The notes under the pieces are model-generated. The model had not been told where the DNA came from. It made no database searches and worked only from the letters and a program-made list of their open reading frames with translations. A stretch of DNA of 52,137 nucleotides from a virus. Taxonomy: Duplodnaviria; Heunggongvirae; Uroviricota; Caudoviricetes. A program made the translations under genes and the position numbers. Shown here one piece after another: positions 1 through 52,137 of the stretch. The stretch lies in IMG/VR virus record IMGVR_UViG_2778261534_000002. The stretch is one strand, 5' to 3'. Each line of letters starts with the position of its first letter. The first letter of the stretch is position 1.

Positions 1-35
1 CTCAACAGGGGGATCTTTTCACCGCTGGTACCGAG

Positions 36-61
36 TTCTCTTAAACCAAGGTTTAGGATTG
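36..61. other. cix/hix-type invertase crossover site
   Basis: TTCTCTTAAACCAAGGTTTAGGATTG follows the 26-bp Hin/Gin/Cin crossover pattern (core AAACCAAGGTTT); overlaps the invertase stop codon (53-55); partner site must lie left of the window. Confidence 0.55.
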
Positions 62-613
62 AAATGATGACGCCGGAAACTTCTTATAAAGAGTGGAAAC
101 AGCCACATCATAGATGATTGCAACCTGCTTACGGGGGATGCCCTTCTCCAGCAATCGCCGCATTTGCTGCCATGTTTCTTCCTGGTATTTAGGCCGACGC
201 CCACCTATTCGACCTTCTGCGCGAGCTGCATCAAGTCCAGCGCGTGTACGTTCAACAATAAGTTCACGTTCCATTTCTGCCAGCGCCCCCATTACGTGAA
301 AGAAAAAGCGCCCCATTGGTGTACTGGTATCGATGGAGTCAGTGAGACTCCGGAAGTTAATGCCTCTGTCACGCAGCTCTTCCACCAGCACAACTAGGTG
401 ACGCATGCTGCGCCCAAGACGATCTAACTTCCATACGACCAGGGTGTCGCCTCTGGAAAGCATACGGAGAACCTTTTTTAACCCTGGGCGTTCAGCCTTT
501 TTGCCGCTCGCCTTATCCTCAAAAATTAGCTCACATCCTGCGCTTTCAAGGGCGTTTCGTTGTAAAGCGGTGTTTTGGTCATTAGTTGATACGCGAATGT
601 ATCCAATAAGCAT
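53..613 (-). CDS. cin: serine DNA invertase (Cin/Gin/Hin family)
   Basis: 186 aa; N-terminal resolvase catalytic motif GYIRVSTNDQ, C-terminal HTH; size typical of Hin/Gin/Cin. Confidence 0.9.
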   Translation of the reverse strand: MLIGYIRVSTNDQNTALQRNALESAGCELIFEDKASGKKAERPGLKKVLRMLSRGDTLVVWKLDRLGRSMRHLVVLVEELRDRGINFRSLTDSIDTSTPMGRFFFHVMGALAEMERELIVERTRAGLDAARAEGRIGGRRPKYQEETWQQMRRLLEKGIPRKQVAIIYDVAVSTLYKKFPASSFQS

Positions 614-617
614 ATGT

Positions 618-640
618 CCCCCCTTGTATGTTAAGGGGGG
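618..640 (-). promoter_or_regulatory. stem-loop just upstream of the invertase start codon
   Basis: CCCCCCTT-N7-AAGGGGGG, perfect 8-bp stem ending 4 nt from the cin ATG; on the mRNA it would sequester the G-rich SD-like tract. Confidence 0.3.
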
Positions 641-718
641 AGATTTTAGAAGATGTCCTGTAAGGAAATAACAAACTGACTAAGTTAGTGGCGCATTAGA
701 TGTTATTTCTGGAGGGGT

Positions 719-1045
719 ATGTTTGCAGATTATGAAAATCTGGCTGTAGTAGTCATAACATCCCTACTAAGTGGAACCGGCGTATTCCTTCTCGGAGTTA
801 GAGACGGGCGCATTTCTGCGTCCCTGCTCAATCTTGCGAGTGAATTGTTTACTGCGGTAACAGCCGGGCTTGCGGGGTATGGGGTGGCGGTTAGCCAAGA
901 ATGGCCTGAAGGTATCATTTTCTGCGTTGTTCTGATTGCCAGTAACAACGGTAGTGAAATTTTACAGGGCTTGAAGTCCAGAGCTAGTAACGTCTTGAAT
1001 CTCTTAAGCGTAATAGCGAATGGGGGAAAAGGTGGAGAGAAATAA
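719..1045 (+). CDS. holin-like small membrane protein (LydA-like)
   Basis: 108 aa, three hydrophobic segments, SD GGAGGGG before ATG; first gene of the operon that continues into dar-like genes, as lydA does in P1. Confidence 0.45.
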   Translation: MFADYENLAVVVITSLLSGTGVFLLGVRDGRISASLLNLASELFTAVTAGLAGYGVAVSQEWPEGIIFCVVLIASNNGSEILQGLKSRASNVLNLLSVIANGGKGGEK

Positions 1046-1491
1046 TGGGTAACTTTGGAAATTATTTCATTTTTATCATGGCATTTGTTGCCATCATTGA
1101 CCGTTTCATTTTTCGTCGCAAGAGTGTTGAGATTTTGAGTATTGGTGACGCTGTAGTGAAAGAATCCGCTATAGCATTTCCTGTTTCGCTACGTGTTAAG
1201 CGAAGCTGGGTCAGCAATGCTCAAATCGAATATTGGTTGCAAGACCTGAAAAATCCATCTGTGGTTATTTCAGGGAAAACGCGACCAGTTGACGCCTCAA
1301 AACGCGGTGAGAGAGAAGAGTATTTGCTCATCGATACGAAATATCTTGAGCCAACGAAGTGGGATCTGAAAGTCACATTGACTAACGGTAACTGCCGACT
1401 GAATCCGCTTTATCGCATTTTCCCTATCAATGACTGCATAGAGCGCCAGTTTACGATCGAAAAGCGTGAAGGAGACTGGGATGTCAAATAA
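1045..1491 (+). CDS. LydB-like (antiholin-like) protein
   Basis: 148 aa, N-terminal hydrophobic segment, start overlaps preceding stop; assigned by position and size only. Confidence 0.35.
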   Translation: MGNFGNYFIFIMAFVAIIDRFIFRRKSVEILSIGDAVVKESAIAFPVSLRVKRSWVSNAQIEYWLQDLKNPSVVISGKTRPVDASKRGEREEYLLIDTKYLEPTKWDLKVTLTNGNCRLNPLYRIFPINDCIERQFTIEKREGDWDVK

Positions 1492-2101
1492 GAATAATTA
1501 TGTTCTTCTTAATTATGATGAGTTAAACGAAAAGGGGCTGGCAAAACTCGTCAAAGAAATCAGCAAAGGTGGTTACAAGATAGCGAGGGTGATCCCTGCA
1601 AGTAATGGCAGGAAGAAAGATGGGATCATGACGCGCACGTTTACTCTTATTGGTATTGATGAACAGACAATGGAAGTTCAGGTTAACGATACCGGTGATA
1701 TATCTGGGATCAAACTGAATGGTAAAACAGTACCGTTCAAGCCAGTAAAAACAATGTCGGCTTTGGGGCAATCTCTTGCGGCTTTATTTAATCGCGGAGC
1801 AACTTCTTTCCAGAAGTCATTAGCTCGAAAACTTGCTCGTGCAGCAAAAAATATTGATGATGGAAATAAGAAGCGGCAGGGAGTTAAATCTAACGCTCAG
1901 AAATTAGCTGAAGCGAAAGAATCACGTGATGCACTCCGTGAAGATATCGCTAATGCTAACGACAAACTGTCTAAACTCCAGAGCAAGTCAGACAAAGTAA
2001 TGCAAGATACGGGTAACGTTAAAGCTGCCTTGTCTCAGGAAGTAGCTAAGACACGTGCTCTTAAAGAAGAAATCGCGCGCCTGGAGGATGAGCATGATTA
2101 A
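1481..2101 (+). CDS. Hdf-like protein (homolog of DarA fragment)
   Basis: 206 aa from ATG 1481 (SD GAAGGAG); weak resemblance to an internal region of the downstream DarA-like protein; ORF-track start GTG 1466 overlaps the upstream gene. Confidence 0.4.
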   Translation: MSNKNNYVLLNYDELNEKGLAKLVKEISKGGYKIARVIPASNGRKKDGIMTRTFTLIGIDEQTMEVQVNDTGDISGIKLNGKTVPFKPVKTMSALGQSLAALFNRGATSFQKSLARKLARAAKNIDDGNKKRQGVKSNAQKLAEAKESRDALREDIANANDKLSKLQSKSDKVMQDTGNVKAALSQEVAKTRALKEEIARLEDEHD

Positions 2102-4031
2102 CAATCCTTTACGAATTAATATTCAGTCTACTTTTGCTGATACGATCCCCGGCTATATGCCAAGTCGCTGGTCTTCAGAAGAATTAAGCGAAGATGACCT
2201 GATTTTTGAGGCGGCGACCTTAGAAGATATTGAGCTTGCCTATATGGGCAATGAAATTCTGGTTGTGTCTGACGAAGCTATGTTTGAGTCCATAACTACA
2301 ACCAGAATTCGGTTAGCTCAAACAATGCGAGCTTTCGTCCGTGCGCTGAATCGTGGCCTGAATGGTACGAATATTATGGCAGGGACTGATGAAGCTGGGA
2401 CCGATGAAAATGGACGTAATTGTATTGGTGGTGCGATTATCGGTCGTGTACGTCGGGTAGCTAATATCCCTGTTTTGACCGCGCAGATACCGCTTACTGA
2501 CGGGCAGAGTACAAGCATAATTTTCCACTCTCCAACAGCTGACGGGGCAAAAATAAAGAGTAACGACGAGCTTGTTGCATTTCAGTTTTTACTTAATAAG
2601 CGTAACGTAACTCACGTTGTCGCCCCGATTGGTGGGAGAGATGTTTCTTTAAGCCAGGTATGCCAGGCGCTATCTAATTTGATTGAGCGTAACAGCGAAA
2701 AATTTAAGAAAGCAAAAGAGCGCCAGGACAAAATGAAGGCAGATATTGAGAGTTATCTCAATGAAGCAGATAAACTGGCAGAAGAACGGTCAATAATGAT
2801 TGATCAGGTGGAAGTTGCGCAACGTGGGCTGACTGAAAAGCGTGCTGCTCTTACGGAGATGCAAAAAAAACTTGATGCCCAGAAAGCTATCAATGAGGAG
2901 TTACAAGCAAAACGCGATAAATTGTTGTCTTCTAAAGGAGAAAAAACGAAAGAACGAGCGTTTAGTGACCAGCTGCGACATGTAAAACATAATCTTGCCA
3001 TTGACGGAAAAACAGTGCTGGATAATGGCGCTGAAGTTAATTATGTCACGTCCGGCAGTGACAATTTCGTTACGATAGTAGCACCTGAAGGTAAATTCAG
3101 TATTGATGCCAGTGCTGTCAAAGGAGGCAGTTTGGCAGATGCTGCAACCAAATTACTTAAAGCCTACCGAGAGCATAACGCAGAAAAATATAAAGTTGAT
3201 TTGTTACCAGGCCAGCTGGAAGACTCCGAACCACCACAGACGGACCCCGAAACAAACCCAGTATCACAACCAGAGAGCCAAGATGTAGGTAAATACCACT
3301 ATGCACTTCAATCTCGCCCGGCTGGTGTTGGTGCTGTTCCGGATGGAAATAAAGCCGTGCTTGATCGTCCTGACCAGGCTGATCAGTATTACGAATATGC
3401 TCGTCACGGTATCATTACGTATGACCGTAAACTGACAGATGAAGAAGTCAGCCAGTACGAGTTGCTTTATCTTCCTGATGAAGATGAGCTGAAAGATTTT
3501 GCAGGCCAATTGGTTGCGTCCAGCATGTCGAAACATATTGATGGCTATGTGGACCTGTTTGGCAGTGACCTGAAAACATTCAAGGCGCAAGTGAAAATTC
3601 TTTTCCGCAAAGCGTTTCCAAACGTGGCGTATCCACTTAGTGATGGGGAGAACCTTTTCATTATGGACGTGTATAACGCCCTTCAAAATCATTCAAGCGA
3701 AGTAAAAACAGAGCATGTGGTTGAGCCAGAATCACAACCACAACCACAACCACAACCAGCACCAGAACAGGAGTCGGAGCCAGAAGAAGCGGGTGAATCA
3801 GCAAGTGAAGCTGATCAGGAAGCAGATAAAGCGCTGGAGTACCTGAAATCCGTGCCGGAGCAGTTTACATCCCGCGATCTGACGGTCATCAGTGCTGAAC
3901 TTGATCATGTGCAGGAAGCAGCAAACGCTCTAATCAGTGCAGGTCGATACGACGAGAACGAAGCCACTGTGGGTGCAGCAGTTGACTACCTGATCAATAT
4001 TCTGGCTGAAATTCAGCAGGGAGGTGTTTAA
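2094..4031 (+). CDS. DarA-like capsid-internal antirestriction protein
   Basis: 645 aa from ATG 2094 (GGAGG SD; ATGATTAA overlap with upstream stop); size and operon position match P1 DarA; coiled-coil region and PQ-repeat linker. Confidence 0.45.
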   Translation: MINNPLRINIQSTFADTIPGYMPSRWSSEELSEDDLIFEAATLEDIELAYMGNEILVVSDEAMFESITTTRIRLAQTMRAFVRALNRGLNGTNIMAGTDEAGTDENGRNCIGGAIIGRVRRVANIPVLTAQIPLTDGQSTSIIFHSPTADGAKIKSNDELVAFQFLLNKRNVTHVVAPIGGRDVSLSQVCQALSNLIERNSEKFKKAKERQDKMKADIESYLNEADKLAEERSIMIDQVEVAQRGLTEKRAALTEMQKKLDAQKAINEELQAKRDKLLSSKGEKTKERAFSDQLRHVKHNLAIDGKTVLDNGAEVNYVTSGSDNFVTIVAPEGKFSIDASAVKGGSLADAATKLLKAYREHNAEKYKVDLLPGQLEDSEPPQTDPETNPVSQPESQDVGKYHYALQSRPAGVGAVPDGNKAVLDRPDQADQYYEYARHGIITYDRKLTDEEVSQYELLYLPDEDELKDFAGQLVASSMSKHIDGYVDLFGSDLKTFKAQVKILFRKAFPNVAYPLSDGENLFIMDVYNALQNHSSEVKTEHVVEPESQPQPQPQPAPEQESEPEEAGESASEADQEADKALEYLKSVPEQFTSRDLTVISAELDHVQEAANALISAGRYDENEATVGAAVDYLINILAEIQQGGV

Positions 4032-4399
4032 TGACCATCTCTGTTTTAGACCGCCTGAAATTAGGTAAAGAGCTATCAGATCTAATGCAGGCGCAGAAAA
4101 CTGCGCCAGTATTGCAACGCGTCACCATTGGTAAGCAGATTGTTGATGTGATGCTGAAATTGGGCCTGGGGACTGCCGCGCAACCGGCAGCGGAACCGCA
4201 ACAACAGACTGATCCTATTGTAGATGAAGTCCCTAAGATAGTGACTGACTTCCTGGGCGGTGTGTTCACAAAGTCCACACAAATGGAATTTATTGATGCG
4301 CTGCGTGGGATCTCAAACTATGTTGGCGAGTTCCTTACGTTGGAGCAGGCTAAAGAGCAGACCATAAGCTGGGTGAAAGCTAACGGTTATGCCGGGTAA
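4031..4399 (+). CDS. DdrA-like small virion protein
   Basis: 122 aa, start overlaps darA-like stop, followed by intrinsic terminator; assigned by synteny. Confidence 0.35.
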   Translation: MTISVLDRLKLGKELSDLMQAQKTAPVLQRVTIGKQIVDVMLKLGLGTAAQPAAEPQQQTDPIVDEVPKIVTDFLGGVFTKSTQMEFIDALRGISNYVGEFLTLEQAKEQTISWVKANGYAG

Positions 4400-4402
4400 T
4401 CA

Positions 4403-4428
4403 AAAGGGGCTGAAATGCCCCTTTCACT
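4403..4428 (+). terminator. rho-independent terminator
   Basis: GGGGC-tgaaat-GCCCC stem followed by TTTCACTT. Confidence 0.5.
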
Positions 4429-4481
4429 TATCTGTTCTCACATAAATCACACACTTTTTACACTCACAGCTTTCTCTATAG

Positions 4482-5879
4482 TTGGAGTGTATTTTGAACA
4501 AATCAGTTACTTCTGCGCTTTCCGAGGCCGCAGATATTAACAGCGTCATTGCTCTGGTTTCTTCATTAGAGAGGAAAGAAACACGCCTGGGGCGAAGTAG
4601 CTACGTAGTCACCAGCAAAGGTGCAGAGGTAAAGACGGCTTTTAAGGTCGTTGACGCCAGCAGTCTGATCATTTCGAACAACCTTGACGGTGCGATTAAC
4701 CCGGCCTTCCCGGAAGAACTCCAACCACGAGATCGTACCCGGCTATCCAGCAAACTCCAGGTTAACCGTATTGCCTCCAATTTACGCCCGGCACAATTAA
4801 CGGATTCCGGTATGAGCAGCCACGGAGCGCCTATAGTTGGTCCGGACAACGTTGTTGAATCCGGCAACGGAAGGAGTATGGGTATCTGGCGTGCCTATGA
4901 GCAAGGACAGGCGGATGAGTATCGCCAGTACCTGATCGACCATGCGAAAGAGTTTGGTCTGAATCCTGACGAAATTTCGCAAATGTCTATGCCCGTACTG
5001 GTGCGAGAAAGACTCACAGATGTAGACCGCGCTCAATTTGCCCGCGATTCAAACATTAGTGATCTGCAAGAGATGGCAGCAAGTGAAAAAGCGTATGCGG
5101 ATGCGCAATTTCTCACTGAGAGCGTCATGGCGCTATTTAATCCTTCAGATGATGGAAATCTGCTGGCGCGGTCCAATGATGCGTTTATTCGTGCGTTTTT
5201 GCGCGAAATTGGCGATACAGCGATGGCAGGCTTGCTTACTGCCGATGGGCGTCCCACGAAACAGCTTATCGATCGCATCCAGAATGCAATTTTTGCCAAA
5301 GCGTACAAGGATGAAAGGCTTGTTCGGCTGGTGTCGGAAGAGCCAGATCCGGAAATGCGTAATATCCTGACCGCATTAAATACGGCAGCCAGCGATTTTG
5401 CGCAAATGCAGTCGCTGTCTGGCGACGCTCACCATGACGCAGTAACAGGCTTAGTGGACGGTATAGAGCAGGTTAATGGCCTGGATACACAGGCGATAGC
5501 AGCACTCCAGGAAGCAATTAATCTTGTTCGTGAAGCCAAAGACAACGGTCAGGCCGTTGAAGAAGTGATCGCCCAAAGGGGGTTATTCGGCGACAGTACA
5601 CCGGAAGCTGAGGCATTGGCGCTATTCATCGTAGCAAATAATCGCAGTGCGAAGCGTATGGGGGCAGCATTCAAAAAAATGGCGCAAAAAATCAACGACG
5701 AGCTGACTCATAAACAACAGGCATTGGGCGATATGTTCGGCGGTGGCGATGTTGATCTGCGTCGTATTTTGTCTGCTGTATCTGATGAAATTGAGGGTGA
5801 ATTTGGCGAAGGGAAAGGTCTGAACTTTGCTATGTTTGAAAATTCTACAGATCTAAATAATTGCCGTACGGAAAACTAA
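4482..5879 (+). CDS. virion-associated protein (DdrB-like?)
   Basis: 465-aa ORF (track start is TTG; true start uncertain), acidic C-terminus, between dar-like genes and portal-like gene. Confidence 0.35.
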   Translation: MECILNKSVTSALSEAADINSVIALVSSLERKETRLGRSSYVVTSKGAEVKTAFKVVDASSLIISNNLDGAINPAFPEELQPRDRTRLSSKLQVNRIASNLRPAQLTDSGMSSHGAPIVGPDNVVESGNGRSMGIWRAYEQGQADEYRQYLIDHAKEFGLNPDEISQMSMPVLVRERLTDVDRAQFARDSNISDLQEMAASEKAYADAQFLTESVMALFNPSDDGNLLARSNDAFIRAFLREIGDTAMAGLLTADGRPTKQLIDRIQNAIFAKAYKDERLVRLVSEEPDPEMRNILTALNTAASDFAQMQSLSGDAHHDAVTGLVDGIEQVNGLDTQAIAALQEAINLVREAKDNGQAVEEVIAQRGLFGDSTPEAEALALFIVANNRSAKRMGAAFKKMAQKINDELTHKQQALGDMFGGGDVDLRRILSAVSDEIEGEFGEGKGLNFAMFENSTDLNNCRTEN

Positions 5880-5943
5880 ACCAACCGCTGAAATCACATA
5901 CTGATTATGCTGCCGCAAAACTGGAAACAATTTGCGGTGATTC

Positions 5944-7626
5944 ATGGCAACGAAAGACAAAAACAAAGGCTTTCTGTCAGCATTGAAGAAAGCCTTCAAC
6001 GGTGGTGATGTTACGCCCGCCGATCCGGTCGTTTTTACGAGCGGGCATAGTGTCGTTGCTCGTTCCGGCCTGTCTGCTTTACGCCCAGGTATACTGGGGA
6101 GCAACAGCGATGGCATGACGAGTGCAGCAGATTCAATTTCTTTATCCTCTGAACTGCCCGGCGAGCGCCTGCAAAAGTACAACATCCTGGAAACGATGGC
6201 TAAAAGCCCGACTATCTCGACGGCTTTAAATATTCACATTGCACATGCGCTTGCGCCTTCAAAAAAAACCGGACAAGCATTCATCCTTTCGCCAAAGGAT
6301 GGTTCCGATGCTGAGGCAGTAAGTAGATGTGAAGAGTTAACTGCTGATTTGGGGGCGATGATTAATGACGGACTTCCTTCATGGGCCATGATTATGGCGA
6401 TCTTTGGGGTGTCTTATGTCCGCCCTTATGCTGAACAGGGCAGGGGGATAACAGGCATTGAGTCCAGTTATTACACTCTGCCACACTTCGTCCAGGAGTT
6501 TTATCGTGGTAGCCAGCTGGTAGGTTTCAGTGGTGATTACATCCTGGATACGCATAGTTTGCGCAGAGTAATAACCGAACCGTGGAATCTGGTTTCCATG
6601 AAAAATCCCTATTGGACGCCGCAGCATAAAGTTATTCCGGTCAGCTACGGCACAAAAGGGTACTCACTGTTAAGTGAGCAGGCTGATAAGCCGTTAATGG
6701 AGACGCAGAATTACGGAACTTCATTCCTTGAATACAGCTATGAACCTTACCTGAATTTATGTGCTGCGCTCGCCGCGCTGAAATCAACGCGAAATAATGC
6801 AGCCAAAATTGACCGCCTGATTGCTCTTACGACGAACACACTGGACCCGGTTAATGCGGCGAACTATACGCGTGGCGTCAGCCAGGCATTGAAGCGACAT
6901 AGTGACCTGGTGGCGCAAAGGTCGATTAATGCCAACGCTATTCCGACGGTGCTTAACCACCTGATACCTGTTATGGGAGACGGGAAGAACGGTATCACTA
7001 TTGATACGCAATCCATACCCGCAGATATCAGTGGTATCGAAGACGTTATGTTTCACCTCCGGCAGCTTGCTGCAAGCCTAGGCATTGACGCAACAATGCT
7101 TGGCTGGGCTGATCAGATGAGTGGTGGACTTGGGGAAGGCGGTTGGCAGCAAACAGCTATCCAGGCCGCATTACGTGCGAACTGGATCAGACAGGCCGCG
7201 CAGCGAACTATTTATCGGCTTCATGATATTCACCTCGCTTATAAATACGGGAAGGTTTACACCGAAAAAAACCGTCCTTATGACGTGCAATTCAACTCAA
7301 TGAACACTGCTATCCAGGAAGAGGAAAACCGGGAACTGGATGCACGCGCCAACTTTGTTGCTGTCATCTCCCAAATTATGGACCAGATCCAGAACAACCC
7401 GAAACTGGCTGGTAGTGACGCGTTTATGCGTTATCTGTTCACCGAGCAGTTGCACATCGACGATGACACTCTCAACACCATGATCAAAGAGTTTAAGGCG
7501 AATGAATCAGAGCAAAACAACGAGCATGGTATGTACGAATCCGCGCCGTTGTCGTCCGGTGACGATCCGGAAAACTGGACGCCAGAACAGTTAATAAACT
7601 TTGCAAAATTTGTGATGAGCAATTAA
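5944..7626 (+). CDS. portal-like head protein (Prt-like)
   Basis: 560 aa; size and position immediately upstream of a head-processing-like gene; call by synteny, not motif. Confidence 0.4.
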   Translation: MATKDKNKGFLSALKKAFNGGDVTPADPVVFTSGHSVVARSGLSALRPGILGSNSDGMTSAADSISLSSELPGERLQKYNILETMAKSPTISTALNIHIAHALAPSKKTGQAFILSPKDGSDAEAVSRCEELTADLGAMINDGLPSWAMIMAIFGVSYVRPYAEQGRGITGIESSYYTLPHFVQEFYRGSQLVGFSGDYILDTHSLRRVITEPWNLVSMKNPYWTPQHKVIPVSYGTKGYSLLSEQADKPLMETQNYGTSFLEYSYEPYLNLCAALAALKSTRNNAAKIDRLIALTTNTLDPVNAANYTRGVSQALKRHSDLVAQRSINANAIPTVLNHLIPVMGDGKNGITIDTQSIPADISGIEDVMFHLRQLAASLGIDATMLGWADQMSGGLGEGGWQQTAIQAALRANWIRQAAQRTIYRLHDIHLAYKYGKVYTEKNRPYDVQFNSMNTAIQEEENRELDARANFVAVISQIMDQIQNNPKLAGSDAFMRYLFTEQLHIDDDTLNTMIKEFKANESEQNNEHGMYESAPLSSGDDPENWTPEQLINFAKFVMSN

Positions 7627-7639
7627 CCGGAGGGAAATA

Positions 7640-8638
7640 ATGCAATCACTGAATACTGTTACGGATCGCTTCTCCCTGGTAGAGAAAATCCGCAAACACA
7701 CACCGCAGAACAACCGAAATTATGTCATTCAGTCGGTACGAGACACATTCAACTCGCCAGAAACAAAAGAGCGTATCGCGCTGGGTGAGATGTATGGTTA
7801 TTACGGTCATGGTCGCCGGGCGATGCACTATAACAAAACGAAAAGCCTGAACTTGCCGGAAGTCTCTGTTGTGATGGTAGATGGGAAGCCTGTTGTATTG
7901 GAGAACGTGCCGTCAAACAGGACTATCGACATTTCGATTGACGACAACGGCATTGTTACGCATACGCAGGAAATACTGGATACAGACACCGGGCGTATTG
8001 TTCAGGGCATGATTAATTCTGGTGCTGGTGGTTGGTCGTGGGCTACATCTGGTCCAGATTCATCGGTATCCCTGGTAAAGTCTTTCCACGGCTTTGATTA
8101 CGTAACTGTGCCTAACTATATCAGCCTCGACAAGAAAAGCCTGATGCTTGAATCAGCAGAAGAGCGCGATGCGGCTATTCATGCAGCACTTATCGAACAA
8201 GGTTTTACCGATAACGCTGCTACGGATCTGGTTCACCACTTTTCAGCAATGAAAAATCAGCAAGCCATGCTCGAATCTGCACATCGTGAAGCCCTGGAAT
8301 CAGAATTGATGCTCCTTGAAGTGGAAAACATACAGCTTCGAGATAAGCTGCGCGCTCAAACAGCGATGATGGAAAGCCAGGGGGAAAATGCAAAGCAATG
8401 CCGCCGGATTTTGCGTGACGCTATCCAGGAAATGCCTGTTTTTATCAGCGCAGAACAGCGCCGGGCGCTCTGCCGTATGCAGTCTGAAGATGATGCCCGC
8501 ATAGTGGCTGCGATGCTTGAATCTCTTGGGGCAAATGCTACTTATGGCTTACCGGTATCAGGCAAGAAAGAACCAGAGTTATCACCGAAGGAGAACAAAA
8601 ACACCACCCCGTTACTCTTCGTTTCTAGAAGGGGGTAA
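7640..8638 (+). CDS. head morphogenesis/processing protein (Pro-like)
   Basis: 332 aa, tightly follows portal-like gene; C-terminal coiled coil. Confidence 0.35.
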   Translation: MQSLNTVTDRFSLVEKIRKHTPQNNRNYVIQSVRDTFNSPETKERIALGEMYGYYGHGRRAMHYNKTKSLNLPEVSVVMVDGKPVVLENVPSNRTIDISIDDNGIVTHTQEILDTDTGRIVQGMINSGAGGWSWATSGPDSSVSLVKSFHGFDYVTVPNYISLDKKSLMLESAEERDAAIHAALIEQGFTDNAATDLVHHFSAMKNQQAMLESAHREALESELMLLEVENIQLRDKLRAQTAMMESQGENAKQCRRILRDAIQEMPVFISAEQRRALCRMQSEDDARIVAAMLESLGANATYGLPVSGKKEPELSPKENKNTTPLLFVSRRG

Positions 8639-8651
8639 CCGCCTTGTTAAG

Positions 8652-8666
8652 TTAAATTTCTAACAT
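8652..8666. promoter_or_regulatory. operator-like 15-bp motif
   Basis: TTAAATTTCTAACAT, member of recurrent family ATGTTAGAAAACTAA / TTAGTTTTCTAACAT. Confidence 0.4.
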
Positions 8667-8753
8667 AGTGTATTTATATACACTGTTGATCCTGGTGGAT
8701 GGGATCGAGTAGGATCGCGGTCACTGCTCCGGTAGCGACTGCCAAAAAAGCAA

Positions 8754-8777
8754 AAGCCGCTGAGAAGCGGCTTTTTG
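8754..8777 (+). terminator. rho-independent terminator
   Basis: AAGCCGC-tgagaa-GCGGCTT stem followed by TTTTT. Confidence 0.6.
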
Positions 8778-8838
8778 GGTGTATAAATCCACTGCCATAG
8801 ATTTATACGGTAGATAGATTTTTTCACGGAACTATCTG

Positions 8839-9801
8839 GTGAGTATTTTAAATTCAGTTTCAGTAACTTTCAACACTTCTGAGTATAAAAACAACACTGA
8901 ATACCACAAAAAAATCAAAGGTCATCAGTTGAGTTTTTTTGCTCGTCATAGCGGTCTTCTTTCCCCTTCACATAGCGCCATTATTGCCGAGTTCGCCAAC
9001 CTGGCAGGGTCTACCGATGAATACATGATCCGTCGCTCATATGCTGATATGTCCGAGATTACAGGACGCAGCATTTCTACTGTGCGCCGGGCATTTGCTG
9101 AAGCGACGAAGTGCGGAATGCTTGTTAAGCAACATCAGGTAGCGAATAACAATGCCCAGGTGTGTAACGTATATCGGTTTACGACACAATTTCTCCACTT
9201 CATTCATGTAGCAATGGAGATAGGGGGTAAGCAGGGCATCAAATTTGCCAACGCCACAAAGCTGGTTAAGCAGTTGATTTCAAAGGTTCGTTATTTTTTT
9301 GAAACTGGGAACCCCCTGTTCAAATTGAACAAGTCCCCCCATGTTCAAAATGAACAGCCAATAGAAAATAAGAGTCACTCTATAGCCAAAAGAAGAGAAA
9401 GATCATGCGCGGTTCAGCCAAAGGCTTCACCAGCAGATAGTACTCAAGCGGATAATGGGGGACTGGATAAAAAAACAGTAATCAGGGAAGAACATACCAA
9501 CCACTGCCTGGCGGCGGCAAAAGCGAGAGCTGCAAAGCGTCGTTCAGACGAGGGGCACGCAAAACGGCAGGCTCTGTATCGTACCGCTGAAAAGCTGGCA
9601 AAAAAATTTGCATGGATACGTAGTGCCGCTACCGCAGTGAATAAGCCTAAACAATCCAGTGCCCTGGATTTCTCAATGGATTATTCTGGCTCCCAGGGGT
9701 GTGTAACCATTGGTGAAGCCTTTGACCTGATGAAACAGCGTGGCTATCGGTCTGAATTTGACCGTGAGGATTGGTCAATCCCGGCGGGCTTTAGGGGATG
9801 A
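8839..9801 (+). CDS. RepL-like replication initiator (tentative)
   Basis: 320 aa (track start GTG); HTH-like N-terminal region, K/R-rich C-terminus; preceded by operator-like motif and palindromes; identification tentative. Confidence 0.35.
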   Translation: MSILNSVSVTFNTSEYKNNTEYHKKIKGHQLSFFARHSGLLSPSHSAIIAEFANLAGSTDEYMIRRSYADMSEITGRSISTVRRAFAEATKCGMLVKQHQVANNNAQVCNVYRFTTQFLHFIHVAMEIGGKQGIKFANATKLVKQLISKVRYFFETGNPLFKLNKSPHVQNEQPIENKSHSIAKRRERSCAVQPKASPADSTQADNGGLDKKTVIREEHTNHCLAAAKARAAKRRSDEGHAKRQALYRTAEKLAKKFAWIRSAATAVNKPKQSSALDFSMDYSGSQGCVTIGEAFDLMKQRGYRSEFDREDWSIPAGFRG

Positions 9802-9854
9802 CCTGTGTGTCTACAAAACATCCCAATGATCGGAAAATGCTCGCTCGATGATTT

Positions 9855-9898
9855 GTGTTAGAAAATTAATTTGCTGTTTCTAAATCGGAATGTATGAT
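9855..9898 (+). promoter_or_regulatory. operator-like motif overlapping sigma70-like promoter of immunity module 1
   Basis: GTGTTAGAAAATTAA (9855-9869) followed by -35 TTGCTG (9871-9876), 16-nt spacer, -10 TATGAT (9893-9898). Confidence 0.45.
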
Positions 9899-10084
9899 CT
9901 GCATCATCGACTGAAGTCATCCATTGCTGAAATTTTTAGTTGATCTTCCATGTTTTCAGGCTTATATTCATGCCGTCGTAGCAAATTCTGCGACCGGGTT
10001 TGACAGCCTGAATACTTACGCGGACAACCGCACATTTCCGATATTGCGGTATTTTTGTGTCCGTAAAACCACGTTACGCCCGAA

Positions 10085-10180
10085 TTATGGTGGGGCGTGA
10101 TGGGGAGGCTTCGGCCTGCTGGTTTCGTAAGTGCCAGTCTGTCAACCCTGTCACGTCCTGCCACCTGTTTGACAGCGGGT
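10085..10180 (+). ncRNA. c4-like antisense RNA candidate
   Basis: structured leader upstream of icd-like gene; TCGTAAGT (10125-10132) is complementary to ACTTACGA at the icd RBS (10197-10204); GGC-ttcg-GCC tetraloop hairpin; boundaries approximate. Confidence 0.3.
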
Positions 10181-10214
10181 CGCAGGTTGTTTATCAACTT
10201 ACGAGGCCGTAACT

Positions 10215-10439
10215 ATGGTTAATGCCAATCCTTGCTCACGCCCAGAATTCATCTGGCGTTTCCACTCCCTGCAAAAACACTGCGATCACTTCGCAATTGC
10301 CGCAACCGAAAAAGAAGCCCGTTCTCTGATCCCTGATCAGTATGGTGTTCTTACTGGTCGTTTCTCTACTTCCCCACAACCAAACACTAATCCCTGGTAT
10401 CGCAATATTACCAATCCCGGAATTGCGGAGGCACACTGA
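10215..10439 (+). CDS. Icd-like small protein of immunity module 1
   Basis: 74 aa; paralog of 49339..49554 (shared EFIWRF and AATE-EARS motifs); stop overlaps ant start (TGATG). Confidence 0.5.
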   Translation: MVNANPCSRPEFIWRFHSLQKHCDHFAIAATEKEARSLIPDQYGVLTGRFSTSPQPNTNPWYRNITNPGIAEAH

Positions 10440-11146
10440 TGGAAATCTGCATTCTTGAAAAGCCATCAATGACCAGCATTGAGATCGCGGAGCTGGTGGG
10501 AAGTCGCCCGGATAACGTTAAACGCACTATTGAACGCTTGAGTAAATCAGGTGTTATTCCACTTCCTCCAATGGAGGTTTCCGAAAATATCAATAACTTA
10601 GGATTTAAAGTTAAAAATTCACACTACGTCTTCGAAGGCGAGCAAGGCAAGCGTGACAGTATCATTGTCGTTGCGCAGCTTTCTCCCGAATTTACCGCCC
10701 GGCTGGTGGACCGCTGGCGCGAACTGGAAGAACAAGTACGCCAGCCGTTGACCGAAATAGAGATGATCGCCGCAATGGCTGCAAATGCAGTTCAGCAGCA
10801 AAAGCGGCTTCATGTTGTTGAGTCAAAGGTTAGCCAGGTGGTAGAAACCGTCGAGCAAATCAAGAAGGGCAACATGCCAGATGGTTACATTGGCTACCGC
10901 CAGCTGGCTGCGAAATGTGGCCTGACCGAAGCCAAATGCCGCAACCTTGTCAACGCTTACCGGATTCCCACCGATACACATGAGTTTTTAACTCCAGAGG
11001 GGGTATTGTCGCGTCGTTCCATCGTGGCCTTATCTCCCTTCATGAATGCTTTTAACCGGATGATGTCGGAGGCTGAACACCGAGGAAAACGCTGGTATCA
11101 CCCCAAAATGGGGCAATTCCAGGTGATCGGTTGGGGAGGTGAGTGA
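10439..11146 (+). CDS. ant: antirepressor (Ant-like)
   Basis: 235 aa; N-terminal SIEIAELVG...PDNVKRTIE region typical of Rha/Ant-type phage regulators; paralog of 49554..50480; translationally coupled to icd-like gene. Confidence 0.55.
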   Translation: MEICILEKPSMTSIEIAELVGSRPDNVKRTIERLSKSGVIPLPPMEVSENINNLGFKVKNSHYVFEGEQGKRDSIIVVAQLSPEFTARLVDRWRELEEQVRQPLTEIEMIAAMAANAVQQQKRLHVVESKVSQVVETVEQIKKGNMPDGYIGYRQLAAKCGLTEAKCRNLVNAYRIPTDTHEFLTPEGVLSRRSIVALSPFMNAFNRMMSEAEHRGKRWYHPKMGQFQVIGWGGE

Positions 11147-11343
11147 TGGACATCATGCAGGCGGTAAAAAAAATCAGGGAAGGACAGGCTGAAGTGTGCC
11201 GCCGTAAAGCATGGAGTGTTGGTGTATGGGCCTGGCCTGATAATTACTCTACTACCGGATGGTTTTGTATTAATGGACTCCAGGTCCGGGAAGTTGATTT
11301 ATCGACGGCTGATATAGTCGGTAATGATTGGATCGTGACTTGA
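11143..11343 (+). CDS. small DUF2829-like protein
   Basis: 66 aa; CRRKAW...GNDWIVT signature shared with four other domains in the window; start overlaps ant stop. Confidence 0.45.
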   Translation: MMDIMQAVKKIREGQAEVCRRKAWSVGVWAWPDNYSTTGWFCINGLQVREVDLSTADIVGNDWIVT

Positions 11344-11351
11344 AGCGTGAT

Positions 11352-11376
11352 GCCCCGGCCTGGCCGGGGCTTTTTT
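11352..11376. terminator. bidirectional intrinsic terminator
   Basis: GCCCCGGCC-tgg-CCGGGGC then TTTTTT, between convergent genes. Confidence 0.65.
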
Positions 11377-11861
11377 CATGCCTCATTAGTTGAGGTTGCT
11401 GCGTCTCCGACTGGTAACAGAGCGGTATTGCGTGGTTCGCCAGCAGGCCAGCGATAGCCAGACACTCTTGATGTTGGGAATGCGCGAATATTAACCGCAT
11501 CCCCCTGGTTCCCACCCAGGACAAGCAGATCGCCATTGGCGCGGCGTCCGACAACGAAGCCTACGTGCCCACCGCCTACGCGGGTAAATACAACGATACA
11601 TCCGTATGCCGGTGTATCTAATTTCTCGCCCCAATCCAGATAGGATTTTGCCGACTCAAATCTTGTTGAGCGGATGCCTACACGTTCCAGCATTGCACCG
11701 ACAAATGCTGCGCACCACGGCGTTTCATCGTCTTTAATTCCGCCGCGCTTGATGTCGCGCCAGAACTGAACGATTTCAGGGTTGTGTTTAGCGCCTTTTA
11801 TTTCAGTCAGGCCAATGTGCTTACGGGCTTCAATTAGCCAGCGAGGTTCAATGTTTGCCAT
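11376..11861 (-). CDS. CHAP/NlpC-P60-like putative cell-wall hydrolase (TIGR02594-type)
   Basis: 161 aa; conserved Cys motif PWCAAFV and His motif GGHVGFV. Confidence 0.45.
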   Translation of the reverse strand: MANIEPRWLIEARKHIGLTEIKGAKHNPEIVQFWRDIKRGGIKDDETPWCAAFVGAMLERVGIRSTRFESAKSYLDWGEKLDTPAYGCIVVFTRVGGGHVGFVVGRRANGDLLVLGGNQGDAVNIRAFPTSRVSGYRWPAGEPRNTALLPVGDAATSTNEA

Positions 11862-12012
11862 ATTTTTCTCCCGGTCATGGGTTAATAAGTAGGCAAACTA
11901 TGGGGAGTATGTGATTTTGACGGTAGTATCGTCCCCCTGAAAATAACATTCTCCATACCCTCTCAACCGTACCGCATAGCGGAATTTTTTACGGTTTAGA
12001 GGGGGAAATCCT

Positions 12013-15000
12013 TTGGACAAACTACTTCATTCAATCAGTGAAGCCTCCAGCTTAGGCGAACTGATTGAAATTGTTAGTCGGTTGCATAAATTACGTGCTG
12101 TTGCGACCTTTGGCGTCAGGAAAGCCGATGGCGTCAGTATTCAGAAAACACGCCGGGCAGCAAACAATGCCGCAGTAAATCTTCTTAATTCCCTTCCGCC
12201 CGGCTTCGATGGGGCGAAATTAACTGACGAACAACGTCAGATTCTTGCTGGGTATACCGGTGAAGGCGGCCTGACAGATGGTGAGGGCAGCCAATACGAA
12301 TACTACACGCCACAGTTTATGGCTGAAGGTATATGGGATCTGTTTGCTGACTACGGTATTGATGGCGGGCACGTACTGGAACCATCAGCGGGCACAGGTA
12401 TTTTCCAGGAGACAAAACGGCAGGGCATGATAATGACCAGCGCGGAACTGTCTCCGATTTCTGGTCGAATAAACCAGCTTTTGCACCCGGAAGACGATGT
12501 GAATATCGGGGCGTTTGAGGCGCTGGCGGCGAAAGATGCAATGTATGACCACGCTGTTGGTAACGTACCGTTTGGTGAAGGGCGTTCCGGCGTTGCCGGG
12601 CTTGATCCGGCATATGCAAACGAGAAGAACGTTGGCAATTACTTTGTGCTGCGCACGATCGACAAGGTTAAGCCTGGTGGGCTTATCGTATTGGTGGTGC
12701 CAAATGGCATGACCGATGGTACGAAATATAAAAAATTGCGCGATAAAGTCAGCCGTAAAGCGGAATTTTTGGGCGCACATCGTATGCCTTCCGGTACGTT
12801 CAGCGAATCCGGTACAGATACCGTGGTGGACGTATGGGTATTGCGTAAACACCCGGAAACCTTCCTGGAGATGATCCCCGACACGGATGATTCAACACTC
12901 AAATCGGCAAACGTCCTTTGGGATACCTTCCTCAAAGGAAAATGGTTTACAACCGAAGGGAAGCGATTTGTTTACGGCGACATGGAACGTACCAGCTTCC
13001 GCAATACCTTGGTGGTGAAAAAAGACGGTCGTGTATCCAATGAGTCGATGAAAACCGCGCTATCTCGTCGCTTTGATAGTCGCATCAATTGGGATTTGCT
13101 CGGCGTAACTACTCAGGCATGGCAGGGCGCGAAAGTGGGCGATAAACGCCTTGTAGGCGGTATCTGGCATGAGTTTGATGGTCTGAAATGGGTTAAGGAC
13201 ACGACAACTAAATCCTCCGCGCTTGATGTAAGTCGATATGGTGTTTCGACGTTTGGCGATCTGCAGATCGCGTTCCAGTCAACAAACGGGATTCTGTCTT
13301 TGTCATGGGACCAGATATCGGCGATCGCGTCCGACTATCCATCGGTTGTCAGTGATGACGTGGCAGCAATGATTCGCTTTGCTGGCAAGCAGCGAGAAAA
13401 AGACAGGGAGCGCGTTATGCGCGGTGCGCTGATAGGTCAGTTGATCAACAAGGCACTTGATTTGCGTAACCTGGGTGTGAACGTTGATGACAAACTGGCA
13501 GATGCATCCCGCCTGGCGGCAGCAGAAGTTGCGAAGTATGGACCACCGCACGCCATTAAGCTGAATGGGCTTGCTGAAGCTGGCGCTAAAAACTGGATGA
13601 CGTTCACTGGCAATGTGAAACAGGATGGTTCCACTTCTGACCTTCTGGCAGGGCGACTTGATGTAACGGATGGTGCTGCCGGTATTGACTTTACACGTCC
13701 TGAACAAGTGATAGCACATCTTTTCAGTGATGTAGCCCTTAATCCTATAACGCTGGGAGACTTTCGTGAGGCGTTTGCTGGTGAACTGCCAGAGGACGAC
13801 GACGCGGCCCTTGAATACCTGGCGAAATTTGATGATATCGCTATTGATGGGTATGGCTGCCTGCTGCCGATGGACCGCGCCACCAGCGGCGATATTGCAA
13901 CCAAAACAGCATTGCTGATGGGCTGGCGTGATGCGTCAACAGGTGAGCAGAAAGCGAACTTTGAGCGTCAGTTGGCGAAAATCGAAGAGAAACGTATTTT
14001 CACGCCACTAAATAAAGTCACCGTTAATCTGAATGCCCGCTGGCTGGATCGCCGCTTGATAAAAGAGTTCCTGGCAGAGCAGGGCTATGACGAGTTTAAG
14101 TACACTGAACCTGATCTGAAGGTCGTCGATGGCATTCTGGTATCTCCGGACGATTACGAAGGTAAGGACGGGGTATTTACCGGCTATCAGCTACGAACCG
14201 TAAACGGCAAAAACGGGAATGAGTTCAAGAAGGCCAACAATAAAGACGGCTTCCTGAACCAGTTAGAAAACTACCTGAACGGTGTTAAACCGCGTGGGCA
14301 GAACGCTAACGAGTACCTGGATAAAATTGCTCAACTGGAAGTTAGTTTTAACGACTGGTTACGCACTCACCCGCAGGCTGATCAGATAGCCCGCGAGTAT
14401 AACGACGCATTCAATGGTTTCATTCCGTTCACGCATTCTGACGCACCGCTTGGCCTGGAAGGGCTTAGTGGAAAGCGCATTCCTCTTACTTATCAGAATG
14501 AAGAAGTTCGGCGCTTGTCAGAAGATGGGCGCGGCATCATGGGATTTGGTACCGGGCTGGGTAAAACCACGACCGCGCTTGCGCTTGAGGCGTATAACTT
14601 CGAAACAGGTCGCACTAAACGCACGTGTATTGTTGTTCCGAAGGCGGTTTATCAGAACTGGTATCACGAGGCACAGAGTTTCTACAGTGCTGATGCCTTT
14701 GCCAATATGATGTTTATCGGTTTGGATGAAGTTCGTGATGACAGCGGAAATATTCTGACCGCGCCGGTGCTTGATGAAAATGGCGAACCACGCCTCGACA
14801 GTAACGGGCAGCCTCTTACCAGAAATGTTGTGAAAGAGTCCGCCAGCGCCGTTATCGTTCAGCGCATGAACATGATCCCGTCGTCAAATTGGCGAACGGT
14901 CATCATGACAAAAGAACAATTCGCGTCTATCCCGCTACGAGAAAAAACCATCGAGGAGAACTCACAGCAAGCTGTCTTTAATGCTGTGGAAATGGGGCGT

Positions 15001-18000
15001 CTTGACCTGGCGTCCGGTAAACACCGTGATGCGCAGAAGAAGAACAAGATTAAGGATCAGGCCGCGAATACCGGTACAACGAAGAAGCAGAATATCCCGT
15101 ACTTTGAGGATATGAACTTCGATAGCGTGATTGCCGACGAGGGGCATAACTACCGCAACTCCTTTAATGCCGGGCGTGAAGCGGGACAACTGGCATATTT
15201 GCCTAACCCGGCAGTATCCAAGATGGCCCGCGACATGGCTGTAAAAGCTGCGTACATGATGAAACGCAACAACGGGCGTGGTGTAGTCATGCTGACGGCA
15301 ACTCCGCTGGTGAACAGTCCGATTGATGCCTTCAACATGCTGTCTACTGTCATTCCGCAGGAAGAGTGGATGCGCATGGGCATCATTACGCCTGATGATT
15401 TCGTTCGTGTGTTTGGCAAAACAGCCACAGTTCAGGTCCAGAAAATTTCCGGGGAAGTGGAAGAGAAGCAGGGGCTGGTGGGCTTCCAGAACCTTGACGG
15501 CCTGCGTGGTATTTTCCATCGTTGGACCACTCTGAAGACTGCTGCAGATGTCGGAGCAACGGTTAAAATTCCCGACATCATTGAGAACACCTTGCAGATC
15601 CCGATGACAGGGGAGCAGGAGACTGCTTATGAAGAGCTTCGTAAGCGTGCTCAGGAGTTAAGTCGCAATGATGAGCTGACAGTCGATGAAAACGGGCATA
15701 TCACTAACGACAAACCGGATGATTTCATCTTCTCCATCATCCGTGACATGGACAAGGTTGCTATAGACCCGGATCTGTATGCCAGTGCGATTACATTCCA
15801 GTTCCCCGTTGAGCTTGCAGACCAGGTAAAAGCTATTGCTGATGCCTTGCCAAAAGTAGCTGGCGGTAAAGTGGCAGATGATGTTGATGAGGCCGAGGAA
15901 GACGGCGCTGGCGGGCTGGTCAGTACGCGTACCAGCAAGGTAGTGAAGACCGCTTTTAGTGAACATCCGACGCATGTTGAAATACGTGCCAGCATTGAAC
16001 TGGAAGCTGAAATACTTAAGGCCATTGCGGCTGCCGGTATTGATATGCAGCAGGTATCGCACCCCATCCCGCCGAAGTATGCCGCGCTGATCGAAAATCT
16101 TCGTGAAGGTCTGAAGAACGGTAAGCAGATCGTCTTTATTGATGAAAAAGCCCAGCACCAGAAGCTGCGCCGTATTATCGCCAGTGCACTGCAAATGCCG
16201 GAGCAGGAGATTGGCATTATCAATGCGACGACAGTTAGCCAGGCTGGCGGCATCAAGCTGAAGAAGGTGAATAAGCCGACCGAACCTACTCCAAACAAAA
16301 ACGGTGAATACAAAGAAGGGGCATGGGAAACCTACTACAGCAAACTTGCCCAATATGAGGATTATCTCTCAGCCAAAAATGATGCTGGCCTTGAGGGCAT
16401 GGAAGGTATTGCCGCCGACTATAACGAAGGTCGCACGCGCATCATAATCTGTAACAAGAAGGCTGAAGTAGGTATTAACCTGCACATCGGGACAACCGAT
16501 ATCCACCACCTGACACTACCCTGGACACCAGCCAGTATCGACCAACGAAATGGGCGCGGTGCGCGCGTAGGTTCACCGCAAGAGAAGGTCAATGTTCACT
16601 ACTATTGTGGCAAAGGCACATTCGACGACTTCCGTCTGGATACGCTGAAACGTAAGAAAGACTGGATCAAGATGGTGATGACCTCCGACATGTCAGAGAT
16701 CGCCAATGGTGATGCGGATGATGCTGATGAACGCGCCATTATGCTGGCGGCAAACCCGGAAGAACGCCGCGCAATCATGGCTCGCCAGGCGCAAGAGCGT
16801 GAAGAACGTCTGAAACTGAAAGCACAGCGCGAGGCCAACAATGCTCTCGATATCTACCTGAAAGCGGCAAACGCCGCCGGAAAAGATATCGGCATGATGG
16901 AGACAGAACTGAAAAGCGCGATGGAACAGATAGAGTATTACCAGCGCAATCTTGACGACCTGATAAAAGCGGGTACGAACAGGAATGGGCAAAAATACGC
17001 GCTTGAGCAGTTGAGTAGCTACAGAAAACGTGCGCGGGTGCTGAAGTTTGCGATCACCAGGGCAAAAGACGCGGATACCATAATGAAACGCTCTCGTGGT
17101 GATGTGGAGCGCGCTATTAAGTCTGGTGTGCTGGATATCAGTATCGATGTTATTCAGAACCCACAGGAATATATGCGCACTGACAAGAATATCCTGTTGC
17201 ATAAAGGTAGTTATTACCGTGCAGTCATTGATGATCGCGAAACAACAGCGATTGTCCGGGTGGAAAAAATTGACGGTGAAAAAGCACAATACATCTGCCG
17301 TATCGCCTGGCTGGATAGAGCAAGTCGTTACGCTCGATCACCGGGGTCAATCGTTACATTGCCGTTTGACTCTGTGATTGAAGCGGTAACTTTTGAAGAG
17401 GGGGTAGCTGAATCGCGCGCAACGGCTGCGCGTGGTGTTCAGTGCCACCAGCTATCAACGTCACTTACTCGCGATCAGTTCTATGATGCTATTCGTAACG
17501 GAGTAATGAAGGTCACTACAGGCCAGCCTGGTAGAGCATGGGGCGGTGAACCAGGTATTAAATACTGGGCCTATCGCACCGATGATGGTCAGATCGCGCT
17601 GTCATCGACCTATGATGGCATGATAGGACAGAAAATCGGGCGTACATCGGATATTGCACCAGAGCAGTGGATTTACCCTGATATCAACAATGAGGCGCTG
17701 AAGCGTGAAGTGGCAAAAATACAAGCCAGTGATAATCCGCTGAATATCGTGGACGGAGAGGGATTCCTCCAGGCATTGTATGGGTATGATTACATCCAGG
17801 GAATGCAGGCATGGGGCGCACAAGCAACGATGGATGATGTTGCCCAGGAGTTCGAAAACTGGATGGCTGGGCGTGGTCTGTCAGGTCGCTCGCTTAATAA
17901 AGTCACTTCTGAAGATATTCTTAGCTTGTTCCGCAAACCGTCCGGAGAAGGTCTGGAATCATTCTGGAGGACCGTGCTGGCATACCGTTTATTCCAGGGC

Positions 18001-18849
18001 AGGATGAAAGCCTTTAGCAATATCGATGATATTGAACGGATGTTTAATCAGGTCAAGATAGCGAAAATTAAGACGAAGATCGAAAAAACACGTTCTGCGC
18101 TGGTGGCCTGGCGCGATGCATTGTTTGAGCAATATAAATCACTCAGTGATGCAGATGGATGGGCGGCATTGGAACAGCTGGCGAATAATGGGGTAGATGG
18201 AGCGAAACTCGCCATTGTTCAGGCTGATAACCCCCTGGAATCACCGGCAGCACAGTGGATTAAGGTGGGGGCTGTCATCAATGCATTTGATGAAAAATAC
18301 ATTAGTAAGGACGATTTTGCTGATGCTGTTTCTGTTAATCGCCTGGTAGAAATGGCTACCCGCCGCGCCCGTGAGTTGAAAGACGGCGACTATGTGAATG
18401 AGTTGCCGGATACGCTCAAATCGGCAACGTGGCAGGACTATGTATCGCTGAAAAACGGCGGGGCCACTGAATCAGAGATCGCGGAAAGGCTTGAGCAGGC
18501 TGAAAGCAAAAGAGAAGAGCAGGCGGCAGTGGCTGAAGCCAGAGCTGATGAAGCGGCGAATGATGACTATATCATTGTGGTTAATGATAAGCCGATTCGC
18601 GCTAAGGCGCGTGTTCGCGGGCGCTGGTGGAGCGTCAGCGAGGACGTTGGCGCGGTTTATCTCATTGCCGACCAACCAGGTTCCTCGACAATACGGAACG
18701 CCAAAGACGCGATTAAGAAGATTGGCGGGCGTTTCTGGAATTTTGAAGCAAACCCGGTTGCTGATGTGAACTTTGACCGTCCTGCATGGATGGTATCTAC
18801 GCGTTACTCGGTAGATGAACTGCGTAAAATAATCGCCGATGCGGCCTAA
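12013..18849 (+). CDS. darB: DarB-like giant antirestriction protein (N6-adenine methyltransferase + helicase)
   Basis: 2278 aa from TTG 12013 (SD GGGGG); methyltransferase motif I EPSAGTGIF and motif IV NVPFGE; helicase Walker A GFGTGLGKTT and DEGHNY box. Confidence 0.85.
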   Translation: MDKLLHSISEASSLGELIEIVSRLHKLRAVATFGVRKADGVSIQKTRRAANNAAVNLLNSLPPGFDGAKLTDEQRQILAGYTGEGGLTDGEGSQYEYYTPQFMAEGIWDLFADYGIDGGHVLEPSAGTGIFQETKRQGMIMTSAELSPISGRINQLLHPEDDVNIGAFEALAAKDAMYDHAVGNVPFGEGRSGVAGLDPAYANEKNVGNYFVLRTIDKVKPGGLIVLVVPNGMTDGTKYKKLRDKVSRKAEFLGAHRMPSGTFSESGTDTVVDVWVLRKHPETFLEMIPDTDDSTLKSANVLWDTFLKGKWFTTEGKRFVYGDMERTSFRNTLVVKKDGRVSNESMKTALSRRFDSRINWDLLGVTTQAWQGAKVGDKRLVGGIWHEFDGLKWVKDTTTKSSALDVSRYGVSTFGDLQIAFQSTNGILSLSWDQISAIASDYPSVVSDDVAAMIRFAGKQREKDRERVMRGALIGQLINKALDLRNLGVNVDDKLADASRLAAAEVAKYGPPHAIKLNGLAEAGAKNWMTFTGNVKQDGSTSDLLAGRLDVTDGAAGIDFTRPEQVIAHLFSDVALNPITLGDFREAFAGELPEDDDAALEYLAKFDDIAIDGYGCLLPMDRATSGDIATKTALLMGWRDASTGEQKANFERQLAKIEEKRIFTPLNKVTVNLNARWLDRRLIKEFLAEQGYDEFKYTEPDLKVVDGILVSPDDYEGKDGVFTGYQLRTVNGKNGNEFKKANNKDGFLNQLENYLNGVKPRGQNANEYLDKIAQLEVSFNDWLRTHPQADQIAREYNDAFNGFIPFTHSDAPLGLEGLSGKRIPLTYQNEEVRRLSEDGRGIMGFGTGLGKTTTALALEAYNFETGRTKRTCIVVPKAVYQNWYHEAQSFYSADAFANMMFIGLDEVRDDSGNILTAPVLDENGEPRLDSNGQPLTRNVVKESASAVIVQRMNMIPSSNWRTVIMTKEQFASIPLREKTIEENSQQAVFNAVEMGRLDLASGKHRDAQKKNKIKDQAANTGTTKKQNIPYFEDMNFDSVIADEGHNYRNSFNAGREAGQLAYLPNPAVSKMARDMAVKAAYMMKRNNGRGVVMLTATPLVNSPIDAFNMLSTVIPQEEWMRMGIITPDDFVRVFGKTATVQVQKISGEVEEKQGLVGFQNLDGLRGIFHRWTTLKTAADVGATVKIPDIIENTLQIPMTGEQETAYEELRKRAQELSRNDELTVDENGHITNDKPDDFIFSIIRDMDKVAIDPDLYASAITFQFPVELADQVKAIADALPKVAGGKVADDVDEAEEDGAGGLVSTRTSKVVKTAFSEHPTHVEIRASIELEAEILKAIAAAGIDMQQVSHPIPPKYAALIENLREGLKNGKQIVFIDEKAQHQKLRRIIASALQMPEQEIGIINATTVSQAGGIKLKKVNKPTEPTPNKNGEYKEGAWETYYSKLAQYEDYLSAKNDAGLEGMEGIAADYNEGRTRIIICNKKAEVGINLHIGTTDIHHLTLPWTPASIDQRNGRGARVGSPQEKVNVHYYCGKGTFDDFRLDTLKRKKDWIKMVMTSDMSEIANGDADDADERAIMLAANPEERRAIMARQAQEREERLKLKAQREANNALDIYLKAANAAGKDIGMMETELKSAMEQIEYYQRNLDDLIKAGTNRNGQKYALEQLSSYRKRARVLKFAITRAKDADTIMKRSRGDVERAIKSGVLDISIDVIQNPQEYMRTDKNILLHKGSYYRAVIDDRETTAIVRVEKIDGEKAQYICRIAWLDRASRYARSPGSIVTLPFDSVIEAVTFEEGVAESRATAARGVQCHQLSTSLTRDQFYDAIRNGVMKVTTGQPGRAWGGEPGIKYWAYRTDDGQIALSSTYDGMIGQKIGRTSDIAPEQWIYPDINNEALKREVAKIQASDNPLNIVDGEGFLQALYGYDYIQGMQAWGAQATMDDVAQEFENWMAGRGLSGRSLNKVTSEDILSLFRKPSGEGLESFWRTVLAYRLFQGRMKAFSNIDDIERMFNQVKIAKIKTKIEKTRSALVAWRDALFEQYKSLSDADGWAALEQLANNGVDGAKLAIVQADNPLESPAAQWIKVGAVINAFDEKYISKDDFADAVSVNRLVEMATRRARELKDGDYVNELPDTLKSATWQDYVSLKNGGATESEIAERLEQAESKREEQAAVAEARADEAANDDYIIVVNDKPIRAKARVRGRWWSVSEDVGAVYLIADQPGSSTIRNAKDAIKKIGGRFWNFEANPVADVNFDRPAWMVSTRYSVDELRKIIADAA

Positions 18850-18885
18850 CAGATAAGGAGCGGCCCCAACCGGGGCCGAATTTGA

Positions 18886-19320
18886 ATGACGACATTAATT
18901 GACACTGTAAAACCGACGGAATCCTACCTTGAGGACATTTTGCCGCAGGCGCTCAATGGCAGGAGTGAAGAAGAATACCTGACAGTTTATCTTGATGGCA
19001 TGGTAGAAAGACTGAAGAAAAATCCACAGCTTTATCACCTTTATGGGCCGTGGTGGCCTGCGCTTAAAACGTTATTGCTGGAGCGCGGCGACATATCATT
19101 TGGACAAGTTGTAGATAGTGATGTGGCAGAGATCTACAAAATGAGTCGCCCGGCGCTTACGGTTTTGGCTGGGCATCTGTATTCGAGCGATCGCCTGGGA
19201 AATGACGCGGTATACAATCCCGTTCATGCTCTGGAAGTCGCACCTTATGCTGATGATACAGAGCCATACGTGTACATAAGTTACGACGAGTCTATAGAGA
19301 AATATCGAATCATGGGGTAG
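18886..19320 (+). CDS. hypothetical protein
   Basis: 144-aa ORF immediately downstream of darB after a short GC hairpin; no recognizable motif. Confidence 0.45.
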   Translation: MTTLIDTVKPTESYLEDILPQALNGRSEEEYLTVYLDGMVERLKKNPQLYHLYGPWWPALKTLLLERGDISFGQVVDSDVAEIYKMSRPALTVLAGHLYSSDRLGNDAVYNPVHALEVAPYADDTEPYVYISYDESIEKYRIMG

Positions 19321-19322
19321 CC

Positions 19323-19583
19323 ATGCGAAAGAATCGTAGGTTTACGGTCGAAGACCTAAAGGAATATTCCATATCGAAGGGGTATATCCTTGAGTTCCAC
19401 CGATACAAGAAGGTTTTTACGCTGCGAAAAGCAGAAAACCCTGCGAACTGGAGCTGGATATACTTTCCTCACACCGATGATAAGTTGGTAGAACTTGTTG
19501 ATGATTTAACCTATGAAGGTTGGTTGATCGCAATCGACAAGACAATCAAAGAATTATCCGAACAGGATAAAATAACCCTTTAA
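19323..19583 (+). CDS. hypothetical protein
   Basis: 86-aa ORF, 2 nt after preceding stop; followed by hairpin. Confidence 0.4.
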   Translation: MRKNRRFTVEDLKEYSISKGYILEFHRYKKVFTLRKAENPANWSWIYFPHTDDKLVELVDDLTYEGWLIAIDKTIKELSEQDKITL

Positions 19584-19595
19584 AAATAACAGGTT

Positions 19596-19625
19596 GGGTA
19601 AATGCCATGCGATTTACCCTCCTTG
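19596..19625 (+). terminator. terminator-like hairpin
   Basis: GGGTAAAT-gccatgcg-ATTTACCC then TCCTTGTTG. Confidence 0.4.
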
Positions 19626-19756
19626 TTGATTAAGGTCACTCTTTACTCTAAAAGCAAATCCGACCTGTTGCATATAGACCATCCTTGAGTAGTATCTCTC
19701 TTGTTTTACAAATCTAACGTTGTTGTTATTATTTCGCATATTTACTATCAATGGGT

Positions 19757-19771
19757 GTGTTAGAAAATAGC
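19757..19771. promoter_or_regulatory. operator-like 15-bp motif
   Basis: GTGTTAGAAAATAGC. Confidence 0.35.
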
Positions 19772-19904
19772 GCGAAAGAGAAGGCGTCGCAGTGAATATT
19801 CTGAAACATCCCCACATGCCGCAGCTCTTAGAGAACTGGAGAAAAACCCAGATCTAATCAAAAGGAACCATGAGCATTACGAGCAGGTTCGCGTCCTGGA
19901 CTGG

Positions 19905-20213
19905 TTGTATCGCAATATGCGTTATGTGTATGAGCATACTCACGCCACTCCAAACGGTGGCCTGCGAGGCATAAGGACGGCAATAAAAATGGTGGCAGAG
20001 GGCCAAAAGAAGGGATATCCCGATCTTTCTATAGACCTTGCTTGTGGGGGATACCACGGAATGCGCATTGAGATGAAACATGGGAGAAATCGCCTGACTC
20101 CCGAACAACTCGTCTGGATGACCCGCCTCACTGAAGCCGGTTACTACTGCTTTGAGGCGCGCAGTGCCGCTGAAGCCATAAAAGCTATCACGGAGTATGT
20201 TTGTCTTGATTAA
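19905..20213 (+). CDS. VRR-NUC domain nuclease
   Basis: 102 aa; GYPDLSIDL...EMK arrangement typical of VRR-NUC (PD-(D/E)xK) proteins. Confidence 0.6.
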   Translation: MYRNMRYVYEHTHATPNGGLRGIRTAIKMVAEGQKKGYPDLSIDLACGGYHGMRIEMKHGRNRLTPEQLVWMTRLTEAGYYCFEARSAAEAIKAITEYVCLD

Positions 20214-20227
20214 ACGGAGAAATCGTT

Positions 20228-20428
20228 TTGCGTTTACTTAACGTGGCAGAACTTATCCCTGCAGGAACTAATGCTATCGCTCGTCGTCGCTCATGGCAGC
20301 AGGCTCTATGTATTGAGATCTCGAAACGTATCAATGGAAGTTTTGAAGCTCGCAATATTGTTACTGGCGATAAGGTTCACATAACCCCGGAAAGTGCAAG
20401 CGCTGATGATTGGGAGTTTGTACATTGA
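20228..20428 (+). CDS. small DUF2829-like protein
   Basis: 66 aa; ARRRSW ... ADDWEFV signature as in the other DUF2829-like domains. Confidence 0.4.
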   Translation: MRLLNVAELIPAGTNAIARRRSWQQALCIEISKRINGSFEARNIVTGDKVHITPESASADDWEFVH

Positions 20429-20724
20429 GCAAAAAATATTATGTGAGTCTGGCGTTCGCTGACGATGCGGGGAGGACGCGGAGTATCACGTTGAGCACAC
20501 CGGTTAAGGCTGTGACAGCGCCGTTAATCCGTGAAGCTCTCAGAGAGCTGGAATTGGGTGAAAACTCGGCACTGTTGTCGGTTAGTTGGTTAGGGAAAAT
20601 GTCAGAGAAACAATACGTGGATGGAGTTACCCCAATAACAGTAATGAGGCTACTTTCATTGCTGCAATGGGCCATCGTACCTGTATTTATCGCGTATCTT
20701 ATTTATCAGGCTGCAACACAGTAA
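20410..20724 (+). CDS. hypothetical protein with C-terminal transmembrane helix
   Basis: 104 aa; hydrophobic C-terminus LLSLLQWAIVPVFIAYLIY; followed by strong terminator. Confidence 0.4.
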   Translation: MGVCTLSKKYYVSLAFADDAGRTRSITLSTPVKAVTAPLIREALRELELGENSALLSVSWLGKMSEKQYVDGVTPITVMRLLSLLQWAIVPVFIAYLIYQAATQ

Positions 20725-20730
20725 TTGCAT

Positions 20731-20758
20731 AAAAACCCGCCAATTAGCGGGTTTTTTG
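20731..20758. terminator. rho-independent terminator
   Basis: ACCCGC-caatta-GCGGGT followed by TTTTTTG; A-run upstream allows bidirectional use. Confidence 0.8.
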
Positions 20759-20798
20759 TTTATTGCATCTTCCGGTACCGCCATCAAACTAATAAAAT

Positions 20799-20813
20799 AT
20801 GTTAGAAAACTAA
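20799..20813. promoter_or_regulatory. operator-like 15-bp motif (consensus copy)
   Basis: ATGTTAGAAAACTAA, identical 15-mer also at 42923 and as reverse complement at 31428 and 48523. Confidence 0.45.
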
Positions 20814-20822
20814 TTTAACAAA

Positions 20823-22046
20823 GTGACGGGAACAGCAATGAGTCAACACACTGATACTTCTAATCTGGAAATTATCTCGACAGCAATTGAAACGCTGCGC
20901 ACACAAATCGCTCTTATACAGAAACGGAATCCGGGTGATGACCTGTCAAAGCGACTGCACGAGAGTGTCATTGCCACTACAGATAACCTGGTGGCGGAAA
21001 TCAACAAGCTGCTTGATGATGGGGCAGTTGATTACAATAAGCTGGTGGATCAGTTTGAGGAATACCAACAAGCCGTTAATGATGGCTTGATCCGTTTTTC
21101 ACAAGTCACAGGCGTATCAGCGACAGTTGAAAGCCTGGGTGATGCAGTTAATCAATTTGCCGCGAATATGCGTAATGAGATCGGCAATCTGGAAGCGCGT
21201 CTTGAACAGGCAAATACACTGCGTAAATCTGCCGAAGCCGATTTGAACCGTTACAAAAAAGACTATCCGCCCAGCCTGACAAAGCGGCTGGATGTTGCGG
21301 AGAAGGATAACCGCGCGCTGAAAAGAGAGCGCCGGGAACTAAAAGAGCGTTTAACCAAGCTCAATCAGCAATGCATTGATTATCAAGGCGAAGGCGTCAC
21401 ACTGCGTAAAAAGTTGGCTACAGCGCAGAGCATTATCGAAACATTAAAGCGAGAGTGCTCACAGCTTGGTCACGATCTGAACCGTGCTTGTGGCATGGGA
21501 CAAAGACCAGAGACATTTCCACTCATGTATGATGGAAGGGATGCCATTGCCTACATCCATGAGTATCCGCACGGCCTGGTTGCGGAAACAGGGCAGCGTG
21601 GCGAAGCACTGTTGACGGCTAATTACCATCAACAAATCAGAACCAATCGCCTGTTAACGATGGATGTGATCCCATCGGTATGGGGAACGCCGCTTTACTA
21701 TCGCCTGCCGGGCTTCGAAAAGGACTGGAATACCGACATAGACGAATGTCTCGCAGATAAAATTATGGCGTACCTGGAGACGGATTTTCCGCGCTTATAT
21801 CGCCGGATTATGGACTCTAAGGATGCGCCAATCGATGAATTAAAAATGCGTCCGGAGACGCTGGAGGCAATCAAGCAGACGGAGTTTGATACTGTATTCA
21901 GTGTGGCCTGCATTCCAAGCTGTTTCCATGAAAGCATCCCGTTCATGCAAGGAGATCGTCGTCAGGAAATCATTGACGCTTGCCGGGTATGGGCGAACGA
22001 ATGGGATAAGAAGAATGGGGGTGTAGAAGATCTTTATGGGAAATAA
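20823..22046 (+). CDS. hypothetical protein, N-terminal coiled coil
   Basis: 407-aa ORF (probable start ATG 20838); coiled-coil N-half, Cys/His-containing C-half; no recognizable catalytic motif. Confidence 0.5.
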   Translation: MTGTAMSQHTDTSNLEIISTAIETLRTQIALIQKRNPGDDLSKRLHESVIATTDNLVAEINKLLDDGAVDYNKLVDQFEEYQQAVNDGLIRFSQVTGVSATVESLGDAVNQFAANMRNEIGNLEARLEQANTLRKSAEADLNRYKKDYPPSLTKRLDVAEKDNRALKRERRELKERLTKLNQQCIDYQGEGVTLRKKLATAQSIIETLKRECSQLGHDLNRACGMGQRPETFPLMYDGRDAIAYIHEYPHGLVAETGQRGEALLTANYHQQIRTNRLLTMDVIPSVWGTPLYYRLPGFEKDWNTDIDECLADKIMAYLETDFPRLYRRIMDSKDAPIDELKMRPETLEAIKQTEFDTVFSVACIPSCFHESIPFMQGDRRQEIIDACRVWANEWDKKNGGVEDLYGK

Positions 22047-22047
22047 T

Positions 22048-22062
22048 GTGTTAGAAATCTAA
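22048..22062. promoter_or_regulatory. operator-like 15-bp motif
   Basis: GTGTTAGAAATCTAA. Confidence 0.35.
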
Positions 22063-22203
22063 AATCACAATTCGAATGTATTGATTGTGGAGATAACTTA
22101 ACATAGAATTTTCCTTGCTGGTGGGCAGTACCCACGTTTCGCTTGCTGGGCTTGATAGTCACTTATTGGTTATTGTTCGCCCACCAGCATTTAACAAATT
22201 AAA

Positions 22204-22218
22204 GTGTTAGAAAAGGAT
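22204..22218. promoter_or_regulatory. operator-like 15-bp motif
   Basis: GTGTTAGAAAAGGAT. Confidence 0.35.
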
Positions 22219-22699
22219 GGTAATGCAAGAGCACGCTTTGGCACCGTGCAGGCCAAAGTTCAGCAGGTTTAGTGCGGAAAGTGGTTTCAGAGAGAGCACT
22301 TTGCGGAGTAAACGACAATACATGTTGAGCCACGGAAGGTCTTTTTAAGGTGTTCATTGATGATGGTCCGGCAGAGAGTAACGGTACATGCTGCATCTAA
22401 TCATCAATGCACATCTTCAACATTAAGGAGGCATAGGGATTTTTGTGGCGGTTACCTTTTGCCCTGAGTCTCCTTAATGTTGCGGTAATGCACCTATGCG
22501 GATGTGGCCTTGCATTGTGTCTTGAAAGAATGGGGTAAGGCCGGGGATATCCCCAGGGGGAGGCACCCCCGCTGCAACGAACAGCCACAGACGGCAGTCG
22601 AGTGATGGAAACGTGTAAAGACTTTAAACCTCGTTACGGCTGGCGTGGCAAACGCGACAACCGAGACAGAGCGGTGACGGGCGGAGAGAGTGCCGCATC

Positions 22700-22820
22700 A
22701 AGAAAGAAGCCGACTTGTGATCCCTTTCTGCGGGCATTTGAAAGTGAATCCAGCTCAGGCAGTCGGCTTCTTTCTTGTGTGAGATGTAGCGTATTTGCCC
22801 ATCTTCGGGTGGGCTTTTTT
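22700..22820 (+). ncRNA. candidate structured small RNA
   Basis: perfect 16-bp inverted repeat AAGAAAGAAGCCGACT (22700-22715) / AGTCGGCTTCTTTCTT (22761-22776) around a 45-nt loop, then hairpin GCCCA-N8-TGGGC plus TTTTTT (22797-22820). Confidence 0.3.
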
Positions 22821-23280
22821 AGGGTTTTCGTCATGGTTAGCGACTTTGCGGCGGTTTAGAAACCGACCATTAAAGTAAATGCAAACGATGATCTGATGAT
22901 GGTAGCGGCCTAAGAAGCCAGACGCCACGGGGTATGAGTCGTCCCCCGTCAAAAAATCGACCGCAGAGTGTCCCCGTCTGTGTATTAGGGAACGGGGAGG
23001 CATAACAGGCAAGGGCGCTGGTGTGATTAACCAGATGAATGAGAAGGGTCAGGTCTTTCTGGTCAGCGCCCTTACCTGTTACGTCCCTCCCGCGTAACAG
23101 CCATTGATTAATGGCTTTCTGGGATAACATCCTACTACGGGTATATCCCGTCATGCTGAAGGCGCTAATCACGCTGGAAGCCAGGGTTGTGCATCCCCTG
23201 TTACCGAATTGCAGCCAGGGCGCGGTGCGCCGAAAAGCATACGGAGGTGGAAGCCCTCGCCGGAGACGTACCCGGCAAGT

Positions 23281-23357
23281 GATGGTGTAGCTCAGTAGGA
23301 TAGAGCAGCAGCCTTCTAAGCTGTCGGTCGGTGGTTCGAATCCACCCACCATCGCCA
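23281..23357 (+). tRNA. tRNA-Arg (anticodon UCU)
   Basis: 77 nt; 7-bp acceptor stem GATGGTG/CACCATC, anticodon loop CTTCTAA, T-loop GGTTCGAATCC, 3' CCA. Confidence 0.9.
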
Positions 23358-23362
23358 ATTTA

Positions 23363-23449
23363 GGGGAGTTAGTCCGTAGGGGTAGCGGGGTAGACTGTAA
23401 ATCTACTGTCATTGCGACTCGGGTGGTTCGACTCCATCACTCCCCACCA
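23363..23449 (+). tRNA. tRNA-Tyr (anticodon GUA), long variable arm
   Basis: 87 nt; acceptor GGGGAGT/ACTCCCC, anticodon arm GTAGA-CTGTAAA-TCTAC, variable-arm stem GTC/GAC, 3' CCA; D-arm atypical. Confidence 0.7.
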
Positions 23450-23453
23450 AATT

Positions 23454-23529
23454 GCCGGTTTAGCTCAGTTGGTAGAGCGCCTGCCTTGTAAGCAGGATGT
23501 CAGCGGTTCGAGTCCGTTAACCGGCACCA
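23454..23529 (+). tRNA. tRNA-Thr (anticodon UGU)
   Basis: 76 nt; TAGCTCAGTTGGTAGAGC D-arm, anticodon loop CTTGTAA, T-loop GGTTCGAGTCC, 3' CCA. Confidence 0.9.
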
Positions 23530-23580
23530 ACACAACAGGTAAGGGCATTCTCCCTTATGGGGCTTGGCTTAAATGCATCG

Positions 23581-23609
23581 AGTGCTCTTACCGTTGTGAT
23601 GAAGTGCAG
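23581..23609. repeat. 30-nt spacer repeat, copy 1
   Basis: AGTGCTCTTACCGTTGTGATGAAGTGCAG; related copies at 23811 and 24112. Confidence 0.5.
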
Positions 23610-23724
23610 CTCTTTGAAGCAACCAGAAGATAAGCATCTGGCTTCACAACATAAACCGCAGGAACGACCAATAAACGGTAGTCCGTATGGAGAACACCCC
23701 GTTGAGGAAGAGGCCTGGCCGGAA

Positions 23725-23741
23725 CCGTAACCGGCACCACA
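23725..23741. repeat. duplicated tRNA-Thr 3' end fragment
   Basis: CCGTAACCGGCACCAC repeats the 3' end of tRNA-Thr (CCGTTAACCGGCACCA, 23514-23529) about 210 nt downstream. Confidence 0.45.
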
Positions 23742-23810
23742 ACGTTGAGAACACTGGCGTAACGGGGTCATATCCCAATCTATGAATAAATGTTGCGTTG
23801 CAGCGTGACA

Positions 23811-23844
23811 ACCAGTGTTCTCAACATTGTGGTGAATGCACAGG
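23811..23844. repeat. 30-nt spacer repeat, copy 2
   Basis: CCAGTGTTCTCAACATTGTGGTGAATGCACAGG; its first 16 nt are also the reverse complement of AACGTTGAGAACACTGG at 23741-23757 (large stem-loop). Confidence 0.45.
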
Positions 23845-23931
23845 CTGATGTGCCGCAACTACAGTAGTGCGCGCTTTGCGGGGCTTGCTACAACCCTGTG
23901 TCGGAGTTCAGCACCGACCATCACAATCACT

Positions 23932-24018
23932 GGAGAGTAGGGAGCATGGTGCTCAAGCGGTCTTGAAAACCGTCCCATTGCGCAAGCGATGATGGTTCGA
24001 TTCCATTACTCTCCGCCA
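23932..24018 (+). tRNA. tRNA-Ser (anticodon UGA), long variable arm
   Basis: 87 nt; acceptor GGAGAGT/ACTCTCC, anticodon loop CTTGAAA, T-loop GGTTCGATTCC, 3' CCA. Confidence 0.85.
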
Positions 24019-24111
24019 GTGCAACGTTAAGAGTATTTGGCTAATTAAGCGAATGCCGGAAGCAGAACCGGATCACCAAATGCGTACAGGCGTCATCGCC
24101 GCCCAGCCAGC

Positions 24112-24142
24112 CAAGTGCTCTTACCATTGCGGTGAATGCGGC
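24112..24142. repeat. 30-nt spacer repeat, copy 3
   Basis: CAAGTGCTCTTACCATTGCGGTGAATGCGGC. Confidence 0.5.
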
Positions 24143-24281
24143 TAAGCGCACGCGGAACAGTTAAAACAATCCTCCTTAGTGGTTAAGTCAAACATCCCGG
24201 CGTTAATTGTTAACTGGTTAACGTCACCTGGAGGCACCAGGCACCGCAGCTTTTTTATTCGGTAAATAATGGAGTGAGAGG

Positions 24282-24518
24282 ATGCAGAACAATCCGAACA
24301 AATGTCGAACGCTATGGGTGCGGTTATATATTTATGTCGTCCTCTGTTTGATTGTGTCACTGGTTCTGTATGTTTGGCTTTTGCCAAATATGATCTCATC
24401 TGACAGCACAATACTTGTATTGTTGGGAGTCCTTCTCGCGCTCATTTACCCGGCTTTTGCAGTAGTCTTTTTTCGTGAAAAAACCAGGAAATTGATTAAT
24501 GAAAAAAACGTTGATTAG
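24282..24518 (+). CDS. small integral membrane protein
   Basis: 78 aa, two hydrophobic helices, SD GGAGTGAGAGG before ATG; overlaps start of the SPFH lipoprotein gene. Confidence 0.45.
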   Translation: MQNNPNKCRTLWVRLYIYVVLCLIVSLVLYVWLLPNMISSDSTILVLLGVLLALIYPAFAVVFFREKTRKLINEKNVD

Positions 24519-25326
24519 TGCAGCGATTATTTTTGGTTCTTTATGTCTGACCGGATGCGATCGGGTAGAGCCAGGTAACGTAGGGATCAAAGTAAATAAG
24601 CTGGGGGATGATAAAGGTATCGGTGAAGTAGTTGGCGTTGGTCGCTACTGGACAGGCTTGAATACTGAAGTTTATATCTTCCCGACCTTTAAGCAAATGA
24701 AGACATACGATGAGCCGTTCAGCTTCCAGATGAGCGACGGAACAACCATTGGTTACCACATCGGCGTAGCCTACAAGGTTGATCCAGCAAAAGTCACAAC
24801 GGTATTTCAGACCTATCGCAAAGGTGTAGATGATATTACTGATACCGATCTACGCCAGAAGGTTGCAGATGCTCTGAACCGGTTAGCCAGCAAAATGACC
24901 ACCGACAAATTTATCGACGGTGGCAAATCTGAATTGCTTGATGCAGCCCTTAAAGACATTCAGGAAGAAATGACGCCCATCGGTATTCAGGTAATGAGCC
25001 TCTCATATGTGGGCAAGCCGGAGTACCCGCCAACCGTTATCGACAGCATTAATGCCAAAGTCACGGCGAACCAGAAAACTCTGCAACGCGAGCAGGAAGT
25101 CAAGCAACGCGAAGCAGAAGCCAACATGCTGCGCGCAGAAGCTGCTGGACAGGCCGATGCCATTCGCACAAAAGCCCAGGCTGAAGCTGATGCCATTCGT
25201 TTACGCGGTGAGGCTCTGCGCCAGAACCCCGGCGTTATGGAGTTGGAAGCGATCAACAAATGGAACGGAACGCTACCGCAGTATATGACCAGTAATACCG
25301 CTGTTCCGTTTGTTCCGGTGAAATAA
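24499..25326 (+). CDS. SPFH/band-7 (prohibitin-like) lipoprotein
   Basis: 275 aa; signal peptide with lipobox LTGC; SPFH-like core followed by Ala/Glu-rich coiled-coil tail. Confidence 0.65.
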   Translation: MKKTLISAAIIFGSLCLTGCDRVEPGNVGIKVNKLGDDKGIGEVVGVGRYWTGLNTEVYIFPTFKQMKTYDEPFSFQMSDGTTIGYHIGVAYKVDPAKVTTVFQTYRKGVDDITDTDLRQKVADALNRLASKMTTDKFIDGGKSELLDAALKDIQEEMTPIGIQVMSLSYVGKPEYPPTVIDSINAKVTANQKTLQREQEVKQREAEANMLRAEAAGQADAIRTKAQAEADAIRLRGEALRQNPGVMELEAINKWNGTLPQYMTSNTAVPFVPVK

Positions 25327-25339
25327 CCAAATAGATAAC

Positions 25340-25471
25340 ATGATGGAATTTTGGACGTTTGCCGACAAGAACCCTTGGTGGACATTTTTATTTCTGCTGG
25401 TGGTTGCATATGGGGTCGAGCAAGCAGCAAAAGCCTTACGCGGTCCTGGCAAAAAGCGTAAGCGGAATTAA
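25340..25471 (+). CDS. small membrane protein (43 aa)
   Basis: MMEFWTFADKNPWWTFLFLLVVAYGV...KKRKRN; single TM helix with basic tail; below the ORF-track length cutoff; found by eye. Confidence 0.3.
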   Translation: MMEFWTFADKNPWWTFLFLLVVAYGVEQAAKALRGPGKKRKRN

Positions 25472-25480
25472 CAGTAATCT

Positions 25481-25556
25481 GGCCCTTTAGCTCAGTGGTT
25501 AGAGCTGGCGACTCATAATCGCACGGTCACCGGTTCAAGTCCGGTAGGGGCCACCA
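25481..25556 (+). tRNA. tRNA-Ile2 (anticodon CAU, lysidine type) or tRNA-Met
   Basis: 76 nt; very close to E. coli ileX-type sequence as recalled (GGCCC.TTAGCTCAGTGGTTAGAGC...CTCATAA...GGTTCAAGTCC...GGGGCCACCA). Confidence 0.85.
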
Positions 25557-26010
25557 TATTTGGTTGTAACACGGCGTCTGGCACATGCGTCGTTAGCGGT
25601 CTGGTGACGTTAAAGGGGTATCTTTGACTCTTGCTCAGGCAAACGGACCAGGTAGCCGGAATGTGCAAGCCCCGATAACAGTGGCGGACCGAGGACTCAC
25701 CATCCTGGCGATTCGGTGTGACAGCCGGAAGAGCACGGCGCACAACAGGAAAAGGCGTTTAATTAGCGTGAGCGCCGTTTCCGTTGTGGTAATTGCGGCT
25801 ATGCGCTCGTGACGAAGCCATTTTTATTCACTACGTTCTGATAAGTGACGTCGCCAGGAGTGGCTAACCTGGCAGGTGGAGGCACCACCGCCACAACTCC
25901 TTTCAATTCATCATATAGCCGCTCAGGCTGTACCCCTTAATTAATACGAATTTACGACATCACTACCGGCACTTCCGGGGGATAGTCGCGCGTGTAAAAA
26001 AGGAGACGTT

Positions 26011-26586
26011 ATGTTAATGGCGAACGATAACGCATATGCAGAAGAAGATCTCATTTTGAGTGACTTCATAGGGAAGCGGGAACGCTGGACCCAAAAGCGA
26101 GAGGAACTTTACGCCTCATTAGTTCGCAAAGGCGTCAATATCGAAACCGCACAGAGCGGCGATATGACAGTGGTAAGCGTTGGATTGCACGGTGTAAGCG
26201 TGTCAGCAATCAATCATGAGCCATACGTTGCGTTATCCGAGTCAATGGTAAGGTTAGTTAAGTTCCTGAAGTACACAGAAGCGAATAATGTAATCATTGG
26301 CAAAAAGAATATCCCTTTTTCCTCGGCTTTTTACTGGATGATGAAAGGGCTTGATGCCCGGCGGACATCATGGCCTAAAGGGAGCTATATATCGATGTTC
26401 CGTGGCAGCATTGGCAGCAAAGAAAAGCTCTTCGAATTCTTGCCGGAAGAGGCATTCGATATTGTGGAAGGGTGCGATGTGATGGTGATGCCTCGCCTGG
26501 TAATGATGAATGGGGATTTACAGGCGCAGACAGACTGGTTTGCAACTGGTGTGGATATTATCGCGACTGACTGGGAGGCTTTCTGA
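26011..26586 (+). CDS. hypothetical protein with C-terminal DUF2829-like domain
   Basis: 191 aa; C-terminal ~90 aa carry KGLDARRTSW ... IIATDWEAF signature. Confidence 0.45.
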   Translation: MLMANDNAYAEEDLILSDFIGKRERWTQKREELYASLVRKGVNIETAQSGDMTVVSVGLHGVSVSAINHEPYVALSESMVRLVKFLKYTEANNVIIGKKNIPFSSAFYWMMKGLDARRTSWPKGSYISMFRGSIGSKEKLFEFLPEEAFDIVEGCDVMVMPRLVMMNGDLQAQTDWFATGVDIIATDWEAF

Positions 26587-26978
26587 TGTACGGGACTACC
26601 AAATTAAGCACTCAACAGGCCACCAATATGGAGTGGTCTATCGCTAACTGTAAGATCGTGTCATGCAATGCCACGCGTACTGATGTGGGCCATAAAAGCA
26701 CTATAACAGGCTATCTAGTAATGACCACCAGGGGGATGAGGGTTAGATTTCGCTGGAAAGCAGAGCAAGTAACGCCATTCAGAGAGCCATCAATGCCGCT
26801 GCAGGTTGAGCAGGATTATCTATGTTTACCAGAAATAGATGGAGGAATGCTGGTGGAGTCTGATGGTAGTAAGGCTGATTTTGAAGCCAATTTGAAGCTG
26901 GCACAGGCCGTAATCAATAGTTATCGCGGAAAGTGGATCGCAAAAGTGAAACATGTTGTTCGTTTGTCTCGCTGGTAG
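26586..26978 (+). CDS. hypothetical protein
   Basis: 130-aa ORF whose start overlaps the preceding stop; no recognizable motif. Confidence 0.4.
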   Translation: MYGTTKLSTQQATNMEWSIANCKIVSCNATRTDVGHKSTITGYLVMTTRGMRVRFRWKAEQVTPFREPSMPLQVEQDYLCLPEIDGGMLVESDGSKADFEANLKLAQAVINSYRGKWIAKVKHVVRLSRW

Positions 26979-27086
26979 TATTAGGTGTTTAATATTAATT
27001 TTCTAATACAATCATCTTTTTACCAGTCTATACAGTTTTAACATTCTCATTATCATCCCCTCGGTCATTTCCTGCCCGGGGGATTA

Positions 27087-27479
27087 ATGGAACAAATCAG
27101 CAGCGCAGAAATTGCGGATATCATGATCAGGGCTGACTGCTATCTGACAGTCACTGAAATTACCACTCTCGCCAAAGAAAAATACCCTCATCTCCATGTT
27201 TCACGAGTAAGTGTAACTAACATCATTCGTCATTTTGTTCGTTCAAGCAGGGCAATCTGTGAGCTGGATGATCGTGTGTATCCACGAAAATACTGGCTAC
27301 ATGGTCTGAACGGATATCAGTTCAAGGTGCGCGGGCGCACGCCTGAATACGGTAGCTTACTGGTTAAAAACTGTAGCAGGAAATCAGTCGAACAGGCGCG
27401 AAAAGAGCAACGAGAGCTGGTGGACATGGCGAATAAGCTGTGGAATGCCGCCGTTAAAAAGCGTGGTGTTGCTTTATGA
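27087..27479 (+). CDS. Lpa-like late promoter activator (tentative)
   Basis: 130 aa immediately upstream of pacA and overlapping its start, the position of lpa (gene 10) in P1; no motif-level support. Confidence 0.3.
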   Translation: MEQISSAEIADIMIRADCYLTVTEITTLAKEKYPHLHVSRVSVTNIIRHFVRSSRAICELDDRVYPRKYWLHGLNGYQFKVRGRTPEYGSLLVKNCSRKSVEQARKEQRELVDMANKLWNAAVKKRGVAL

Positions 27480-28840
27480 GTCTGGTTAATTGGGAGGAGC
27501 ACCGCGCCCGCTTTATAGCGTTGCGTGAAGAAAAAGGGATCACTGTAAAGGAATACTGTGAGGAGCATGGCCTTAGCTTCAATACAGCCAGAAAGCATCT
27601 CAATATGAAAAAAAATGAGGTGCGGTCGCAGGTAAAGACAACAAAAAAAAGCACCAAATCACCTGAAAAAAAACGGGCGGGAAGAGCAACAAAAAAGCTG
27701 GAAGAGGGTGCAGAAAAAACAAAATTTACAGAAATTGACAATTCGCAGGGCGCAGGTTCTTTCCGAAGTATGCCGAGAAAGAAAACTTCGGATCATGAAA
27801 ATAATGCAAATAATAACAATGAGATAAAAGAATCTGTCAGGAGATCATTGCGCGAAAAAATGGCGAAAATGATCCCCGAAGAAGATAAAAGCGCCCCAAA
27901 AATTGAGGGATCTTCTGCAATGATCCCTGACGGTGCTGTGCAGCGTGCCACATTGCCCACTACGAATGTGGCTCGCGATATGATGAAGAACGGCGCAGAA
28001 GAACACCTGCGGTTAGCAATTCAAATGGCGCAAGAGCGCGCACTTCAGTATCAAAGCATTGTTGATCAGGAGGCCGAACGTCTACAGGCGGAAATAGACG
28101 CCTTGGGCGATAAAGAGCCAGAAGGAATGCACCCTGGGCAGCGCCTTCTCGGTCTAATCAGTGACGCGGCCTACTACATGAATGATTTTATCAGTAGGTT
28201 GGCAGCTATATATCAGTCCGAACAAAAGCTGCGACAGGGGGATGAAAAGCTTCGTCAGAGCGCTCGCCAGCAAGCATTCAAAGAGGCTGAGGCCAGAGAA
28301 AAACTCGAATTAGCACGCCTACAGGCCGAACAGCGTGGCAAAGAGATTGAATATCGCATTGGCGCTGACGCACGCGCAGCCAGAGTTATCGCCGCCGCTA
28401 TACGTATGCGTGAGCGCGAGGAACTGGATGATATCGGTGTTGCTGAATACATCGAGCGCCAGGGGGTCAGCGTCCCGGCTATCCTCGCGGCGCGCGCGGC
28501 GAAAGCTATCACTCTTCTCGAACCACCTGTTTCTGACGTCAATGATGTTGATGATGAACAGCTGGACAAAGAGGCAAGGGAGTTTGCAACGCTTCAGGCT
28601 AACCATCCGCAATGGCTGGCAGAGCGCCGGGCGGATGTGGCAACCATTGTTGAAGAATTGGGGTGCGGAGATTACGACCGCAATGGCGAGCGTAAAGCTG
28701 GAGAATTCGAGGCCAACGACGAAGAGCTGGATATTGACCCTTCGGCAACGGCTGAAATTTACGGTGATTATGATGTATCTGATGCAGGGTATGACGCCGG
28801 AGATGATGATATCGCGATAGAACCGCCGGAGGATGATTAA
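27476..28840 (+). CDS. pacA: terminase small subunit PacA
   Basis: 454 aa; N-terminal HTH-like region, Lys-rich linker, acidic C-terminus; directly precedes and overlaps large terminase gene; contains GATC-rich candidate pac site. Confidence 0.7.
   Translation: MSLVNWEEHRARFIALREEKGITVKEYCEEHGLSFNTARKHLNMKKNEVRSQVKTTKKSTKSPEKKRAGRATKKLEEGAEKTKFTEIDNSQGAGSFRSMPRKKTSDHENNANNNNEIKESVRRSLREKMAKMIPEEDKSAPKIEGSSAMIPDGAVQRATLPTTNVARDMMKNGAEEHLRLAIQMAQERALQYQSIVDQEAERLQAEIDALGDKEPEGMHPGQRLLGLISDAAYYMNDFISRLAAIYQSEQKLRQGDEKLRQSARQQAFKEAEAREKLELARLQAEQRGKEIEYRIGADARAARVIAAAIRMREREELDDIGVAEYIERQGVSVPAILAARAAKAITLLEPPVSDVNDVDDEQLDKEAREFATLQANHPQWLAERRADVATIVEELGCGDYDRNGERKAGEFEANDEELDIDPSATAEIYGDYDVSDAGYDAGDDDIAIEPPEDD
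27790..27926. other. candidate pac site (cluster of Dam GATC hexamers)
   Basis: five GATC-containing hexamers (GGATCA, AGATCA, TGATCC, GGATCT, TGATCC) within about 135 bp in the 5' part of pacA; P1 pac is a cluster of TGATC(A/G) hexamers inside pacA. Confidence 0.4.
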
Positions 28841-30348
28841 TGGCTGGCGGGCGCAAGATTAAATGCGTCACCAGCGATCCACGCTGGCGCGATATGGTAA
28901 TCAAATACCGCTACAACTTTACCCAGGCTGTTGTCGATATTTTTGGGATGTTCCCCTCCCACCAGCAGCAGCAGATCATTCAGTCAGTGCAGGAAACGGG
29001 GAGTAGGACTACCGTCACGTCCGGACACGGAACGGGGAAGTCGTCCCTTACCGCGATGTTGCTGTTGATTTTTATGATCCTGTTCCCCGATGCCCGTGTC
29101 ATCATTGTTGCTAACAAGATAGGCCAGGTAAAAACAGGCGTATTCAAATACGTTAAACAGTATTGGGCGAATGCAGTTAAGCGTCATGGGTGGTTGCAGA
29201 CCTATTTTGTCCTCTCTGACACCATGTTTTATGAGCGCTCCCGTAAGGGGATTTGGGAAGTTCTCTGCAAAGGTTATCGACTCGGCAACGAAGAAGCGCT
29301 GGCGGGGGAACACGCGGCACATTTGCTTCTAATTCTGGATGAAGCATCTGGTATATCTGATAAGGCGATCGGCGTAATGACCGGTGCTCTTACTGAAGAA
29401 GATAACCGGATGTTGATGCTATCCCAGCCAACAAGGCCAAGTGGTTATTTCTACGATTCGCACCATTCTCAAGCAAAAACCCCAGACAACCCGAAAGGGA
29501 TCTGGACAGCAATTGTTCTTAACTCGGAAGAATCACCGTTCGTCACACCACAATTCATCAAGCAGAAGCTTCTGGAATATGGTGGGCGCGATTCTATTGA
29601 GTATATGGTCAAGGTGCTTGGTCAGTTCCCACGAGAAATTAACGGCTATTTGCTTGGTCGTGATGAATGCGATCGCGCTGCTCGCCGCAAGGTGTTGTTG
29701 GAGAAAAACTGGGGATGGGTGGCAACGGCTGACGTTGGTAATGGGCGAGATAAGTCGGTCCTCAACATCTGCAAGGTATCTGGTCACAGGGATAAGCGGC
29801 GCGTTGTTAACTTTAAGGTAATGGAGATGCCTGGCACTATGGACCCATTGGCCTTTGCTGACTTTATATATAACGAATGTACGCCGGAAAAATACCCGAA
29901 TATAACAATCGCGGTTGATGCCGATGGTTTTGGTTCTGATACGTGTGCGCAGTTGGTGCGTCGTGGTGCGAACCCGGTACGTATTCGGTGGGGAAAACCC
30001 ATGTTTGCGAACAAAGACAGGGAGCGATTTGTTAATCAGCGTGCCTACGCAAATATTATGGCGCGTGATGCCATAAAGTCAGGGCGTATGCGGATAGACA
30101 GTGACCCTAAAACGGCAGAGCAAGCGTCAAAAATCCCCTTTTTACTGAATGAGGAAGGGAAAATGGCGATGATGCGCAAAGAGCACATGCGGCAAAAGCT
30201 AAACATCAAATCGCCTGACCGATGGGATACCTACTGCTTCACTATGCTGGTGGACTATGTGCCTGCTAATGAAGATATTGGTGCCGAAATGGCAACTTTC
30301 CGAGATCAGGTTCTGGCGGATATCGAAATGCCAGATCTGGATATATAA
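28840..30348 (+). CDS. pacB: terminase large subunit PacB
   Basis: 502 aa; Walker A SGHGTGKSS, Walker B-like LLLILDEASG; C-terminal nuclease-like region. Confidence 0.85.
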   Translation: MAGGRKIKCVTSDPRWRDMVIKYRYNFTQAVVDIFGMFPSHQQQQIIQSVQETGSRTTVTSGHGTGKSSLTAMLLLIFMILFPDARVIIVANKIGQVKTGVFKYVKQYWANAVKRHGWLQTYFVLSDTMFYERSRKGIWEVLCKGYRLGNEEALAGEHAAHLLLILDEASGISDKAIGVMTGALTEEDNRMLMLSQPTRPSGYFYDSHHSQAKTPDNPKGIWTAIVLNSEESPFVTPQFIKQKLLEYGGRDSIEYMVKVLGQFPREINGYLLGRDECDRAARRKVLLEKNWGWVATADVGNGRDKSVLNICKVSGHRDKRRVVNFKVMEMPGTMDPLAFADFIYNECTPEKYPNITIAVDADGFGSDTCAQLVRRGANPVRIRWGKPMFANKDRERFVNQRAYANIMARDAIKSGRMRIDSDPKTAEQASKIPFLLNEEGKMAMMRKEHMRQKLNIKSPDRWDTYCFTMLVDYVPANEDIGAEMATFRDQVLADIEMPDLDI

Positions 30349-30368
30349 AGCCCCGCGATGCGGGGCCG
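30349..30368. terminator. bidirectional intrinsic terminator
   Basis: GCCCCG-cgatg-CGGGGC flanked by A/T-rich sequence, between convergent pacB and c1-locus gene. Confidence 0.6.
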
Positions 30369-30375
30369 GTTGTGA

Positions 30376-31413
30376 TTACCAGAGCTTCGCGGCGTACTGC
30401 GTTTGGGGGAATGTGTATCCGTAACGTTCTTCGATTGCTTTGCCGTATTTTTTACGAGCTTCATTCAGTTTAATGCCGGTCAGGTCGTCTCCAGAGGCCA
30501 TCATTACGTCTAACAATTCCAGATCCATTTTATCCAGCCTTGCCATTGCTTCACGTGATGTACGTATCTTACGCTCAATGATATGGCGAATAGCCGGATC
30601 GGCATCCTCCAGCATCTTAGCGGATTTCTGCTTAAGGCTTTCATTGCGAATATCGATGTTCCTTAAGATGTACGACTTCGCAACGTAGCTTGGCTGGTGT
30701 TTTTCCAGGTCACGAACACGATATAAGTTAAAATCGCCGAGAAGGCTGCAAGGTACCGATTCGACGCCAGAATAAATTGTAATGCTCCGGCGTTCACCAA
30801 CATTATTGACAACGGGGATCGTTGTCTTCGGTAGTCTTGCGAAAACCAATGCGCCATGTGCGCCAACTCTAAAGCGAGAAAGGGCATTGCTGCCTTCGAT
30901 GTTTGTTGTCAGCACAACATCTGTATATGCCTCTTTACGCGCCCGGTAGATCTCGCCTTCAGGCTCAGCTTCAAAGAAGCGCTGTTCTTCTTCAAGAGCA
31001 CCTACAATTTGAGAAAAAACCCTATTTTTCAGGCTTTTCTTTATGATTTTGTCGTATTTTTTGAGCAATTGTTCACGTGTAAATGTACGTGTTGTTGTAG
31101 CGCTTTGCACAACAACATGCGTGCTTTGATTGGTGTCCTCAATGATGAATGGGATCGGAGAATATACAGACTCAACAATGTTCGACGCTTTGCCGTCGGC
31201 ATCGCGGCACATGTCAACGAAGGCTTTCCATTCAGCAAGACATTTTTCAGCTTCTTCTAATATGTTTTGGTCATGCGTTAATGCAACATGGCGGAATTCC
31301 TCGCCAGCATAACTGGTATCATGGAAAACAGAGTTTGCGACCACCAGCTCTTTCCACCGTTCAGCGGTTTGCAGGAACCGTTTGTACTCTTTCTCGATCG
31401 ACTTCTTACTCAT
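30376..31413 (-). CDS. c1-locus protein, candidate immunity regulator of unknown family
   Basis: 345 aa at the position of c1/coi in P1 (between pacB and the lox-equivalent site); no similarity to P1 C1 as I recall it; operator-like motif 15-29 nt upstream of its start. Confidence 0.5.
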   Translation of the reverse strand: MSKKSIEKEYKRFLQTAERWKELVVANSVFHDTSYAGEEFRHVALTHDQNILEEAEKCLAEWKAFVDMCRDADGKASNIVESVYSPIPFIIEDTNQSTHVVVQSATTTRTFTREQLLKKYDKIIKKSLKNRVFSQIVGALEEEQRFFEAEPEGEIYRARKEAYTDVVLTTNIEGSNALSRFRVGAHGALVFARLPKTTIPVVNNVGERRSITIYSGVESVPCSLLGDFNLYRVRDLEKHQPSYVAKSYILRNIDIRNESLKQKSAKMLEDADPAIRHIIERKIRTSREAMARLDKMDLELLDVMMASGDDLTGIKLNEARKKYGKAIEERYGYTFPQTQYAAKLW

Positions 31414-31427
31414 TATTCCTACTCGAT

Positions 31428-31442
31428 TTAGTTTTCTAACAT
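31428..31442. promoter_or_regulatory. operator-like 15-bp motif (consensus copy)
   Basis: TTAGTTTTCTAACAT, reverse complement of ATGTTAGAAAACTAA; just upstream of the c1-locus gene. Confidence 0.45.
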
Positions 31443-31513
31443 AAAATTACTATGACAAATTTATGTCGAATAACAGAGTGAGTAAAGGATCGAACTGTGA
31501 TTTTTTGTCATCA

Positions 31514-31528
31514 ATTTTAGAAAACCAA
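31514..31528. promoter_or_regulatory. operator-like motif (near match)
   Basis: ATTTTAGAAAACCAA, 12 of 14 positions match the consensus. Confidence 0.3.
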
Positions 31529-31623
31529 CTGTATAAACCACACTTCGCAAATTAAAGACCATGAAGGCAACGTGTTACTGGTCAAAATCAATCTATGATG
31601 GATTAAAAAAAATCGCCATTTTG

Positions 31624-31655
31624 TAACTTTAAATAATTGGCATTATTTAAAGTTA
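31624..31655. other. rox: rox-type recombinase target site
   Basis: TAACTTTAAATAAT-TGGC-ATTATTTAAAGTTA: perfect 14-bp inverted arms; reverse complement equals the published rox sequence as I recall it; 150 bp upstream of the recombinase gene. Confidence 0.85.
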
Positions 31656-31807
31656 AGCTATAATCATGGGTGGATGATCAGTGTTGACATCACTGAAAAT
31701 ACGTGCCTCGAATCAAAGGTTTGAATCTTGAAAATTAACTTATAGCTACCCTGTCATTTTTATATTTTTCGCGTAGCGTCATCTGTATATAGAGGTTAAA
31801 TAGTTTC

Positions 31808-32836
31808 ATGAGTGAATTAATTATCTCTGGCAGCTCCAGTGGTTTTCTGCGCAACATTGGCAAAGAGTACCAGGAGGCCGCAGAAAACTTTATGCGGTTC
31901 ATGAATGACCAGGGGGCTTACGCGCCTAATACTTTGCGCGATCTCCGGTTAGTGTTTCACTCCTGGGCGAGATGGTGTCACGCTCGCCAGCTCGCCTGGT
32001 TCCCGATCTCTCCAGAGATGGCCCGCGAGTATTTTCTTCAGCTGCATGATGCTGATCTGGCTTCGACCACCATTGATAAGCACTACGCCATGCTGAACAT
32101 GCTGCTTTCGCATTGTGGCCTTCCGCCACTTTCGGATGATAAAAGTGTTTCTCTGGCTATGCGGCGCATCCGGCGTGAAGCGGCAACGGAAAAAGGCGAA
32201 CGAACAGGCCAGGCTATACCGCTGCGGTGGGACGATCTGAAACTGCTCGACGTCCTGTTGTCCAGGTCAGAACGGCTGGTGGACCTGCGCAACCGGGCTT
32301 TTCTCTTTGTTGCATACAATACGCTGATGCGCATGTCTGAAATCTCGCGTATTCGTGTAGGAGATCTGGACCAAACAGGTGACACTGTCACGCTACATAT
32401 TTCACACACGAAGACAATAACGACCGCCGCCGGGCTTGATAAGGTGCTTTCCCGTCGCACTACTGCTGTGCTGAATGACTGGCTGGATGTTTCCGGGCTT
32501 CGTGAACATCCTGACGCGGTGCTGTTCCCGCCGATACACCGTAGCAATAAGGCCAGGATTACGACAACGCCCCTTACTGCACCTGCAATGGAGAAAATAT
32601 TTAGTGACGCCTGGGTGTTGCTGAATAAAAGAGATGCCACTCCAAACAAGGGGAGATACCGGACGTGGACCGGGCATAGTGCTCGTGTCGGGGCTGCTAT
32701 CGATATGGCAGAAAAGCAGGTGTCTATGGTGGAGATCATGCAGGAAGGAACCTGGAAGAAACCGGAAACACTTATGCGGTATCTGCGCCGTGGCGGCGTG
32801 TCTGTGGGGGCTAATAGCCGCCTGATGGATTCATAA
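31808..32836 (+). CDS. dre: Cre-family tyrosine recombinase (Dre-type)
   Basis: 342 aa; Cre-like blocks WFPISPEMAREYFL, VSLAMRRIRRE, RNRAFLFVAYNTLMRMSEISRIRVGDL, WTGHSARVGAAIDMA; adjacent rox site. Confidence 0.9.
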   Translation: MSELIISGSSSGFLRNIGKEYQEAAENFMRFMNDQGAYAPNTLRDLRLVFHSWARWCHARQLAWFPISPEMAREYFLQLHDADLASTTIDKHYAMLNMLLSHCGLPPLSDDKSVSLAMRRIRREAATEKGERTGQAIPLRWDDLKLLDVLLSRSERLVDLRNRAFLFVAYNTLMRMSEISRIRVGDLDQTGDTVTLHISHTKTITTAAGLDKVLSRRTTAVLNDWLDVSGLREHPDAVLFPPIHRSNKARITTTPLTAPAMEKIFSDAWVLLNKRDATPNKGRYRTWTGHSARVGAAIDMAEKQVSMVEIMQEGTWKKPETLMRYLRRGGVSVGANSRLMDS

Positions 32837-32851
32837 ATTAAATTTCTAACA
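32837..32851. promoter_or_regulatory. operator-like 15-bp motif
   Basis: TTAAATTTCTAACAC directly after the dre stop codon. Confidence 0.35.
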
Positions 32852-32909
32852 CATCTTTTTAGATTGTTATCTTTGCTGTAAAGTACCCTCGCCTATTTCG
32901 GAGGGTGCT

Positions 32910-33254
32910 TTGCAGAGTCAAATCACGGAATCAAGACGCTTTAAGGTGGATGGTTACACCGTAACCTTCGCCGCTGGTGTTAAGAACAGTCATGCTGTCG
33001 TTGTGTTCGGCATCATGACCGGGCTTGAGGCCGTCCCTGTGTTTACCCTCGAAAAAAACTGGCGAAATCTGGAGGAAGCAGAAAGCTACGTCCGGAAAGT
33101 AACCATCATTGCCGCCGAAAAACTCCTGGCCCACTATCAGGAAAATTATCGCACTATGGTCGAGAAGATTAATCTCGCTTTCACTCGCCCCACTACCGGC
33201 TTTATTGCACCGGATACTAATGCAGGTCGCTATCCTGCAAGGGGGCGTCGGTGA
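32910..33254 (+). CDS. hypothetical protein
   Basis: 114-aa ORF with TTG track start after a hairpin; start uncertain. Confidence 0.3.
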   Translation: MQSQITESRRFKVDGYTVTFAAGVKNSHAVVVFGIMTGLEAVPVFTLEKNWRNLEEAESYVRKVTIIAAEKLLAHYQENYRTMVEKINLAFTRPTTGFIAPDTNAGRYPARGRR

Positions 33255-33727
33255 AAACTTATTACACATCTCTGAATTGTTACCCGTCTTCCTATCCAGA
33301 ATTATCCGGGAAGCTGTTAGCTCTATTAGCTAAAGCACCTACGGAATGGTTTAAGCCAGTCGTTATCAATCCACACTTCCTGGATTACGGATCTGTTCGT
33401 ACTCGTAACGAACTCAAAAACCTACTGGCGCATGGATTCATTCGACACCGTGCCGGGAAAGGCTATCAGTTAGCGATTGCGCCAGAAGAGGCCGTGCGGC
33501 TATTCGCATATCGTGACAGCCAGACAAAAGCTCGGGTAATAGCTCAAATACTTCATAACGGCAGCACCTATGCCCGCCAGTTTGGCGGCGACACGTCGCA
33601 GTTCTTGCGGGCGGTGCGATCGCTGGAGGAGCAAGGAGTTATTGAAAGTTCCTGTCTTCCTGTTCCTACCGTTCCACATATCAAACGTCGGGTTTACACC
33701 TTCACGCAGAGAGCTAAAAAACAATGA
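33251..33727 (+). CDS. hypothetical protein
   Basis: 158 aa from GTG with SD AGGGGG; overlaps neighbours by 4 nt on both sides. Confidence 0.4.
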   Translation: MKTYYTSLNCYPSSYPELSGKLLALLAKAPTEWFKPVVINPHFLDYGSVRTRNELKNLLAHGFIRHRAGKGYQLAIAPEEAVRLFAYRDSQTKARVIAQILHNGSTYARQFGGDTSQFLRAVRSLEEQGVIESSCLPVPTVPHIKRRVYTFTQRAKKQ

Positions 33728-34218
33728 TTTACGTAAAAGTGAAACGCCTACATCCGGCAGCAAAACTTCCAGCTTATGCCACCTCCGGATCGGCGGCGAT
33801 GGATTTTGAGGCTGTTGAAATAAAACCATGCGTCGATAGCAATGGTGCAATTTCCTCAAGCTGGTGGGTGTATACCGGACTGGCTATGGAGATCCCGCCC
33901 GGCTGGTGTCTGAAACTCTATCCGCGATCCGGATTGGGCTGCAAAAAACATACTCGCCTGGCTAACTGCGTAGGAATTATCGACTCCGATTATCGCGGCG
34001 AAATCATGGCAAAACTGATTACTGATCCCGGCGGGGAAGGCGTTTGTCTCAAGCCTGGAATGGCTGTCATGCAAGGAATTTTTGAACGAGTTGAACAAGT
34101 CTCACTAGTCGAGGTTGAGGAACTCAACGAAACGGAACGTGGTGCTGGTGGCTTTGGTAGCACATCGGAAGGCCACTTTGAAATTAAGCGTTCACCGCTT
34201 CAGTACGAAAAGTTATAA
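33724..34218 (+). CDS. dut: dUTPase
   Basis: 164 aa; dUTPase motifs PAYATSGSAAMD, YPRSGLG, GIIDSDYRGE, GGFGSTSEG. Confidence 0.8.
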   Translation: MIYVKVKRLHPAAKLPAYATSGSAAMDFEAVEIKPCVDSNGAISSSWWVYTGLAMEIPPGWCLKLYPRSGLGCKKHTRLANCVGIIDSDYRGEIMAKLITDPGGEGVCLKPGMAVMQGIFERVEQVSLVEVEELNETERGAGGFGSTSEGHFEIKRSPLQYEKL

Positions 34219-34232
34219 GCAGAGAAAAGACT

Positions 34233-34910
34233 ATGAATAACATGGCAACGAAAGAGCTTTTTAAGTTCCTTCCCAAATACAAAGCTCACAAAAACGTTAG
34301 TGCATCGAAAATCAAAAATGTTGTTATTTTCGGAGTAACTGATGCCCCACTTTGGGGCTGCATCGAACTCGTTGAACCAAAAGGGGCAACAGTTTGTGTT
34401 GACGCAATGTTTTTACAAAAACACCGACCAAAAACTGGCGGGTATCTGATCGTTTATGAAAACGGTTATCTGTTCTATGCCCCGGAGAAACCATTTGAGG
34501 AACGCTATGGCCTGGTTAACGACGCCTCCAAAAATGGAACCACGGTCATCATTACGGATGACAACGGCGTGATGATTAATCTTACCGGGAGCGTAACTAT
34601 TTCTGCTGGTGGCATCACCACCCAGCAAGAAGAAATCGACCTTGAAGCAGCCGACTTTTCTGACGCGCTGATGTGGCTGAAGGATGGCAAGAAAGTTGCT
34701 CGACGCGGGTGGAACGGCGAAAACCAATTCTGCTGGCTGGTTCCTGAAGGACAGTACCCGGCACGAATGGAAGCCATTAAGGGATATTTCCCCGGCGACC
34801 TCGTTCCGTATGGTGCTTATTTCGCCTTAAAAAATGCACAAGGTGTAGTTGTTCCGTGGGTTCCTTCTGTAGGCGACTTACTGGCATGTGACTGGTTTGT
34901 AGTGGAGTGA
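34233..34910 (+). CDS. protein with C-terminal DUF2829-like domain
   Basis: 225 aa; C-terminus ALMWLKDGKKVARRGWNGENQFCWL ... PWVPSVGDLLACDWFVVE is the clearest DUF2829-like domain in the window. Confidence 0.5.
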   Translation: MNNMATKELFKFLPKYKAHKNVSASKIKNVVIFGVTDAPLWGCIELVEPKGATVCVDAMFLQKHRPKTGGYLIVYENGYLFYAPEKPFEERYGLVNDASKNGTTVIITDDNGVMINLTGSVTISAGGITTQQEEIDLEAADFSDALMWLKDGKKVARRGWNGENQFCWLVPEGQYPARMEAIKGYFPGDLVPYGAYFALKNAQGVVVPWVPSVGDLLACDWFVVE

Positions 34911-34916
34911 TTTAAC

Positions 34917-35693
34917 GTGGAAAATACTAAAGCAATTCAATACCGCTTGCGTAATGGCCTGCTGGTGGCTGTTAACGCCGACATGTCACTGCCGTTTGAC
35001 ACGATTGAACGTACTATCATGACGTATCTCGGCTTTAATGAAGAGCTGAATGAAGAGCATGGCGTAGCTATATGGAGCGATGCAGAAAGCGGCGTTCATC
35101 GTTACATCACCGCCAGGGGCAAAGACTACTCTCTGGAAGAACTGTTTACCCTTGCACAGTCTTTCGAATGTGTAGCATTAGACATGTTTAATGATCCTGC
35201 TATAGCGCAACGACTTATACGCGAGCTTGGGCTATCCGTTACACCAATTATCTTTAAGAATGGCAGCCTGACTGGCACATGGCGCGTAGAACGCATCTCA
35301 AACTACCTTCCATATAACCGACAGTTAAATGGAGTAATCTCCGGCGTTAATCAGCCCGTAGCGTGTGAAAATGTAAACCTGGTTGTCGCTGTTTTGGCAA
35401 CCGCATGTCGTGTTATCGGTTTGGCTAAACAGGCATTTATTCATTTCCCAAATGGTGCAGAAGGTAGCGCAGAGATTATCGCGTGTGATTTCGAATTTAC
35501 TTGGATGCTACGCGAATATCTGGACCAAACAGTATTCCGTGCCGAAGAACTGGATATGTATATCACGTCAACGATTCCAGACGATGTGCGAGCAGAAGCA
35601 ATCGCTACAGCCAGGGCGAAATGCCGTGCGGCGATTGCAGAACGGGCCAAAGAAGAACAGTCCAATGATACAGCGGCAGAAGAGGTGAAATAA
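34917..35693 (+). CDS. hypothetical protein
   Basis: 258-aa ORF followed by strong terminator; no recognizable motif. Confidence 0.45.
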   Translation: MENTKAIQYRLRNGLLVAVNADMSLPFDTIERTIMTYLGFNEELNEEHGVAIWSDAESGVHRYITARGKDYSLEELFTLAQSFECVALDMFNDPAIAQRLIRELGLSVTPIIFKNGSLTGTWRVERISNYLPYNRQLNGVISGVNQPVACENVNLVVAVLATACRVIGLAKQAFIHFPNGAEGSAEIIACDFEFTWMLREYLDQTVFRAEELDMYITSTIPDDVRAEAIATARAKCRAAIAERAKEEQSNDTAAEEVK

Positions 35694-35696
35694 CAA

Positions 35697-35728
35697 AAAG
35701 CCCGCTTGGTATGGCGGGCTTCTTTTCA
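35697..35728. terminator. bidirectional intrinsic terminator
   Basis: AGCCCGC-ttggtatg-GCGGGCT flanked by A-run and TCTTTTC, between convergent genes. Confidence 0.75.
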
Positions 35729-35944
35729 AATACTGGAAGCACTTTGTCTGCTACCAAGCATTCTCTGTTTAAGCACAACCATTTCCTGACGGCATAACAC
35801 AGCAATAGCGGTCCTGGCACCAATTTGCTTACCAACCAGGTATTGCTTTACCTCGCGGCGACTCACGCCATCAAGAAGCATCTTTAACGCTTCACGGGAC
35901 AACTTGTTGTATTTACGTGCCATTAATCTACTCCGCAGAACCAT
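35726..35944 (-). CDS. hypothetical small protein downstream of doc
   Basis: 72-aa ORF overlapping doc 3' end; basic, HTH-like. Confidence 0.3.
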
Positions 35945-36308
35945 ACAATCTACGTAACGTGTCGGCGACAGAAGATACAGATATCTCGCCAGTCGCAGCG
36001 CCTACAGTAAGGTCTGCCAGTTCAGGTGAATCAAATACCTGCACCCCGTTACGGCGTAGAAATAGCAGCGCACTGTTTAGCGCGGTACGCTTATTGGCAT
36101 CATTGAATATATGCCCTCTCGCTGTAGCCACCAGGTAGGTGGCGGAGACTTCGAAAAGGTCGCTGATCTCTTCGTAGGCAACTCTGGCCTGAACTCTCCC
36201 GATAATGGCCTCTGCCCTACCCGGATCTGACATTCCCGGCAGGCCACCGTAGCGGCTTATATTCGCATCATGAAGCGCAATAAGTTCTTCCGGTGATATA
36301 TGCCTCAT
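35928..36308 (-). CDS. doc: Doc toxin (Fic-fold kinase) of phd-doc addiction module
   Basis: 126 aa; matches P1 Doc as recalled, including HIFNDANKR Fic-like motif; overlaps phd stop. Confidence 0.9.
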
Positions 36309-36529
36309 TATCGGTTAACCAGTTCCTTGTTGGTGGAGTCCAGGGTGTCAAACAGGGATGCAAATTCGGCATCCAGCGCCGCTTTTTTGTAGGCTTCAAA
36401 AGTAGCCTTGCTAACAATTACTGCTGGCTCACGGCCTCTGCGGGTGATTTCAACCTCTTCCCCGGCTTCAACATTGTTGAGCACTTCAGAAAGGTTGCCG
36501 CGCGCGGTACGGAAGTTAATGGATTGCAT
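36308..36529 (-). CDS. phd: Phd antitoxin
   Basis: 73 aa from [13 protein letters not shown] (track ORF starts 2 codons earlier); matches P1 Phd as recalled; GTGTACAC-type palindromes upstream. Confidence 0.9.
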
Positions 36530-36637
36530 AAACACCTCGTGTGCTCGTTATGTGTACGCAATTATAGGTTTTAATGATGCTGAATACCACTTCTTGGTGC
36601 CTTAAATCCTCGAGATGCAGTCTTGCAATTGCTGGGA

Positions 36638-37060
36638 TTAAGCAGAATAAGTGGTTGGAATTCTGAGCAGTAATCCAATCTTGGCTATGTGCTCATATGG
36701 CAGCTCTCCGGTTTTACCGTCATGTATCGAGGCTATCAGATTCAATTCTTGCGCCGCTTTACGAATTTCAGTTTCTGATGGAACAAGGCGAAAACCGATG
36801 TGTAACATTTTGATATAGAAAGGTAATAGTTCGTACTTCACCCGTAACTGTGCTGCCGCATCTTTCAAATCATGGATGATTTCTTGTTTTAAGTCAGAGC
36901 GGGGATTCGATAGCTTTGCTTGGTTAGACAATAACAGATGCGATATTTCCCCCAACTGTTCCTTGAATGAAATGTAAGACTCAACCCCCTTGATGATGAG
37001 TCGACCTAGGACAAAAACGCTTACTCCAGTGACAACAGTGACAAAAGCAGACGAACTCAT
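36638..37060 (-). CDS. membrane-anchored hypothetical protein
   Basis: 140 aa; N-terminal hydrophobic helix FVTVVTGVSVFVLGRLII; between humD and phd. Confidence 0.45.
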   Translation of the reverse strand: MSSSAFVTVVTGVSVFVLGRLIIKGVESYISFKEQLGEISHLLLSNQAKLSNPRSDLKQEIIHDLKDAAAQLRVKYELLPFYIKMLHIGFRLVPSETEIRKAAQELNLIASIHDGKTGELPYEHIAKIGLLLRIPTTYSA

Positions 37061-37194
37061 TCGCGTACCTAAAAAGAGAATTATAACCTCATCTTATCTT
37101 CAAGTGAGTAACCGCGTCTAATGGGAGGAATCATTTAAATGGCCAGGGCGATATAGATCCAGTCATGCCTCTCTATGGTTTCTCTGAAAACAAA

Positions 37195-37584
37195 TCATAT
37201 AGCAGGACTATCATCAAATTCACCGCCCCTGGCGTCATTGATAATGTGGGTGATCACACCAAAAACAGCATTACTGCCCGTGTATCCATCGTCATCTACT
37301 GGTAACGCCTCTTTCTTCCCGGTGCTTAAATCCTCCAGGTGCTGGCGCGGATACTTCCTGTATCTCTTTATGCGATATTCACCCTCCATAGCGCACACAA
37401 GCAGCGAACCATCAACTGGAGTAAGCGAAGAATCAACCACCAGCAAAGCACCCTGCAATATTCCCTCACGGTGATGGCTATCAGCTGCCCGCATGAAGTA
37501 GGTTGCTGATGGATGCCTGATTAGTTGTTGATCAAGAGAAATTCGGCTTTCAACATAATCCGCCGCAGGAGAAGGGAAGCCCAT
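37195..37584 (-). CDS. humD: HumD (UmuD-like S24 peptidase)
   Basis: 129 aa; LexA/UmuD-type fold with Ser-Lys dyad context; LexA box 19 nt upstream. Confidence 0.8.
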   Translation of the reverse strand: MGFPSPAADYVESRISLDQQLIRHPSATYFMRAADSHHREGILQGALLVVDSSLTPVDGSLLVCAMEGEYRIKRYRKYPRQHLEDLSTGKKEALPVDDDGYTGSNAVFGVITHIINDARGGEFDDSPAI

Positions 37585-37602
37585 AGCGTTTTACCTCAAT
37601 GA

Positions 37603-37622
37603 TACTGTTTATTCATACAGTA
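37603..37622. promoter_or_regulatory. LexA (SOS) box
   Basis: TACTGTTTATTCATACAGTA matches CTGT-N8-ACAG consensus. Confidence 0.65.
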
Positions 37623-37774
37623 TACATTGAAAAGGCATAGTTTGTGAAAGCGGGGTTTGTAAGCAACACCGCTGGCGGCAAGGTCTACGTTCACCTTGTC
37701 TCGCTCTTCCTGGCTTTTAGCTGCTATATTTCGATCTGACACAAGAAACCTCCAGGAGTTAGTGGATCGGGCAC

Positions 37775-38125
37775 ATGCACAACAACGTTCTCAATGTTAG
37801 CCGTTCAATTCAGACAATCAGAGACTGCACCAGTGTGGTGGCATCAATCCCATTGCGAAACAGCATAGACGAACTGCAAATTCGTGTATTGAATCTGAAT
37901 CAGGCTAATAAGCAATTGCGCTTTATTTTGACGCTGAAAAGTGAAACAGAGGGGATAAAGCACAGCGTAAAAGTGTTTTCTGAGGCCATTCTGCTTAATG
38001 GGAAGCTCCGGCATCTGGTAAGGCCAGAACGTCAATATCCTGACGTCCTGGCGCGTGAAAAAGACCTTCTTTCTGAAGTTCAGGATAGGGTGATCGATTT
38101 CGTCAAATGCTATCCCCTGCATTGA
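37775..38125 (+). CDS. hypothetical protein
   Basis: 116-aa ORF; competes with an antisense ORF (37844..38122); coding status uncertain. Confidence 0.3.
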   Translation: MHNNVLNVSRSIQTIRDCTSVVASIPLRNSIDELQIRVLNLNQANKQLRFILTLKSETEGIKHSVKVFSEAILLNGKLRHLVRPERQYPDVLAREKDLLSEVQDRVIDFVKCYPLH

Positions 38126-38394
38126 GGGCAGGTGTTCCCTTCCGCAAAGTAGGGAAAACTGCTATCAAGTTCATCACACCATCTGCGATGGTGGTAGCAC
38201 CAAAACGCCTCCCACGGTGCACGGAAATACTTCATCCACCAGGACACTCGATCAGGTATATCTGCTGGTGGCAGTTCTTCTGGCAATAATTTGCCTGATA
38301 ATTCCCTTTCCGCCCGCGACAGCATTTTTTTGAGGCTCGCGTTCTCTTTTTCAAGCTCATCTACGCGCACCTGTAATTCAGCTTTCGTTGGCAT
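38110..38394 (-). CDS. small coiled-coil protein with Cys/His-rich C-terminus
   Basis: 94 aa from ATG 38394 (SD GAGGTGG); CYHHRRWC ... CPQC zinc-binding-like tail; last gene of leftward operon. Confidence 0.4.
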   Translation of the reverse strand: MPTKAELQVRVDELEKENASLKKMLSRAERELSGKLLPEELPPADIPDRVSWWMKYFRAPWEAFWCYHHRRWCDELDSSFPYFAEGNTCPQCRG

Positions 38395-39544
38395 GGTCCA
38401 CCTCATGCTTTTCAGCCACCAGCGGCAATAAAGCCCTGGCCATCTTATGAACCAATAGTGCATCAATAATGCCAAGTGTATGCCCCGGCTTAATGTTTAA
38501 TGCCGCCTCAAGGTGACACCTTTCCAAGCCACTTTTCTCGGCTTGTTTATGATGATCTGGCGTAATAACGTCGCCTAAAACACGGCTAATTCTTTCTCGT
38601 AATTGCTGGGTGCCAGCACACTTGATCGCTGTATCGTGGAGACGGTTAACCAGTTCGCGATAAACATGCGGCTTAATTCGGATACGTTCACCGGTGACGC
38701 CCTTTCCTGGCGCTGGCACCGAACTATCCGGAATATCCGGATAGTTGCCAGCCAGTCTACGCAAAACGGCCTTAACAGCCTCAATACGGTCATCATCGCA
38801 ATTTTCCAGAGTATCTATGCGATCGAGCATGATGATGGCGTTATCAATATCAGGATTGCCGGTCCACTCATTACCGCGATTGGATTCGGCAGCCTGGTTG
38901 CCGCGTACTGGTTGATTATCGGCTTTACCCAGTCTATCGTTGCTGCATGAATGCCCTTCCAGCCAGGCCAATGCTTGTCGCATGAAATACGCAATATGTT
39001 TGCCGTGGTAATCGTCTTCATTGATGTGAAAAGCGATACTGCGGATGTATTCAATTGCGTTTTCAATAGCCTCCGGCGTTATCGGCGCTGACATATTTTG
39101 ATTTTGGAGTGCCAAGACGCGGCTGGCATCCTCAACACCTTTAACGGCATCTGCGCAGTAGTTATAGCGATTGCATTCCACTAACTTCTGCTTGAGGTTT
39201 TCAATTGCTTGCGCGACATCAGCCTGCATTACCGGAACTGGCGGAGTGGTATATAGTTTTCGGCATTTGTTTATCCAACCGGCATGGTCAGGCGTGTCTG
39301 TAAAGCGCAAATCGTTTTCGTAGCCCTCACGACTACGTTCTTTCCATTCCGTCCACGGAACACCGCTATTCCAAGTGGGGCGAGTGCAGGACTGATACAG
39401 AACAGGTTCAGCTTCCAGCGCTGCCAGAGCAATCCGTGCCAGTTCTTCCGCTTCTTCTGCTGGCAGTACAACGTTGCTACCAGGTCCGTATGTTTCGCGC
39501 CACTGCTTGATTGCCAGCAGTCGCTCTTTGGTAATAGTGGTCAT
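38378..39544 (-). CDS. hypothetical protein
   Basis: 388-aa ORF in leftward operon; no recognizable motif. Confidence 0.5.
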   Translation of the reverse strand: MTTITKERLLAIKQWRETYGPGSNVVLPAEEAEELARIALAALEAEPVLYQSCTRPTWNSGVPWTEWKERSREGYENDLRFTDTPDHAGWINKCRKLYTTPPVPVMQADVAQAIENLKQKLVECNRYNYCADAVKGVEDASRVLALQNQNMSAPITPEAIENAIEYIRSIAFHINEDDYHGKHIAYFMRQALAWLEGHSCSNDRLGKADNQPVRGNQAAESNRGNEWTGNPDIDNAIIMLDRIDTLENCDDDRIEAVKAVLRRLAGNYPDIPDSSVPAPGKGVTGERIRIKPHVYRELVNRLHDTAIKCAGTQQLRERISRVLGDVITPDHHKQAEKSGLERCHLEAALNIKPGHTLGIIDALLVHKMARALLPLVAEKHEVDHANES

Positions 39545-39750
39545 TTGTTAATCCTCAAAACTTTATGCCCGGGCGCAAAAGCACGCGTTTTGTCTTTGCT
39601 TATGCGCCAGCCATCCTTGCGCGCCTCTTTTGCACAACCAGACCATGACGTACCGATATACTCACCGAAGTCTGGCACTGGATATACACCTTCCGTACAC
39701 TGGCGGCAGTCACAATAGAGATGCATGGTGTAACTTGCGGCAATAGCCAT
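39541..39750 (-). CDS. small Cys-rich protein
   Basis: 69 aa from ATG 39750; CDCRQC...C motif; RBS region AAAGGAGAGTGATATGG duplicated at the next gene. Confidence 0.4.
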   Translation of the reverse strand: MAIAASYTMHLYCDCRQCTEGVYPVPDFGEYIGTSWSGCAKEARKDGWRISKDKTRAFAPGHKVLRINK

Positions 39751-39751
39751 A

Positions 39752-39946
39752 TCACTCTCCTTTAGTGCGCAAATGGTTTTTCCAGCGGTTTTGCGCCGCG
39801 CTGGGCTTTTTGCAAAAACCACAATCCATCATCCCGTAATATTTCATCAACCCCATCCGTCGGTTGCTGAGTCTCACCCACTGCCAGACGCCAGGAGCGT
39901 TTCTACGAACTAACAGAATCTTTGCTTTACGGTTGTTGGTTGCCAT
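39752..39946 (-). CDS. small basic protein
   Basis: 64 aa from ATG 39946; same duplicated RBS; MDCGFC motif. Confidence 0.35.
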   Translation of the reverse strand: MATNNRKAKILLVRRNAPGVWQWVRLSNRRMGLMKYYGMMDCGFCKKPSAAQNRWKNHLRTKGE

Positions 39947-39947
39947 A

Positions 39948-40709
39948 TCACTCTCCTTTGATGCGAATGCCAGCGGCGCGTGGCACATTAACTTCCACGA
40001 TGCGCACAGTTGGTTTGTACATCTCAATCGCTGTCAGCCAGTCAGCGCCGGTCATATGCTTTTCTGCATCGCCATTAGTCCATTGAACCGGCACACCAAT
40101 AGCTTTCATCGCAATTTCTATTTCCCCGGCAATGGCGCTTTTCCCGCAACCAGTAAAACCAGAGACAACGACAAGAACTTCGCCTTTGGCTGGTTTTATT
40201 TCCCGTGCTTCCAGTTCTGCAATGCGCTTCTCTGCGGCTTCCAGCTTCTCGCGCATATCGTCAACGTACTCGACCAGAGATCCGCCAGCAGGAATTTCGC
40301 ATTCCTCGACCAGTTGGAAGTAGATATCAGCTGCGGCCCGTGTGTTGCTATGCCTAGCGTCGCCCATCTCACCTTCACGAAGAGCATCGCGTTCGGCGGT
40401 AAGATTGGCTATTTTGCTGTCTTTGCCTTCCAGCTCAACGCGCAGCCTCCCAACCGTAAGCGCAATATCCTCGTTCTCCTGGTCGCGGCGTTTGATGTAT
40501 TGCTGGTTTCTTTCCCGTTCATCCAACAATGCCAGCGCGATATCTGGCGAAAAGTGCTTCATAAAATCGTTAAGCGCATTAATTCGCTGATCGAAAGGCA
40601 TTACAGGTGCTTCACCGGCAATTTTTGTTTTTTCAGCGATTTCACGAAGCTTTTGATAATCAATCTGGCTCACTGGTTGCCTCCTTTGCGGAGTTGCGCT
40701 TCGATGCAC
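39948..40709 (-). CDS. coiled-coil protein with C-terminal Walker A-like motif
   Basis: 253-aa ORF (start uncertain); central coiled coil; GFTGCGKS P-loop-like motif near C-terminus. Confidence 0.45.
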   Translation of the reverse strand: MHRSATPQRRQPVSQIDYQKLREIAEKTKIAGEAPVMPFDQRINALNDFMKHFSPDIALALLDERERNQQYIKRRDQENEDIALTVGRLRVELEGKDSKIANLTAERDALREGEMGDARHSNTRAAADIYFQLVEECEIPAGGSLVEYVDDMREKLEAAEKRIAELEAREIKPAKGEVLVVVSGFTGCGKSAIAGEIEIAMKAIGVPVQWTNGDAEKHMTGADWLTAIEMYKPTVRIVEVNVPRAAGIRIKGE

Positions 40710-40909
40710 GAAAAAAAAGACTCCCGAGTATGACTGTTAAGAGCTGGTGCGAACGCCGCGTTAAGAACGGCAGCATCACAGCCGTCATCAATATAGAGCG
40801 CAATTTTTTTCTCCAGGCGCGCTTTGGCTTCCTGCAACTGCATACCCCGGCACGCACGCGGGATATAATCAGCAATTTGAGCGATAGCTTTTTCGTTCTG
40901 TTTAAACAT
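40670..40909 (-). CDS. hypothetical protein
   Basis: 79-aa ORF, overlapping neighbours in operon. Confidence 0.35.
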   Translation of the reverse strand: MFKQNEKAIAQIADYIPRACRGMQLQEAKARLEKKIALYIDDGCDAAVLNAAFAPALNSHTRESFFSCIEAQLRKGGNQ

Positions 40910-41105
40910 GCTTCACCTCGATAGGCTTGATGGTGTCTAACAGCAGTCGACGGCGCGTATTTTCTGCAAAGTGGCGGCGTCCGGTATCTTTGTGGTAAAA
41001 CTCATTTTTGCCGACGACCCACATCCGCTCTGTTTGGTGCAGTTTTTTTACCTGCGGACCGTCTTTGGTGATCACGGTGCCGGTATGGGTTTTTACGATT
41101 GTCAT
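40902..41105 (-). CDS. hypothetical protein
   Basis: 67-aa ORF in operon. Confidence 0.35.
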   Translation of the reverse strand: MTIVKTHTGTVITKDGPQVKKLHQTERMWVVGKNEFYHKDTGRRHFAENTRRRLLLDTIKPIEVKHV

Positions 41106-41188
41106 GCCACTACCTCTTCGAACAGATGAACGAGACAGGCCGATGCTCGTCCACCTGAAAAACTGACGATTTGATGCATACTCACGGT

Positions 41189-41881
41189 TTATTCCTGAAT
41201 GCGCTTAAACTCGATTACCCATACCCACGGGTTAGATAGCCAGTTATCCTGCCCGTAAATACTGCGCCAGATATCACCAAAACCAACGCGATAAACAGCT
41301 TCCGGCGGCGTAATTTTGTACATCGCCGGAGATGCGCCTTCTGCTTTAGCATCTGCCTCGCTCATATCACGCAGCCGTTCCACACGCACGTCGGTAATTT
41401 CCAGCAAAATGCGCGATGCCCAGCGCGGCATGTGAATTGATGGACGCCACCCGCCATCAAATTTTTCATTCACAGTGTGAGGTTTCCAGTCGGCATCATC
41501 GGGTATCGACCACAAGCCGTAATCACCCGGCTTTTGCTCACAACTGGCCCGATAAATCCTTGCTGCGTTCTTCTCATCGCCACGACAAAGGTTGTCGTTC
41601 CAGTCCACACTGCAACCATCCTCATTGCCTAATATCGCCCACGCCTCACGGACCCATATGCGATCACCAACGTTACCGAACGGGCATAAACCATGTTCAG
41701 GTGCATCCATAACGTGGGTATAGACACCATTGCGTTTCTTTGTCGGTTTACGGATAACCAGGCAGTTATCGGCCCTGACATTTTTTACAGGTCGGCGAGT
41801 CTGCGTCTTCCTTCCTTCGAGGATGGCCCTGACCATCTCATCGTTAAAAATCATCCCGCGTTCTTTCATTTTTTGATCCAC
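41189..41881 (-). CDS. ASCH-domain protein
   Basis: 230 aa; MIFNDEMVRAILEGRKTQTRR block typical of ASCH/PUA-like domains; start may be an internal Met. Confidence 0.5.
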   Translation of the reverse strand: MDQKMKERGMIFNDEMVRAILEGRKTQTRRPVKNVRADNCLVIRKPTKKRNGVYTHVMDAPEHGLCPFGNVGDRIWVREAWAILGNEDGCSVDWNDNLCRGDEKNAARIYRASCEQKPGDYGLWSIPDDADWKPHTVNEKFDGGWRPSIHMPRWASRILLEITDVRVERLRDMSEADAKAEGASPAMYKITPPEAVYRVGFGDIWRSIYGQDNWLSNPWVWVIEFKRIQE

Positions 41882-41885
41882 CTCA

Positions 41886-42881
41886 TCAGTTATTGAAAGT
41901 GATCACTCCGCGCTCGATGGCGAAGTCAAAAAGCTGGTTAGCGGCTACGTAAAGGCGTATGCCATGTGCTTTTTCCCATGCCCGGACATCGTTTTCTGCG
42001 CTTCTGGCGCAGTCATCGCAAAGAGGAACAGCCCAGCGGTCGTGTTCGTTTAACGAGCGGGCGCGGTACATGAACGGGTGGTTAACTTTGCCACCGCATC
42101 CGATGCACGGACGAGAAACCACAAACCGGAGATAAGCCGGGCTTTTACCGAGGACCGCTTTTGGTCGGCGCATATAAAGCAGGCCGGAATCCTCATCTAC
42201 AGACAGGTTGACGATCTGCTCTGCGGTTATGTCCACCAGCTCGCGGGTACTGTGCTCCCAGGTGATATCTGATTCTTTCAGCGTACCGGTAGGGATTTCA
42301 GTTTTTGGCTGACAAAATGCAATGCGACCGGCTTCATCTGGTAGCTCATCTTTCAGATTCCGGCGAATGGCCCAAAAAGTGAGTTCAACCATGCTCAGAT
42401 CGCGTTCTGGCGGTAGTTTTAACTCGCTCGCAGCCCAGTTCATAACCCAGTTGGCACGATTCAGGGATAACTGGTCGTCCAACTTGCTGTACCCCTTCAT
42501 CATGTATTCCGCATCATGCTTCCAGCACAGGCGAACGGCAGAGCCGTTATAGAAATGAGTGGTTAGCTGGTGGCTGCAATCGCGCTTATCGTGCGCCTGG
42601 CAATCGTGGATATTGGAACTTACCCAATGAACAAGCGAATCTTCACCGCCCAACGCGTTAAATACGCGCTCGCTTTGAAAAAACGGTTTCAGAGACTGGT
42701 TGGCAACCAGCGAATAATTCAGATCCACTACGCCATCTGGCGTGTTTTCAGCCTGTTCACGCGGAAGTGGGGAGATAATGAAACGGCGACCTGCGCCAAT
42801 GTAGTTACTGGTGGGCTTGTCTACCGGAAAGACAGCCACACCAGCTCCGTTTACGAAATGAGGTGTGATTATTGCACTCAT
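41886..42881 (-). CDS. hypothetical protein with C-terminal zinc-ribbon-like motif
   Basis: 331 aa; CIGCGG ... CDDC cysteine pairs near C-terminus; operator-like motif 40-75 nt upstream. Confidence 0.5.
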   Translation of the reverse strand: MSAIITPHFVNGAGVAVFPVDKPTSNYIGAGRRFIISPLPREQAENTPDGVVDLNYSLVANQSLKPFFQSERVFNALGGEDSLVHWVSSNIHDCQAHDKRDCSHQLTTHFYNGSAVRLCWKHDAEYMMKGYSKLDDQLSLNRANWVMNWAASELKLPPERDLSMVELTFWAIRRNLKDELPDEAGRIAFCQPKTEIPTGTLKESDITWEHSTRELVDITAEQIVNLSVDEDSGLLYMRRPKAVLGKSPAYLRFVVSRPCIGCGGKVNHPFMYRARSLNEHDRWAVPLCDDCARSAENDVRAWEKAHGIRLYVAANQLFDFAIERGVITFNN

Positions 42882-42922
42882 AATGTATACCGACTCTGTT
42901 TTGTTCCGAGCGGTAAAATAAT

Positions 42923-42953
42923 ATGTTAGAAAACTAAAATCAATGTTCTAACA
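42923..42953. promoter_or_regulatory. operator-like motif pair
   Basis: ATGTTAGAAAACTAA (42923-42937) plus partial inverted copy TGTTCTAACA (42944-42953). Confidence 0.45.
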
Positions 42954-42978
42954 AATTTTGAGTGCGTAAATGATTTGA

Positions 42979-43701
42979 TCAGACTTTAAGCTGCCCTCCC
43001 TTCACCTGCATTAGCGTCAGATTTCCGCAAAAAACCGCGCCCGTGTCTATGTAGTGCTGATTCCAGTATGCTTTTGGTCTTCGTACCGGTGTGTGCCCAA
43101 AGATAAAGCGATCTGCGCCTGTGATTTCTCCACCAATGCCATCTATCGAATCACCGACGCGACTGCGCGACCAGACAACATCAAAAAGCGACACATCCTT
43201 ACCGAACTGGTACTCTCCACCTGGATAGTCGGCATGGGCTATAACGATAGTTTCATGCCCGGTGTTCAACTCAATGATATATGGCAGACGCTTTACCAGC
43301 TCCACCAGCGCCTTGGCTAATATTTCCTGATCAGTGTCCAGCATGAAGAACCATTGTCCGCCATTCATTAGCCAGTTATTCACGTTGCCATCAGGACTTA
43401 ACGCATCAAGCATCAACCGCTCATGGTTCCCCATTACTGCCCTGAACCAGGGCATCTGCAATAGTTCCAGACATTCGACATTTTCAGTACCGCGATCGAT
43501 AAGGTCGCCAACCGATATCAGTAAATCCTGCGCCGGGTCAAAATCCACACGATGGAGTTCGGACATCAGTCTGGTGTAGCAACCATGCAGATCACCAACA
43601 ACCCATATGTTTCTGTAGCCAGAACCATCAATACGGCTATATAAATTCACTTCATGCATAGCCTGGATCATGCGGCAACCTTCTCCCGCAGCCAGATACA
43701 A
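42979..43701 (-). CDS. Ser/Thr protein phosphatase (calcineurin-like metallophosphoesterase)
   Basis: 240-aa ORF; GDLHG, GDLIDRG and GNHE metal-binding motifs in the order seen in lambda-type phosphatases. Confidence 0.8.
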
Positions 43702-43979
43702 ACTGGACCATCTTCAGTGTCATGAATAGAGCCAACAAACCAGCCTTCACCCTCTGGTCGCTCCGGTTCCCAGGCGGCAATATCGGGACCAGCTGCGTCC
43801 AGATCAAAATCATCTTCATCCATACTGCGAATAGTCCACTGAAGATTATTTTCCTTCATCCAGGCGTCAAATTCCTCAGTGGAAATATATTCACGGCCTG
43901 CGCAAAACTTTTCATACTCCGGATGTGTCCAGCAGCCATATTCATCACGTTCTACCGGCATTTCTTTAATTGTGCTCAC
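43668..43979 (-). CDS. hypothetical acidic protein
   Basis: 103-aa ORF in operon. Confidence 0.4.
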
Positions 43980-44200
43980 TCTTCATCCTCCAAGTCGGCA
44001 ACGGCATCCATCACATCAGAACCGCGAATAAACTCAAAAGCACGGCAAGCCATTTCAAACACCTGTTGTTCTTGCGGATGCGGTGACTCCCAATACTTAA
44101 AACCAGGTCGATGCTCGTAACCCATCATGGAATAAAAATCGCCAGCAAGTTCAATCGCGGCATCAACAAGTTCGCGATTTGTCATCGTCTGTTCTGTCAT
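43976..44200 (-). CDS. hypothetical acidic protein
   Basis: 74-aa ORF; 4-nt overlaps with neighbours. Confidence 0.4.
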   Translation of the reverse strand: MTEQTMTNRELVDAAIELAGDFYSMMGYEHRPGFKYWESPHPQEQQVFEMACRAFEFIRGSDVMDAVADLEDEE

Positions 44201-44505
44201 TTTGTTTTCTCCTGTCTGAACATCACTATCATCAGGTCGCCTTTTGTCGCTATCCTCGCTGTTGTGCCTGGTTCAATGCTGCCAAGTTCAAATGCGTCAT
44301 AGAACGCTTCTAATGCCTTCTGGCGTAGTTCCTGTTTGCGCCGTTTTTTCCACTGTTTCAGGAAAATGGAACCCAGCCATCGCCATGTACGGGACATGAT
44401 GTAAAGCCAACCGAGAAGTGCCAGACCGGTATTTAGGGCCGTATCGAGCGTTATCGTGGTGTCGATATTCACTGGCTGCTTCCTTTGCGAATCTGTTCCG
44501 CCCAT
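44197..44505 (-). CDS. hypothetical membrane protein
   Basis: 102 aa; hydrophobic helix LALLGWLYIMS followed by basic stretch. Confidence 0.4.
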   Translation of the reverse strand: MGGTDSQRKQPVNIDTTITLDTALNTGLALLGWLYIMSRTWRWLGSIFLKQWKKRRKQELRQKALEAFYDAFELGSIEPGTTARIATKGDLMIVMFRQEKTK

Positions 44506-45254
44506 TCTTCAAGGGATTTCTCCGCATATTCACCGGACAGGCCATCAAGCGGATGCGGTTCATTAGCCAACTCTTCTTTCGCTGACAAAATCATGCGTGT
44601 AACGTCGAAAACTTCACGCAAAGACTTATTGATAAATCCGTGATTGAACGCAGCAGCAAGACGGCTTGCGGTGTAGTTAATCCCCTCGTTGCGTGCCTCC
44701 GCACGTACTTCAGCCAGGAAAGCGTCGGTGGCCGGAGTTTCAGGAATCCGTCTCCTCATCAGTTCTATTGCATGATTGAACCCGAAATCTTCCGCGAGAG
44801 ATACGTCATCCATATTGTCATTGTCATCCTCAATATCCCGTGATTCTGGAATTGCAGACTTTATTCCCGCATTCTCCGCCGCCAGCGCCGCGCAATTACC
44901 CTCCAGCTCTGCAATGCGCTGTTTTGCGGCATCAAGTTCAATCGATAATTTTTCCAACTGCTCTTTATGCTTCTTGTATTCCTGATATGCGTGCCAGGAC
45001 TGACCTTTGCGCACACTATCAGTAATATCAGTAATCTGTTCTGGTGTTAGCGTGGTCAGTGGCTGTGCTGGAAAAATCATCACTTGCCCGGCATCCCAAT
45101 CAAAACCCACCTGAATTGACTGAACCTCAACTGATGGTGTTGAACCGATGCGACCAGGCGAATGAACAACGATCGTTACATCCATATCGCGACGATGGCT
45201 GTGGTTGTTGGACAAAATACGATTCACCAACTCAGAAAATTTGGAAAATTTCAT
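44469..45254 (-). CDS. coiled-coil paralog A (Ea22-like family)
   Basis: 261 aa from ATG 45254 (ATGA overlap with upstream gene); shares coiled coil ([15 protein letters not shown]) and C-terminal block ([19 protein letters not shown] ... EQIRKG) with 45574..46242 and 46239..46748. Confidence 0.5.
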
Positions 45255-45577
45255 GCTGATTCCCTTTGCTCTTCCTGGATAATGTTGTTGCAATCTTTCA
45301 CGCACTCGTTGCAGATGAAAACGTTGTCCCCGGCAATTAACTTTTTAACGGTGTGCTGGGATTTGTTACAGAAGCTGCAATAAAGCGTTGGACTGGCTGA
45401 TACGGATGGTGCGCCAGATGTCAGCCGCGCGATGTCGTTCTTGCGACGCAATATCACACGGCTGCACTCGACCAGCATCTCCGGGGATATCTTCTCCTCC
45501 GTAGCGAGCGTTTCTAATCGTTCGAGTATGTGGAAGGCTTTTTCCTGGGTAATTGCAGAATGCGATGTGGTCATCAT
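45251..45577 (-). CDS. protein with ClpX-type zinc-finger domain
   Basis: 108 aa; C-terminal [35 protein letters not shown] closely matches the ClpX N-terminal C4 zinc-binding domain pattern. Confidence 0.6.
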
Positions 45578-46242
45578 CTTTTCCCTTCAAAGTTCGGGCG
45601 CAGGCAGGATTGTCCTTTACGAAGCAGGGCTGCGAACCTGTCAGCCGCATCCGCGCAAGCAGAAGCAACGGAATCAAAAAATGGATCATCTCCGGTATCG
45701 CGCATCGTCAAAGCGAATGCCTCCAATCCCTGAGCCTGTATTTCAACAAGGTAAGCTTCAGATGTAGTGCTTTTCACCTCGCCTAATTTGTTATGAGCTA
45801 TGTTCGCTACACATGCGATGTCTATATCTGGATGATTAATTGGGAGATGGCTAAGAATTTCCTCAAGTGCTGCTTTTTTGTTTTGGCATTCCGCCACCAG
45901 CGCCCCGCAATTGCTTTCCAGCTCTGCAATACACTTTTTAGCGGCTTCCAGCTCAACACGCAGATTCTCAAGCGTTAGAGCCATCTCCACGTTCTCGTCC
46001 AGCAGTTCAATCACATCAGGATCGCTATCATCAACTACTGTTATGCGCGATTTTTTGTAATGCTCGTCAGCATAAGTTCGTCCAGTTTTGAAGCATCCGT
46101 CTTCCTCCATGCCAGAACAGGCATAAACAACATGTGATCCAGATATGCGCTGCATTGACATTTCCTCGCCACAAACAGAGCATTTAGGCGCTGGTTTCGG
46201 TGAAAAACGTTCACGTAACGTCTGATAATAAAGCTCGCTCAC
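45574..46242 (-). CDS. coiled-coil paralog B (Ea22-like family)
   Basis: 222 aa; N-terminal Cys cluster, coiled coil [29 protein letters not shown]. Confidence 0.5.
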
Positions 46243-46748
46243 TGGATGACTCCTTTACGAAGCTGTTCGGCGATATCTTCGAGAACGCCATCAGAGAATG
46301 AGCGGTCAAAATCGCCTTCCGGCGCATTAGCCATAAACTCAGTAGAGGTAAGAATCATCCGGGCAATATCCGCGGCGTTCTTCGCAGTATCATCAATAAA
46401 ACCAGCTACCCAGGCAGCCAGCATTCTGTTCGCCACAAAGTAAGCGCCCTCCTTGCGTGCTTCAGTCTTCACTTCATCCAGGAAAGTGTCGGTCGCAGGA
46501 GTAGTTTTTTGTGGTGATAGGGCGATACGAATTGTTTCAAGAGCTGGATCTATTTCCACTGTTGGCACCTTGATAAAACCAAGCTGCACGCCATTCATAA
46601 TGAACGTGCGGCGATCCTCACATATCGCCTTCAGTCTCGCATTCTCCGCAGCCAGCGCCGCGCGCTCTTTCTCAAGTCGGGAAATTTCCGTTACATACTC
46701 AGCGTTACGCTCTGCCAGTTGTGCGGGCGTTAAACCTTCAGACTTCAT
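46239..46748 (-). CDS. coiled-coil paralog C (Ea22-like family)
   Basis: 169 aa; coiled coil and C-terminal block TPATDTFLDEVKTEARKEG ... EQLRKG. Confidence 0.5.
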   Translation of the reverse strand: MKSEGLTPAQLAERNAEYVTEISRLEKERAALAAENARLKAICEDRRTFIMNGVQLGFIKVPTVEIDPALETIRIALSPQKTTPATDTFLDEVKTEARKEGAYFVANRMLAAWVAGFIDDTAKNAADIARMILTSTEFMANAPEGDFDRSFSDGVLEDIAEQLRKGVIQ

Positions 46749-47055
46749 ACACTCTCCTTTCGAAATAAACGTACTGATTAATCATGCCCAGGGGCATTTC
46801 GAGTTTTTCCGCGATCTCACGGCGGGGAACACCACACTGATGAAGCTGCCGTGCCAGTTCTATATCGCTCTGCCGGTATTTGGCTGACGGATGAAAGTCT
46901 CCTTTCAGAATCATGCTGATCCCCAACTCCCGCGCTTTAGTCCTGACGGCATCACCGGTACGACCGATCAGCTTCCCAATACTCTCGACCGTCATAGTTC
47001 CGGCGCACTGGCGGAGTATCATGATTTCTGCCCTTCCCCATCCCCGCCAGCTCAC
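46738..47055 (-). CDS. HTH DNA-binding protein
   Basis: 105 aa; two helix-turn-helix-like segments (TVESIGKLIGRTGDAVRTKAREL; VPRREIAEKLEMPLG). Confidence 0.45.
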   Translation of the reverse strand: MSWRGWGRAEIMILRQCAGTMTVESIGKLIGRTGDAVRTKARELGISMILKGDFHPSAKYRQSDIELARQLHQCGVPRREIAEKLEMPLGMINQYVYFERRVYEV

Positions 47056-47678
47056 GCCGACATCCTCTGAGACATAAACTCCACAAAACGAACTGCATCT
47101 TCAGAAACAACGCCGCATGACTTCAGATAATTCATTGCGTCATTAGGTAGCGGATTAGTTGGTTCGGCATTTGCCAGGGATTGAGATAAACGCGTGATTA
47201 ATTTGACCATTCTCCGCTGCCGGAGGTTGTATCCTTCAGCTAAAGACAGGTAACTGGAAAGGGTATTGCTTAAGCGGGCGCGAAGCTGATCCGTGCCGTG
47301 ACATTCAATAGCAACATCACGTAATGCATCGACCAGTTCACGGTAAAGATGCGCTGCCATTCTGCAATCTGTGTCAGATGGTGCTTCATAAATTACCGTC
47401 AACCCCAGTTTTTCAGCCAGAGCGTGTTCTGCACGTGCTCCTGCGGACACATCCCATCCCTTAAGCAGATAGATCGCATCAGCAGAACGCACCATTGCCA
47501 GACAAATATCCATGTATTCGCTCTGGCAGAGGCCAGCAGGTAACAGCGCCGGATTCAGAACAATATGCCCTTCCTCCATCAGCTCTTTTGCTTTCGAAAA
47601 AAACGCTGTGCGGTTGTAGTCGGGATAACCAGTCATCGGCCCCGCGATGTAAATTTTCAAAACACATCTCACCATCAA
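47052..47678 (-). CDS. DUF4406-like (nucleoside 2-deoxyribosyltransferase-like) protein
   Basis: 208 aa; N-terminal IYIAGPMTGYPDYN ... LLKGWDVSAGARAEHALAEKLG resembles the nucleoside 2-deoxyribosyltransferase-like fold; extra C-terminal domain; first gene of leftward operon. Confidence 0.45.
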   Translation of the reverse strand: MMVRCVLKIYIAGPMTGYPDYNRTAFFSKAKELMEEGHIVLNPALLPAGLCQSEYMDICLAMVRSADAIYLLKGWDVSAGARAEHALAEKLGLTVIYEAPSDTDCRMAAHLYRELVDALRDVAIECHGTDQLRARLSNTLSSYLSLAEGYNLRQRRMVKLITRLSQSLANAEPTNPLPNDAMNYLKSCGVVSEDAVRFVEFMSQRMSA

Positions 47679-47868
47679 AATTTCCCCAGCATCGTGACGA
47701 AAAACATCAGCACGGCAAAAAGCTCAATACCTAATTCAAGTAGCGCCAACGCCCCGAAAAAAAACACATAGAACAGGCCAATCTCATTCACAGATGGCTG
47801 GTGGATCGCACTTAAAGCTATAAGCATCATGTCCTCCAAACATTTATCAGTGATGATATTAATGTTTT

Positions 47869-47883
47869 GTGTTAGAAAATCAA
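47869..47883. promoter_or_regulatory. operator-like 15-bp motif in divergent promoter region
   Basis: GTGTTAGAAAATCAA with partial inverted partner TATCTAACC 10 nt downstream. Confidence 0.4.
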
Positions 47884-47947
47884 TTTTGAATATCTAACCA
47901 TTTTGATCAATCATAGAAAAATCGTTGAAAAGTAAGAGACTGCCATC

Positions 47948-48526
47948 ATGCAGAAACAGAGTTATTGGGAGAAACAGAGACAAAAAGCCATGCAAAAATT
48001 GGCTGACCCGGCCTGGCGAGAGGAACAAAGGGCAAAGCGCCTTCAACAAGCTCAACGCCAGCAGCAGCGAGCGAGAGAAAAAGCCGCATCGCCTGAATAT
48101 CGGCAAAAGAAAATTGAAAAAGCAAAACAATATGAACAGCGGAGAAAAGATAAATCTGTATCCGCTCCGCCCAAAAAAACACGCACGTCACGCGGCCTGA
48201 AGGGCAGATCACTCACAGCCGATGAACGCCGGATACAGACCGCTATCGGTACTCTCCCCTGCATTGCCTGCCATATTCACGGGCAACATAGCCCAGTGGT
48301 ATCCCTGCACCATATCTTCGGGAGAACGGCAGAGAACGCGCATAAATATGTCCTCCCTTTGTGTAAATGGCACCACCAGTACGCAGCGCCAGCCGAGGTC
48401 CGAGACCAATATCCCTGGCTGGTCCCTGTTCATGCTGATGGAAAAATAGGCGGAAAAGCAGATTTCATGCGGCACAATGCCGATGAAATGACGTTGTATC
48501 TGATGGCGATTGAATTGATAAATTAG
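47948..48526 (+). CDS. Ref-like HNH endonuclease
   Basis: 192 aa; K/R/Q-rich low-complexity N-terminal 80 aa followed by Cys/His motifs CIACHIHG ... LHHIFG ... CKWHHQ, the architecture described for P1 Ref. Confidence 0.5.
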   Translation: MQKQSYWEKQRQKAMQKLADPAWREEQRAKRLQQAQRQQQRAREKAASPEYRQKKIEKAKQYEQRRKDKSVSAPPKKTRTSRGLKGRSLTADERRIQTAIGTLPCIACHIHGQHSPVVSLHHIFGRTAENAHKYVLPLCKWHHQYAAPAEVRDQYPWLVPVHADGKIGGKADFMRHNADEMTLYLMAIELIN

Positions 48527-48537
48527 TTTTCTAACAT
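48523..48537. promoter_or_regulatory. operator-like 15-bp motif (consensus copy)
   Basis: TTAGTTTTCTAACAT overlapping the ref-like stop; followed by -35 TTGAAT / -10 TACATT-like promoter. Confidence 0.4.
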
Positions 48538-48857
48538 TTTAAGTTGAATTGAAAAACACTCCGATGTACATTCACTACCGATTGGCACACCGGTCAACTT
48601 TTTGAGACAAACTATTTAGTTTTTCGTATTATTGCCGCCGCCATACCTATGGCGGTGCAATATAGGTGGCTGAAAAGCCCCCGTTGACTCACGGTGTTCC
48701 AGCCTTTATTGCGCCGCCACCAGACCGTGGAACAGTCGATGGCGGCTCCGAAAGCAAGGAGTCACTACACTATGAACAACTACAGTCTTTCCCCATCACT
48801 CGTCGTCCACCACTCACGCGATAATCTGCATTCTTTACTCGCGCTGGGGGTGTCAAA

Positions 48858-49025
48858 ATGACCGTTCGCTACCTCAACTTTCAAATCCAGAACATCACTG
48901 GCGGTTGCTATGACTGGTTTGTCACTCTCGGAAAAGAAGTGATCACCGGGAAGCTGGATGAAGTGAAGGCTAAAGCAATGGCCTACGCCTGCAAGCAAGC
49001 CAGGAAGAAATCCACCAAAGCATAA
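48858..49025 (+). CDS. small ORF (55 aa)
   Basis: found by eye; coupled by ATGA overlap to a 29-aa ORF (48772..48861) that has SD AAGGAG; followed by terminator; an antisense 126-aa track ORF competes. Confidence 0.25.
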   Translation: MTVRYLNFQIQNITGGCYDWFVTLGKEVITGKLDEVKAKAMAYACKQARKKSTKA

Positions 49026-49131
49026 AAATACAGACTGTTGCGCCCTGGCATTATCGTGGGGTATATTTCTACGGCACCTTAGAAAAACGGGTGCCGGGAT
49101 TGGAACCCCGGATAATGTCAAAGGCGACACA

Positions 49132-49153
49132 GACGCCGAAAGCGTCTTTTTTT
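49132..49153 (+). terminator. rho-independent terminator
   Basis: GACGC-cgaaa-GCGTC followed by TTTTTTT. Confidence 0.65.
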
Positions 49154-49169
49154 GTGTCATGCCATCGCA

Positions 49170-49300
49170 CAGCCATACGTAGCGTTTAGCTCAGAGATCA
49201 ATGGTAGTGCTGGCTGGGCTGCCGAAAGGCAGGCCGGTTCCCTTTGACGCCGGTAGTTCCAACCCAGTCAGTGCTACCGCCATTGAGATTGGAACCTCAC
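49170..49300 (+). ncRNA. c4-like antisense RNA candidate (module 2)
   Basis: structured leader upstream of second icd-like gene; CCTTTGAC (49232-49239) is complementary to GTCAAAGG at the icd RBS (49311-49318); CTGCC-gaaa-GGCAG hairpin; boundaries approximate. Confidence 0.3.
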
Positions 49301-49338
49301 GCGGTAGCTCCTTAACTTAGTCAAAGGAGGCTGCCAAT

Positions 49339-49554
49339 ATGGCTACTATCCCCACCCCAACTCATTCTGAATTTATCTGGCGTTTCTATTCCTGCCAAAA
49401 ACACCTCTATATCTGCGTCATGGCTGCAACCGAAGCAGAAGCGCGCTCATACCTTCCCGAAGAACCCTGCATTTTTGCTGCTCGCTTCACTCTTGATGCG
49501 ATGGAGATCCTCAATTACTGGAATCTGCCGATGAACTGCGTGGAGGTGCACTGA
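49339..49554 (+). CDS. Icd-like small protein of immunity module 2
   Basis: 71 aa; paralog of 10215..10439; SD AAGGAGG; stop overlaps ant start. Confidence 0.5.
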   Translation: MATIPTPTHSEFIWRFYSCQKHLYICVMAATEAEARSYLPEEPCIFAARFTLDAMEILNYWNLPMNCVEVH

Positions 49555-50480
49555 TGAATCTGTCCATCTCTCAAAAAGCGACAATGACCAGCATTGAGAT
49601 CGCGGAACTGGTAGGTAAGCGCCCTGATAACGTTAAACGCACCATTGAACACCTGGCGGAACGGGGGGTAATATCTTTTCCTCAAATTGAGGAAAAGCCC
49701 ACCGCAGGCCGCCCGGCGAGCTATTACGTCTTCGAAGGCGAGCAAGGCAAGCGCGATAGTATTGTCGTCGTCGCACAGCTCTCTCCCGAATTTACCGCCC
49801 GGCTGGTGGACCGCTGGCGCGAACTGGAGAATGCCCGGGTACAGTTAAAATCAAAAGCCGAAATCCTGGCTGAAATGGCGCAAATGCATCTTGAGCATGA
49901 ACGCCGGATCAACGCCGTTAATGCCCAGGTAGCCGAAGTATCGGCACAAGTGTCCAAAGTCGCTGAAACCGTCGAGCAAATCAAGAAAGGCAATATGCCG
50001 GAAGGCTACATTGGCTACCGCCAGCTGGCGGCGAAATGTGGCCTGACTGAAGCCAAATGCCGCAACCTTGTCAACGCTTACCGGATTCCCACCGATACGC
50101 ATGAGTTTTTAACTCCAGATGGTTTGCTTGCGAGACGCTCCATTGTGGCCCTGGCCCCCTTCCGGAAAGCCTTTAAGCAGGTGATGTCGGAGGCAGAACC
50201 ACGCAATAAACGCTGGTATCATCCAAAGATGGGGATGTTTCAGGCAATCCACCATCCTGTGCCTGAAAGTCCAAAGGCAAACCTGTCGTTGCATACCGCC
50301 AGAGAGAGGATTAAAACAGGGTATGCAATCGTATGCCGTCGAGCATCTTGGCCTGAAGGTGTATGGGTATGGCCCGAAGGTGGATCACGAAAGCACTGGC
50401 GCACTATCCGGGATGGGAAAATCCATGCGATTGATTTAGCTCCAGAGGATGTTGTTGCTACGGACTGGATTGTTAGTTAA
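49554..50480 (+). CDS. antirepressor (Ant-like) fused to C-terminal DUF2829-like domain
   Basis: 308 aa; first ~235 aa paralogous to 10439..11146; last ~60 aa (CRRASWPEGVW ... VATDWIVS) paralogous to the separate 66-aa ORF 11143..11343. Confidence 0.55.
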   Translation: MNLSISQKATMTSIEIAELVGKRPDNVKRTIEHLAERGVISFPQIEEKPTAGRPASYYVFEGEQGKRDSIVVVAQLSPEFTARLVDRWRELENARVQLKSKAEILAEMAQMHLEHERRINAVNAQVAEVSAQVSKVAETVEQIKKGNMPEGYIGYRQLAAKCGLTEAKCRNLVNAYRIPTDTHEFLTPDGLLARRSIVALAPFRKAFKQVMSEAEPRNKRWYHPKMGMFQAIHHPVPESPKANLSLHTARERIKTGYAIVCRRASWPEGVWVWPEGGSRKHWRTIRDGKIHAIDLAPEDVVATDWIVS

Positions 50481-50488
50481 TTACTGTT

Positions 50489-50510
50489 GCCCCGGCCTGT
50501 CCGGGGCTTT
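50489..50510 (+). terminator. terminator-like hairpin
   Basis: GCCCCGGCC-tgt-CCGGGGC, near-identical to the hairpin at 11352; only a short T-run follows. Confidence 0.45.
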
Positions 50511-50539
50511 AACTACTAAATAACCGGATTCTCCGCACG

Positions 50540-50824
50540 ATGAAGAAAATAGATTTCACTTACTCTGCTGCCACAATCCAGCGACGTTTCCGTCTCATAA
50601 GGGAAGTGGAACTATCAAAAAACTGGTATCAAATTCTACTGGATGAAGAGTTTTCACTGATGGTTATAGCAGAAAAATTGGCTATGCCGAATGACCGGCA
50701 CAAGGTCATAGCCAGCCTGGATCTGGTGACAAACAGATACTGGGAATCCGAGGAACTACTTGAAGTTGGCTTGATACGCGAGATGATAGAACAGGCTGTT
50801 CCCCTCCACTTACAGCAACCATAA
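50540..50824 (+). CDS. hypothetical protein
   Basis: 94-aa ORF downstream of immunity module 2. Confidence 0.4.
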   Translation: MKKIDFTYSAATIQRRFRLIREVELSKNWYQILLDEEFSLMVIAEKLAMPNDRHKVIASLDLVTNRYWESEELLEVGLIREMIEQAVPLHLQQP

Positions 50825-50960
50825 TTGAAAGGTCTTAACGATAGTCTGCCACGAATAGTTACTTTCACTGCCTAAAGTTATTTAATTGCATTACAAAGTG
50901 TAAATTAGTAACATTAGAATCTCACACAGCACTATAACTATATGTTTTTTATGTAAAAGG

Positions 50961-51320
50961 ATGATAATTGTGGCTACTAAAATTAAACTTGAAAACCCTC
51001 AAACTGGCGAATCAATCACCGGTTTTTATGGTTTTTCCTGGACTACATTCTTGTTTGGTGCTTTTCCAGCTTTGTTCAGGAAAGACTTTATAACTTTTAT
51101 TGGGGTATTCGTAGTGATGCTGATACTGGCATTCCTCACAGCCGGAATTGGCCCGTGGATTGCCTCATTTATCTGGGCGTTCATGTATAATAAATATTTC
51201 ACCGTAAATAAGATAAAACAAGGCTTCATTTTTGCTGGTTCTCACACAGAAAATGAGTTGGCTGCTAGCAAGCTAGGATTGTCATTAAATCAAAACAACT
51301 GCAAAACTATTACCGAGTAA
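50961..51320 (+). CDS. integral membrane protein
   Basis: 119 aa; two or three hydrophobic helices. Confidence 0.45.
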   Translation: MIIVATKIKLENPQTGESITGFYGFSWTTFLFGAFPALFRKDFITFIGVFVVMLILAFLTAGIGPWIASFIWAFMYNKYFTVNKIKQGFIFAGSHTENELAASKLGLSLNQNNCKTITE

Positions 51321-51359
51321 AGCCAAAAAGCAGGCTTAATAGTAAGCCTGCTATATCAA

Positions 51360-52049
51360 TCACGAATCTCTCTGACAATTCAGAAACATAAACGCCCGCT
51401 TGTCTGTTAAATCCGTAACATAATACTCTCTCATGCCTGTAGGTTTTATTCTACGAGCATATACAAACTTATGAACTGGTTGTTTTTCCCCATAACTTAC
51501 ATCAGTCCTAAATTCATCAACCACGCTACCATCTTTTTCGACTTCCTTTCTCACCAGCTTATTTTCTAATGCTGGCTTTGATTCGTCCATGCCACTAAAA
51601 GCATCCTGGCCTGTACTATTGCCTCGATTTCCGCGCGGCAAATCCCATGAGAAATAAGTGCCATAGTCAGTAATCACACGATCCCAGACTCCAGTATCCC
51701 CCATATAGTTAGAGCGCTTTCCATTGTAGGTTACAGCCACTTTACAGGAGTACGTTTCTTCATTCCCTCCAGCCTTACTCGCTGTGGTTGCAGGGATATT
51801 TTGGATAGATGCGCTTACGTCATCTTGCGTTAACTCCTCAACTGGAGCAAATTCATATATGGGGGTGCCGAGGCTATTTAAATATAACTTATATCTAACC
51901 CTAAGCGCACTTCCATCTGAGAATTCATACGTTCCCAGGCATTGGAGCTTATTTTTTTCTCTTATCTCATTGATCTGATTATAAGCATCGATTACAGAAA
52001 TTGCTTCCTGATCGTCCTTCAGCAGTTCATTATAATCATCGATTAACAT
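51360..52049 (-). CDS. hypothetical protein
   Basis: 229-aa ORF at window edge; coordinates from ORF track (displayed sequence near 52020 appears 1 nt out of register with the track translation). Confidence 0.4.
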   Translation of the reverse strand: MLIDDYNELLKDDQEAISVIDAYNQINEIREKNKLQCLGTYEFSDGSALRVRYKLYLNSLGTPIYEFAPVEELTQDDVSASIQNIPATTASKAGGNEETYSCKVAVTYNGKRSNYMGDTGVWDRVITDYGTYFSWDLPRGNRGNSTGQDAFSGMDESKPALENKLVRKEVEKDGSVVDEFRTDVSYGEKQPVHKFVYARRIKPTGMREYYVTDLTDKRAFMFLNCQRDS

Positions 52050-52137
52050 CTGCCTAGTTTTAGGGGAATTGCAGTCAATTTTGCTAAAATCATAAGCAAA
52101 GGTGAGTGTGGGGACAAAAAGAGCAACAACAGTAGCT

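What the first reader, a model, noticed from the sequence alone, without database searches (positions are those of the whole stretch)
30376..31528. The c1 position holds a 345-aa gene of unknown family, fronted by operator-like sites
In P1 the immunity repressor c1 (with coi) lies between pacB and the lox site, on the strand opposite pacAB. Here that slot holds one 345-aa minus-strand ORF with no obvious HTH and no similarity to P1 C1 as I recall it. The recurrent 15-bp motif sits 15-29 nt upstream of its start (31428-31442), with a near-copy at 31514-31528, as expected for an autoregulated repressor. It could instead be a repressed accessory or defence gene.
Basis: partly seen in the sequence, partly recalled or inferred. 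Interest (0 to 1): 0.7.

Follow-up and report, generated by a model that had tools for sequence, protein, structure and literature searches.

The report
Phage D6 c1 immunity repressor gene
The 345-aa gene is the already-annotated c1 immunity repressor of the P1-like plasmid-phage D6, a very diverged but clear relative of P1 C1 with its own dispersed operator sequence, so the finding is ordinary; models of the family do, however, resemble the replication-terminator protein Tus.

Summary
ORF 30376-31413(-) encodes 345 aa, and the 15-bp motif sits 15-29 nt upstream, with an inverted near-copy at 31514-31528. The motif has 12 sites in the window against about 1.5 expected.

The "unknown family" reading is wrong. 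The window is a D6-like phage-plasmid, and the protein is 100% identical to the D6 gene annotated c1 since 2004. It is a distant homologue of P1 C1: 21% identity, the same PHROG, Pfam PF27008 Phage_P7_repressor_C1, and hhalign probability 100% over 241 columns. It also carries about 100 extra C-terminal residues.

The motif (consensus aaaTTAgtTTTCTAACAYa) lies where P1 has C1 operators: upstream of c1, lpa, ref and repL, and upstream of both c4-icd-ant loci. It aligns in register with the P1 operator at about 11 of 17 positions. The two sites upstream of c1 are kept in relatives whose C1 is only 44-51% identical. No coi, imcA or imcB homologue is present.

Verdict: a known, probably autoregulated C1-type repressor with diverged specificity.

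The parts
30376..31413 (-). c1 gene of a D6-like phage-plasmid. The 345-aa C1-family immunity repressor has a core (residues ~2-245) homologous to P1 C1 and a D6-type C-terminal helical extension (~246-345).
   Evidence: ORF. 100% identical to D6 C1. Annotated c1 / prophage repressor. PHROG 1678. hhalign against P1-type C1 proteins gives probability 100%. PF27008 Phage_P7_repressor_C1. AF2 model with pLDDT 94.
31425..31446 (+). Proximal operator-like site (core 31428-31442, an exact consensus copy). It lies 12-33 nt upstream of the c1 start codon, antiparallel to c1 and just upstream of the RBS.
   Evidence: (PWM score 29.0). The same position and orientation is seen in L006 and L007, whose C1 proteins are 51% and 44% identical.
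31510..31531 (-). Distal operator-like site (core 31514-31528, 2 mismatches). It lies 97-118 nt upstream of the c1 start and is parallel to c1.
   Evidence: PWM score 20.6. A conserved counterpart is present in L006 and L007.
30349..30367 (.). GC-rich hairpin between the convergent pacB and c1 genes. It is a terminator-like element.
   Evidence: 8 pairs, 7 of them G-C, followed by a T-rich tail on the minus strand.
31624..31655 (.). rox recombination site (TAACTTTAAATAAT-TGGC-ATTATTTAAAGTTA), target of the Dre recombinase. It marks the boundary of the immC region.
   Evidence: Sequence. Annotated rox in AY753669 and MF356679. An 11/12 sigma-70-like promoter (31637-31664, +) overlaps it and points toward dre.
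31808..32836 (+). dre (Cre-like tyrosine recombinase). It is the neighbour that fixes the synteny with P1 cre.
26992..27013 (+). Operator-like site 74-95 nt upstream of lpa (27087), in the same orientation as the gene. It is the positional equivalent of P1 Olpa.
   Evidence: P1 Olpa lies 71-87 nt upstream of lpa and overlaps the -35 of Plpa.
8649..8670 (+). Operator-like site between pro and repL, upstream of the lytic replication gene.
9851..9872 (-). Operator-like site just after repL and upstream of the first c4-a1b1 / C4 RNA / icd / antirepressor locus.
   Evidence: Rfam finds c4-a1b1 at 9962-10014 and C4 at 10083-10168. P1 Orlf sits 4 nt after repL.
20795..20816 (-). Operator-like site (exact core) 7-28 nt upstream of the pmgS ORF.
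22044..22065 (-). Operator-like site at the 3' end of pmgS.
32835..32856 (+). Operator-like site at the dre stop codon, upstream of the orf117-orf116-dut operon.
42919..42958 (.). Bivalent operator made of two inverted, 4-bp-overlapping copies between ppp and pdcB. The arm at 42942-42958 (AATGTTCTAACAAATTT) matches the P1 operator consensus at 14 of 17 positions.
47865..47904 (.). Bivalent operator 44-83 nt upstream of ref (47948-48526), in the divergent ref / D6-orf88-homologue region. It is the positional equivalent of P1 Oref.
48520..48541 (+). Operator-like site (exact core) at the ref stop codon, upstream of the second isrK / C4 RNA / icd / antirepressor locus.
   Evidence: C4 RNA at 49197-49284.

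Best explanation
The ORF is the c1 gene of a D6-like P1-group phage-plasmid. It encodes the primary immunity repressor, which is a deeply diverged homologue of P1 C1.

By analogy with P1 C1, the protein would bind as a monomer to an asymmetric operator of about 17-19 bp. The consensus here is aaaTTAgtTTTCTAACAYa. At least 12 copies are scattered over this 52-kb window, single or as inverted overlapping pairs. They lie at the control regions of early or lytic functions (lpa, repL, ref, both c4-icd-ant immunity loci and others) and twice in front of c1 itself. Occupancy of these sites would keep the prophage silent, and the two c1-proximal sites would give negative autoregulation.

The operator is a diverged version of the P1 operator in the same register. 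D6-type and P1-type repressors are therefore expected to be heteroimmune.

The absence of an HTH is explained by the predicted fold. Models of both the D6-type and the P1-type branch resemble Tus, a monomer that clamps an asymmetric DNA site with interdomain beta-strands.

What is shown:
- gene identity and homology to P1 C1;
- motif enrichment, placement and conservation;
- the predicted fold.

What is inferred:
- that this protein binds this motif;
- monomeric binding;
- autoregulation;
- heteroimmunity;
- the role of the extra C-terminal helical domain.
For: Identity:
- The region is 97.9-99.3% identical in DNA to phage D6 immC.
- The protein is 100% identical to D6 C1, which is annotated c1 / prophage repressor.

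Homology to P1 C1:
- BLASTP gives 21% identity over 240 aa, E 2e-8.
- tblastn of P1 C1 against the window gives one significant hit, on this ORF, E 2e-6.
- Both proteins hit PHROG 1678, at 2.8e-170 and 2.6e-140.
- NCBIfam phage_rep_C1 matches at E 8.9e-6 over residues 7-240.
- hhalign of D6-type against P1-type alignments gives probability 100% and E 2.9e-45 over 241 columns.
- Intermediate proteins link the two branches.
- The precomputed Pfam family is PF27008 Phage_P7_repressor_C1.

Synteny: the order pacA-pacB-c1-rox-dre matches P1 and is kept in L006 and L007.

Operators:
- The motif gives 12 matches against 1.5 expected, and 12 PWM sites against 0.2.
- All 12 strong sites lie between genes or on a stop codon.
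- Several positions mirror P1 Olpa, Oref, Orlf and Oc1.
- Two sites lie upstream of Rfam-confirmed C4 antisense RNA loci.
- Bivalent inverted pairs occur, as in P1.
- One arm matches the P1 consensus at 14 of 17 positions and fixes the register.
- The two-site layout in front of c1 is kept in relatives with 51% and 44% identical C1, while the flanking DNA has diverged.

Fold:
- The AF2 models have pLDDT 94.0 and 96.5.
- The only significant PDB matches are Tus-Ter complexes: Foldseek E 9.6e-8 and 5e-10, with the next hit at E 0.09 or worse.
Against: - The annotation in GenBank is itself by similarity.
- The protein scores far below the NCBIfam equivalog cut-off (25 bits against 500).
- tblastn against the phage collection did not list P1 at E up to 10, so the similarity is weak at the pairwise level.
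- No convincing sigma-70 promoter for c1 was found. The best candidates match 8 of 12 positions, so the way the operators act on c1 transcription is unresolved.
- coi, imcA and imcB are absent, and Lxc is reported absent from D6-like elements (PMC6799933). The circuit therefore differs from P1.
- The Tus similarity rests on predicted structures with TM-scores of only 0.36-0.45.
Confidence: 0.88

Rival explanations
1. The ORF is a repressed accessory or defence gene of unknown family that merely occupies the c1 slot. The real repressor that binds the motif would be encoded elsewhere.
For: The local Pfam copy gives no hit. No HTH is found. The gene itself has motif copies upstream, as would any gene of the regulon.
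Against: Full-length core homology to P1 C1 is clear. PADLOC gives no hit. The only significant P1 C1 hit in the 52-kb window is this ORF. The operator has diverged in step with the protein.
Confidence: 0.03
2. The protein is a C1 homologue whose main job is not transcriptional repression. It would act as a Tus-like polar roadblock to replication forks or to transcription at the dispersed sites. One example would be controlling lytic (repL) replication or plasmid replication termination.
For: The predicted fold is Tus-like. The sites are asymmetric and oriented. One site lies immediately after repL, which in P1 contains oriL. Several sites sit at the 3' ends of genes (22044, 32835, 48520) rather than at obvious promoters.
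Against: From my own knowledge of the literature, P1 C1 is an experimentally established transcriptional repressor, and the P1 record annotates its operators as overlapping promoters. The sites at 3' ends of genes here are also upstream of the next operon. Nothing tested here addresses fork arrest.
Confidence: 0.05
3. The recurrent motif is not the C1 operator. It would be the site of another factor, such as a late-promoter element recognised by Lpa, a host factor site, or a repeat with no regulatory role.
For: No binding data exist. The motif is AT-rich, like much intergenic DNA.
Against: The motif aligns in register with the P1 C1 operator, and one arm matches at 14 of 17 positions. It sits at the positions of P1 Olpa, Oref, Orlf and Oc1, including upstream of lpa itself. 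It is absent from the pacA late-promoter region. It is conserved in front of diverged c1 genes. Enrichment is measured against dinucleotide-preserving shuffles.
Confidence: 0.04

Closest known systems
C1 repressor of phage D6 (GenBank AAV84948.1 in AY753669, Sauer & McDermott 2004; ASR76322.1 in MF356679, Gilcrease & Casjens 2018)
   Same: The protein is 100% identical. The flanking genes are the same (pacB, rox, dre), and the DNA is 97.9-99.3% identical.
   Different: The window is a D6-like variant, not D6 itself. It matches D6 in blocks of 84-99% identity, with gaps in the match. Its closest plasmid records come from Salmonella and E. coli.
C1 repressor of phages P1 and P7 (NCBIfam NF041318 phage_rep_C1; Pfam PF27008 Phage_P7_repressor_C1; PHROG 1678)
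   Same: The core of about 245 residues is homologous (hhalign probability 100%). The genomic slot and strand are the same. Neither protein has an HTH. Both use dispersed, asymmetric operators that are sometimes bivalent, at c1, lpa, ref and next to repL. The operator register is shared, around a common TCTAA core.
   Different: Identity is only about 21%. The protein is 345 aa against 283 aa, with a conserved extra C-terminal helical region. The operator consensus is A(G/A)TTTTCTAACAYAtt against ATTGCTCTAATAAATTT, about 11 of 17 shared. No coi, imcA or imcB lies upstream. The score is far below the equivalog cut-off. Two c4-icd-ant loci are present instead of one.
Tus, the E. coli replication terminus site-binding protein (PDB 1ECR, 4XR0-2; Pfam PF05472)
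   Same: It is the only significant structural match for models of both C1 branches. From my own knowledge, both Tus and P1 C1 are monomers that recognise asymmetric sites of about 17-23 bp without an HTH. The site cores look alike: Ter GTTGTAAC, D6 TTTCTAAC, P1 GCTCTAAT. This last comparison is made by eye and the Ter sequence is from memory.
   Different: There is no usable sequence similarity. A C1-family profile finds no Tus among PDB sequences. hhalign gives P 0.002-0.0035 only. A Tus HMM scores at most 7.6 bits on family members, although the alignments are in a consistent register. TM-scores are 0.36-0.45. The known function is fork arrest rather than repression, and Tus is a chromosomal or plasmid gene rather than a phage immunity gene.

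Membership tests
P1/P7 C1 repressor family (Pfam PF27008, PHROG 1678) | Sequence homology to P1 C1 over the core of the protein | tested here: met
   PHROG 1678 is hit at 2.8e-170 by this protein and at 2.6e-140 by P1 C1. BLASTP gives E 2e-8. hhalign gives probability 100% and E 2.9e-45 over 241 columns. PF27008 is precomputed on all D6-type relatives.
P1/P7 C1 repressor family | Equivalog-level match (NCBIfam NF041318, cut-off 500 bits), meaning the same protein with the same specificity | tested here: not met
   The score is 25.4 bits, E 8.9e-6. P1 C1 itself scores 607.5 bits.
P1/P7 C1 repressor family | Location between pacB and the Cre-type recombination site, on the strand opposite pacAB | tested here: met
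   The same order is found in L006 and L007.
P1/P7 C1 repressor family | Multiple dispersed asymmetric operators, monovalent and bivalent, at early-gene control regions and in front of c1 | tested here: met
   There are 12 strong sites against 0.2 expected, including two bivalent pairs, all intergenic. Their positions parallel P1 Oc1, Olpa, Oref and Orlf. Binding itself was not tested.
P1/P7 C1 repressor family | Operator sequence of P1 type (ATTGCTCTAATAAATTT), meaning P1 immunity specificity | tested here: not met
   Only one match with up to 3 mismatches is found, which is chance level (15 of 100 shuffles give at least one). That match is one arm of a D6-type bivalent site. The D6 core TTTCTAAC is absent from the P1 immC region.
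P1/P7 C1 repressor family | Companion genes coi, imcA and imcB upstream of c1 | tested here: not met
   tblastn of P1 Coi, ImcA and ImcB against the window gives only chance hits, E 0.7 or higher. The ORFs of 20 aa or more lying wholly between c1 and rox encode only 21-33 aa, and no Coi, ImcA or ImcB hit falls there.
P1/P7 C1 repressor family | Demonstrated repression or immunity and operator binding by the protein | not testable with these tools
   This needs EMSA or footprinting and immunity assays. The two primary D6 papers (PMC534624, PMC5800970) are not held in the library.
Tus / Ter-binding protein (Pfam PF05472) | Tus fold: two alpha/beta domains joined by DNA-binding beta-strands | tested here: met
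   [not shown]
Tus / Ter-binding protein (Pfam PF05472) | Sequence membership in PF05472 | tested here: not met
   The query has no Pfam hit. Only 1 of 57 family members hits Ter, at E 0.015. A C1-family profile finds no Tus among PDB sequences. hhalign probability is 9-14%.
Tus / Ter-binding protein (Pfam PF05472) | Polar arrest of replication forks at its binding sites | not testable with these tools
   This needs in vivo or in vitro fork-arrest assays.
HTH (lambda CI / Cro-type) phage repressors | A recognisable helix-turn-helix DNA-binding domain | tested here: not met
   There are no Pfam hits at E up to 1. None of the 25 Pfam families listed for the 57 members is an HTH family. The model is an alpha/beta fold that matches Tus.
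Anti-phage defence systems (PADLOC) | Match to any known defence-system protein model | tested here: not met
   There are 0 families at E up to 1.

The most novel reading that the evidence does not exclude
The whole C1 family of P1-group phage-plasmid immunity repressors (P1, P7 and D6 types) shares the otherwise orphan fold of the replication-terminator protein Tus and is distantly homologous to it.

C1 would then read its asymmetric operators as a monomer, through interdomain beta-strands in the major groove. Tus, which Galli et al. 2019 propose was domesticated from a plasmid gene (PMC6549158), would share an ancestor with a mobile-element repressor lineage.

I found no paper in the searchable library that mentions both Tus and the C1 repressor. 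That library is incomplete, and the Pfam or InterPro text for PF27008 could not be read. The probability given covers the relationship being both real and not yet described.
Probability: 0.4. Interest if true: 0.65.

Novelty: already known. Interest (0 to 1): 0.25.

Why it matters
As framed, the finding matters little. The gene has been deposited as the D6 c1 repressor since 2004, and the family has Pfam, PHROG and NCBIfam models.

Three results here add something:
- An explicit D6-type operator consensus and a regulon map for this window, aligned in register with the P1 operator. I could not check whether the D6 papers already give this. It predicts heteroimmunity and names the base positions that changed along with the protein.
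- A conserved C-terminal domain of about 100 residues that P1 C1 lacks, in an element that also lacks Coi and reportedly Lxc. This suggests the immunity circuit is wired differently.
- The predicted Tus-like fold of the family. It would explain how an HTH-less monomer reads an asymmetric site, a long-standing oddity of P1 C1. It would also give Tus, until now a structural orphan, its first relatives, in plasmid-prophages.

Tried and rejected
- Primary D6 papers and the P1 genome paper (Sauer & McDermott 2004, PMC534624; Gilcrease & Casjens 2018, PMC5800970; Lobocka 2004, PMC523184): none is held. What they say about D6 operators or immunity could not be checked.
- Local Pfam copy: no hit for either D6 or P1 C1. 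PF27008 exists only in the precomputed annotations.
- tblastn of the protein against the phage collection: P1 was not listed at E up to 10. Taken alone this would have wrongly suggested no homology.
- phmmer and profile searches against PDB sequences: nothing relevant.
- Tus profile: the homologue search returned only proteins at least 81% identical to E. coli Tus among those listed, so the profile stayed shallow. hhalign reached only P 0.002-0.0035.
- Third large protein search, with the family profile, to look for C1-Tus intermediates: nothing new, because of the candidate cap.
- Tus HMM against the 57 family members: at most 7.6 bits, although 11 of the top 12 alignments are in the same register. 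The best of 1140 shuffled sequences scored 6.1 bits. This is weak support only.
- Promoter scans for c1: no strong sigma-70 match. Several candidates match 8 of 12 positions and overlap or precede the two operators. No promoter is assigned.
- Coi, ImcA and ImcB homologues: not found. The 33-aa ORF 31461-31562(-) between the operators shows no Coi similarity.
- Defence-gene reading: rejected.
- Literature searches for a described C1-Tus link: zero papers.
Full report
**What is at the coordinates.** ORF 30376-31413 on the minus strand encodes 345 aa from an ATG start. An AGGA ribosome-binding site lies just upstream. The ORF is convergent with pacB (28840-30348), and a GC-rich terminator-like hairpin (30349-30367) separates the two genes. 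Upstream of its start lie 210 bp of non-coding DNA, then a 32-bp palindromic recombination site at 31624-31655, then a Cre-like recombinase gene at 31808-32836. A copy with 2 mismatches lies on the other strand at 31514-31528.

**Identity of the element.** The region 30000-32900 is 97.9% identical to the phage D6 immC record AY753669 and 99.3% identical to the D6 genome MF356679. The 345-aa protein is 100% identical to the D6 gene annotated 'c1: phage repressor protein; similar to the C1 repressor of phage P1' and 'prophage repressor'. The recombinase is Dre and the palindrome is rox. The window as a whole is a D6-like variant rather than D6 itself: it matches D6 in blocks of 84-99% identity, with gaps in the match. 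The c1 region recurs in 139 PLSDB plasmids, 117 from Escherichia, 16 from Salmonella and 5 from Shigella, usually labelled 'phage repressor protein' or 'hypothetical protein'.

A tblastn search against the phage collection indeed does not list P1, and the local Pfam copy gives nothing for either protein. Direct tests are nevertheless clear:
- BLASTP of the two proteins gives 21% identity over 240 residues, E 2e-8.
- tblastn of P1 C1 against the whole 52-kb window gives one significant hit, on this ORF, E 2e-6.
- Both proteins fall in PHROG 1678, at 2.8e-170 and 2.6e-140.
- NCBIfam's phage_rep_C1 model matches residues 7-240 at E 8.9e-6. The score of 25 bits is far below its 500-bit equivalog cut-off.
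- An exhaustive HMMER search of 1.8 billion cluster representatives finds a small family of 59 representatives at E up to 1e-3. It has a long class of about 345-380 aa and a short class of about 250-290 aa. Intermediates hit both D6 C1 and P1 C1.
- hhalign of a D6-type alignment against a P1-type alignment gives probability 100% and E 2.9e-45 over 241 columns. D6 residues 2-245 align with P1 C1 residues 3-250.
- The precomputed Pfam family on all D6-type relatives is PF27008, Phage_P7_repressor_C1.

The 'unknown family' claim is refuted. The last 100 or so residues of the D6 type have no counterpart in P1 C1. They are conserved within the long class, with invariant D297, L300, R320, Y323, G324 and G332.

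**The motif is a real, dispersed, operator-like element.**
- With up to 3 mismatches it occurs 12 times, against 1.53 expected from dinucleotide-preserving shuffles. None of 100 shuffles reaches 12, and four copies are exact.
- A weight matrix with flanks gives the consensus aaaTTAgtTTTCTAACAYa. It finds 12 sites scoring above 15, against 0.2 in shuffles.
- Two loci, 42919-42958 and 47865-47904, are inverted, 4-bp-overlapping pairs. This is the 'bivalent' arrangement annotated for P1 operators.
- After mapping to the D6 annotation, every strong site lies between genes or on a stop codon.

The positions of the sites are:
- between pro and repL (8649-8670);
- just after repL and upstream of a c4-a1b1 / C4 RNA / icd / antirepressor locus (9851-9872; Rfam hits);
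- upstream of pmgS (20795-20816) and at its 3' end (22044-22065);
- 74-95 nt upstream of lpa (26992-27013);
- twice upstream of c1 (31425-31446 and 31510-31531);
- at the dre stop codon, upstream of the dut operon (32835-32856);
- between ppp and pdcB (42919-42958);
- 44-83 nt upstream of ref (47865-47904);
- at the ref stop codon, upstream of the second isrK / C4 / icd / antirepressor locus (48520-48541).

The P1 record annotates C1 operators at matching places. Olpa lies 71-87 nt upstream of lpa. Oref lies upstream of ref. Orlf lies 4 nt after repL. Oc1a-e lie upstream of c1.

**The operator has diverged together with the repressor.** The P1 consensus ATTGCTCTAATAAATTT has only one match with up to 3 mismatches in the window. 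That is chance level, and the match is one arm of the D6-type bivalent site, AATGTTCTAACAAATTT at 42942-42958. This match fixes the register. In that register the D6 consensus A(G/A)TTTTCTAACAYAtt shares about 11 of 17 positions with P1 around a common TCTAA core (my alignment). The D6 core TTTCTAAC is absent from the P1 immC segment. Heteroimmunity between D6-type and P1-type elements is the expected consequence, though this is inferred.

**Comparative support.** Two metagenomic relatives have C1 proteins that are 51% (L006) and 44% (L007) identical. They keep the recombinase-c1-pacB-pacA-lpa order. Both also have a GTTAGAAAA copy 14-34 nt before the c1 start and a TTTTCTAAC copy about 100 nt further upstream, in the same orientations as here. 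The rest of the intergenic DNA has diverged. The core octamer is also enriched in those loci: 7 occurrences against 0.66 expected, and 4 against 0.5. This footprint is the best available evidence that the sites in front of c1 are functional.

**How it probably works.** By homology, synteny and operator logic, the protein is the primary immunity repressor. It would hold early and lytic functions off by occupying the dispersed sites, and it would limit its own synthesis through the two c1-proximal sites. From my own knowledge, autoregulation with DNA looping is established for P1 C1. I could not assign the c1 promoter. The best sigma-70-like candidates match only 8 of 12 positions, and they either overlap the operators or lie just upstream of the proximal one.

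The circuit differs from P1 in three ways:
- No coi, imcA or imcB homologue lies upstream or anywhere else in the window.
- Lxc is reported missing from D6-like elements (PMC6799933).
- There are two c4-icd-ant loci.

The extra C-terminal helical region is predicted to be a long helical hairpin followed by three short helices. It may take over looping, oligomerisation or antirepressor sensing. That suggestion is speculation.

**Why there is no HTH: a Tus-like fold.** An AlphaFold2 model of the 345-aa protein, built from a 57-sequence family alignment, is confident (mean pLDDT 94.0, pTM 0.77).
- Foldseek against the PDB returns four significant hits. All are E. coli Tus bound to Ter DNA, at E 9.6e-8 to 3.7e-6, probability 1.00 and about 300 aligned columns. 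The next hit is at E 0.09.
- As an independent replicate I modelled a short, P1-type member, P0054, which is 32% identical to P1 C1 (pLDDT 96.5, pTM 0.84). Foldseek again returns only Tus, at E 5e-10 to 3e-9 and TM 0.41-0.45, with the next hit at E 0.24.

Sequence support for the link is weak but consistent:
- hhalign of the family against Tus gives P 0.002-0.0035, aligning C1 85-196 with Tus 145-268.
- One of the 57 members hits Pfam Ter at E 0.015.
- A Tus HMM scores at most 7.6 bits on family members, yet 11 of the 12 best alignments use the same register. The best of 1140 shuffled sequences scores 6.1 bits.

From my own knowledge, Tus is a monomer that grips an asymmetric site with interdomain beta-strands, and P1 C1 is a monomer that binds asymmetric 17-bp operators. 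The fold therefore offers a mechanism. Family-invariant residues R41, W62, P86/P88, R157, R159 and G187 are candidates for the DNA-binding face, but this was not tested.

No paper in the searchable library contains both 'Tus' and 'C1 repressor'. Galli et al. 2019 argue that tus was domesticated from a plasmid gene (PMC6549158), which would fit a shared mobile-element ancestry. I treat this link as a lead found in passing, not as part of the verdict on the finding.

**Verdict.** The repressor-plus-operators reading is supported, while 'unknown family' is refuted. The gene is the known c1 of phage D6, so the finding itself is ordinary and its novelty class is 'already known'. This analysis contributes the explicit D6-type operator consensus and regulon map, the conserved extra C-terminal domain, and the predicted Tus-like fold of the C1 family.

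Noticed in passing
[not shown]
   Followed up: partly
window 246-345 of the protein = DNA 30376-30678: D6-type C1 proteins carry a conserved C-terminal region of about 100 residues that is absent from P1 C1. It is predicted to be a long helical hairpin plus three short helices, with invariant D297, L300, R320, Y323, G324 and G332. Its function is unknown. The element also lacks coi, imcA and imcB.
   Followed up: partly
window 42919-42958 and 47865-47904: Two bivalent operators, each made of two inverted copies that overlap by 4 bp. One lies between ppp and pdcB. The other lies in the divergent ref / D6-orf88-homologue region.
   Followed up: yes
window 9962-10168 and 49074-49284: Two separate immI-like loci. 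The first has a c4-a1b1 target element (9962-10014) and a C4 antisense RNA (10083-10168). The second has an isrK-like RNA (49074-49152) and a second C4 RNA (49197-49284). Each is followed by icd and an antirepressor gene and preceded by an operator-like site.
   Followed up: partly
window 23281-24018 and 25481-25553: ARAGORN and Rfam place the tRNA genes on the window + strand, the same strand as the surrounding genes. They are Arg-tct, Tyr-gta, Thr-tgt and Ser-tga, plus one more at 25481-25553. The D6 record MF356679 annotates its tRNAs (Ser, Thr, Asn) on what corresponds to the opposite strand, and its tRNA set differs. This is a possible strand error in the record and a variable tRNA cluster.
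   Followed up: no
whole window against MF356679: The window is not D6 itself. It matches D6 in blocks of 84-99% identity, with gaps in the match around D6 coordinates 6173-6915 (tciA/tciB) and 25241-26352 (orf23/24). Between dre and ref it holds about 1.7 kb more DNA than the colinear D6 mapping predicts. The closest c1-region matches are Salmonella and E. coli plasmids of 92-97 kb.
   Followed up: partly
L007 9724-9755 (compare window 31624-31655): A relative whose C1 is 44% identical has a rox-like site, TAACTTTAGATAAC-TCCC-ATTATCTAAAGTTA. It carries symmetric changes in both arms relative to rox and a different spacer. This suggests a Dre-like recombinase with altered site specificity.
   Followed up: no
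window 31637-31664 (+): A near-consensus sigma-70 promoter (TTGGCA-16-TATAAT, 11 of 12 positions) overlaps the right half of rox and points toward dre. P1 likewise has cre and coi promoters annotated next to lox.
   Followed up: no
window 19699-19720, 19759-19766 and 22206-22213: Additional weaker copies or bare core copies of the motif. One lies just upstream of the pmgM homologue's start (PWM score 12.1), one lies inside its 5' end, and one lies in the roughly 1.2-kb stretch between pmgS and the tRNA cluster, which is unannotated in D6.
   Followed up: no
window 31461-31562 (-): A 33-aa ORF lies between the two c1-proximal operators, in the place where P1 has coi, imcB and imcA. It shows no similarity to Coi, ImcA or ImcB and is probably not a gene.
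   Followed up: partly

Follow-up and report, generated by a model that had tools for sequence, protein, structure and literature searches.

Dre/rox on a D6-like plasmid prophage: a near-identical copy of the known system, with a candidate promoter overlapping rox

A stretch of viral DNA of 52,137 nucleotides (IMG/VR record IMGVR_UViG_2778261534_000002; the whole stretch is hereafter called the window) carries a 32-bp rox site and, next to it, the gene of a Cre-type tyrosine recombinase that differs from the Dre protein of D6 by a single residue. Judged by sequence comparison, and with a probability of about 0.93, these elements make up a functional Dre/rox system of the D6 lineage, and the replicon that carries them is a D6-like plasmid prophage of E. 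coli/Salmonella, ca. 92 kb in size. Dre/rox is already known and is found here in near-identical form, so that no new kind of system is described. The analysis suggests one detail beyond the known description, namely a conserved promoter embedded in rox, to which a role in dre expression is putatively assigned.

The rox site and the Dre protein

Positions 31624-31655 of the window read TAACTTTAAATAAT-TGGC-ATTATTTAAAGTTA. The two arms of 14 nt, the left one proximal to c1 (TAACTTTAAATAAT, 31624..31637, plus strand) and the right one proximal to dre (ATTATTTAAAGTTA, 31642..31655, plus strand), are perfect inverted repeats of each other, and are separated by the asymmetric 4-bp spacer TGGC (31638..31641, plus strand), which sets the polarity of rox. 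Wild-type rox has been printed as 5'-TAACTTTAAATAATGCCAATTATTTAAAGTTA-3' (PMC4777119) and has a 14-4-14 layout (PMC4777119; PMC12331466). String comparison showed that the reverse complement of the window site is letter-identical to this published sequence; the published form, with GCCA as the spacer, lies on the minus strand of 31624..31655 and the sense strand of dre shows TGGC. The crossover region of rox, with an asymmetric core of just 4 bp, is considered a functional counterpart of the loxP spacer of 8 bp (PMC4777119).

The site is also identical at 32 of 32 positions to the rox annotated in D6, the bases at -1 and +1 being different. As annotated in D6, it is placed in the gap between c1 and dre, of 394 bp, and the distance from rox to the ATG of dre is 152 bp in both the window and D6. 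When the whole window was searched with the rox arm pattern allowing up to 3 mismatches, this single site was found, and the same search gave 0 matches in 100 dinucleotide-preserving shuffles. No second rox or pseudo-rox was detected in the window beyond a lone half-site-like match at 10600-10613 (2 mismatches, no partner), which is within chance, and no loxP-like site was detected either, there being no match to a loxP arm with 3 or fewer mismatches.

Gene dre (31808..32836, plus strand) encodes a protein of 342 amino acids that aligns without gaps to D6 Dre (AAV84949, AY753669), with 341 of 342 residues identical and G11S as the sole change. At the DNA level, 37 of the 1029 nucleotides of dre differ from D6, 36 of them synonymously and 1 non-synonymously. 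Identity to Cre of P1 is 41% over 322 residues, and Cre chains were the best matches of the window protein among solved structures (E = 5e-69), no entry for Dre having appeared in the PDB copy searched. The Pfam Phage_integrase profile (PF00589) scored 62.6 bits (cut-off, 27.1), and the N-terminal SAM-like domain (PF02899) 21.6, slightly under its cut-off of 22.3. The catalytic set is complete, with R175, H290, R293, W316 and Y325, numbered according to PMC4777119, and K202, the lysine equivalent to K201 of Cre. On these alignments, the window protein is Dre, specifically its S11 allele. At least 1000 contigs in public collections carry the exact S11 sequence, which is labelled there 'integrase' or 'tyrosine-type recombinase/integrase'.

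These results bear out the sequence-only reading, which had described a 32-bp site with perfect 14-bp inverted arms, equal on the opposite strand to rox, beside a 342-aa protein with Cre-like conserved blocks, and had on this basis called the enzyme a Dre-type recombinase. The interval that it assigned to the system, 31624-32836, extends exactly from the first base of rox to the last base of the dre stop codon. Neither of the two departures that it had taken into account, a protein devoid of tyrosine recombinase catalytic residues and a site differing from rox on alignment, was encountered, since the full residue set is there and the site shows no difference.

Dre is reported to recombine rox with no cross-reaction with loxP, and Cre to be inactive on rox (PMC4777119; PMC3553980; PMC12331466). 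Recombination of rox with rox by the S11 allele would be expected from this literature on the D6 protein, transferred across G11S alone. Alignments of Dre and Cre begin at residue 22-23, so that residue 11 falls within the unaligned N-terminal stretch. Because of this location outside the Cre-aligned part, an effect of G11S appears unlikely and the substitution is probably neutral. The fact that the protein is one amino acid off the tested Dre, together with the existence of related cassettes as stranded fragments among IS elements, could be taken to mean that the window holds a decaying or inactive remnant, impaired through G11S or through unseen regulatory changes. However, the open reading frame is intact, the S11 allele is as widespread as indicated above, and the site, the promoter hexamers described below and the catalytic residues are all preserved. 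Moreover, the 36 synonymous differences from D6 against a single non-synonymous one point to continuing purifying selection on Dre. An inactive remnant is thus scarcely credible, and a functional copy is the reading that we retain.

The D6-type replicon and its gene order

The D6 genome (MF356679) covers 96% of window positions 1-25000 with 97.6% identity and most of positions 31640-50000 with 95.9% identity; the match is split at rox because the D6 record starts in the centre of rox. A separate record of D6 immC covers 26716-34032 with 98.6% identity. Taken over the genome, D6 and the window are ca. 96-98% identical, with some segments unshared. By contrast, P1, P7, RCS47 and similar phages matched 4-17% of each half of the window.

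In a plasmid collection, 105 records contained at least 80% of window positions 28000-36000. The best of them, 99.9% identical over the 8 kb around dre, were CP157128 and CP157120 from E. coli and CP111090 from Salmonella, all of ca. 92 kb. Positions 7213-52137 of the window are collinear with CP157128, a circular E. coli plasmid of 92,135 bp, in three long blocks of 99.6%, 98.3% and 96.7% identity and in short pieces at 44468-46664 that are 93-96% identical. The annotation of this plasmid includes portal, head and lytic replication proteins, Icd-like proteins, lpa, pacA and terminase, as well as repressor, recombinase, dut, phd/doc, Ref, baseplate and tail genes. According to the collinear CP157128 and to the D6 annotation, the modules of P1/D6-type phages (pacA/pacB, lpa, c1, portal/head, lytic replication and phd/doc) are present in the window, and two matches to C4 RNA correspond to C4 antisense RNA immunity. 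The CP157128 annotation shows no plasmid replication or partition genes in the stretch corresponding to window positions 7213-52137; such genes are probably located in the ca. 40 kb of the replicon beyond the window.

The region is present in 124 (about 2%) of 5,426 complete E. coli genomes, and 123 of its 126 places in them are on plasmids, mostly of 87-97 kb. The nearest relatives are circular plasmids of 90-95 kb, the window itself being a 52-kb fragment. D6-like plasmid prophages are also known in Salmonella Typhimurium ST213 (PMC6799933). These data bear on whether Dre/rox might work as an integrase-type system with a chromosomal pseudo-rox target, the window then being part of an integrated prophage. 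Integrase is the usual function of tyrosine recombinases in the Pfam family of the window protein, and 'integrase' is how this protein is annotated publicly. However, in addition to the plasmid location of nearly all places in complete genomes and to the circular form of the closest relatives, the one chromosomal match among those listed was 73% identical and spanned 24% of the query, and D6-like phage genes continue on both sides of rox without a chromosomal junction. Integration into the chromosome is therefore considered extremely improbable, and the window is best regarded as part of a D6-like plasmid prophage.

One further observation concerns the diagnostic value of the pair. A multidrug-resistance plasmid of 53.5 kb was found to carry an exact rox and a Dre 89% identical to that of the window, flanked by fragments of IS1 and IS30. 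Since they can be stranded in this way on a resistance plasmid, rox and dre together are not fully diagnostic of a phage-plasmid, and it is the similarity along the whole window that makes the D6-type placement secure. The assignment to a D6-type phage-plasmid and the proposal that replicon type explains the divergence from P1, both made from the sequence alone, agree with these comparisons: the window is of the D6 lineage, and P1 consequently matches it in patches only. So does the accompanying view that Dre/rox is a known system useful as an identifier of the replicon.

The surroundings of rox are those of D6. On one side, lpa, pacA, pacB and c1 are found in both genomes, and on the other side orf2, orf3 and dut. 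The c1-type phage repressor gene (30376..31413, minus strand), named c1 in D6 and 'phage repressor protein' in CP157128, is divergent from dre. Genes pacA and pacB (27476..30348, plus strand), annotated in D6 and CP157128 as terminase subunits, lie ca. 4 kb upstream of rox, with the pacB open reading frame listed at 28840-30348 on the plus strand, and this resembles the pac-c1-lox/rox arrangement of P1 and D6. The copy in the window thus shares with that of D6 (AY753669, AAV84949; MF356679) the protein, the complete rox, its location and the flanking genes, and is distinguished from it by the 37 nucleotides of dre (36 of them silent), by G11S and by changed bases adjoining rox on both sides.

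Comparison with Cre/loxP of P1 showed a more distant likeness. Both recombinases have the same catalytic residues, and in P1 as in D6-type genomes the site has the c1 region on one side and the recombinase gene on the other. The sites also have the same polarity relative to this gene, the conventional orientation of both lox and rox being on the strand opposite to it. The systems differ in that loxP is organized as 13-8-13 (34 bp) and rox as 14-4-14 (32 bp), and in that P1 has cra between lox and cre, at a distance of 419 bp, whereas the window has no cra and a distance of 152 bp. At 41% identity, the window protein is a homologue of Cre rather than Cre itself, and it is accompanied by rox and not by loxP.

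More remote relatives, also Cre-type recombinases, are found in other genera. Panto, from Pantoea sp. aB, is reported to be 52% identical to Dre and to recombine rox, and the arms of its pox site are one base off those of rox (PMC4957104). Among species-representative genomes no close Dre was found; 74 of them have homologues that share 41-47% identity with the window protein and occur in Pantoea, Mixta, Rahnella and Erwinia. All of these are far more distant than D6 Dre and are carried in other genera by large plasmids or chromosomes.

A candidate promoter overlapping rox

A sigma-70 promoter-like site directed towards dre overlaps rox (31637..31664, plus strand) and agrees with the consensus at 11 of 12 positions. 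Its -35 hexamer, TTGGCA (31637-31642), extends the rox spacer by one base at each end, and its -10 hexamer, TATAAT (31659-31664), is separated from the right arm of rox by 3 nt; the gap of 16 nt between the hexamers corresponds to the right arm plus 3 nt. A promoter scan of 31350-32950 reported this site as the sole one, and it was alone in matching the sigma-70 consensus at 11 or more of 12 positions when both strands of the 52-kb window were considered. Simulated sequences of the same composition gave 0.67 such matches per window, and P is ca. 0.02 for the 394-nt intergenic region. Inspection of the sequence nearer to dre identified TTGACA at 31683, which was discarded as a promoter because it has no acceptable -10 element at 16-18 nt.

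Conservation is consistent with a promoter at this position. TATAAT is invariant and at the same distance from rox in each of the 33 loci, selected by protein, whose Dre shares 70% identity or more with that of the window, and the 3 bases that precede it on the rox side and the 5 bases that follow it are all variable among eight haplotypes. Relatives with Dre 55% identical have no TATAAT there. Consensus match and conservation are the two grounds on which we infer that dre would be transcribed from a promoter that has the rox spacer in its -35 element, with a predicted leader of ca. 140 nt. Binding of Dre to rox would then occlude the promoter and shut off synthesis of Dre, so that the level of the recombinase would be tied to the occupancy of its site. 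That rox doubles in this manner as a control element of dre is put forward tentatively, as a possibility to which we give somewhat less than even odds. Within the searchable literature no mention was found of a promoter embedded in rox or of autoregulation by Dre; the original description of Dre, from 2004, is outside the reach of that literature and may have it.

P1 offers no equivalent, as its three annotated cre promoters are all downstream of lox and none overlaps it, in contrast to the D6-type candidate, which overlaps rox. In Tn3, the recombination site of the resolvase, res, overlaps a promoter and the resolvase represses its own gene. If the promoter assignment in rox holds, the Tn3/gamma-delta resolvase acting at res would resemble the putative autoregulation of Dre in that the site overlaps the promoter of the recombinase. 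However, this resolvase is a serine recombinase, of an unrelated enzyme family and with another site architecture, and represents an analogy and not a relative.

Another interpretation of the same data is that the palindrome is mainly transcriptional, as a promoter or operator of dre or an operator of C1, and that its identity to rox is incidental. The site does overlap the strongest sigma-70-like match of the window, and it does lie inside the divergent control region of c1 and dre. Nevertheless, a letter-identical site has been shown experimentally to be recombined by Dre (PMC4777119; PMC12331466), and the candidate C1-type operator, TTTTCTAACA, is a different sequence located elsewhere: of its 16 copies, which include those at 31432, 31515 and 32842, none is in rox. 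The operator consensus of P1 C1, ATTGCTCTAATAAATTT, gave one match, with 3 mismatches, a result not above chance, and P1-type operators do not, for this reason, explain the rox region. A mainly transcriptional palindrome is accordingly rated as very improbable. A promoter role would be an additional layer on the recombination site rather than a competitor of it, since both functions can coexist, and the palindrome is best understood as a genuine rox.

Natural variation, selection and biological role

The variation of rox was analyzed in 35 related IMG/VR loci, picked by protein and not by site. Exact rox was found in 21 of them. A change from A to G at left-arm position 9 (A9G), where the window has the canonical form, was found in 12 loci, including L128. 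As to changes in the spacer, GGGG occurred in one locus (L118), TAGC in another one with Dre 70% identical (L131), and TGGA together with a change in the first base of the right arm (TGGA-G) in L128, in which Dre is 89% identical. Two loci with Dre 55-56% identical (L133 and L134) had TAACTTTATATAAT GTCA GTTATATAAAGTTA, with a symmetric change in both arms. Of the 33 loci whose Dre reaches 70% identity, 32 had the right arm in unaltered form, and the order of c1, site, recombinase and orf2, with c1 pointing away from the site on one side and the recombinase and orf2 on the other, was kept in all loci checked, down to 55% identity of Dre.

Selection on rox was apparent from its local context. 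Identity between the window and D6 is 93.6-95.2% across 31466-32215, which comprises rox and the 5' part of dre, and 97-100%, mostly above 98%, across lpa-pacA-pacB-c1. The preservation of rox at 32 of 32 positions within the most divergent of these patches points to purifying selection on the site. The E. coli plasmid NZ_CP068593 carries a relative in which rox is again identical at 32 of 32 positions, with Dre 89% identical and a DNA identity of ca. 78% in the gene region; under neutrality, the chance of 32 unchanged bases at 78% identity is approximately 0.78^32 = 3.5e-4.

The mechanism of recombination would be that expected from homology to Cre. Each rox would be occupied by two Dre monomers on its two 14-bp arms, and two occupied sites would synapse as a tetramer, in which Tyr325 would cleave and exchange the strands in two successive pairs via a Holliday junction, with the asymmetric spacer setting the polarity of the reaction. 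Recombination needs two copies of rox, because the monomeric genome has one. Such pairs of sites would arise in two situations. A plasmid dimer generated by homologous recombination could be resolved by Dre to monomers, which would make the low-copy prophage partitionable, and infecting DNA that is terminally redundant, with rox at both ends, could be circularized by Dre. In P1, Cre/lox takes part in plasmid dimer resolution and in the circularization of infecting DNA. By analogy with P1, dimer resolution and circularization are likely the roles of Dre/rox as well; a direct test of either in D6 was not found in the searchable literature.

The distance of ca. 4 kb between rox and pacA-pacB is like that of lox in P1, and both this distance and the shared polarity of lox and rox fit the roles in multimer resolution and circularization. 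The argument from the geometry of pac and rox has the value of an analogy only, because no cluster of TGATCR hexamers characteristic of a P1-type pac site was present in pacA, the number of TGATCR motifs in the whole window being that expected by chance. The rox-dre cassette stranded on a non-phage resistance plasmid is likewise in keeping with a plasmid-maintenance role that would be useful outside a phage.

For the biology of these elements, the main value of Dre/rox in the window is as a marker, which indicates that the DNA comes from a plasmid prophage of the D6 lineage and not from P1 itself. Plasmid prophages of this lineage are present in about 2% of complete E. coli genomes and are common in Salmonella. 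A promoter embedded in rox, if genuine, would be relevant to the regulation of dre in the prophage. In addition, the variants of rox, and those of Dre at 55-94% identity, that occur in natural populations represent pairs of recombinases and sites that could be mined for genome engineering.

Natural variation of the rox–dre pair

Variants of rox, the target site of the Dre recombinase, were found in nature adjoining variants of Dre itself, in IMG/VR loci where the site lies ca. 152 nt 5' of the recombinase ATG (L102, L106, L108, L110, L115–L118, L126–L128, L131, L133 and L134). The commonest change was an A-to-G substitution at position 9 of the left arm (A9G), present in 12 loci, some of which encode a 99.7%-identical Dre. 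The canonical spacer, TGGC on the dre strand, was replaced by GGGG in L118, by TGGA together with an altered right-arm base in L128 (Dre 89% identical), and by TAGC in L131 (Dre 70% identical). The site of L133 and L134, TAACTTTATATAAT-GTCA-GTTATATAAAGTTA, carries the same change in both arms, lies beside Dre proteins of 55–56% identity, and is possibly Panto/pox-like. Variant sites and the Dre variants neighbouring them are candidates for natural heterospecific pairs.

Within the window, the segment 31466–32215, comprising rox (31624–31655) and the 5' half of dre (31808–32836, plus strand), showed 93.6–95.2% identity to Escherichia phage D6, and the adjoining genes from pac to c1 showed 97–100%, mostly above 98%. 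The raised divergence of the segment suggests that a short patch was acquired from a different phage-plasmid of the lineage. Some other contigs carry unrelated sequence in place of the ca. 100 bp left of rox, with D6-like sequence on both sides.

An exact rox accompanied by a dre gene encoding an 89%-identical product was also observed at 9027–10238 of the 53.5-kb E. coli plasmid NZ_CP068593, within a resistance region that is rich in IS26 and has aac(3)-IId in its vicinity. There, rox and dre form a lone cassette flanked by IS1 and IS30 fragments, indicating that the cassette is also present outside intact phage-plasmids. Copies of this type (ca. 78% nucleotide identity) were found in ca. 26 complete E. 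coli records, on plasmids of 49–218 kb.

Dam hexamers, the pac region and tRNA genes

No P1-type cluster of TGATCA/G hexamers was detected in or near pacA (27476–28840). A single copy lies inside the gene, at 28063, and copies at 27124 and 27269 are located upstream of it, within lpa. Across the entire window, the hexamers were as numerous as expected by chance. Given a pacA devoid of the cluster and a count at chance level, the pac site of the D6-type lineage is probably built differently from that of P1.

A single TGATCA, a Dam site, was located at 31675–31680, 20 nt past rox; in P1, Dam sites lie within the cre regulatory region. It is closely followed by a TTGACA hexamer at 31683, after which no acceptable −10 hexamer was found.

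Positions 23281–25556 contain five genes for tRNAs, namely Arg-TCT, Tyr-GTA, Thr-TGT, Ser-TGA and Met-CAT. The tRNAs annotated in the matching region of P1 and P7 records are tRNA-Asn and tRNA-Thr.

Candidate operators and C4 immunity loci

The 10-nt motif TTTTCTAACA occurred, with at most one mismatch, 16 times in the window against 3.9 expected, a number reached in 0 of 100 shuffles. Sites were located at 8656, 9856, 14261, 19758, 20800, 22049, 22205, 26999, 31432, 31515, 32842, 42924, 42944, 47870 and 48527. Several precede lpa, c1, the lytic-replication gene and the C4/immunity region; another is found shortly past the dre stop codon. C1 operators of P1 are spread in similar fashion, yet the P1 operator consensus showed no enrichment in the window. 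The TTTTCTAACA sites are possibly the operator set of the D6-type C1 repressor.

Two separate C4 antisense-RNA loci were found, so that two immI-like immunity modules are present in the window. The first (9962–10168) comprises an a1/b1 target element (9962–10014) and C4 (10083–10168); the second (49074–49284) comprises an isrK-like sRNA (49074–49152) and C4 (49197–49284), with ash-family and Icd-like genes after them. Over short stretches, the two modules share 85–92% identity.

Follow-up and report, generated by a model that had tools for sequence, protein, structure and literature searches.

The stretch of DNA analysed here (the window, 52,137 nucleotides in full) shares 96-99% DNA identity with Escherichia phage D6 (megablast) and retains the gene order of that phage, comprising darA/darB, portal, repL, icd-ant, pacAB, c1, dre and phd-doc. 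Judged by this identity and synteny, it is a D6-like phage-plasmid of the P1 family. Five open reading frames (ORFs) on its plus strand carry a common signature, and all five are conserved across D6-like elements. They encode a 65-aa protein next to an antirepressor, a 66-aa protein next to a VRR-NUC nuclease, a 191-aa protein, a 225-aa protein and the antirepressor Ant2 (Table 1). The ORFs lie where the sequence-only reading had placed them, except that the first, 11143-11343, likely starts at the ATG at 11146.

Table 1. Genes, domains and predicted signals discussed in the text, with their positions in the window.
Feature	Position	Strand	Evidence and remarks
Rha/Ant-type antirepressor, 235 aa	10439..11146	+	PHROG 63, E 1.4e-47; without C-terminal minimal domain
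65-aa protein, minimal Tad2-like domain (probable)	11146..11343	+	PF11195 15.7 bits, E 0.022, below cut-off; spans the whole model (positions 1-72 of 73)
GC-rich hairpin and T-run	11352..11376		gccccggc ctg gccggggc tttttt, read from the sequence
VRR-NUC nuclease gene, pmgM-like	19905..20213	+	PF08774, E 6e-5; directly upstream of the 66-aa gene
66-aa protein, minimal domain	20228..20428	+	TTG start; most distant of the five; no PF11195 match
191-aa protein	26011..26586	+	Tad2-like C-domain at aa 103-190 (nt 26317-26580); PF11195 39.1 bits, E 1.1e-9, aa 103-190, above cut-off
Putative sigma-70-like promoter	31637..31664	+	TTGGCA-16-TATAAT; 11/12 consensus match; upstream of the dre to isaA-like gene string
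225-aa two-domain protein	34233..34910	+	Dec-like N-domain (aa ~1-135); Tad2/DUF2829 C-domain (aa 138-225)
Tad2/DUF2829 C-domain of the 225-aa protein	34644-34907	+	aa 138-225; PF11195 80 bits, E 1.8e-22, aa 141-224, above cut-off; PDB matches
Terminator-like hairpin	35695..35724		just past the isaA-like gene; closes the tad2 gene string
Ant2, Rha/Ant antirepressor, 308 aa	49554..50480	+	PHROG 63, E 2.9e-65; no PF11195 match
C-terminal minimal Tad2-like domain of Ant2 (probable)	50292-50474	+	aa ~247-307; PHROG 7385, E 9.7e-14

Each of the five ORFs contains a G-x(2-5)-R-[RKT]-x(1-2)-W block that is followed, 30-75 residues on and near the stop codon, by [AGC]-x-DW. Hand and MAFFT alignments give a common layout of a short helix, the motif G-x-x-x-(A/C)-R-R-x-x-W, two strand pairs and a short helix leading to (A/G/C)-x-D-W, with the final strand just ahead of the stop codon. 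Written as a regular expression, the signature matches 4 of the 651 six-frame ORF segments of the window, compared with 0.016 expected by chance from 500 residue shuffles; the 225-aa protein falls outside the expression with its RRGW, which has one residue fewer ahead of the tryptophan. A combined HMM picks exactly these five, with E values from 1e-15 to 1e-28, and nothing further in the window, the next best match having an E value of 0.32. The repeated signature, which the sequence-only reading had pointed out in all five ORFs, is real and lies far beyond chance. Weak profile matches to two minus-strand ORFs were rejected: that at 45251-45577 encodes a ClpX-type zinc-finger protein, and that at 2904-3152 lies antisense inside the darA-like gene 2055-4031.

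All five domains had been attributed to DUF2829, the Pfam family PF11195 now named 'Tad2-like' (gathering cut-off 25 bits). The attribution holds for the 225-aa and 191-aa proteins, which score above the cut-off; the 65-aa protein remains below it, and the 66-aa protein and Ant2 give no match. NCBIfam returned nothing for the five proteins or their neighbours, and PF21825 and PF13876 were absent from the proteins in the Pfam search. In public annotation (PGAP), the 225-aa protein is labelled 'DUF2829 domain-containing protein' in many ~92-kb plasmids, and the 65-, 66- and 191-aa proteins are labelled hypothetical.

For the 225-aa protein, the family proposed from the signature is borne out by comparison with characterised homologues. 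Its C-terminal 88 residues are 49% identical to ModTad2 (PDB 8V3E and 9EIB, the latter with His-ADPR bound; E 6e-20), also match HgmTad2/AcrIIA7, SPO1 Tad2 and SptTad2 in the PDB sequence search, and are 68% identical to Tad2_68. The alignment with Tad2_68 and ModTad2 contains one 1-residue indel, the β2-β3 insertion has the same length in all three, and each carries the pocket motifs GWNG and W-x-P-S-x-x-D. The Tad2 fold consists of an N-terminal helix, a five-stranded antiparallel sheet and a short helix before the last strand; Tad2 is a homotetramer with pockets at the protomer interfaces, and the β2-β3 insertion forms the dimer interface and a second pocket. In SPO1 Tad2, residues W25, N26, W73, S76 and D79 contact gcADPR, and all five are kept in the 225-aa protein as GWNG and PWVPSVGD. 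The HgmTad2 mutant sites W21A/N22A and S90A/T92A/D93A align with the same two segments; gcADPR binding was lost in the HgmTad2 double and triple mutants, whose altered residues include the asparagine of GWN. SPO1 Tad2 (gp34.65; 8SME-8SMG) and HgmTad2/AcrIIA7 (8KBI-8KBM) belong to the same Pfam family and share the predicted order of elements, with an identity of 38-41%; in contrast to HgmTad2, the long cyclic-dinucleotide-binding insertion is absent here.

The closest of these relatives have been assayed. Two activities are known for ModTad2, from a Myroides odoratus prophage: sequestration of His-ADPR with inhibition of type II Thoeris, and binding of cUMP/cCMP in a second pocket with inhibition of Pycsar. 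Tad2_68 (87 aa) scored y/y/y against type II Thoeris, that is, in all three steps (Table S2, bioRxiv 10.1101/2025.08.24.671296; column meaning checked against the methods and the MoTad2 control row of that study), and was positive against type I Thoeris after individual re-transformation (Hadary et al. 2025, bioRxiv 10.1101/2025.08.24.671296). The tested Tad2_68 and ModTad2 are stand-alone proteins of 87-88 aa, whereas the Tad2 domain of the window forms the C-terminal third of 225 aa, and this exact 225-aa sequence is not among the sponges tested by Hadary et al. [quoted passage not shown]

From the observed homology, motif conservation and gene order we infer the ligand binding, oligomeric state and partner roles of these domains. 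For the 225-aa protein we propose a hypothetical sequence of events in which (i) the genuine Tad2 sponge domain, joined to a Dec-like N-domain, would form an oligomer, as its tested relatives do; (ii) the pocket made up of the GWNG loop and the segment W-x-P-S-x-G-D would take up TIR-made signals, probably His-ADPR (type II Thoeris) and 3'cADPR (type I), with cUMP/cCMP of Pycsar as possible ligands of a second pocket; and (iii) deprived of its signal, the host effector would stay inactive.

The 191-aa protein carries a second, divergent Tad2-like domain at its C-terminus; its first ~100 aa gave no family match. An AGGAG lies 5 nt ahead of its ATG. The C-domain matches Tad2_69 (E 6e-11, BLASTP) and Tad2_72 (E 8e-6, phmmer), and a syntenic 191-aa gene in a diverged D6-like contig bears a precomputed PF11195 match. 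The PDB sequence search with this protein returned noise only, of the same kind as with the minimal-domain profiles discussed below (malate dehydrogenase, MHC, endonuclease I). The equivalents of W25, W73 and D79 (SPO1 Tad2 numbering) are kept, whereas Pro replaces N26 of SPO1 Tad2 and the insertion differs in kind from that of SPO1 Tad2 and HgmTad2. The pocket segments thus read SWPK instead of GWNG, and DWFATGVD. Tad2_72, whose corresponding segment is KAWPKN (AWPK), inhibits type I Thoeris (bioRxiv 10.1101/2025.08.24.671296), and the GWNG motif is therefore not strictly required. Tad2_69 (80 aa), in which the ARRxSWPxG motif of the 191-aa protein and Ant2 recurs, was inactive on all seven systems, as was Tad2_80 (73 aa) (Hadary et al. 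2025, bioRxiv 10.1101/2025.08.24.671296). The nearest tested relative of the 191-aa protein thus inhibited none of the seven, an observation that speaks against a sponge. With Tad2_69 inactive and Tad2_72 active against type I Thoeris, the 191-aa protein stays a candidate either way, and we consider it probably a small-molecule sponge. Its recognition as Tad2-like goes modestly beyond public annotation. Fusions of Tad2 to other sponges are frequent, which makes the N-domain of the 191-aa protein a candidate new partner domain. Sponge-sponge fusions such as Tad2-Acb4 and Tad2-Sequestin (PF21825) likewise combine Tad2 with a second domain in one polypeptide, but the partners in the window, namely the Dec-like domain, the 100-aa N-domain and the Rha/Ant antirepressor, are not known sponges.

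The remaining three domains are minimal forms of about 65 aa. PHROG 7385, to which the 65-aa protein belongs, matches both this protein and residues 247-307 of Ant2; the two are 38% identical to each other and find one another with a phmmer E value of 1e-15. An exhaustive HMMER search added six diverged members to the 66-aa family, which then counted ten sequences with identities as low as 32% (three further matches, to repeat proteins, were rejected as spurious). This family aligns over its full length with the 65-aa/Ant2 family in hhalign (probability 79%, E 1.5e-5). Among the 651 ORF segments of the window, the next-best matches of each minimal-domain profile are the other candidates, and the profiles pick each other's group again in three independent diverged loci. 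These profile comparisons unite the three minimal domains as relatives in one lineage-restricted family. Word-indexed searches with them returned near-identical D6-like sequences only, tblastn against 50,697 phage records found them in no sequenced phage except D6, scans of IMG/VR found D6-like contigs only, and two scans of genome contigs gave no matches; phage P1 holds no detectable copy in its 50-94.8 kb region, pmgM included. Because the homologue searches yielded only D6-like sequences, deep profiles of the minimal domains could not be built.

How this family relates to Tad2 has to be judged from several comparisons taken together, as no single one is significant (Pfam, hhalign, or Foldseek with E 0.2 or worse). 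Tad2-like is the only Pfam family matched repeatedly, by 5 of 7 members of the 65-aa/Ant2 family (best E 0.012) and 2 of 10 of the 66-aa family (best E 0.15). Against a four-sequence Tad2 reference, the 65-aa/Ant2 family aligns at full length in hhalign with E 8e-4 and a probability of 24%; for the 66-aa family the probability is 1%. The C-domain of Ant2 gives a gapless 46-aa BLASTP match (E 3e-5) to Tad2_80, itself a minimal form without insertion and Trp-loop, which runs from RR..WP to DW.V. With the two minimal-domain profiles, 16/18 and 14/18 diverse Tad2 references score above 95% of their own shuffles. An AF2 model of the 65-aa protein (pLDDT 73) retrieves Tad2 exclusively among its top 11 Foldseek matches in 350,542 chains (E 0.2-0.6, TM 0.47-0.54). 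The model of the 66-aa protein (pLDDT 83.6) does not retrieve Tad2 and matches only Tudor, PWWP, lambda-CI-CTD and Hfq-type barrels. Both models share the Tad2 order of elements, α1, β1, β2, β3, β4, α3, β5.

These last results bear on the possibility that the minimal domains form an unrelated family of small SH3-like β-barrels that share RR-x-x-W ... DW by chance. The barrel-only matches of the 66-aa model, the hhalign value of its family with Tad2, the sub-threshold Pfam scores and the PDB sequence searches with both minimal-domain profiles, which gave noise only, are all consistent with such an origin. However, chance sharing would leave unexplained that the one repeated Pfam match covers the full model length, that the 65-aa model places Tad2 ahead of all other chains, that genuine Tad2 sequences consistently score above shuffled versions of themselves, that the gapless match to Tad2_80 comes with equal motif spacing, and that the secondary-structure elements follow the same order. 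We therefore regard an unrelated origin as rather unlikely. The minimal domains probably derive from the Tad2 fold in reduced form, with a degraded pocket: all three are without the β2-β3 insertion, the Trp-loop and the Asn of GWN; their pocket segments read AWSV, SWPE or SWQQ, with the second Trp absent; and the 66-aa family also lacks the Asp, with Ser in that place in the 66-aa protein of the window.

The gene neighbourhoods of the minimal domains suggest what they may do. The likely start of the 65-aa gene overlaps the stop codon of the upstream ant gene (TGATG) and is preceded by GGAGG, and the 65-aa gene is probably translationally coupled to ant. The hairpin at 11352..11376 ends this icd-ant-minidomain operon and lies at the end of a convergent CHAP-domain gene. 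Over its N-terminal 232 aa, Ant2 shares 66% identity with the 235-aa Ant, and a short linker joins the minimal domain to this part of Ant2; stand-alone calls of an Ant2-type C-domain are also present in databases. Ant2 scores 29.9 bits against PF09669, exactly at the cut-off; with its PHROG 63 match, this points to a Rha N-terminal winged-helix domain and an Ant core and places it among the Rha/Ant antirepressors. As in the immI region of phage P1 (icd-ant) and with the Rha/Roi-type antirepressors (PHROG 63), the window has icd-like and ant genes in pairs, two in number and with strong PHROG 63 matches. In contrast to P1 immI, it adds a minimal Tad2-like domain, either fused to ant or as a separate gene that overlaps the ant stop. 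The 66-aa gene has a GGAG upstream of its TTG start and follows the VRR-NUC gene within the order darB - ulx - orf - VRR-NUC - minidomain - pmgR-like - pmgS-like, which is kept in relatives down to 32% identity, in one case with an overlap of 4 nt. Because the minimal domains are fused to or directly follow a partner (an antirepressor twice, VRR-NUC once), an accessory role is suggested. Judging from gene order, fusion and motif loss, they are most likely accessory, oligomerisation or regulatory modules of these partners and not free sponges.

The sequence-only reading had gone further and suggested that the repeated domain is a set of anti-defence sponges. In its fullest form, all five domains would be working sponges, each for a different immune signal, in a five-part arsenal. 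The versatility of the Tad2 family, which acts on types I, II and IV Thoeris, CBASS and Pycsar, would fit such a set, as would the conservation of all five across D6-like elements. Tad2_72 and Tad2_79, the latter with KWS/EW, still inhibit Thoeris (bioRxiv 10.1101/2025.08.24.671296), so that loss of the canonical GWN is compatible with binding. In the minimal domains, however, the loss extends to the insertion and Trp-loop, and in one also to the Asp; both Tad2_80, the one minimal homologue that has been assayed, and Tad2_69 of the SWP type proved inactive. Tad2_80 and Tad2_69 are stand-alone proteins, whereas the minimal domains of the window are fused to, or lie directly downstream of, an antirepressor or VRR-NUC gene, and the antirepressor fusion and the deep synteny with the nuclease are unlike the patchy, stand-alone occurrence of known sponges. 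A working set of five is, in our judgement, unlikely. Of the sponges that had been suggested, one is of a known type and the 191-aa protein is plausible; the three minimal domains are unsupported as sponges because their Pfam scores lie below threshold, the insertion, Trp-loop and Asn are lost, and they are partner-linked rather than stand-alone. The comparison of predicted structures with Tad2, proposed in the same reading, retrieved Tad2 for the 65-aa model, at the E values given above, but not for the 66-aa model.

The N-terminus of the 225-aa protein raises a separate question. Residues 56-126 match residues 53-122 of the phage L decoration protein Dec (6E3C) with E 0.008 and 19 bits, and the match includes the stretch GGYL...G.L.Y...FE..Y. 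The N-domain also occurs alone in other phages, where it is labelled capsid decoration protein in one case (tblastn). It thus looks Dec-like, and a trimeric Dec-like stalk may be incompatible with a Tad2 tetramer. A survey of 7,492 Tad2 homologues removed proteins with a 6E3C domain besides the sponge domain (bioRxiv 10.1101/2025.08.24.671296); because such proteins were set aside there, the Dec-like-Tad2 architecture is already known to exist. The Dec match, the N-domains that occur alone and this exclusion could be taken to mean that the 225-aa protein works chiefly in the virion, as a capsid decoration that displays the DUF2829 domain, and not as a cytoplasmic sponge. Its position argues otherwise: the gene sits with recombinase, dut and plasmid-maintenance genes rather than head genes, in the string dre - orf - orf - dut - tad2 - isaA-like. 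Ahead of this string lies the predicted sigma-70-like promoter, the sole such consensus match in 4.9 kb. The homologue in phage D6 has an in-frame deletion of aa 21-99, in the N-domain, yet its Tad2 domain is 100% identical, and this domain with its intact pocket is the one that closely resembles a stand-alone active sponge. A main role in the virion therefore appears improbable. Homologues with both domains at full length are present in SJ46, Ro157c2YLVW and Klebsiella phage SopranoGao; in RCS47 the match is limited to aa 1-152 and ends at an annotated inverted repeat beside isaA.

Taken together, we are fairly confident of a three-tier arrangement in this D6-like phage-plasmid, in which a sponge of known type (the 225-aa protein) would be accompanied by a probable second sponge (the 191-aa protein) and by three accessory modules, in which a reduced Tad2 fold would serve the partner antirepressor twice and the VRR-NUC nuclease once. 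Tad2 sponges are a major means by which phages disarm signalling immunity (Thoeris, CBASS, Pycsar). The ~2 kb surrounding the gene of the 225-aa protein are 100% identical in many ~92-kb plasmids of E. coli and Salmonella, and these common D6-like phage-plasmids carry a gene closely related to that of a protein which inhibited type I/II Thoeris in assays, and a second Tad2-like gene without Tad2 annotation. Such Tad2 cargo would predict in which hosts D6-like elements can establish. The Dec-like-Tad2 fusion is a form left aside by published screens; its presence in a common phage-plasmid lineage and the association of minimal domains with antirepressor and nuclease genes extend public annotation modestly.

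The tie between the minimal domains and the antirepressor or nuclease is the only part that could, on weak evidence, lead somewhere new. That the Tad2 ligand fold has been recast as a sensor or adaptor, fused to or downstream of the antirepressor and paired with the VRR-NUC nuclease, seems to us very improbable. On that view, binding of a host nucleotide of immunity or stress would directly steer the choice between lysis and lysogeny, or control the nuclease, where a sponge would only take the signal out of circulation. For the three-tier arrangement that we prefer, the minimal domains would be accessory to their partners. Close relatives of the 65-aa gene show nonsynonymous changes only, in counts too small to call; the 66-aa gene is under purifying selection, with a pN/pS of about 0.25.

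In the reference phage D6, residues 21-99 of the 225-residue Tad2 protein are deleted in-frame, removing most of the Dec-like domain. The RCS47 homologue matches only residues 1-152 of this protein, and because the match stops at an annotated inverted repeat beside isaA, interruption by an insertion element is suggested. For the 191-residue Tad2-like protein, the first ~100 residues had no match in Pfam, PHROG function, NCBIfam or PDB; since fusions of Tad2 with another sponge domain (Acb4, Sequestin) are frequent, this segment is a candidate new partner domain of Tad2. The Tad2 gene lies directly after a dUTPase gene, and the tblastn matches in the Bacillus phages JL and Shanette likewise adjoin a dUTP pyrophosphatase gene, an adjacency that may be coincidental.

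The two immI-like modules, which lie apart from each other in the window, differ in how they carry the minimal domain, the ~65-residue, probably remote Tad2 relative: it is a C-terminal fusion in one Ant and is encoded in the other module by its own gene, which overlaps the ant stop. Between the modules, the Ant cores share 66% identity and the minimal domains only 38%. The 65-residue gene (window 11143-11340) was compared with its counterparts in D6-like relatives (loci L030, L036, L037 and L043). Among near-identical relatives all differences are nonsynonymous (pS 0, pN ≤0.03); among more distant relatives pN/pS is 0.4-0.7. These counts are too few for a selection call. Only a GC-rich hairpin, which could serve as a terminator for both directions, separates the icd-ant-minidomain operon from the CHAP-domain gene facing it.

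Features of the window discussed in this part, with the counterpart in D6 where one applies
Feature	Position	Strand	Remark
immI-like module 1	10215-11343		icd-like gene, then directly Rha/Ant-type antirepressor gene
161-aa CHAP-domain protein	11376-11861	-	PGAP: TIGR02594 family protein; convergent to icd-ant-minidomain operon
N-domain of 191-aa protein	26011-26316	+	
dUTPase gene	33724-34218		
Tad2 gene	34233-34910	+	225-aa protein
D6 in-frame deletion	34293-34529		vs D6 NC_050154.1 88126-88566
Small protein	45251-45577	-	PGAP: ClpX C4-type zinc finger
immI-like module 2	49339-50480		icd-like gene, then directly Rha/Ant-type antirepressor gene

The zinc-finger gene lies inside a string of early genes of ead/Ea22-like and lambdoid types; the weak match of its product to the 66-residue family profile was judged spurious. 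Downstream of pmgS, one diverged D6-like contig (locus L072, 9032-12201) carries genes for a pentapeptide-repeat protein, an ABC ATPase and a YcaO-domain protein, a set that resembles a cassette of microcin or RiPP type and has no equivalent in the window.

Follow-up and report, generated by a model that had tools for sequence, protein, structure and literature searches.

A leftward block of 20 cargo genes in a D6-like, P1-family phage-plasmid probably comprises two repressor-controlled early units

The 52,137-nt stretch of DNA analyzed here (the window) is, judging by its sequence, part of a D6-like, P1-family phage-plasmid, and it carries a block of 20 consecutive minus-strand genes (38110-47830; coding density, 97.5%). 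We read the block as early, repressor-controlled accessory genes arranged in two units, a reading to which we assign a probability of about 0.8. The region is of a known and already catalogued kind, the small-gene "cargo" block of P1/D6-type plasmid-phages, and pmgT-humD is a recognized hypervariable stretch in P1-like elements (PMC9603915). Two sub-features are worth pursuing: a lone ClpX zinc-binding-domain protein and a conserved Walker-A module of ~72 residues. The block matches ~92-kb plasmids of Salmonella/E. coli at 100% identity, and across 70% of its length it is 93.5% identical to orf88-orf105 of phage D6; ref lies at one side of it and hot-humD-phd-doc at the other.

Gene boundaries were taken from the RefSeq calls on a 100%-identical plasmid. 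The first-pass annotation described a leftward accessory block with mixed predicted activities, comprising some 20 tightly packed minus-strand genes from 38110 to 47678; gene calls and family matches confirm the block and the count, but its head gene reaches 47830. Neighboring genes overlap by 1 to 17 nt at 13 of the 19 junctions, mostly as ATGA or GTGA. The same annotation counted many ORFans, and there are none: every product falls in a PHROG family (E values of 2e-21 to 1e-109), one of which has at least 8000 homologues. The genes, all on the minus strand, are as follows.

47675..47830, minus: gene 1, hydrophobic peptide, 51 aa (phrog_8890, E 2e-33; GGAGG RBS)
47052..47660, minus: gene 2, DUF4406 (nucleoside 2-deoxyribosyltransferase-like) N-domain (Pfam DUF4406, E 1.3e-34; phrog_355, phrog_21459)
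46738..47055, minus: gene 3, putative DNA-binding protein of HTH type, small (phrog_323 "transcriptional regulator, D5-like," E 1.9e-21; weak HTH Pfam matches)
46239..46748, minus: gene 4, 169 aa, Ea22-like C-terminal-region paralogue (phrog_14548, 614, 368)
45574..46242, minus: gene 5, Ead/Ea22-like coiled-coil protein (Pfam Ead_Ea22, E 5.6e-12)
45251..45574, minus: gene 6, 107 aa, ClpX-type C4 zinc-binding domain (Pfam zf-C4_ClpX, E 1e-17)
44469..45254, minus: gene 7, Ead/Ea22-like, 261 aa (Pfam, E 2.4e-8)
44197..44472, minus: gene 8, DUF4752 protein (Pfam, E 1.9e-41)
43976..44200, minus: gene 9, conserved hypothetical, 74 aa (phrog_4132, E 6e-42)
43668..43979, minus: gene 10, conserved hypothetical, 103 aa (phrog_1372, E 6e-54)
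42979..43671, minus: gene 11, predicted lambda-type Ser/Thr phosphatase, P1 Ppp/lambda NinI homologue (Pfam Metallophos)
41886..42881, minus: gene 12, DUF968/HNH-like, P1 PdcB-like (Pfam DUF968, E 6e-45; phrog_96)
41189..41869, minus: gene 13, homologue of the N-terminal part of P1 PmgT with an ASCH-like core (80% nucleotide identity to P1 pmgT)
40902..41105, minus: gene 14, conserved hypothetical, 67 aa (phrog_1226, E 2e-42)
40670..40909, minus: gene 15, 79 aa, C terminus being the Ea22-type ...QLRKGGNQ-stop junction (phrog_1344; repeat D5)
39948..40673, minus: gene 16, Ead/Ea22-like coiled coil plus C-terminal Walker-A module (Pfam Ead_Ea22, E 1.6e-18)
39752..39946, minus: gene 17, 64 aa, CGFC (phrog_1380; carries junction AAAGGAGAGTGATATGGC)
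39541..39750, minus: gene 18, 69 aa, CDCRQC...C (phrog_926; same AAAGGAGAGTGATATGGC junction repeat as gene 17)
38378..39544, minus: gene 19, mosaic protein, 388 aa (part 95% nucleotide identical to the P1 pmgT-3'/pmgU region)
38110..38394, minus: gene 20, 94 aa, final gene of the block (phrog_3797, E 2e-59)

Two start codons are ambiguous, that of gene 3 (GTG 47055 in the D6 annotation or ATG 46995 in RefSeq), near which lies a hairpin (46990-47060; z of -3.5), and that of gene 12 (ATG 42881 in D6 or GTG 42839 in RefSeq). The C terminus of gene 4 (...LRKGVIQ-stop) overlaps the GTG start of the following gene, and the C-terminal module of gene 2 recurs in gene 19. Gene 5 encodes 10 cysteines, including an N-terminal CxxC...C; gene 20 has a leucine-zipper-like N terminus (weak bZIP matches) and a Cys/His-rich C terminus.

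Most of the predicted activities named in the first-pass annotation hold up. The lambda-type phosphatase matches Metallophos and lambda phosphatase 1G5B (E 1.4e-93), contains all three motifs (GDLHG, GDLIDRG, and GNHE), and is 89% identical to P1 ppp at the nucleotide level; of the limits previously given (42979-43701), the end stands and the start is likelier to be 43671. The zinc-ribbon protein is gene 6, in which a unique 60-aa N terminus is joined to the ClpX C4 zinc-binding domain without an AAA+ module. It matches the ClpX N-domain 1OVX (E 1e-15), shares 28 of 41 residues with the zinc-binding domain of E. coli ClpX (1OVX/2DS5), and its family is restricted to enterobacterial prophages and phage-plasmids. 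The coiled-coil protein with GFTGCGKS is gene 16, whose C-terminal module of ~72 aa (SGFTGCGKS ... VRIVE) belongs to a family of 446 clusters in which GFTGCGKS is nearly invariant and G-T-G-G-K-S invariant; its matches to P-loop Pfam models are subthreshold. For the ASCH-domain protein the indications point weakly the same way: in gene 13, the ASCH-like core is interrupted by an insertion of ~75 aa, the Pfam ASCH match (E 0.004) falls under the cutoff, a GRKTQTRR motif is present, and the best Foldseek matches of the AF2 core are ASCH proteins, YqfB first (probability, 0.97; E 0.03). Finally, the duplicated ribosome-binding region reported for two tiny Cys-rich proteins is there in genes 17 and 18, as a 24-nt repeat (92% identical; spacing, 196 nt), but "Cys-rich" overstates products with just 4 and 2 cysteines.

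Nucleotide alignment shows cassettes swapped relative to both D6 and P1, and we regard the block as shuffled cassettes common to lambdoid, epsilon15-like, and P2-like phages. The pool would be that of temperate enterobacterial phages, and the cargo comprises four Ea22-type proteins, the phosphatase, the ASCH/PmgT-like protein, DUF968, DUF4406, DUF4752, the ClpX zinc-domain protein, and others. Gene junctions that are conserved probably mark points of recombination.

The case for repressor control rests on a motif, AATTAGTTTTCTAACA, present in 11 copies in the window against 0.5 expected; none of 100 shuffles reached 11. The sites in and around the block, with related genes of the element, are as follows.

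47870-47885, minus: strong half-site AATTGATTTTCTAACA of the head operator (pair spans 47870..47899; common to divergent ref)
47884-47899, plus: degenerate inverted partner TTTTGAATATCTAACC of the head operator (9/16 match in the window)
47856..47883, minus: putative promoter PL1, -35 TTGATT (47883-47878), 16-nt spacer, -10 TAATAT (47861-47856)
42924..42953: internal bivalent operator, halves 42924-42939 (minus) TTTTAGTTTTCTAACA and 42938-42953 (plus) AATCAATGTTCTAACA, overlapping by 2 nt
42915..42943, minus: putative promoter PL2, -35 TTGATT (42943-42938), 17-nt spacer, -10 TATTTT (42920-42915)
47948..48526, plus: ref, RecA-dependent nuclease (phrog_2321), divergent from the block
37775-38125, plus: conserved ORF, convergent with the block, overlapping gene 20 by 16 nt
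30376-31413, minus: C1 homologue, 21% identical to P1 C1
27087-27479: Lpa homologue
20838-22046: pmgS-like gene, away from the block

The operator-like sites previously noted at the head of the block (47869) and at 42923 are real, and both belong to this 11-copy motif. D6 and the relatives L007 and L008 hold both operator positions, and the two relatives besides D6 carry different cargo. At the head the pair is complete in L007; at the internal site the weaker plus half occurs only in L001 and L007. The distribution of the motif follows that of the P1 operators. The head operator is the positional counterpart of P1 Oref, and a second copy near ref (48521-48536) overlaps the ref stop codon, the two copies being placed like Oref and Omat of P1. 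Copies flank the pmgS-like gene, as do Op86 and Op88, and one lies ahead of the lpa-like gene, as does Olpa. Another abuts the start of the C1 homologue gene, and further copies lie ahead of repL and of each of the two C4-RNA immunity loci (the immI site matches P1).

Both sites in the block are inverted pairs overlapping readable sigma-70 promoters. PL1 and PL2 were read by eye as weak matches (8/12); PL1 scores under the scanner threshold, with the operator core in its spacer, and neither was called by the automatic scan. Four other motif copies fit a 16-nt spacer exactly, from TTGnnA to a -10-like hexamer, usually TAnnnT. Our best reading is that the phosphatase gene closes a first unit and that there are two repressor-controlled early units, one running from 47.86 to 42.98 kb and the other from 42.93 to 38.11 kb, with read-through possible.

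The first-pass annotation spoke of one operon, and transcription of all ~10 kb from a single head promoter, the internal site being an auxiliary operator (looping or roadblock) with no promoter, is unlikely in our view. Read-through from the head promoter is plausible because all genes lie on one strand, coding density is 97.5%, and the terminator scan found no intrinsic terminator between the units or inside the block. Against a single operon, the internal site occupies the sole long gap (97 to 139 nt), after the phosphatase gene; it repeats the inverted-pair geometry of the head site and overlaps the TTGATT-17-TATTTT arrangement, and the corresponding P1 sites, OpmgRa/b and OpmgT, each have an annotated promoter in a syntenic region of several C1-controlled units. 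Two units with possible read-through therefore fit better. Somewhat more doubtful still is that the motif serves another factor (for example, a further repressor, a regulator tied to an antirepressor, or a nucleoid protein). It does differ from the P1 operator consensus ATTGCTCTAATAAATTT, whose lone window match at 3 mismatches, inside the internal operator, is not significant (at least one match in 15 of 100 shuffles). But a changed operator is expected because C1 itself has strongly diverged, a TCTAA core is shared when the two are aligned, and at ref (two sites), pmgS, lpa, c1, repL, and immI the copies are placed as the C1 operators are in P1.

It is very unlikely that the block is a lysogenic-conversion or defense island that the resident plasmid prophage expresses for host benefit. 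The cargo is hypervariable and adjoins a toxin-antitoxin pair and humD, and lambda Ea22 favors lysogeny (PMC7093339, PMC10834534); yet none of the block genes matches a PADLOC defense model, the putative immunity operators cover both promoter regions, predicting silence in the lysogen, and the genes do not each have a promoter and terminator, as morons typically do. A late, morphogenetic cluster with Lpa-dependent promoters, as the P1 pmg names hint ("putative morphogenetic function"), we find scarcely credible, even though two block genes are homologous to pmgT and pmgU and databases tag some homologues "morphogenetic protein." The P1 counterparts, pmgL-pmgV, ppp, and pap, score as dispensable when plaque formation is assayed, the exceptions being pmgR (deletion analysis) and pmgN (CRISPRi) (PMC10695390); a search of the block for P1-type late-promoter elements (-22 box plus -10) yielded none; the phosphatase, ASCH, HNH-like, and Ea22 predictions are not structural; and other phages carry the same cassettes in early operons.

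For two early, repressor-controlled units, we propose the following predicted scheme of C1 binding, promoter activity, expression timing, and transcript extents. In the plasmid-prophage state, the C1-type repressor (30376-31413, minus) would bind asymmetric operators of ~16 to 18 bp (consensus, AATTAGTTTTCTAACAYA), an assignment suggested by position and analogy, and the inverted pairs at 47.87 and 42.93 kb would cover the leftward sigma-70 promoters. Upon C1 inactivation or infection, host RNA polymerase would transcribe unit 1 (47830 to 42979; 11 genes, the phosphatase last) and unit 2 (42881 to 38110; 9 genes). Read-through to a single message of ~9.7 kb is possible because no intrinsic terminator separates the units, and it may extend into hot-humD-phd-doc, to the only strong downstream minus-strand terminator (35724-35695). 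The ATGA/GTGA overlaps, with Shine-Dalgarno sequences in the 3' end of the preceding gene, would couple translation. All biochemical roles being likewise predicted, the cargo probably adjusts host physiology and the balance between lysis and lysogeny and does not serve to build virions. Separately, the convergent ORF at 37775-38125 (plus) could restrict read-through past gene 20.

Phage D6 (NC_050154.1/MF356679.1; Gilcrease and Casjens 2018, as cited in PMC6799933) has its block in the same slot between ref and hot-humD-phd-doc. It shares with the window the first genes (small peptide, DUF4406, HTH), the DUF4752-x-x-ppp segment with the operator and then the DUF968 gene after it, and both operator positions, with identical strong half-sites; shared segments are 91 to 98% identical at the nucleotide level. 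D6 differs by cassette replacement at 39255-39541, 40684-41884 (where the window has three genes, one PmgT/ASCH-like), 44484-45269 (a D6 alignment gap; the window has the extra Ea22-like gene 7), and 46264-46630.

In P1 (AF234172), the pmgL-pmgV/ppp/pap region likewise lies upstream of hot-humD-phd-doc and contains ppp and the pmgT/pmgU homologues; its units are headed by C1 operators overlapping sigma-70 promoters (Op82, Op83 [Oppp], Op86a/b [OpmgRa/b], and Op88 [OpmgT]). The block would be the counterpart of the C1-controlled pmgN-ppp and pmgT-pmgV units, which are expressed in lytic infection (bioRxiv 10.64898/2025.12.28.696737). Most genes are unrelated, however, the operators (ATTGCTCTAATAAATTT versus AATTAGTTTTCTAACA) and C1 proteins have diverged, and in the window ref abuts the block, with pmgS elsewhere, unlike in P1. 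For P1 the annotation records C1 binding; for the window such binding is proposed.

The lambda/Stx exo-xis/ea and nin regions also encode Ea22-type proteins, a NinI-type phosphatase, and small overlapping genes without known function, and they are early, repressor-controlled, dispensable mosaics of exchangeable cassettes, as proposed for the block; Stx-phage segments exceed 90% nucleotide identity to it. Lambdoid control is by CI/Cro operators and N/Q antitermination, elements not identified in the block, which sits on a myovirus-type plasmid prophage. The epsilon15-like phage phiV10 (gp47, gp48, gp51, and gp52 homologues) has identical or closely related cassettes, and P2-like prophages share the ClpX zinc finger, 169-aa, and Ea22-like cassettes. 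These elements have other backbones and repressors and only cassette subsets in common with the window, and in both the shared cassettes lie at the distal end of an early operon.

The accessory block at 38110-47830 is most likely a mosaic member of the C1-controlled early accessory regions of P1/D6-type phage-plasmids. Its 9.6 kb showed 100% identity to some ten non-mobilizable plasmids, each of ~92 kb, from Salmonella enterica and E. coli, and its counterpart in Escherichia phage D6, a P1-related plasmid prophage, is orf88-orf105 (93.5% identity over 70% of the length). Elsewhere in the window we found further P1/D6 hallmarks: holin, portal, and head genes, repL, tRNAs, a DarB-like SNF2 protein, a pmgS-like gene, an Lpa-like activator, the pacA/pacB terminase, a Cre-like recombinase, dUTPase, doc-phd, humD, ref, and two C4-antisense-RNA immunity loci. 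The hot-humD-phd-doc synteny of such genomes is present, and homologues of ppp, pmgT, and pmgU from the corresponding P1 region lie within the block at 80 to 95% nucleotide identity. A cluster of four tRNA genes (23281-23526 and 25481-25553) lies downstream of the pmgS-like gene and of an operator copy at 22049. The region is already in public records and annotated there, and nothing that we found challenges current understanding; the practical value of these findings, among them the identification of the window as a D6-like phage-plasmid, is modest.

Gene calls were those of the RefSeq annotation of an identical plasmid (window coordinate = locus + 34109). They give 20 consecutive genes, all on the minus strand, with a coding density of 97.5%, and 13 of the 19 junctions overlap by 1 to 17 nt, mostly as ATGA or GTGA. 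The right-hand boundary of 47678 proposed in the first-pass annotation left out the first gene (47675-47830). The same annotation spoke of many ORFans, but all 20 products matched PHROG families (E values of 2e-21 to 1e-109), so none is an ORFan; one product family has at least 8000 homologues. PADLOC defence-system models gave no match to any of the 20 proteins at an E value of ≤0.001, and no Rfam family was found within 38110-47900. Only three gaps exceed 20 nt (56, 83, and 139 nt), and the 56-nt gap vanishes with the GTG start at 47055, the start used in D6. The start of this HTH gene is ambiguous (GTG at 47055 or ATG at 46995); a hairpin at its junction with the DUF4406 gene (46990-47060, minus strand; -30.1 kcal/mol, z = -3.5, without a U-tract) probably lies within coding sequence. 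At the other end of the block, a conserved 116-aa ORF (37775-38125, plus strand; phrog_2594, D6 orf106) is convergent with the accessory genes, overlaps the last of them by 16 nt, and sits roughly at the place of the oppositely oriented lxr in P1.

Operator-like sites had been proposed at 47869 and 42923, and both proved to be members of an enriched motif. The sequence TGTTAGAAAA found at the two positions is part of an asymmetric motif, AATTAGTTTTCTAACA, 16 nt long and usually with YA after it. The motif occurs 11 times in the window against 0.5 expected; none of 100 shuffles reached 11. Its copies occupy positions like those of the C1-repressor operators annotated in P1.

Copies of the 16-nt motif and their counterparts in P1
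47870-47885: 63 nt upstream of ref (47948-48526); P1 counterpart Oref, upstream of ref
48521-48536: spans the ref stop codon; P1 counterpart Omat, across the ref stop codon
20800 and 22049: either side of the pmgS-like gene; P1 counterparts Op86a/b and Op88
26993: ahead of the lpa-like gene; P1 counterpart Olpa
31426: adjoins the start of 30376-31413; P1 counterparts the c1 operators
8650: ahead of repL; P1 counterpart presumably Op53
9856 and 48521: ahead of the two C4-RNA immunity loci; P1 counterpart, as we take it, Op51

In four copies, the 16-mer fills exactly the spacer between TTGnnA and a -10-like hexamer, the latter usually TAnnnT. Its enrichment, its P1-like placement, and this exact filling of the spacer lead us to read the motif as the putative operator of a D6-type C1 repressor. 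By comparison, the consensus of the P1 C1 operator gave a single match in the window, with three mismatches and not significant, which argues that the P1-type operator is not used here. The gene at 30376-31413 (minus strand) encodes a 345-aa homologue of P1 C1 (21% identical, pairwise E value of 2e-8). It adjoins pacB, the same neighbour that c1 has in P1, and an operator copy lies 13 nt upstream of its start; its product probably acts as the immunity repressor of the D6 type, its operator specificity having changed. For a D6-type C1 repressor that has diverged strongly from that of P1, these observations give an operator consensus open to testing and a predicted regulon. The literature searched, in which the D6 and P1 genome papers were not included, yielded no paper on D6 operators.

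Both control sites of the block are inverted pairs of the same geometry, in which two 16-mers overlap by 2 nt.

Operator pairs of the accessory block
47870-47885 (minus strand) with a degenerate partner at 47884-47899 (plus strand): head pair
42924-42939 (minus strand) with 42938-42953 (plus strand): internal pair

The head partner, degenerate here, is a perfect copy in L007, a relative with other cargo. Both operator positions are kept in D6 and in two plasmids with different cargo, with identical strong half-sites, and the inverted pairs recall the operators annotated as “bivalent” in P1. Each pair overlaps a readable but weak sigma-70 promoter candidate on the minus strand: at the head, TTGATT-16-TAATAT (47883-47856), with GGAGG and then the ATG at 47830 downstream; inside the block, TTGATT-17-TATTTT (42943-42915), followed by the DUF968 gene. 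An automatic promoter scan called neither of the two. Motif enrichment, the P1 operator positions, and conservation in relatives together support, at the level of sequence, C1 operators over these putative promoters.

The earlier description of accessory genes under operator-controlled expression was right in spirit, with putative operators at the head and inside, but the single operon that it envisaged is probably wrong. The genes share a strand and are closely spaced, and a terminator scan gave no convincing intrinsic terminator within the block; past its end, the first strong terminator on the minus strand lies at 35724-35695, beyond doc and pdcA. All of this would suit one operon, whereas the inverted operator pair and promoter-like TTGATT-17-TATTTT in the 97-139-nt gap at 42.9 kb point, at the level of sequence, to an internal promoter. 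RNA folding of that gap (z = -3.8) simply mirrors the inverted operator pair, and folding was unremarkable at the 41.1-kb gap and the 3' end of the block (z = -1.0 and +0.6). Late promoters of the P1 type (-22 box plus -10) were not found in any part of the window, as judged by patterns that may not be those of D6. A palindromic element, CTGACTAAGTTAGTG, lies at 678-700 (plus strand), ahead of the holin gene (713-1039). It is similar to the -22 boxes that P1 has in its late promoters, and it may be a late promoter of the D6 type; the accessory block has no similar element. By analogy, the best-supported reading is that of an early accessory region that would be silent in the lysogen, with a role akin to that of the ea/exo-xis and nin regions of lambda.

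A perfect LexA box, CTGTTTATTCATACAG (37605-37620), lies just upstream of humD (UmuD'-like, 37195-37584), as in P1, and overlaps the 3' end of a truncated hot (37596-37742, 48 aa). Two immI-like immunity loci were found at 49074-49284 and 9962-10168, with C4 antisense RNAs at 49197-49284 (77 bits) and 10083-10168 (70 bits), an isrK-like RNA at 49074-49152, and c4 a1b1 targets at 9962-10014. Each locus has an operator copy ahead (48521 and 9856), and after each come an icd-like gene and an ORF of the antirepressor type. An apparent loss of ant past icd was rejected, as an intact 308-aa ORF lies at 49554-50480.

Sequence is also repeated at gene junctions within the block. CGYAAAGGAnnCAnCCAGTGA, present in three copies, encodes the ...RKGxxQ* C-terminus of Ea22-type proteins, supplies a Shine-Dalgarno sequence, and overlaps the GTG start of the next gene; AAAGGAGAGTGATATGGC is present in two copies. 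Both junction sequences may serve translational coupling as well as recombination. The duplicated ribosome-binding site noted at 39541-39946 was recovered as a 24-nt translation-initiation repeat common to both small genes, although their products, with just 4 and 2 cysteines, hardly deserve the label Cys-rich. We also observed that the 388-aa protein (38378-39544) and the DUF4406 protein (47052-47660) have in common a module of ~35 residues assigned to phrog_21459 (HVYRELVNRLHDTAIKCAGTQQLRERISRVL and HLYRELVDALRDVAIECHGTDQLRARLSNTL, respectively), which suggests domain shuffling within the block.

Among the encoded proteins, the lambda-type PPP phosphatase (42979-43671) was borne out by Pfam Metallophos and by a match to lambda phosphatase 1G5B (E value of 1.4e-93, residues 10-226), and it has all three family motifs, GDLHG, GDLIDRG, and GNHE. 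The assignment of 41189-41869 to the ASCH domain is a tentative one. The ASCH-type motif GxKxxxxR reads GRKTQTRR and fold matches were led by ASCH proteins, but the Pfam ASCH score was 18.2 bits over 27 matched residues, below the cutoff of 21.2. The core of its AF2 model (pLDDT 70-89), broken by a low-confidence insertion of ~75 residues (75-151), gave YqfB, 3S9X, EF3133, and PH0355 as the best Foldseek matches, with a probability of up to 0.97 yet an E value of 0.03 and TM scores of 0.2 to 0.4. The protein is a homologue of the N-terminal part of P1 PmgT. Three genes matched Pfam PF13935 (Ead/Ea22) at 68, 35.1, and 46.8 bits against a cutoff of 27; a fourth is related through PHROG families only. 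PDB sequence searches with the Ea22-like/P-loop protein and the DUF4406 protein returned nothing useful.

The P-loop-like motif reported in the coiled-coil protein is real: SGFTGCGKS in the Ead/Ea22-like protein 39948-40673 is nearly invariant across its family. It conforms to Walker A, GxxxxGK[ST] after a beta-strand (VLVVVSGFTGCGKS), and at its residues G, T, G, G, K, and S the alignment shows no variation. The C-terminal ~72 residues have the consensus GEVLVtVSGfTGsGKSAiAGEIEI...THADW...YKPRVRIVE. This module is mobile: it occurs in 446 clusters built at 50% identity and sits at either the C or the N terminus of proteins 110 to 623 residues long. It has an hhhhE element (VRIVE) but, at ~72 aa, is too short for a canonical P-loop fold; sub-threshold Pfam matches to APS_kinase, AAA_16, and ParA all fell on the Walker-A segment. 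A fold search was uninformative because the AF2 model was of low confidence (pLDDT 63). We doubt, on balance, that the module is a minimal nucleotide- or phosphate-binding domain; if it is, it would work only once oligomerised by the coiled coil. The idea of a naturally occurring minimal Walker-A domain was not found in the literature searched.

The predicted zinc-ribbon protein (45251-45574, 107 aa) carries a ClpX C4 zinc finger (Pfam zf-C4_ClpX, E value of 1e-17). A unique N-terminus of 60 residues precedes a zinc-binding domain that shares 28 of 41 residues with the N-domain of E. coli ClpX and keeps the CSFC and CNEC ligands. With only 107 aa and no AAA+ ATPase module, the protein is not itself a ClpX. 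Its family is confined to enterobacterial prophages and phage-plasmids, and the literature searched gave no paper on phage proteins with a ClpX zinc domain. The protein could plausibly act as a decoy toward adaptors or substrates of ClpX; on balance, we regard a phage-encoded decoy of the ClpX N-domain as unlikely. Such a decoy would be made early in lytic growth and could either titrate adaptors of ClpX, or substrates that depend on the N-domain, or form heterodimers with the N-domain of ClpX itself; by either route, ClpXP proteolysis would be reprogrammed. Substrates that depend on the N-domain or on ClpXP include the Phd antitoxin (encoded nearby), lambda O, and MuA. The zinc-domain protein and the mini Walker-A module offer two concrete, testable biochemical hypotheses.

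In P1, the syntenic order is pmgL...ppp...pmgS-pap-pmgT-pmgV-upfM-O-hot-humD-phd-doc, and the annotation shows several units with C1 operators at their heads (Op82, Oppp/Op83, OpmgRa/b/Op86, and OpmgT/Op88). Only three coding segments of this region are common to the window: ppp (89% nucleotide identity), the N-terminal part of pmgT (80%), and the pmgT-3'/pmgU segment (95%); further left, hot, humD, and phd-doc are also common to both. The P1 counterparts are dispensable for plaque formation, with the exceptions of pmgR (deletion) and pmgN (CRISPRi) (PMC10695390), genes of the P1 region are transcribed in lytic infection (bioRxiv 10.64898/2025.12.28.696737), and pmgT-humD counts among the eight hypervariable regions that P1-like phage-plasmids have (PMC9603915). 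Compared with D6, whole cassettes are swapped at 39255-39541, 40684-41884, 44484-45269, and 46264-46630, slots that in other plasmids of the D6-like group are taken by PAPS-reductase, DUF551, Eaa, or short ASCH genes. Stx-converting phages, phiV10, and Yersinia phages have segments >90% identical to the block, and in phiV10 the cassettes in common come after the replication genes, where the early operon has its distal end. In P2-like prophages, a trio of ClpX-zinc-finger, 169-aa, and Ea22-like genes follows gpA and a ParM-type partition pair, so this cassette moves between unrelated phage backbones; in the P2-like prophage contigs L010-L012, the trio (6001-7443) closes the early operon, with gpA and a ParM/StbB-type pair before it. 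What is conserved in this hypervariable region is the regulatory scaffold and the gene junctions, and the cargo, part of a large pool of early temperate-phage genes without assigned function, is exchanged with lambdoid, epsilon15-like, and P2-like phages. In lambda, Ea22 acts early, favours lysogeny, and forms a tetrameric coiled coil whose C-terminal domain is variable (PMC7093339, PMC10834534); the block described here has four Ea22-type paralogues with differing C-terminal modules.

Follow-up and report, generated by a model that had tools for sequence, protein, structure and literature searches.

Accessory-operon genes of a D6-like Escherichia coli phage-plasmid as probable mosaic members of the EaD/Ea22-EaE(Oad2) family, apparently assembled at short conserved joints

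Four genes of one accessory operon, here called A, B, C and D (Table 1), are probably mosaics that belong to the EaD/Ea22-EaE(Oad2) family of accessory proteins, a known family of enterobacterial phages. Judged from sequence comparisons, the array appears to owe its make-up to homologous recombination, with crossovers at three short, conserved joints, and not to local duplication. The genes lie on a 52,137-nt stretch of viral DNA (the window; IMG/VR record IMGVR_UViG_2778261534_000002), which is a D6-like (P1-family) phage-plasmid from E. coli and no lambdoid prophage. Gene B is 97% identical to D6 orf92. The original prediction had placed here an array of three ORFs interrupted by a zinc-finger gene. 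All three are real minus-strand genes annotated in RefSeq, and a ClpX C4-type zinc-finger gene does lie between B and A; the count of three, however, was too low, since D is a fourth relative in the same operon. In the RefSeq annotation of an E. coli plasmid that is 100% identical, A and B are ead/Ea22-like family proteins and C is hypothetical.

Genes A, B, C and D sit in one long, translationally coupled accessory operon, the expression of which is presumably early; a search for P1 C1 operators and a promoter scan of the operon revealed no convincing regulatory site or promoter. The operon flanks are conserved (the DNA-binding/DUF4406 side and the DUF4752 side), while the content between them differs among sister plasmids, as does the copy number of the family. 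The published population study of D6-like plasmids does not discuss the locus.

Table 1. Genes, modules, joints and junctions, in window coordinates
Feature	Position	Strand	Description
Gene A	44469..45254	-	261 aa: beta-rich head (phrog_6026), coil, acidic linker, EaE-type tail
Gene B	45574..46242	-	222 aa: EaD/Ea22-type head with CxxC...C...C insert, coil, short beta-type tail
B coiled-coil segment	45850..45987	-	~aa 86-131; 82% DNA identity to A coil over 67 nt
Gene C	46239..46748	-	169 aa: short head, short coil, linker, EaE-type tail
C tail module	46242..46505	-	aa 82-169; predicted three-helix bundle
ClpX C4-type zinc-finger gene	45251..45574	-	PF06689 (1e-17) and RefSeq; outside the family
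Gene D	39948..40673	-	fourth family member; annotated ead/Ea22-like; counterpart of lambda Ea22/P22 EaD
orf79	40670..40909	-	unrelated 79-aa gene ending in IEAQLRKGGNQ-stop; same junction upstream of D
Joint 1 in C, AALAAENA	46638..46661	-	aa 30-37; 89% DNA identity to A copy over 35 nt
Joint 1 in A, AALAAENA	44868..44891	-	aa 122-129; crossover in pDEC12A-1 gene
Joint 2 in C, TPATDTFLDEV	46470..46502	-	aa 83-93; 79% DNA identity to A copy over 56 nt
Joint 2 in A (13 residues)	44700..44738	-	aa 173-185; homolog breakpoint census
C/B junction	46239..46259	-	CGT AAA GGA GTC ATC CAG TGA; AAAGGAG Shine-Dalgarno 7 nt before B GTG; GTGA overlaps C stop
A/DUF4752 junction	44469..44489	-	CGC AAA GGA AGC AGC CAG TGA; Shine-Dalgarno and GTGA overlap

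The three genes first reported are unequally related. BLASTP of A against C gave E=2e-24 (38% identity over 159 aa), and when the tails alone were aligned (A 171-261, C 81-169) the score was 177 versus a shuffled mean of 24.8 (z=33; 0/1000 shuffles as good); A and C have in common a genuine, non-coiled-coil C-terminal domain. The match between A and B (E=7e-10) was carried by the coil (shuffle z=11.8), and their likeness is essentially that of the coiled coil alone. In the shuffle test the tail of B was not significantly similar to those of A and C (z=1.6 and 0.6, respectively), and it retains only degenerate motifs (21 residues). Pairwise, B and C were not significantly similar either (BLASTP E=0.42; coil z=1.6), and they are linked only via family profiles, phrog_368 and phrog_492, which match all three of A, B and C. 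The heads and linkers of A, B and C were mutually unrelated in the shuffle comparison. A heptad coil and a conserved C-terminal block had been ascribed to all three genes, and this is confirmed in part; the genes are related coiled-coil proteins of modular build.

AlphaFold2 modelled the C tail from an 89-sequence alignment with a pLDDT of 93.2 and a pTM of 0.76 (helices 3-33, 41-60 and 69-84); the tail is confidently predicted to be a three-helix bundle and, as such, a real folded unit. A fold search with the model gave no informative match, and no Pfam model covers this region. Homologs of the tail formed 296 clusters (50% identity) at E<=0.001, and among the 150 best of these the match was nearly always C-terminal. 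The full-length A model, reliable only in the coil (pLDDT 49), was excluded from the fold search; PDB sequence searches with A and B returned nothing below E=0.1. These data bear on the possibility that low-complexity coiled coil accounts for all of the similarity, the genes being fillers of unrelated function. The A-B likeness and the non-significant B-C comparison would fit such a reading, but for A and C it is refuted by a tail similarity lying outside the coil. The tail is also under strong purifying selection, has a confident predicted fold and counts thousands of conserved homologs, which makes the coil-only explanation exceedingly improbable.

Against PF13935 (Ead_Ea22; gathering cut-off 27 bits), B scored 46.8 bits (5.6e-12; model positions 1-113) and A 35.1 bits (2.4e-8; matching the model in its coil part alone, positions 75-138), so that two of the three proteins pass. 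Gene C had no Pfam match; it matched phrog_14548 (2e-53) and phrog_614 (1e-44), and A matched phrog_368 at 1e-82. NCBIfam gave no match for A, B or C. Sub-threshold Pfam matches to Phage_scaffold and other coiled-coil models were discarded as coil noise. All three proteins are small and acidic (pI 4.8-5.0, net charge -7.5 to -15), the general plan of the family being head, short coiled coil, linker and helical tail; the coil of C spans only about three heptads. The EaE-type tail (PATDAFL to QLRKG) is present in C and A and absent from B, whose tail is of a different, shorter type that aligns with the QGLE-type tail of homolog P0145 (E=2e-14).

The tail of P22 EaE (NP_059592) is 86% identical to that of C (E=7e-52) and related to that of A (E=4e-24). 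In the P22 protein the coil ends in ALVVENGALK, a 16-residue stretch follows, and the tail ends in AAQLRKGVQS-stop; its head and linker differ from those found here, and eaE sits in the early-left (PL) operon of a lambdoid phage that integrates, not on a phage-plasmid. Lambda Ea22 and P22 EaD matched B at E=4e-6 and 4e-5, and D at 3e-25 (58% identity over the N-terminal 88 aa) and 3e-16, respectively. The Ea22/EaD head (MSxIxxQxLRE...LLDE) is found in B, with its Cys-rich insert, and in D, and not in A or C; the head MSxIxYQxLRE and LRVELEAAK coil of lambda Ea22/P22 EaD are common to B and D.

Three joints can be recognised in these proteins, namely the coil end AALAAENA (joint 1), the tail start PATDAFLxEVxA (joint 2, in which alignment columns P, T, D, F, L and E are invariant) and the gene boundary QLRKGxxQ-stop/GTG, and the conserved blocks appear to be largely recombination joints. 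When homologs, which number roughly 4,000-5,000, were inspected for breakpoints, 116 of the 120 closest clusters to C diverged just upstream of AALAAENA, being near-identical only from aa 29-33 on; for A, 112 of 120 lost near-identity at aa 179-185, right after a 12-residue stretch. Across homologs the C tail carries seven genuine head types, and the A head carries four genuine tail types following joint 2; one candidate with six matching stretches (P0362) was rejected as a spurious repetitive protein. The sister plasmid pDEC12A-1 has reciprocal head/tail combinations. Its 261-aa gene corresponds to nt 1-396 of A (94.7% identical) and to nt 85-510 of C (97.9% identical), and the crossover maps inside the 36-nt overlap that encodes AALAAENA. 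Every module has copies 94-98% identical elsewhere, fused to different partners. Heads, linkers and tails seem to assort independently, both between phages and between co-resident genes. The joints may nonetheless be merely structurally constrained helices that permit recombination, and not selected exchange sites.

The original prediction had explained the array by tandem duplication and diversification, and a recent in-situ duplication, with positive selection then driving rapid diversification, was weighed in this light. Adjacent genes on the same strand do have motifs in common, as well as short stretches in which DNA identity is 79-89%, and copy number does vary between sister plasmids. 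Nevertheless, the tails of A and C are separated by a saturated dS of 1.37, the heads and linkers are unrelated, near-identical modules occur in other combinations elsewhere, and EaE-type and EaD-type genes already lie together in P22, where eaE and eaD share a single operon. The dN/dS comparison that had been proposed as a check gave values of 0.05-0.6 with no sign of positive selection (that for A-C being uninformative because dS is saturated); the C tail versus P22 eaE yielded 0.05 at a dS of 1.5, and individual modules are under purifying selection. A recent tandem duplication is not supported, and the scenario as a whole is improbable.

The third joint coincides with a translational signal. 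A purine-rich Shine-Dalgarno sequence and an ATGA or GTGA overlap occur at every gene end in the operon. The 21-nt junction repeat family has three copies (Table 1), the DNA of the orf79/D junction being 75% identical to that of C/B over 65 nt. Lambda orf73/ea22 shows the same Shine-Dalgarno/overlap arrangement, and so do the ends of eaE and eaD in P22, the end of eaE embedding the same AAAGGAG. The terminal RKGxxQ appears to be constrained by the embedded AAAGGA ribosome-binding site and the overlapping downstream start codon, which would account for the C-terminal K/RG-x ending noted in the literature without explanation. The orf79 product was considered as a stand-alone tail and rejected, as it shares only the terminal QLRKGGNQ-stop junction and has no BLASTP similarity to C.

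Lambda Ea22 is reported to be tetrameric and pro-lysogenic, and to occur as mosaic forms with acidic C-terminal domains (CTDs), as many as three variants being present in one genome (PMC10834534; PMC7093339). Like the present genes, lambda Ea22 and P22 EaD are modular, mosaic and acidic and carry the terminal K/RG-x motif (PMC10834534, PMC7093339). The Stx-phage Ea22 variants V1-V3 are likewise mosaic, with a common coil and different CTDs, and are co-resident in one genome (PMC10834534); all three, however, retain the Ea22 head, whereas here the heads differ too, EaE-type tails are involved and the element is P1/D6-like. One reading is that the genes are modulators of lysis-lysogeny or maintenance, like lambda/Stx Ea22, acting on host physiology (replication, cell cycle, stress) and not on immunity. 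The Ea22/EaD heads of B and D and the temperate phage-plasmid nature of the element agree with this, as does the faster induction and lower host survival that follow ea22 deletion (PMC7093339; PMC10834534). However, A and C showed no significant similarity to lambda Ea22, and the tails of A, B and C showed no sequence similarity to its CTD, a mixed alpha/beta dimer found in none of them, while the C tail is predicted to be all-helical. The reading also describes a phenotype and not a mechanism, and is compatible with anti-defence; it is possible, though doubtful.

The original prediction had suggested a host-interaction or anti-defence role, for which experimental work on a relative now offers a precedent. 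HK446 gp27 (Oad2), reported to be EaE-related, was shown to inhibit the P2 OLD nuclease directly; according to the same preprint it binds OLD and so prevents its activation, with no claim of DNA mimicry, and a 54% identical homolog was inactive, the anti-OLD activity being allele-specific (bioRxiv 10.64898/2026.07.10.737580). The target can therefore not be predicted from membership of the family. Oad2 has the same head-coil-linker-tail plan as the A/B/C family, with all three joints (29 residues). By BLASTP it matched A at 4e-12 and C at 8e-5, through coil and joints only, and B at 0.33; its type of linker and tail is in none of A, B or C. Among homologs, P0005 is an Oad2 head fused to the C linker and tail, and P0129, an allele of A, has an Oad2-like tail. 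The HK75 homolog, which is inactive, matches Oad2 in head and coil and departs from it in linker and tail; as the two differ only after joint 1, specificity should lie in the swappable linker/tail. By analogy, an anti-defence role of A, B and C is plausible. A PADLOC run on A, B, C, D, the zinc-finger protein and the orf79 product gave zero defence-model matches.

In such a mechanism the coil would oligomerise the protein (cf. the tetramer reported for lambda Ea22), and the exchangeable linker/tail would directly bind a host or prophage protein, so that the operon would carry several inhibitors with different targets; these might be immunity proteins, as in Oad2-OLD, or lysis-lysogeny or stress factors, as in lambda/Stx Ea22. 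An extension of the anti-defence idea, which we consider rather unlikely as it stands, is a combinatorial cassette array in which co-resident paralogs swap linkers and tails at AALAAENA and PATDAFL, may hetero-oligomerise because their coils are so alike, and make up a rapidly reconfigurable battery of direct inhibitors acting on various host or prophage immunity proteins. OLD-family and related ABC-ATPase/TOPRIM systems would be its obvious candidate targets. The reciprocal combinations in the window and pDEC12A-1 are a possible example of such exchange. The proteins were also considered as acidic mimics of DNA, comparable to Ocr or lambda Gam, that would block DNA-binding defence or repair enzymes. 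The negative charge of the proteins, the plausibility of a coiled-coil oligomer and the position of the family beside recombination and anti-RecBCD genes in lambdoid phages are in line with mimicry. The structure search, however, matched no known mimic, the mode of action reported for Oad2 is binding to OLD, and charge alone is weak evidence; DNA mimicry is very improbable.

Apart from its bearing on this family, the finding is one of ordinary phage mosaicism. It indicates that a lambdoid accessory family has colonised P1/D6-like phage-plasmids. Ea22, EaD and EaE have long been dark matter of lambdoid phages, with one relative, Oad2, only just shown to act in anti-defence. The mapped joints, the natural swaps and the contrast between Oad2 and its HK75 homolog together lead to the hypothesis that specificity would reside C-terminal of the AALAAENA joint.

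The products of three genes for coiled-coil proteins (A, B and C; see table) were compared by BLASTP, which gave E-values of 2e-24 for A-C, 7e-10 for A-B and 0.42 for B-C. For a finer comparison each protein was cut into four segments (head, coil, linker, tail), which were tested by shuffling. The tails of A and C were clearly homologous (shuffle z=33), and the coils were similar between A and B (z=11.8) and weakly so between A and C (z=5.2); by the same procedure the B tail showed no significant likeness to that of A or C, and heads and linkers were unrelated among the three. The original prediction, that these are related coiled-coil genes with conserved blocks, is thus right as to relatedness and for the A-C tail, but not for the tail of B; a likeness confined to the coil essentially describes A and B, and not A and C. 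Tandem duplication, by which the likeness had been explained, was wrong: at dS 1.37 the divergence between the tails of A and C has reached saturation, which excludes a recent duplication. The modules are under purifying selection, with dN/dS values of 0.1-0.6 in orthologous comparisons and 0.05 (at dS 1.5) for the C tail against P22 eaE.

Genes of the array and of the operon in which it lies
Gene	Position	Strand	Description
388-aa gene	38378..39544	-	388 aa
D	39948..40673	-	fourth family gene, 4 kb downstream, same operon
orf79	40670..40909	-	79 aa; precedes D; unrelated
A	44469..45254	-	261 aa
ClpX C4 zinc-finger gene	45251..45574	-	107 aa; between B and A; PF06689, 1e-17
B	45574..46242	-	222 aa; GTG start
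C	46239..46748	-	169 aa
DUF4406 gene	47052..47678	-	
54-aa ORF	47675..47839	-	small, hydrophobic; heads operon, upstream of DUF4406 gene, facing divergent ref

In homolog searches C had 3,964 relatives and A had 4,926, among which the modules assort independently. The linker and tail of C (86-97% identity) were found behind seven genuinely different heads, including that of A (P0024, 185 contigs), two of the Ea22 type and that of the OLD inhibitor Oad2 (P0005). The head, coil and linker of A, past joint 2, were followed by four genuine tail types, and a further homolog (P0126) combines the A head, C linker and A tail. The joints lie at the coil end (joint 1, AALAAENA) and the tail start (joint 2, PATDAFLxEVxA); alignment A2 had no invariant internal columns other than L, A, E and N of ALAAEN and P, T, D, F, L and E of PATDxFLxE. 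Breakpoints were sharply placed: near-identity to C held only from aa 29-33 on in 116 of 120 relatives, and near-identity to A ended at aa 179-185 in 112 of 120. In the sister plasmid pDEC12A-1, a 261-aa gene consists of A nt 1-396 (94.7%) and C nt 85-510 (97.9%), overlapping by the 36 nt that encode AALAAENA, while its first gene carries C nt 1-119 and then A from the ETPATD codons on; window and plasmid therefore hold reciprocal head/tail combinations. Between conserved flanks, gene number and content vary across the sister plasmids. In one of them (L005, NZ_CP058659, 1685..2386) the B homolog has residues 1-13 of C (MKSEGLTPEQLAE) at its N-terminus, an in-frame fusion produced by array contraction, with the body of C deleted.

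Pfam family PF13935 (Ead_Ea22) matched B (46.8 bits) and the coil part of A (35.1 bits), with no match for C. PHROGs 368 and 492 matched all three, PHROG 14548 matched A and C, and PHROG 614 matched A and C strongly and B weakly. D is the true counterpart of lambda Ea22 and P22 EaD, its first 88 aa being 58% identical to lambda Ea22 (E=3e-25); B is a weaker relative, and A and C showed no significant similarity to lambda Ea22. The P22 EaE tail is carried by C (86% identity, E=7e-52) and, as a relative, by A (E=4e-24); in P22, eaE and eaD occur together in one operon. A, B and C are additions to this known mosaic family. The tail of D contains a Walker-A-like GFTGCGKS and ends in AGIRIKGE*, as does lambda Ea22. 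The Ea22-type head of B bears a Cys-rich insert (aa 21-50, CSVCGEE...) resembling a small zinc ribbon; neither lambda Ea22 nor D has this insert.

The 3-kb array region was 100% identical to E. coli plasmids of ∼93 kb (for example NZ_CP027309 'unnamed2'), and phage D6, a P1-family phage-plasmid, matched at 93.5% identity across 60% of the length. These matches and the P1/D6-like neighbour genes (phd/doc, an S24 (humD-like) peptidase gene, hot, ppp, a pdcB-like gene, ref, icd and ant) show that this is no lambdoid prophage, although the gene block itself is of the lambdoid 'ea-region' type. The array is part of a long minus-strand gene string with overlapping stops and starts, in which the N-terminus of the 388-aa protein resembles that of P22 EaA (E=4e-6). 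A 40-aa module of this protein (YRELV..L.D.AI.C.GT.QLR.R.S) recurs in the DUF4406 protein, in its C-terminal half (E=1e-10); mosaicism extends to other operon genes. The intergenic region between the 54-aa ORF and ref showed neither a convincing sigma-70 promoter nor a convincing P1 C1 operator. The zinc-finger protein is free-standing; it occurs in L005 and L006, both sister plasmids, and in D6 (where the homolog is annotated 'carboxylate--amine ligase'), and is lacking in L003 and L004. Since phd/doc is present on the plasmid and the Phd protein of P1 is a substrate of ClpXP, the zinc-finger protein might be a ClpX adaptor or substrate-recognition decoy.

A third joint is the gene boundary, QLRKGxxQ*/GTG. 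The DNA of RKGxxQ* (CGY AAA GGA nnn nnC CAG TGA) embeds an AAAGGA(G) Shine-Dalgarno sequence, followed after 7 nt by a GTG; this GTG and the stop codon overlap (GTGA). All gene ends in the operon have an equivalent purine-rich Shine-Dalgarno sequence and ATGA/GTGA overlap, and the same arrangement occurs at the lambda orf73/ea22 junction and the P22 eaE and eaD ends. This arrangement accounts for the 'common K/RGE motif', which PMC7093339 describes but leaves unexplained, and for the RKG ending of orf79, which lacks the tail domain. As orf79 has in common with A and C only its terminal ...IEAQLRKGGNQ* and the GTGAGC junction, the latter acts like a portable gene-boundary element ahead of EaD-type heads.

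The full-length model of A was poor (pLDDT 49), being confident only in a helix at ∼residues 90-130, where a heptad pattern has hydrophobic residues at 7/8 a/d positions. The C tail (aa 82-169), modelled from an 89-sequence alignment, was a confident three-helix bundle (pLDDT 93.2, pTM 0.76). Covered by no Pfam family, it matched 296 clusters (50% identity) among 1.84 billion representatives at E<=0.001, nearly always C-terminally among the best 150 of these. A, B and C are acidic (pI 4.8-5.0).

Lambda Ea22 has been described as an early protein, tetrameric and pro-lysogenic, mosaic and with acidic CTDs, of which Stx-phage genomes carry <=3 variants (PMC10834534; PMC7093339). HK446 gp27 (Oad2), described as a P22 EaE relative sometimes fused to EaD/Ea22, is reported to bind directly to the P2 OLD nuclease and to block activation of this enzyme, while its HK75 homolog, 54% identical, is inactive (July 2026 preprint, bioRxiv 10.64898/2026.07.10.737580). 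When these two proteins were compared with those of the window, Oad2 proved to share their plan and all three joints. Since the HK75 protein differs from Oad2 only in linker and tail, OLD specificity would reside C-terminal of the AALAAENA joint, precisely the part that varies among A, B and C. An allele of A (P0129) has an Oad2-like tail; as none of A, B and C has the tail of Oad2, they are not predicted to act against OLD, and PADLOC found no relation to defence systems. By analogy, the anti-defence or host-interaction role originally proposed for A, B and C is plausible. To the known family these results add a map of the joints, an account of the terminal motif as an embedded ribosome-binding site and a testable hypothesis of where specificity may lie.
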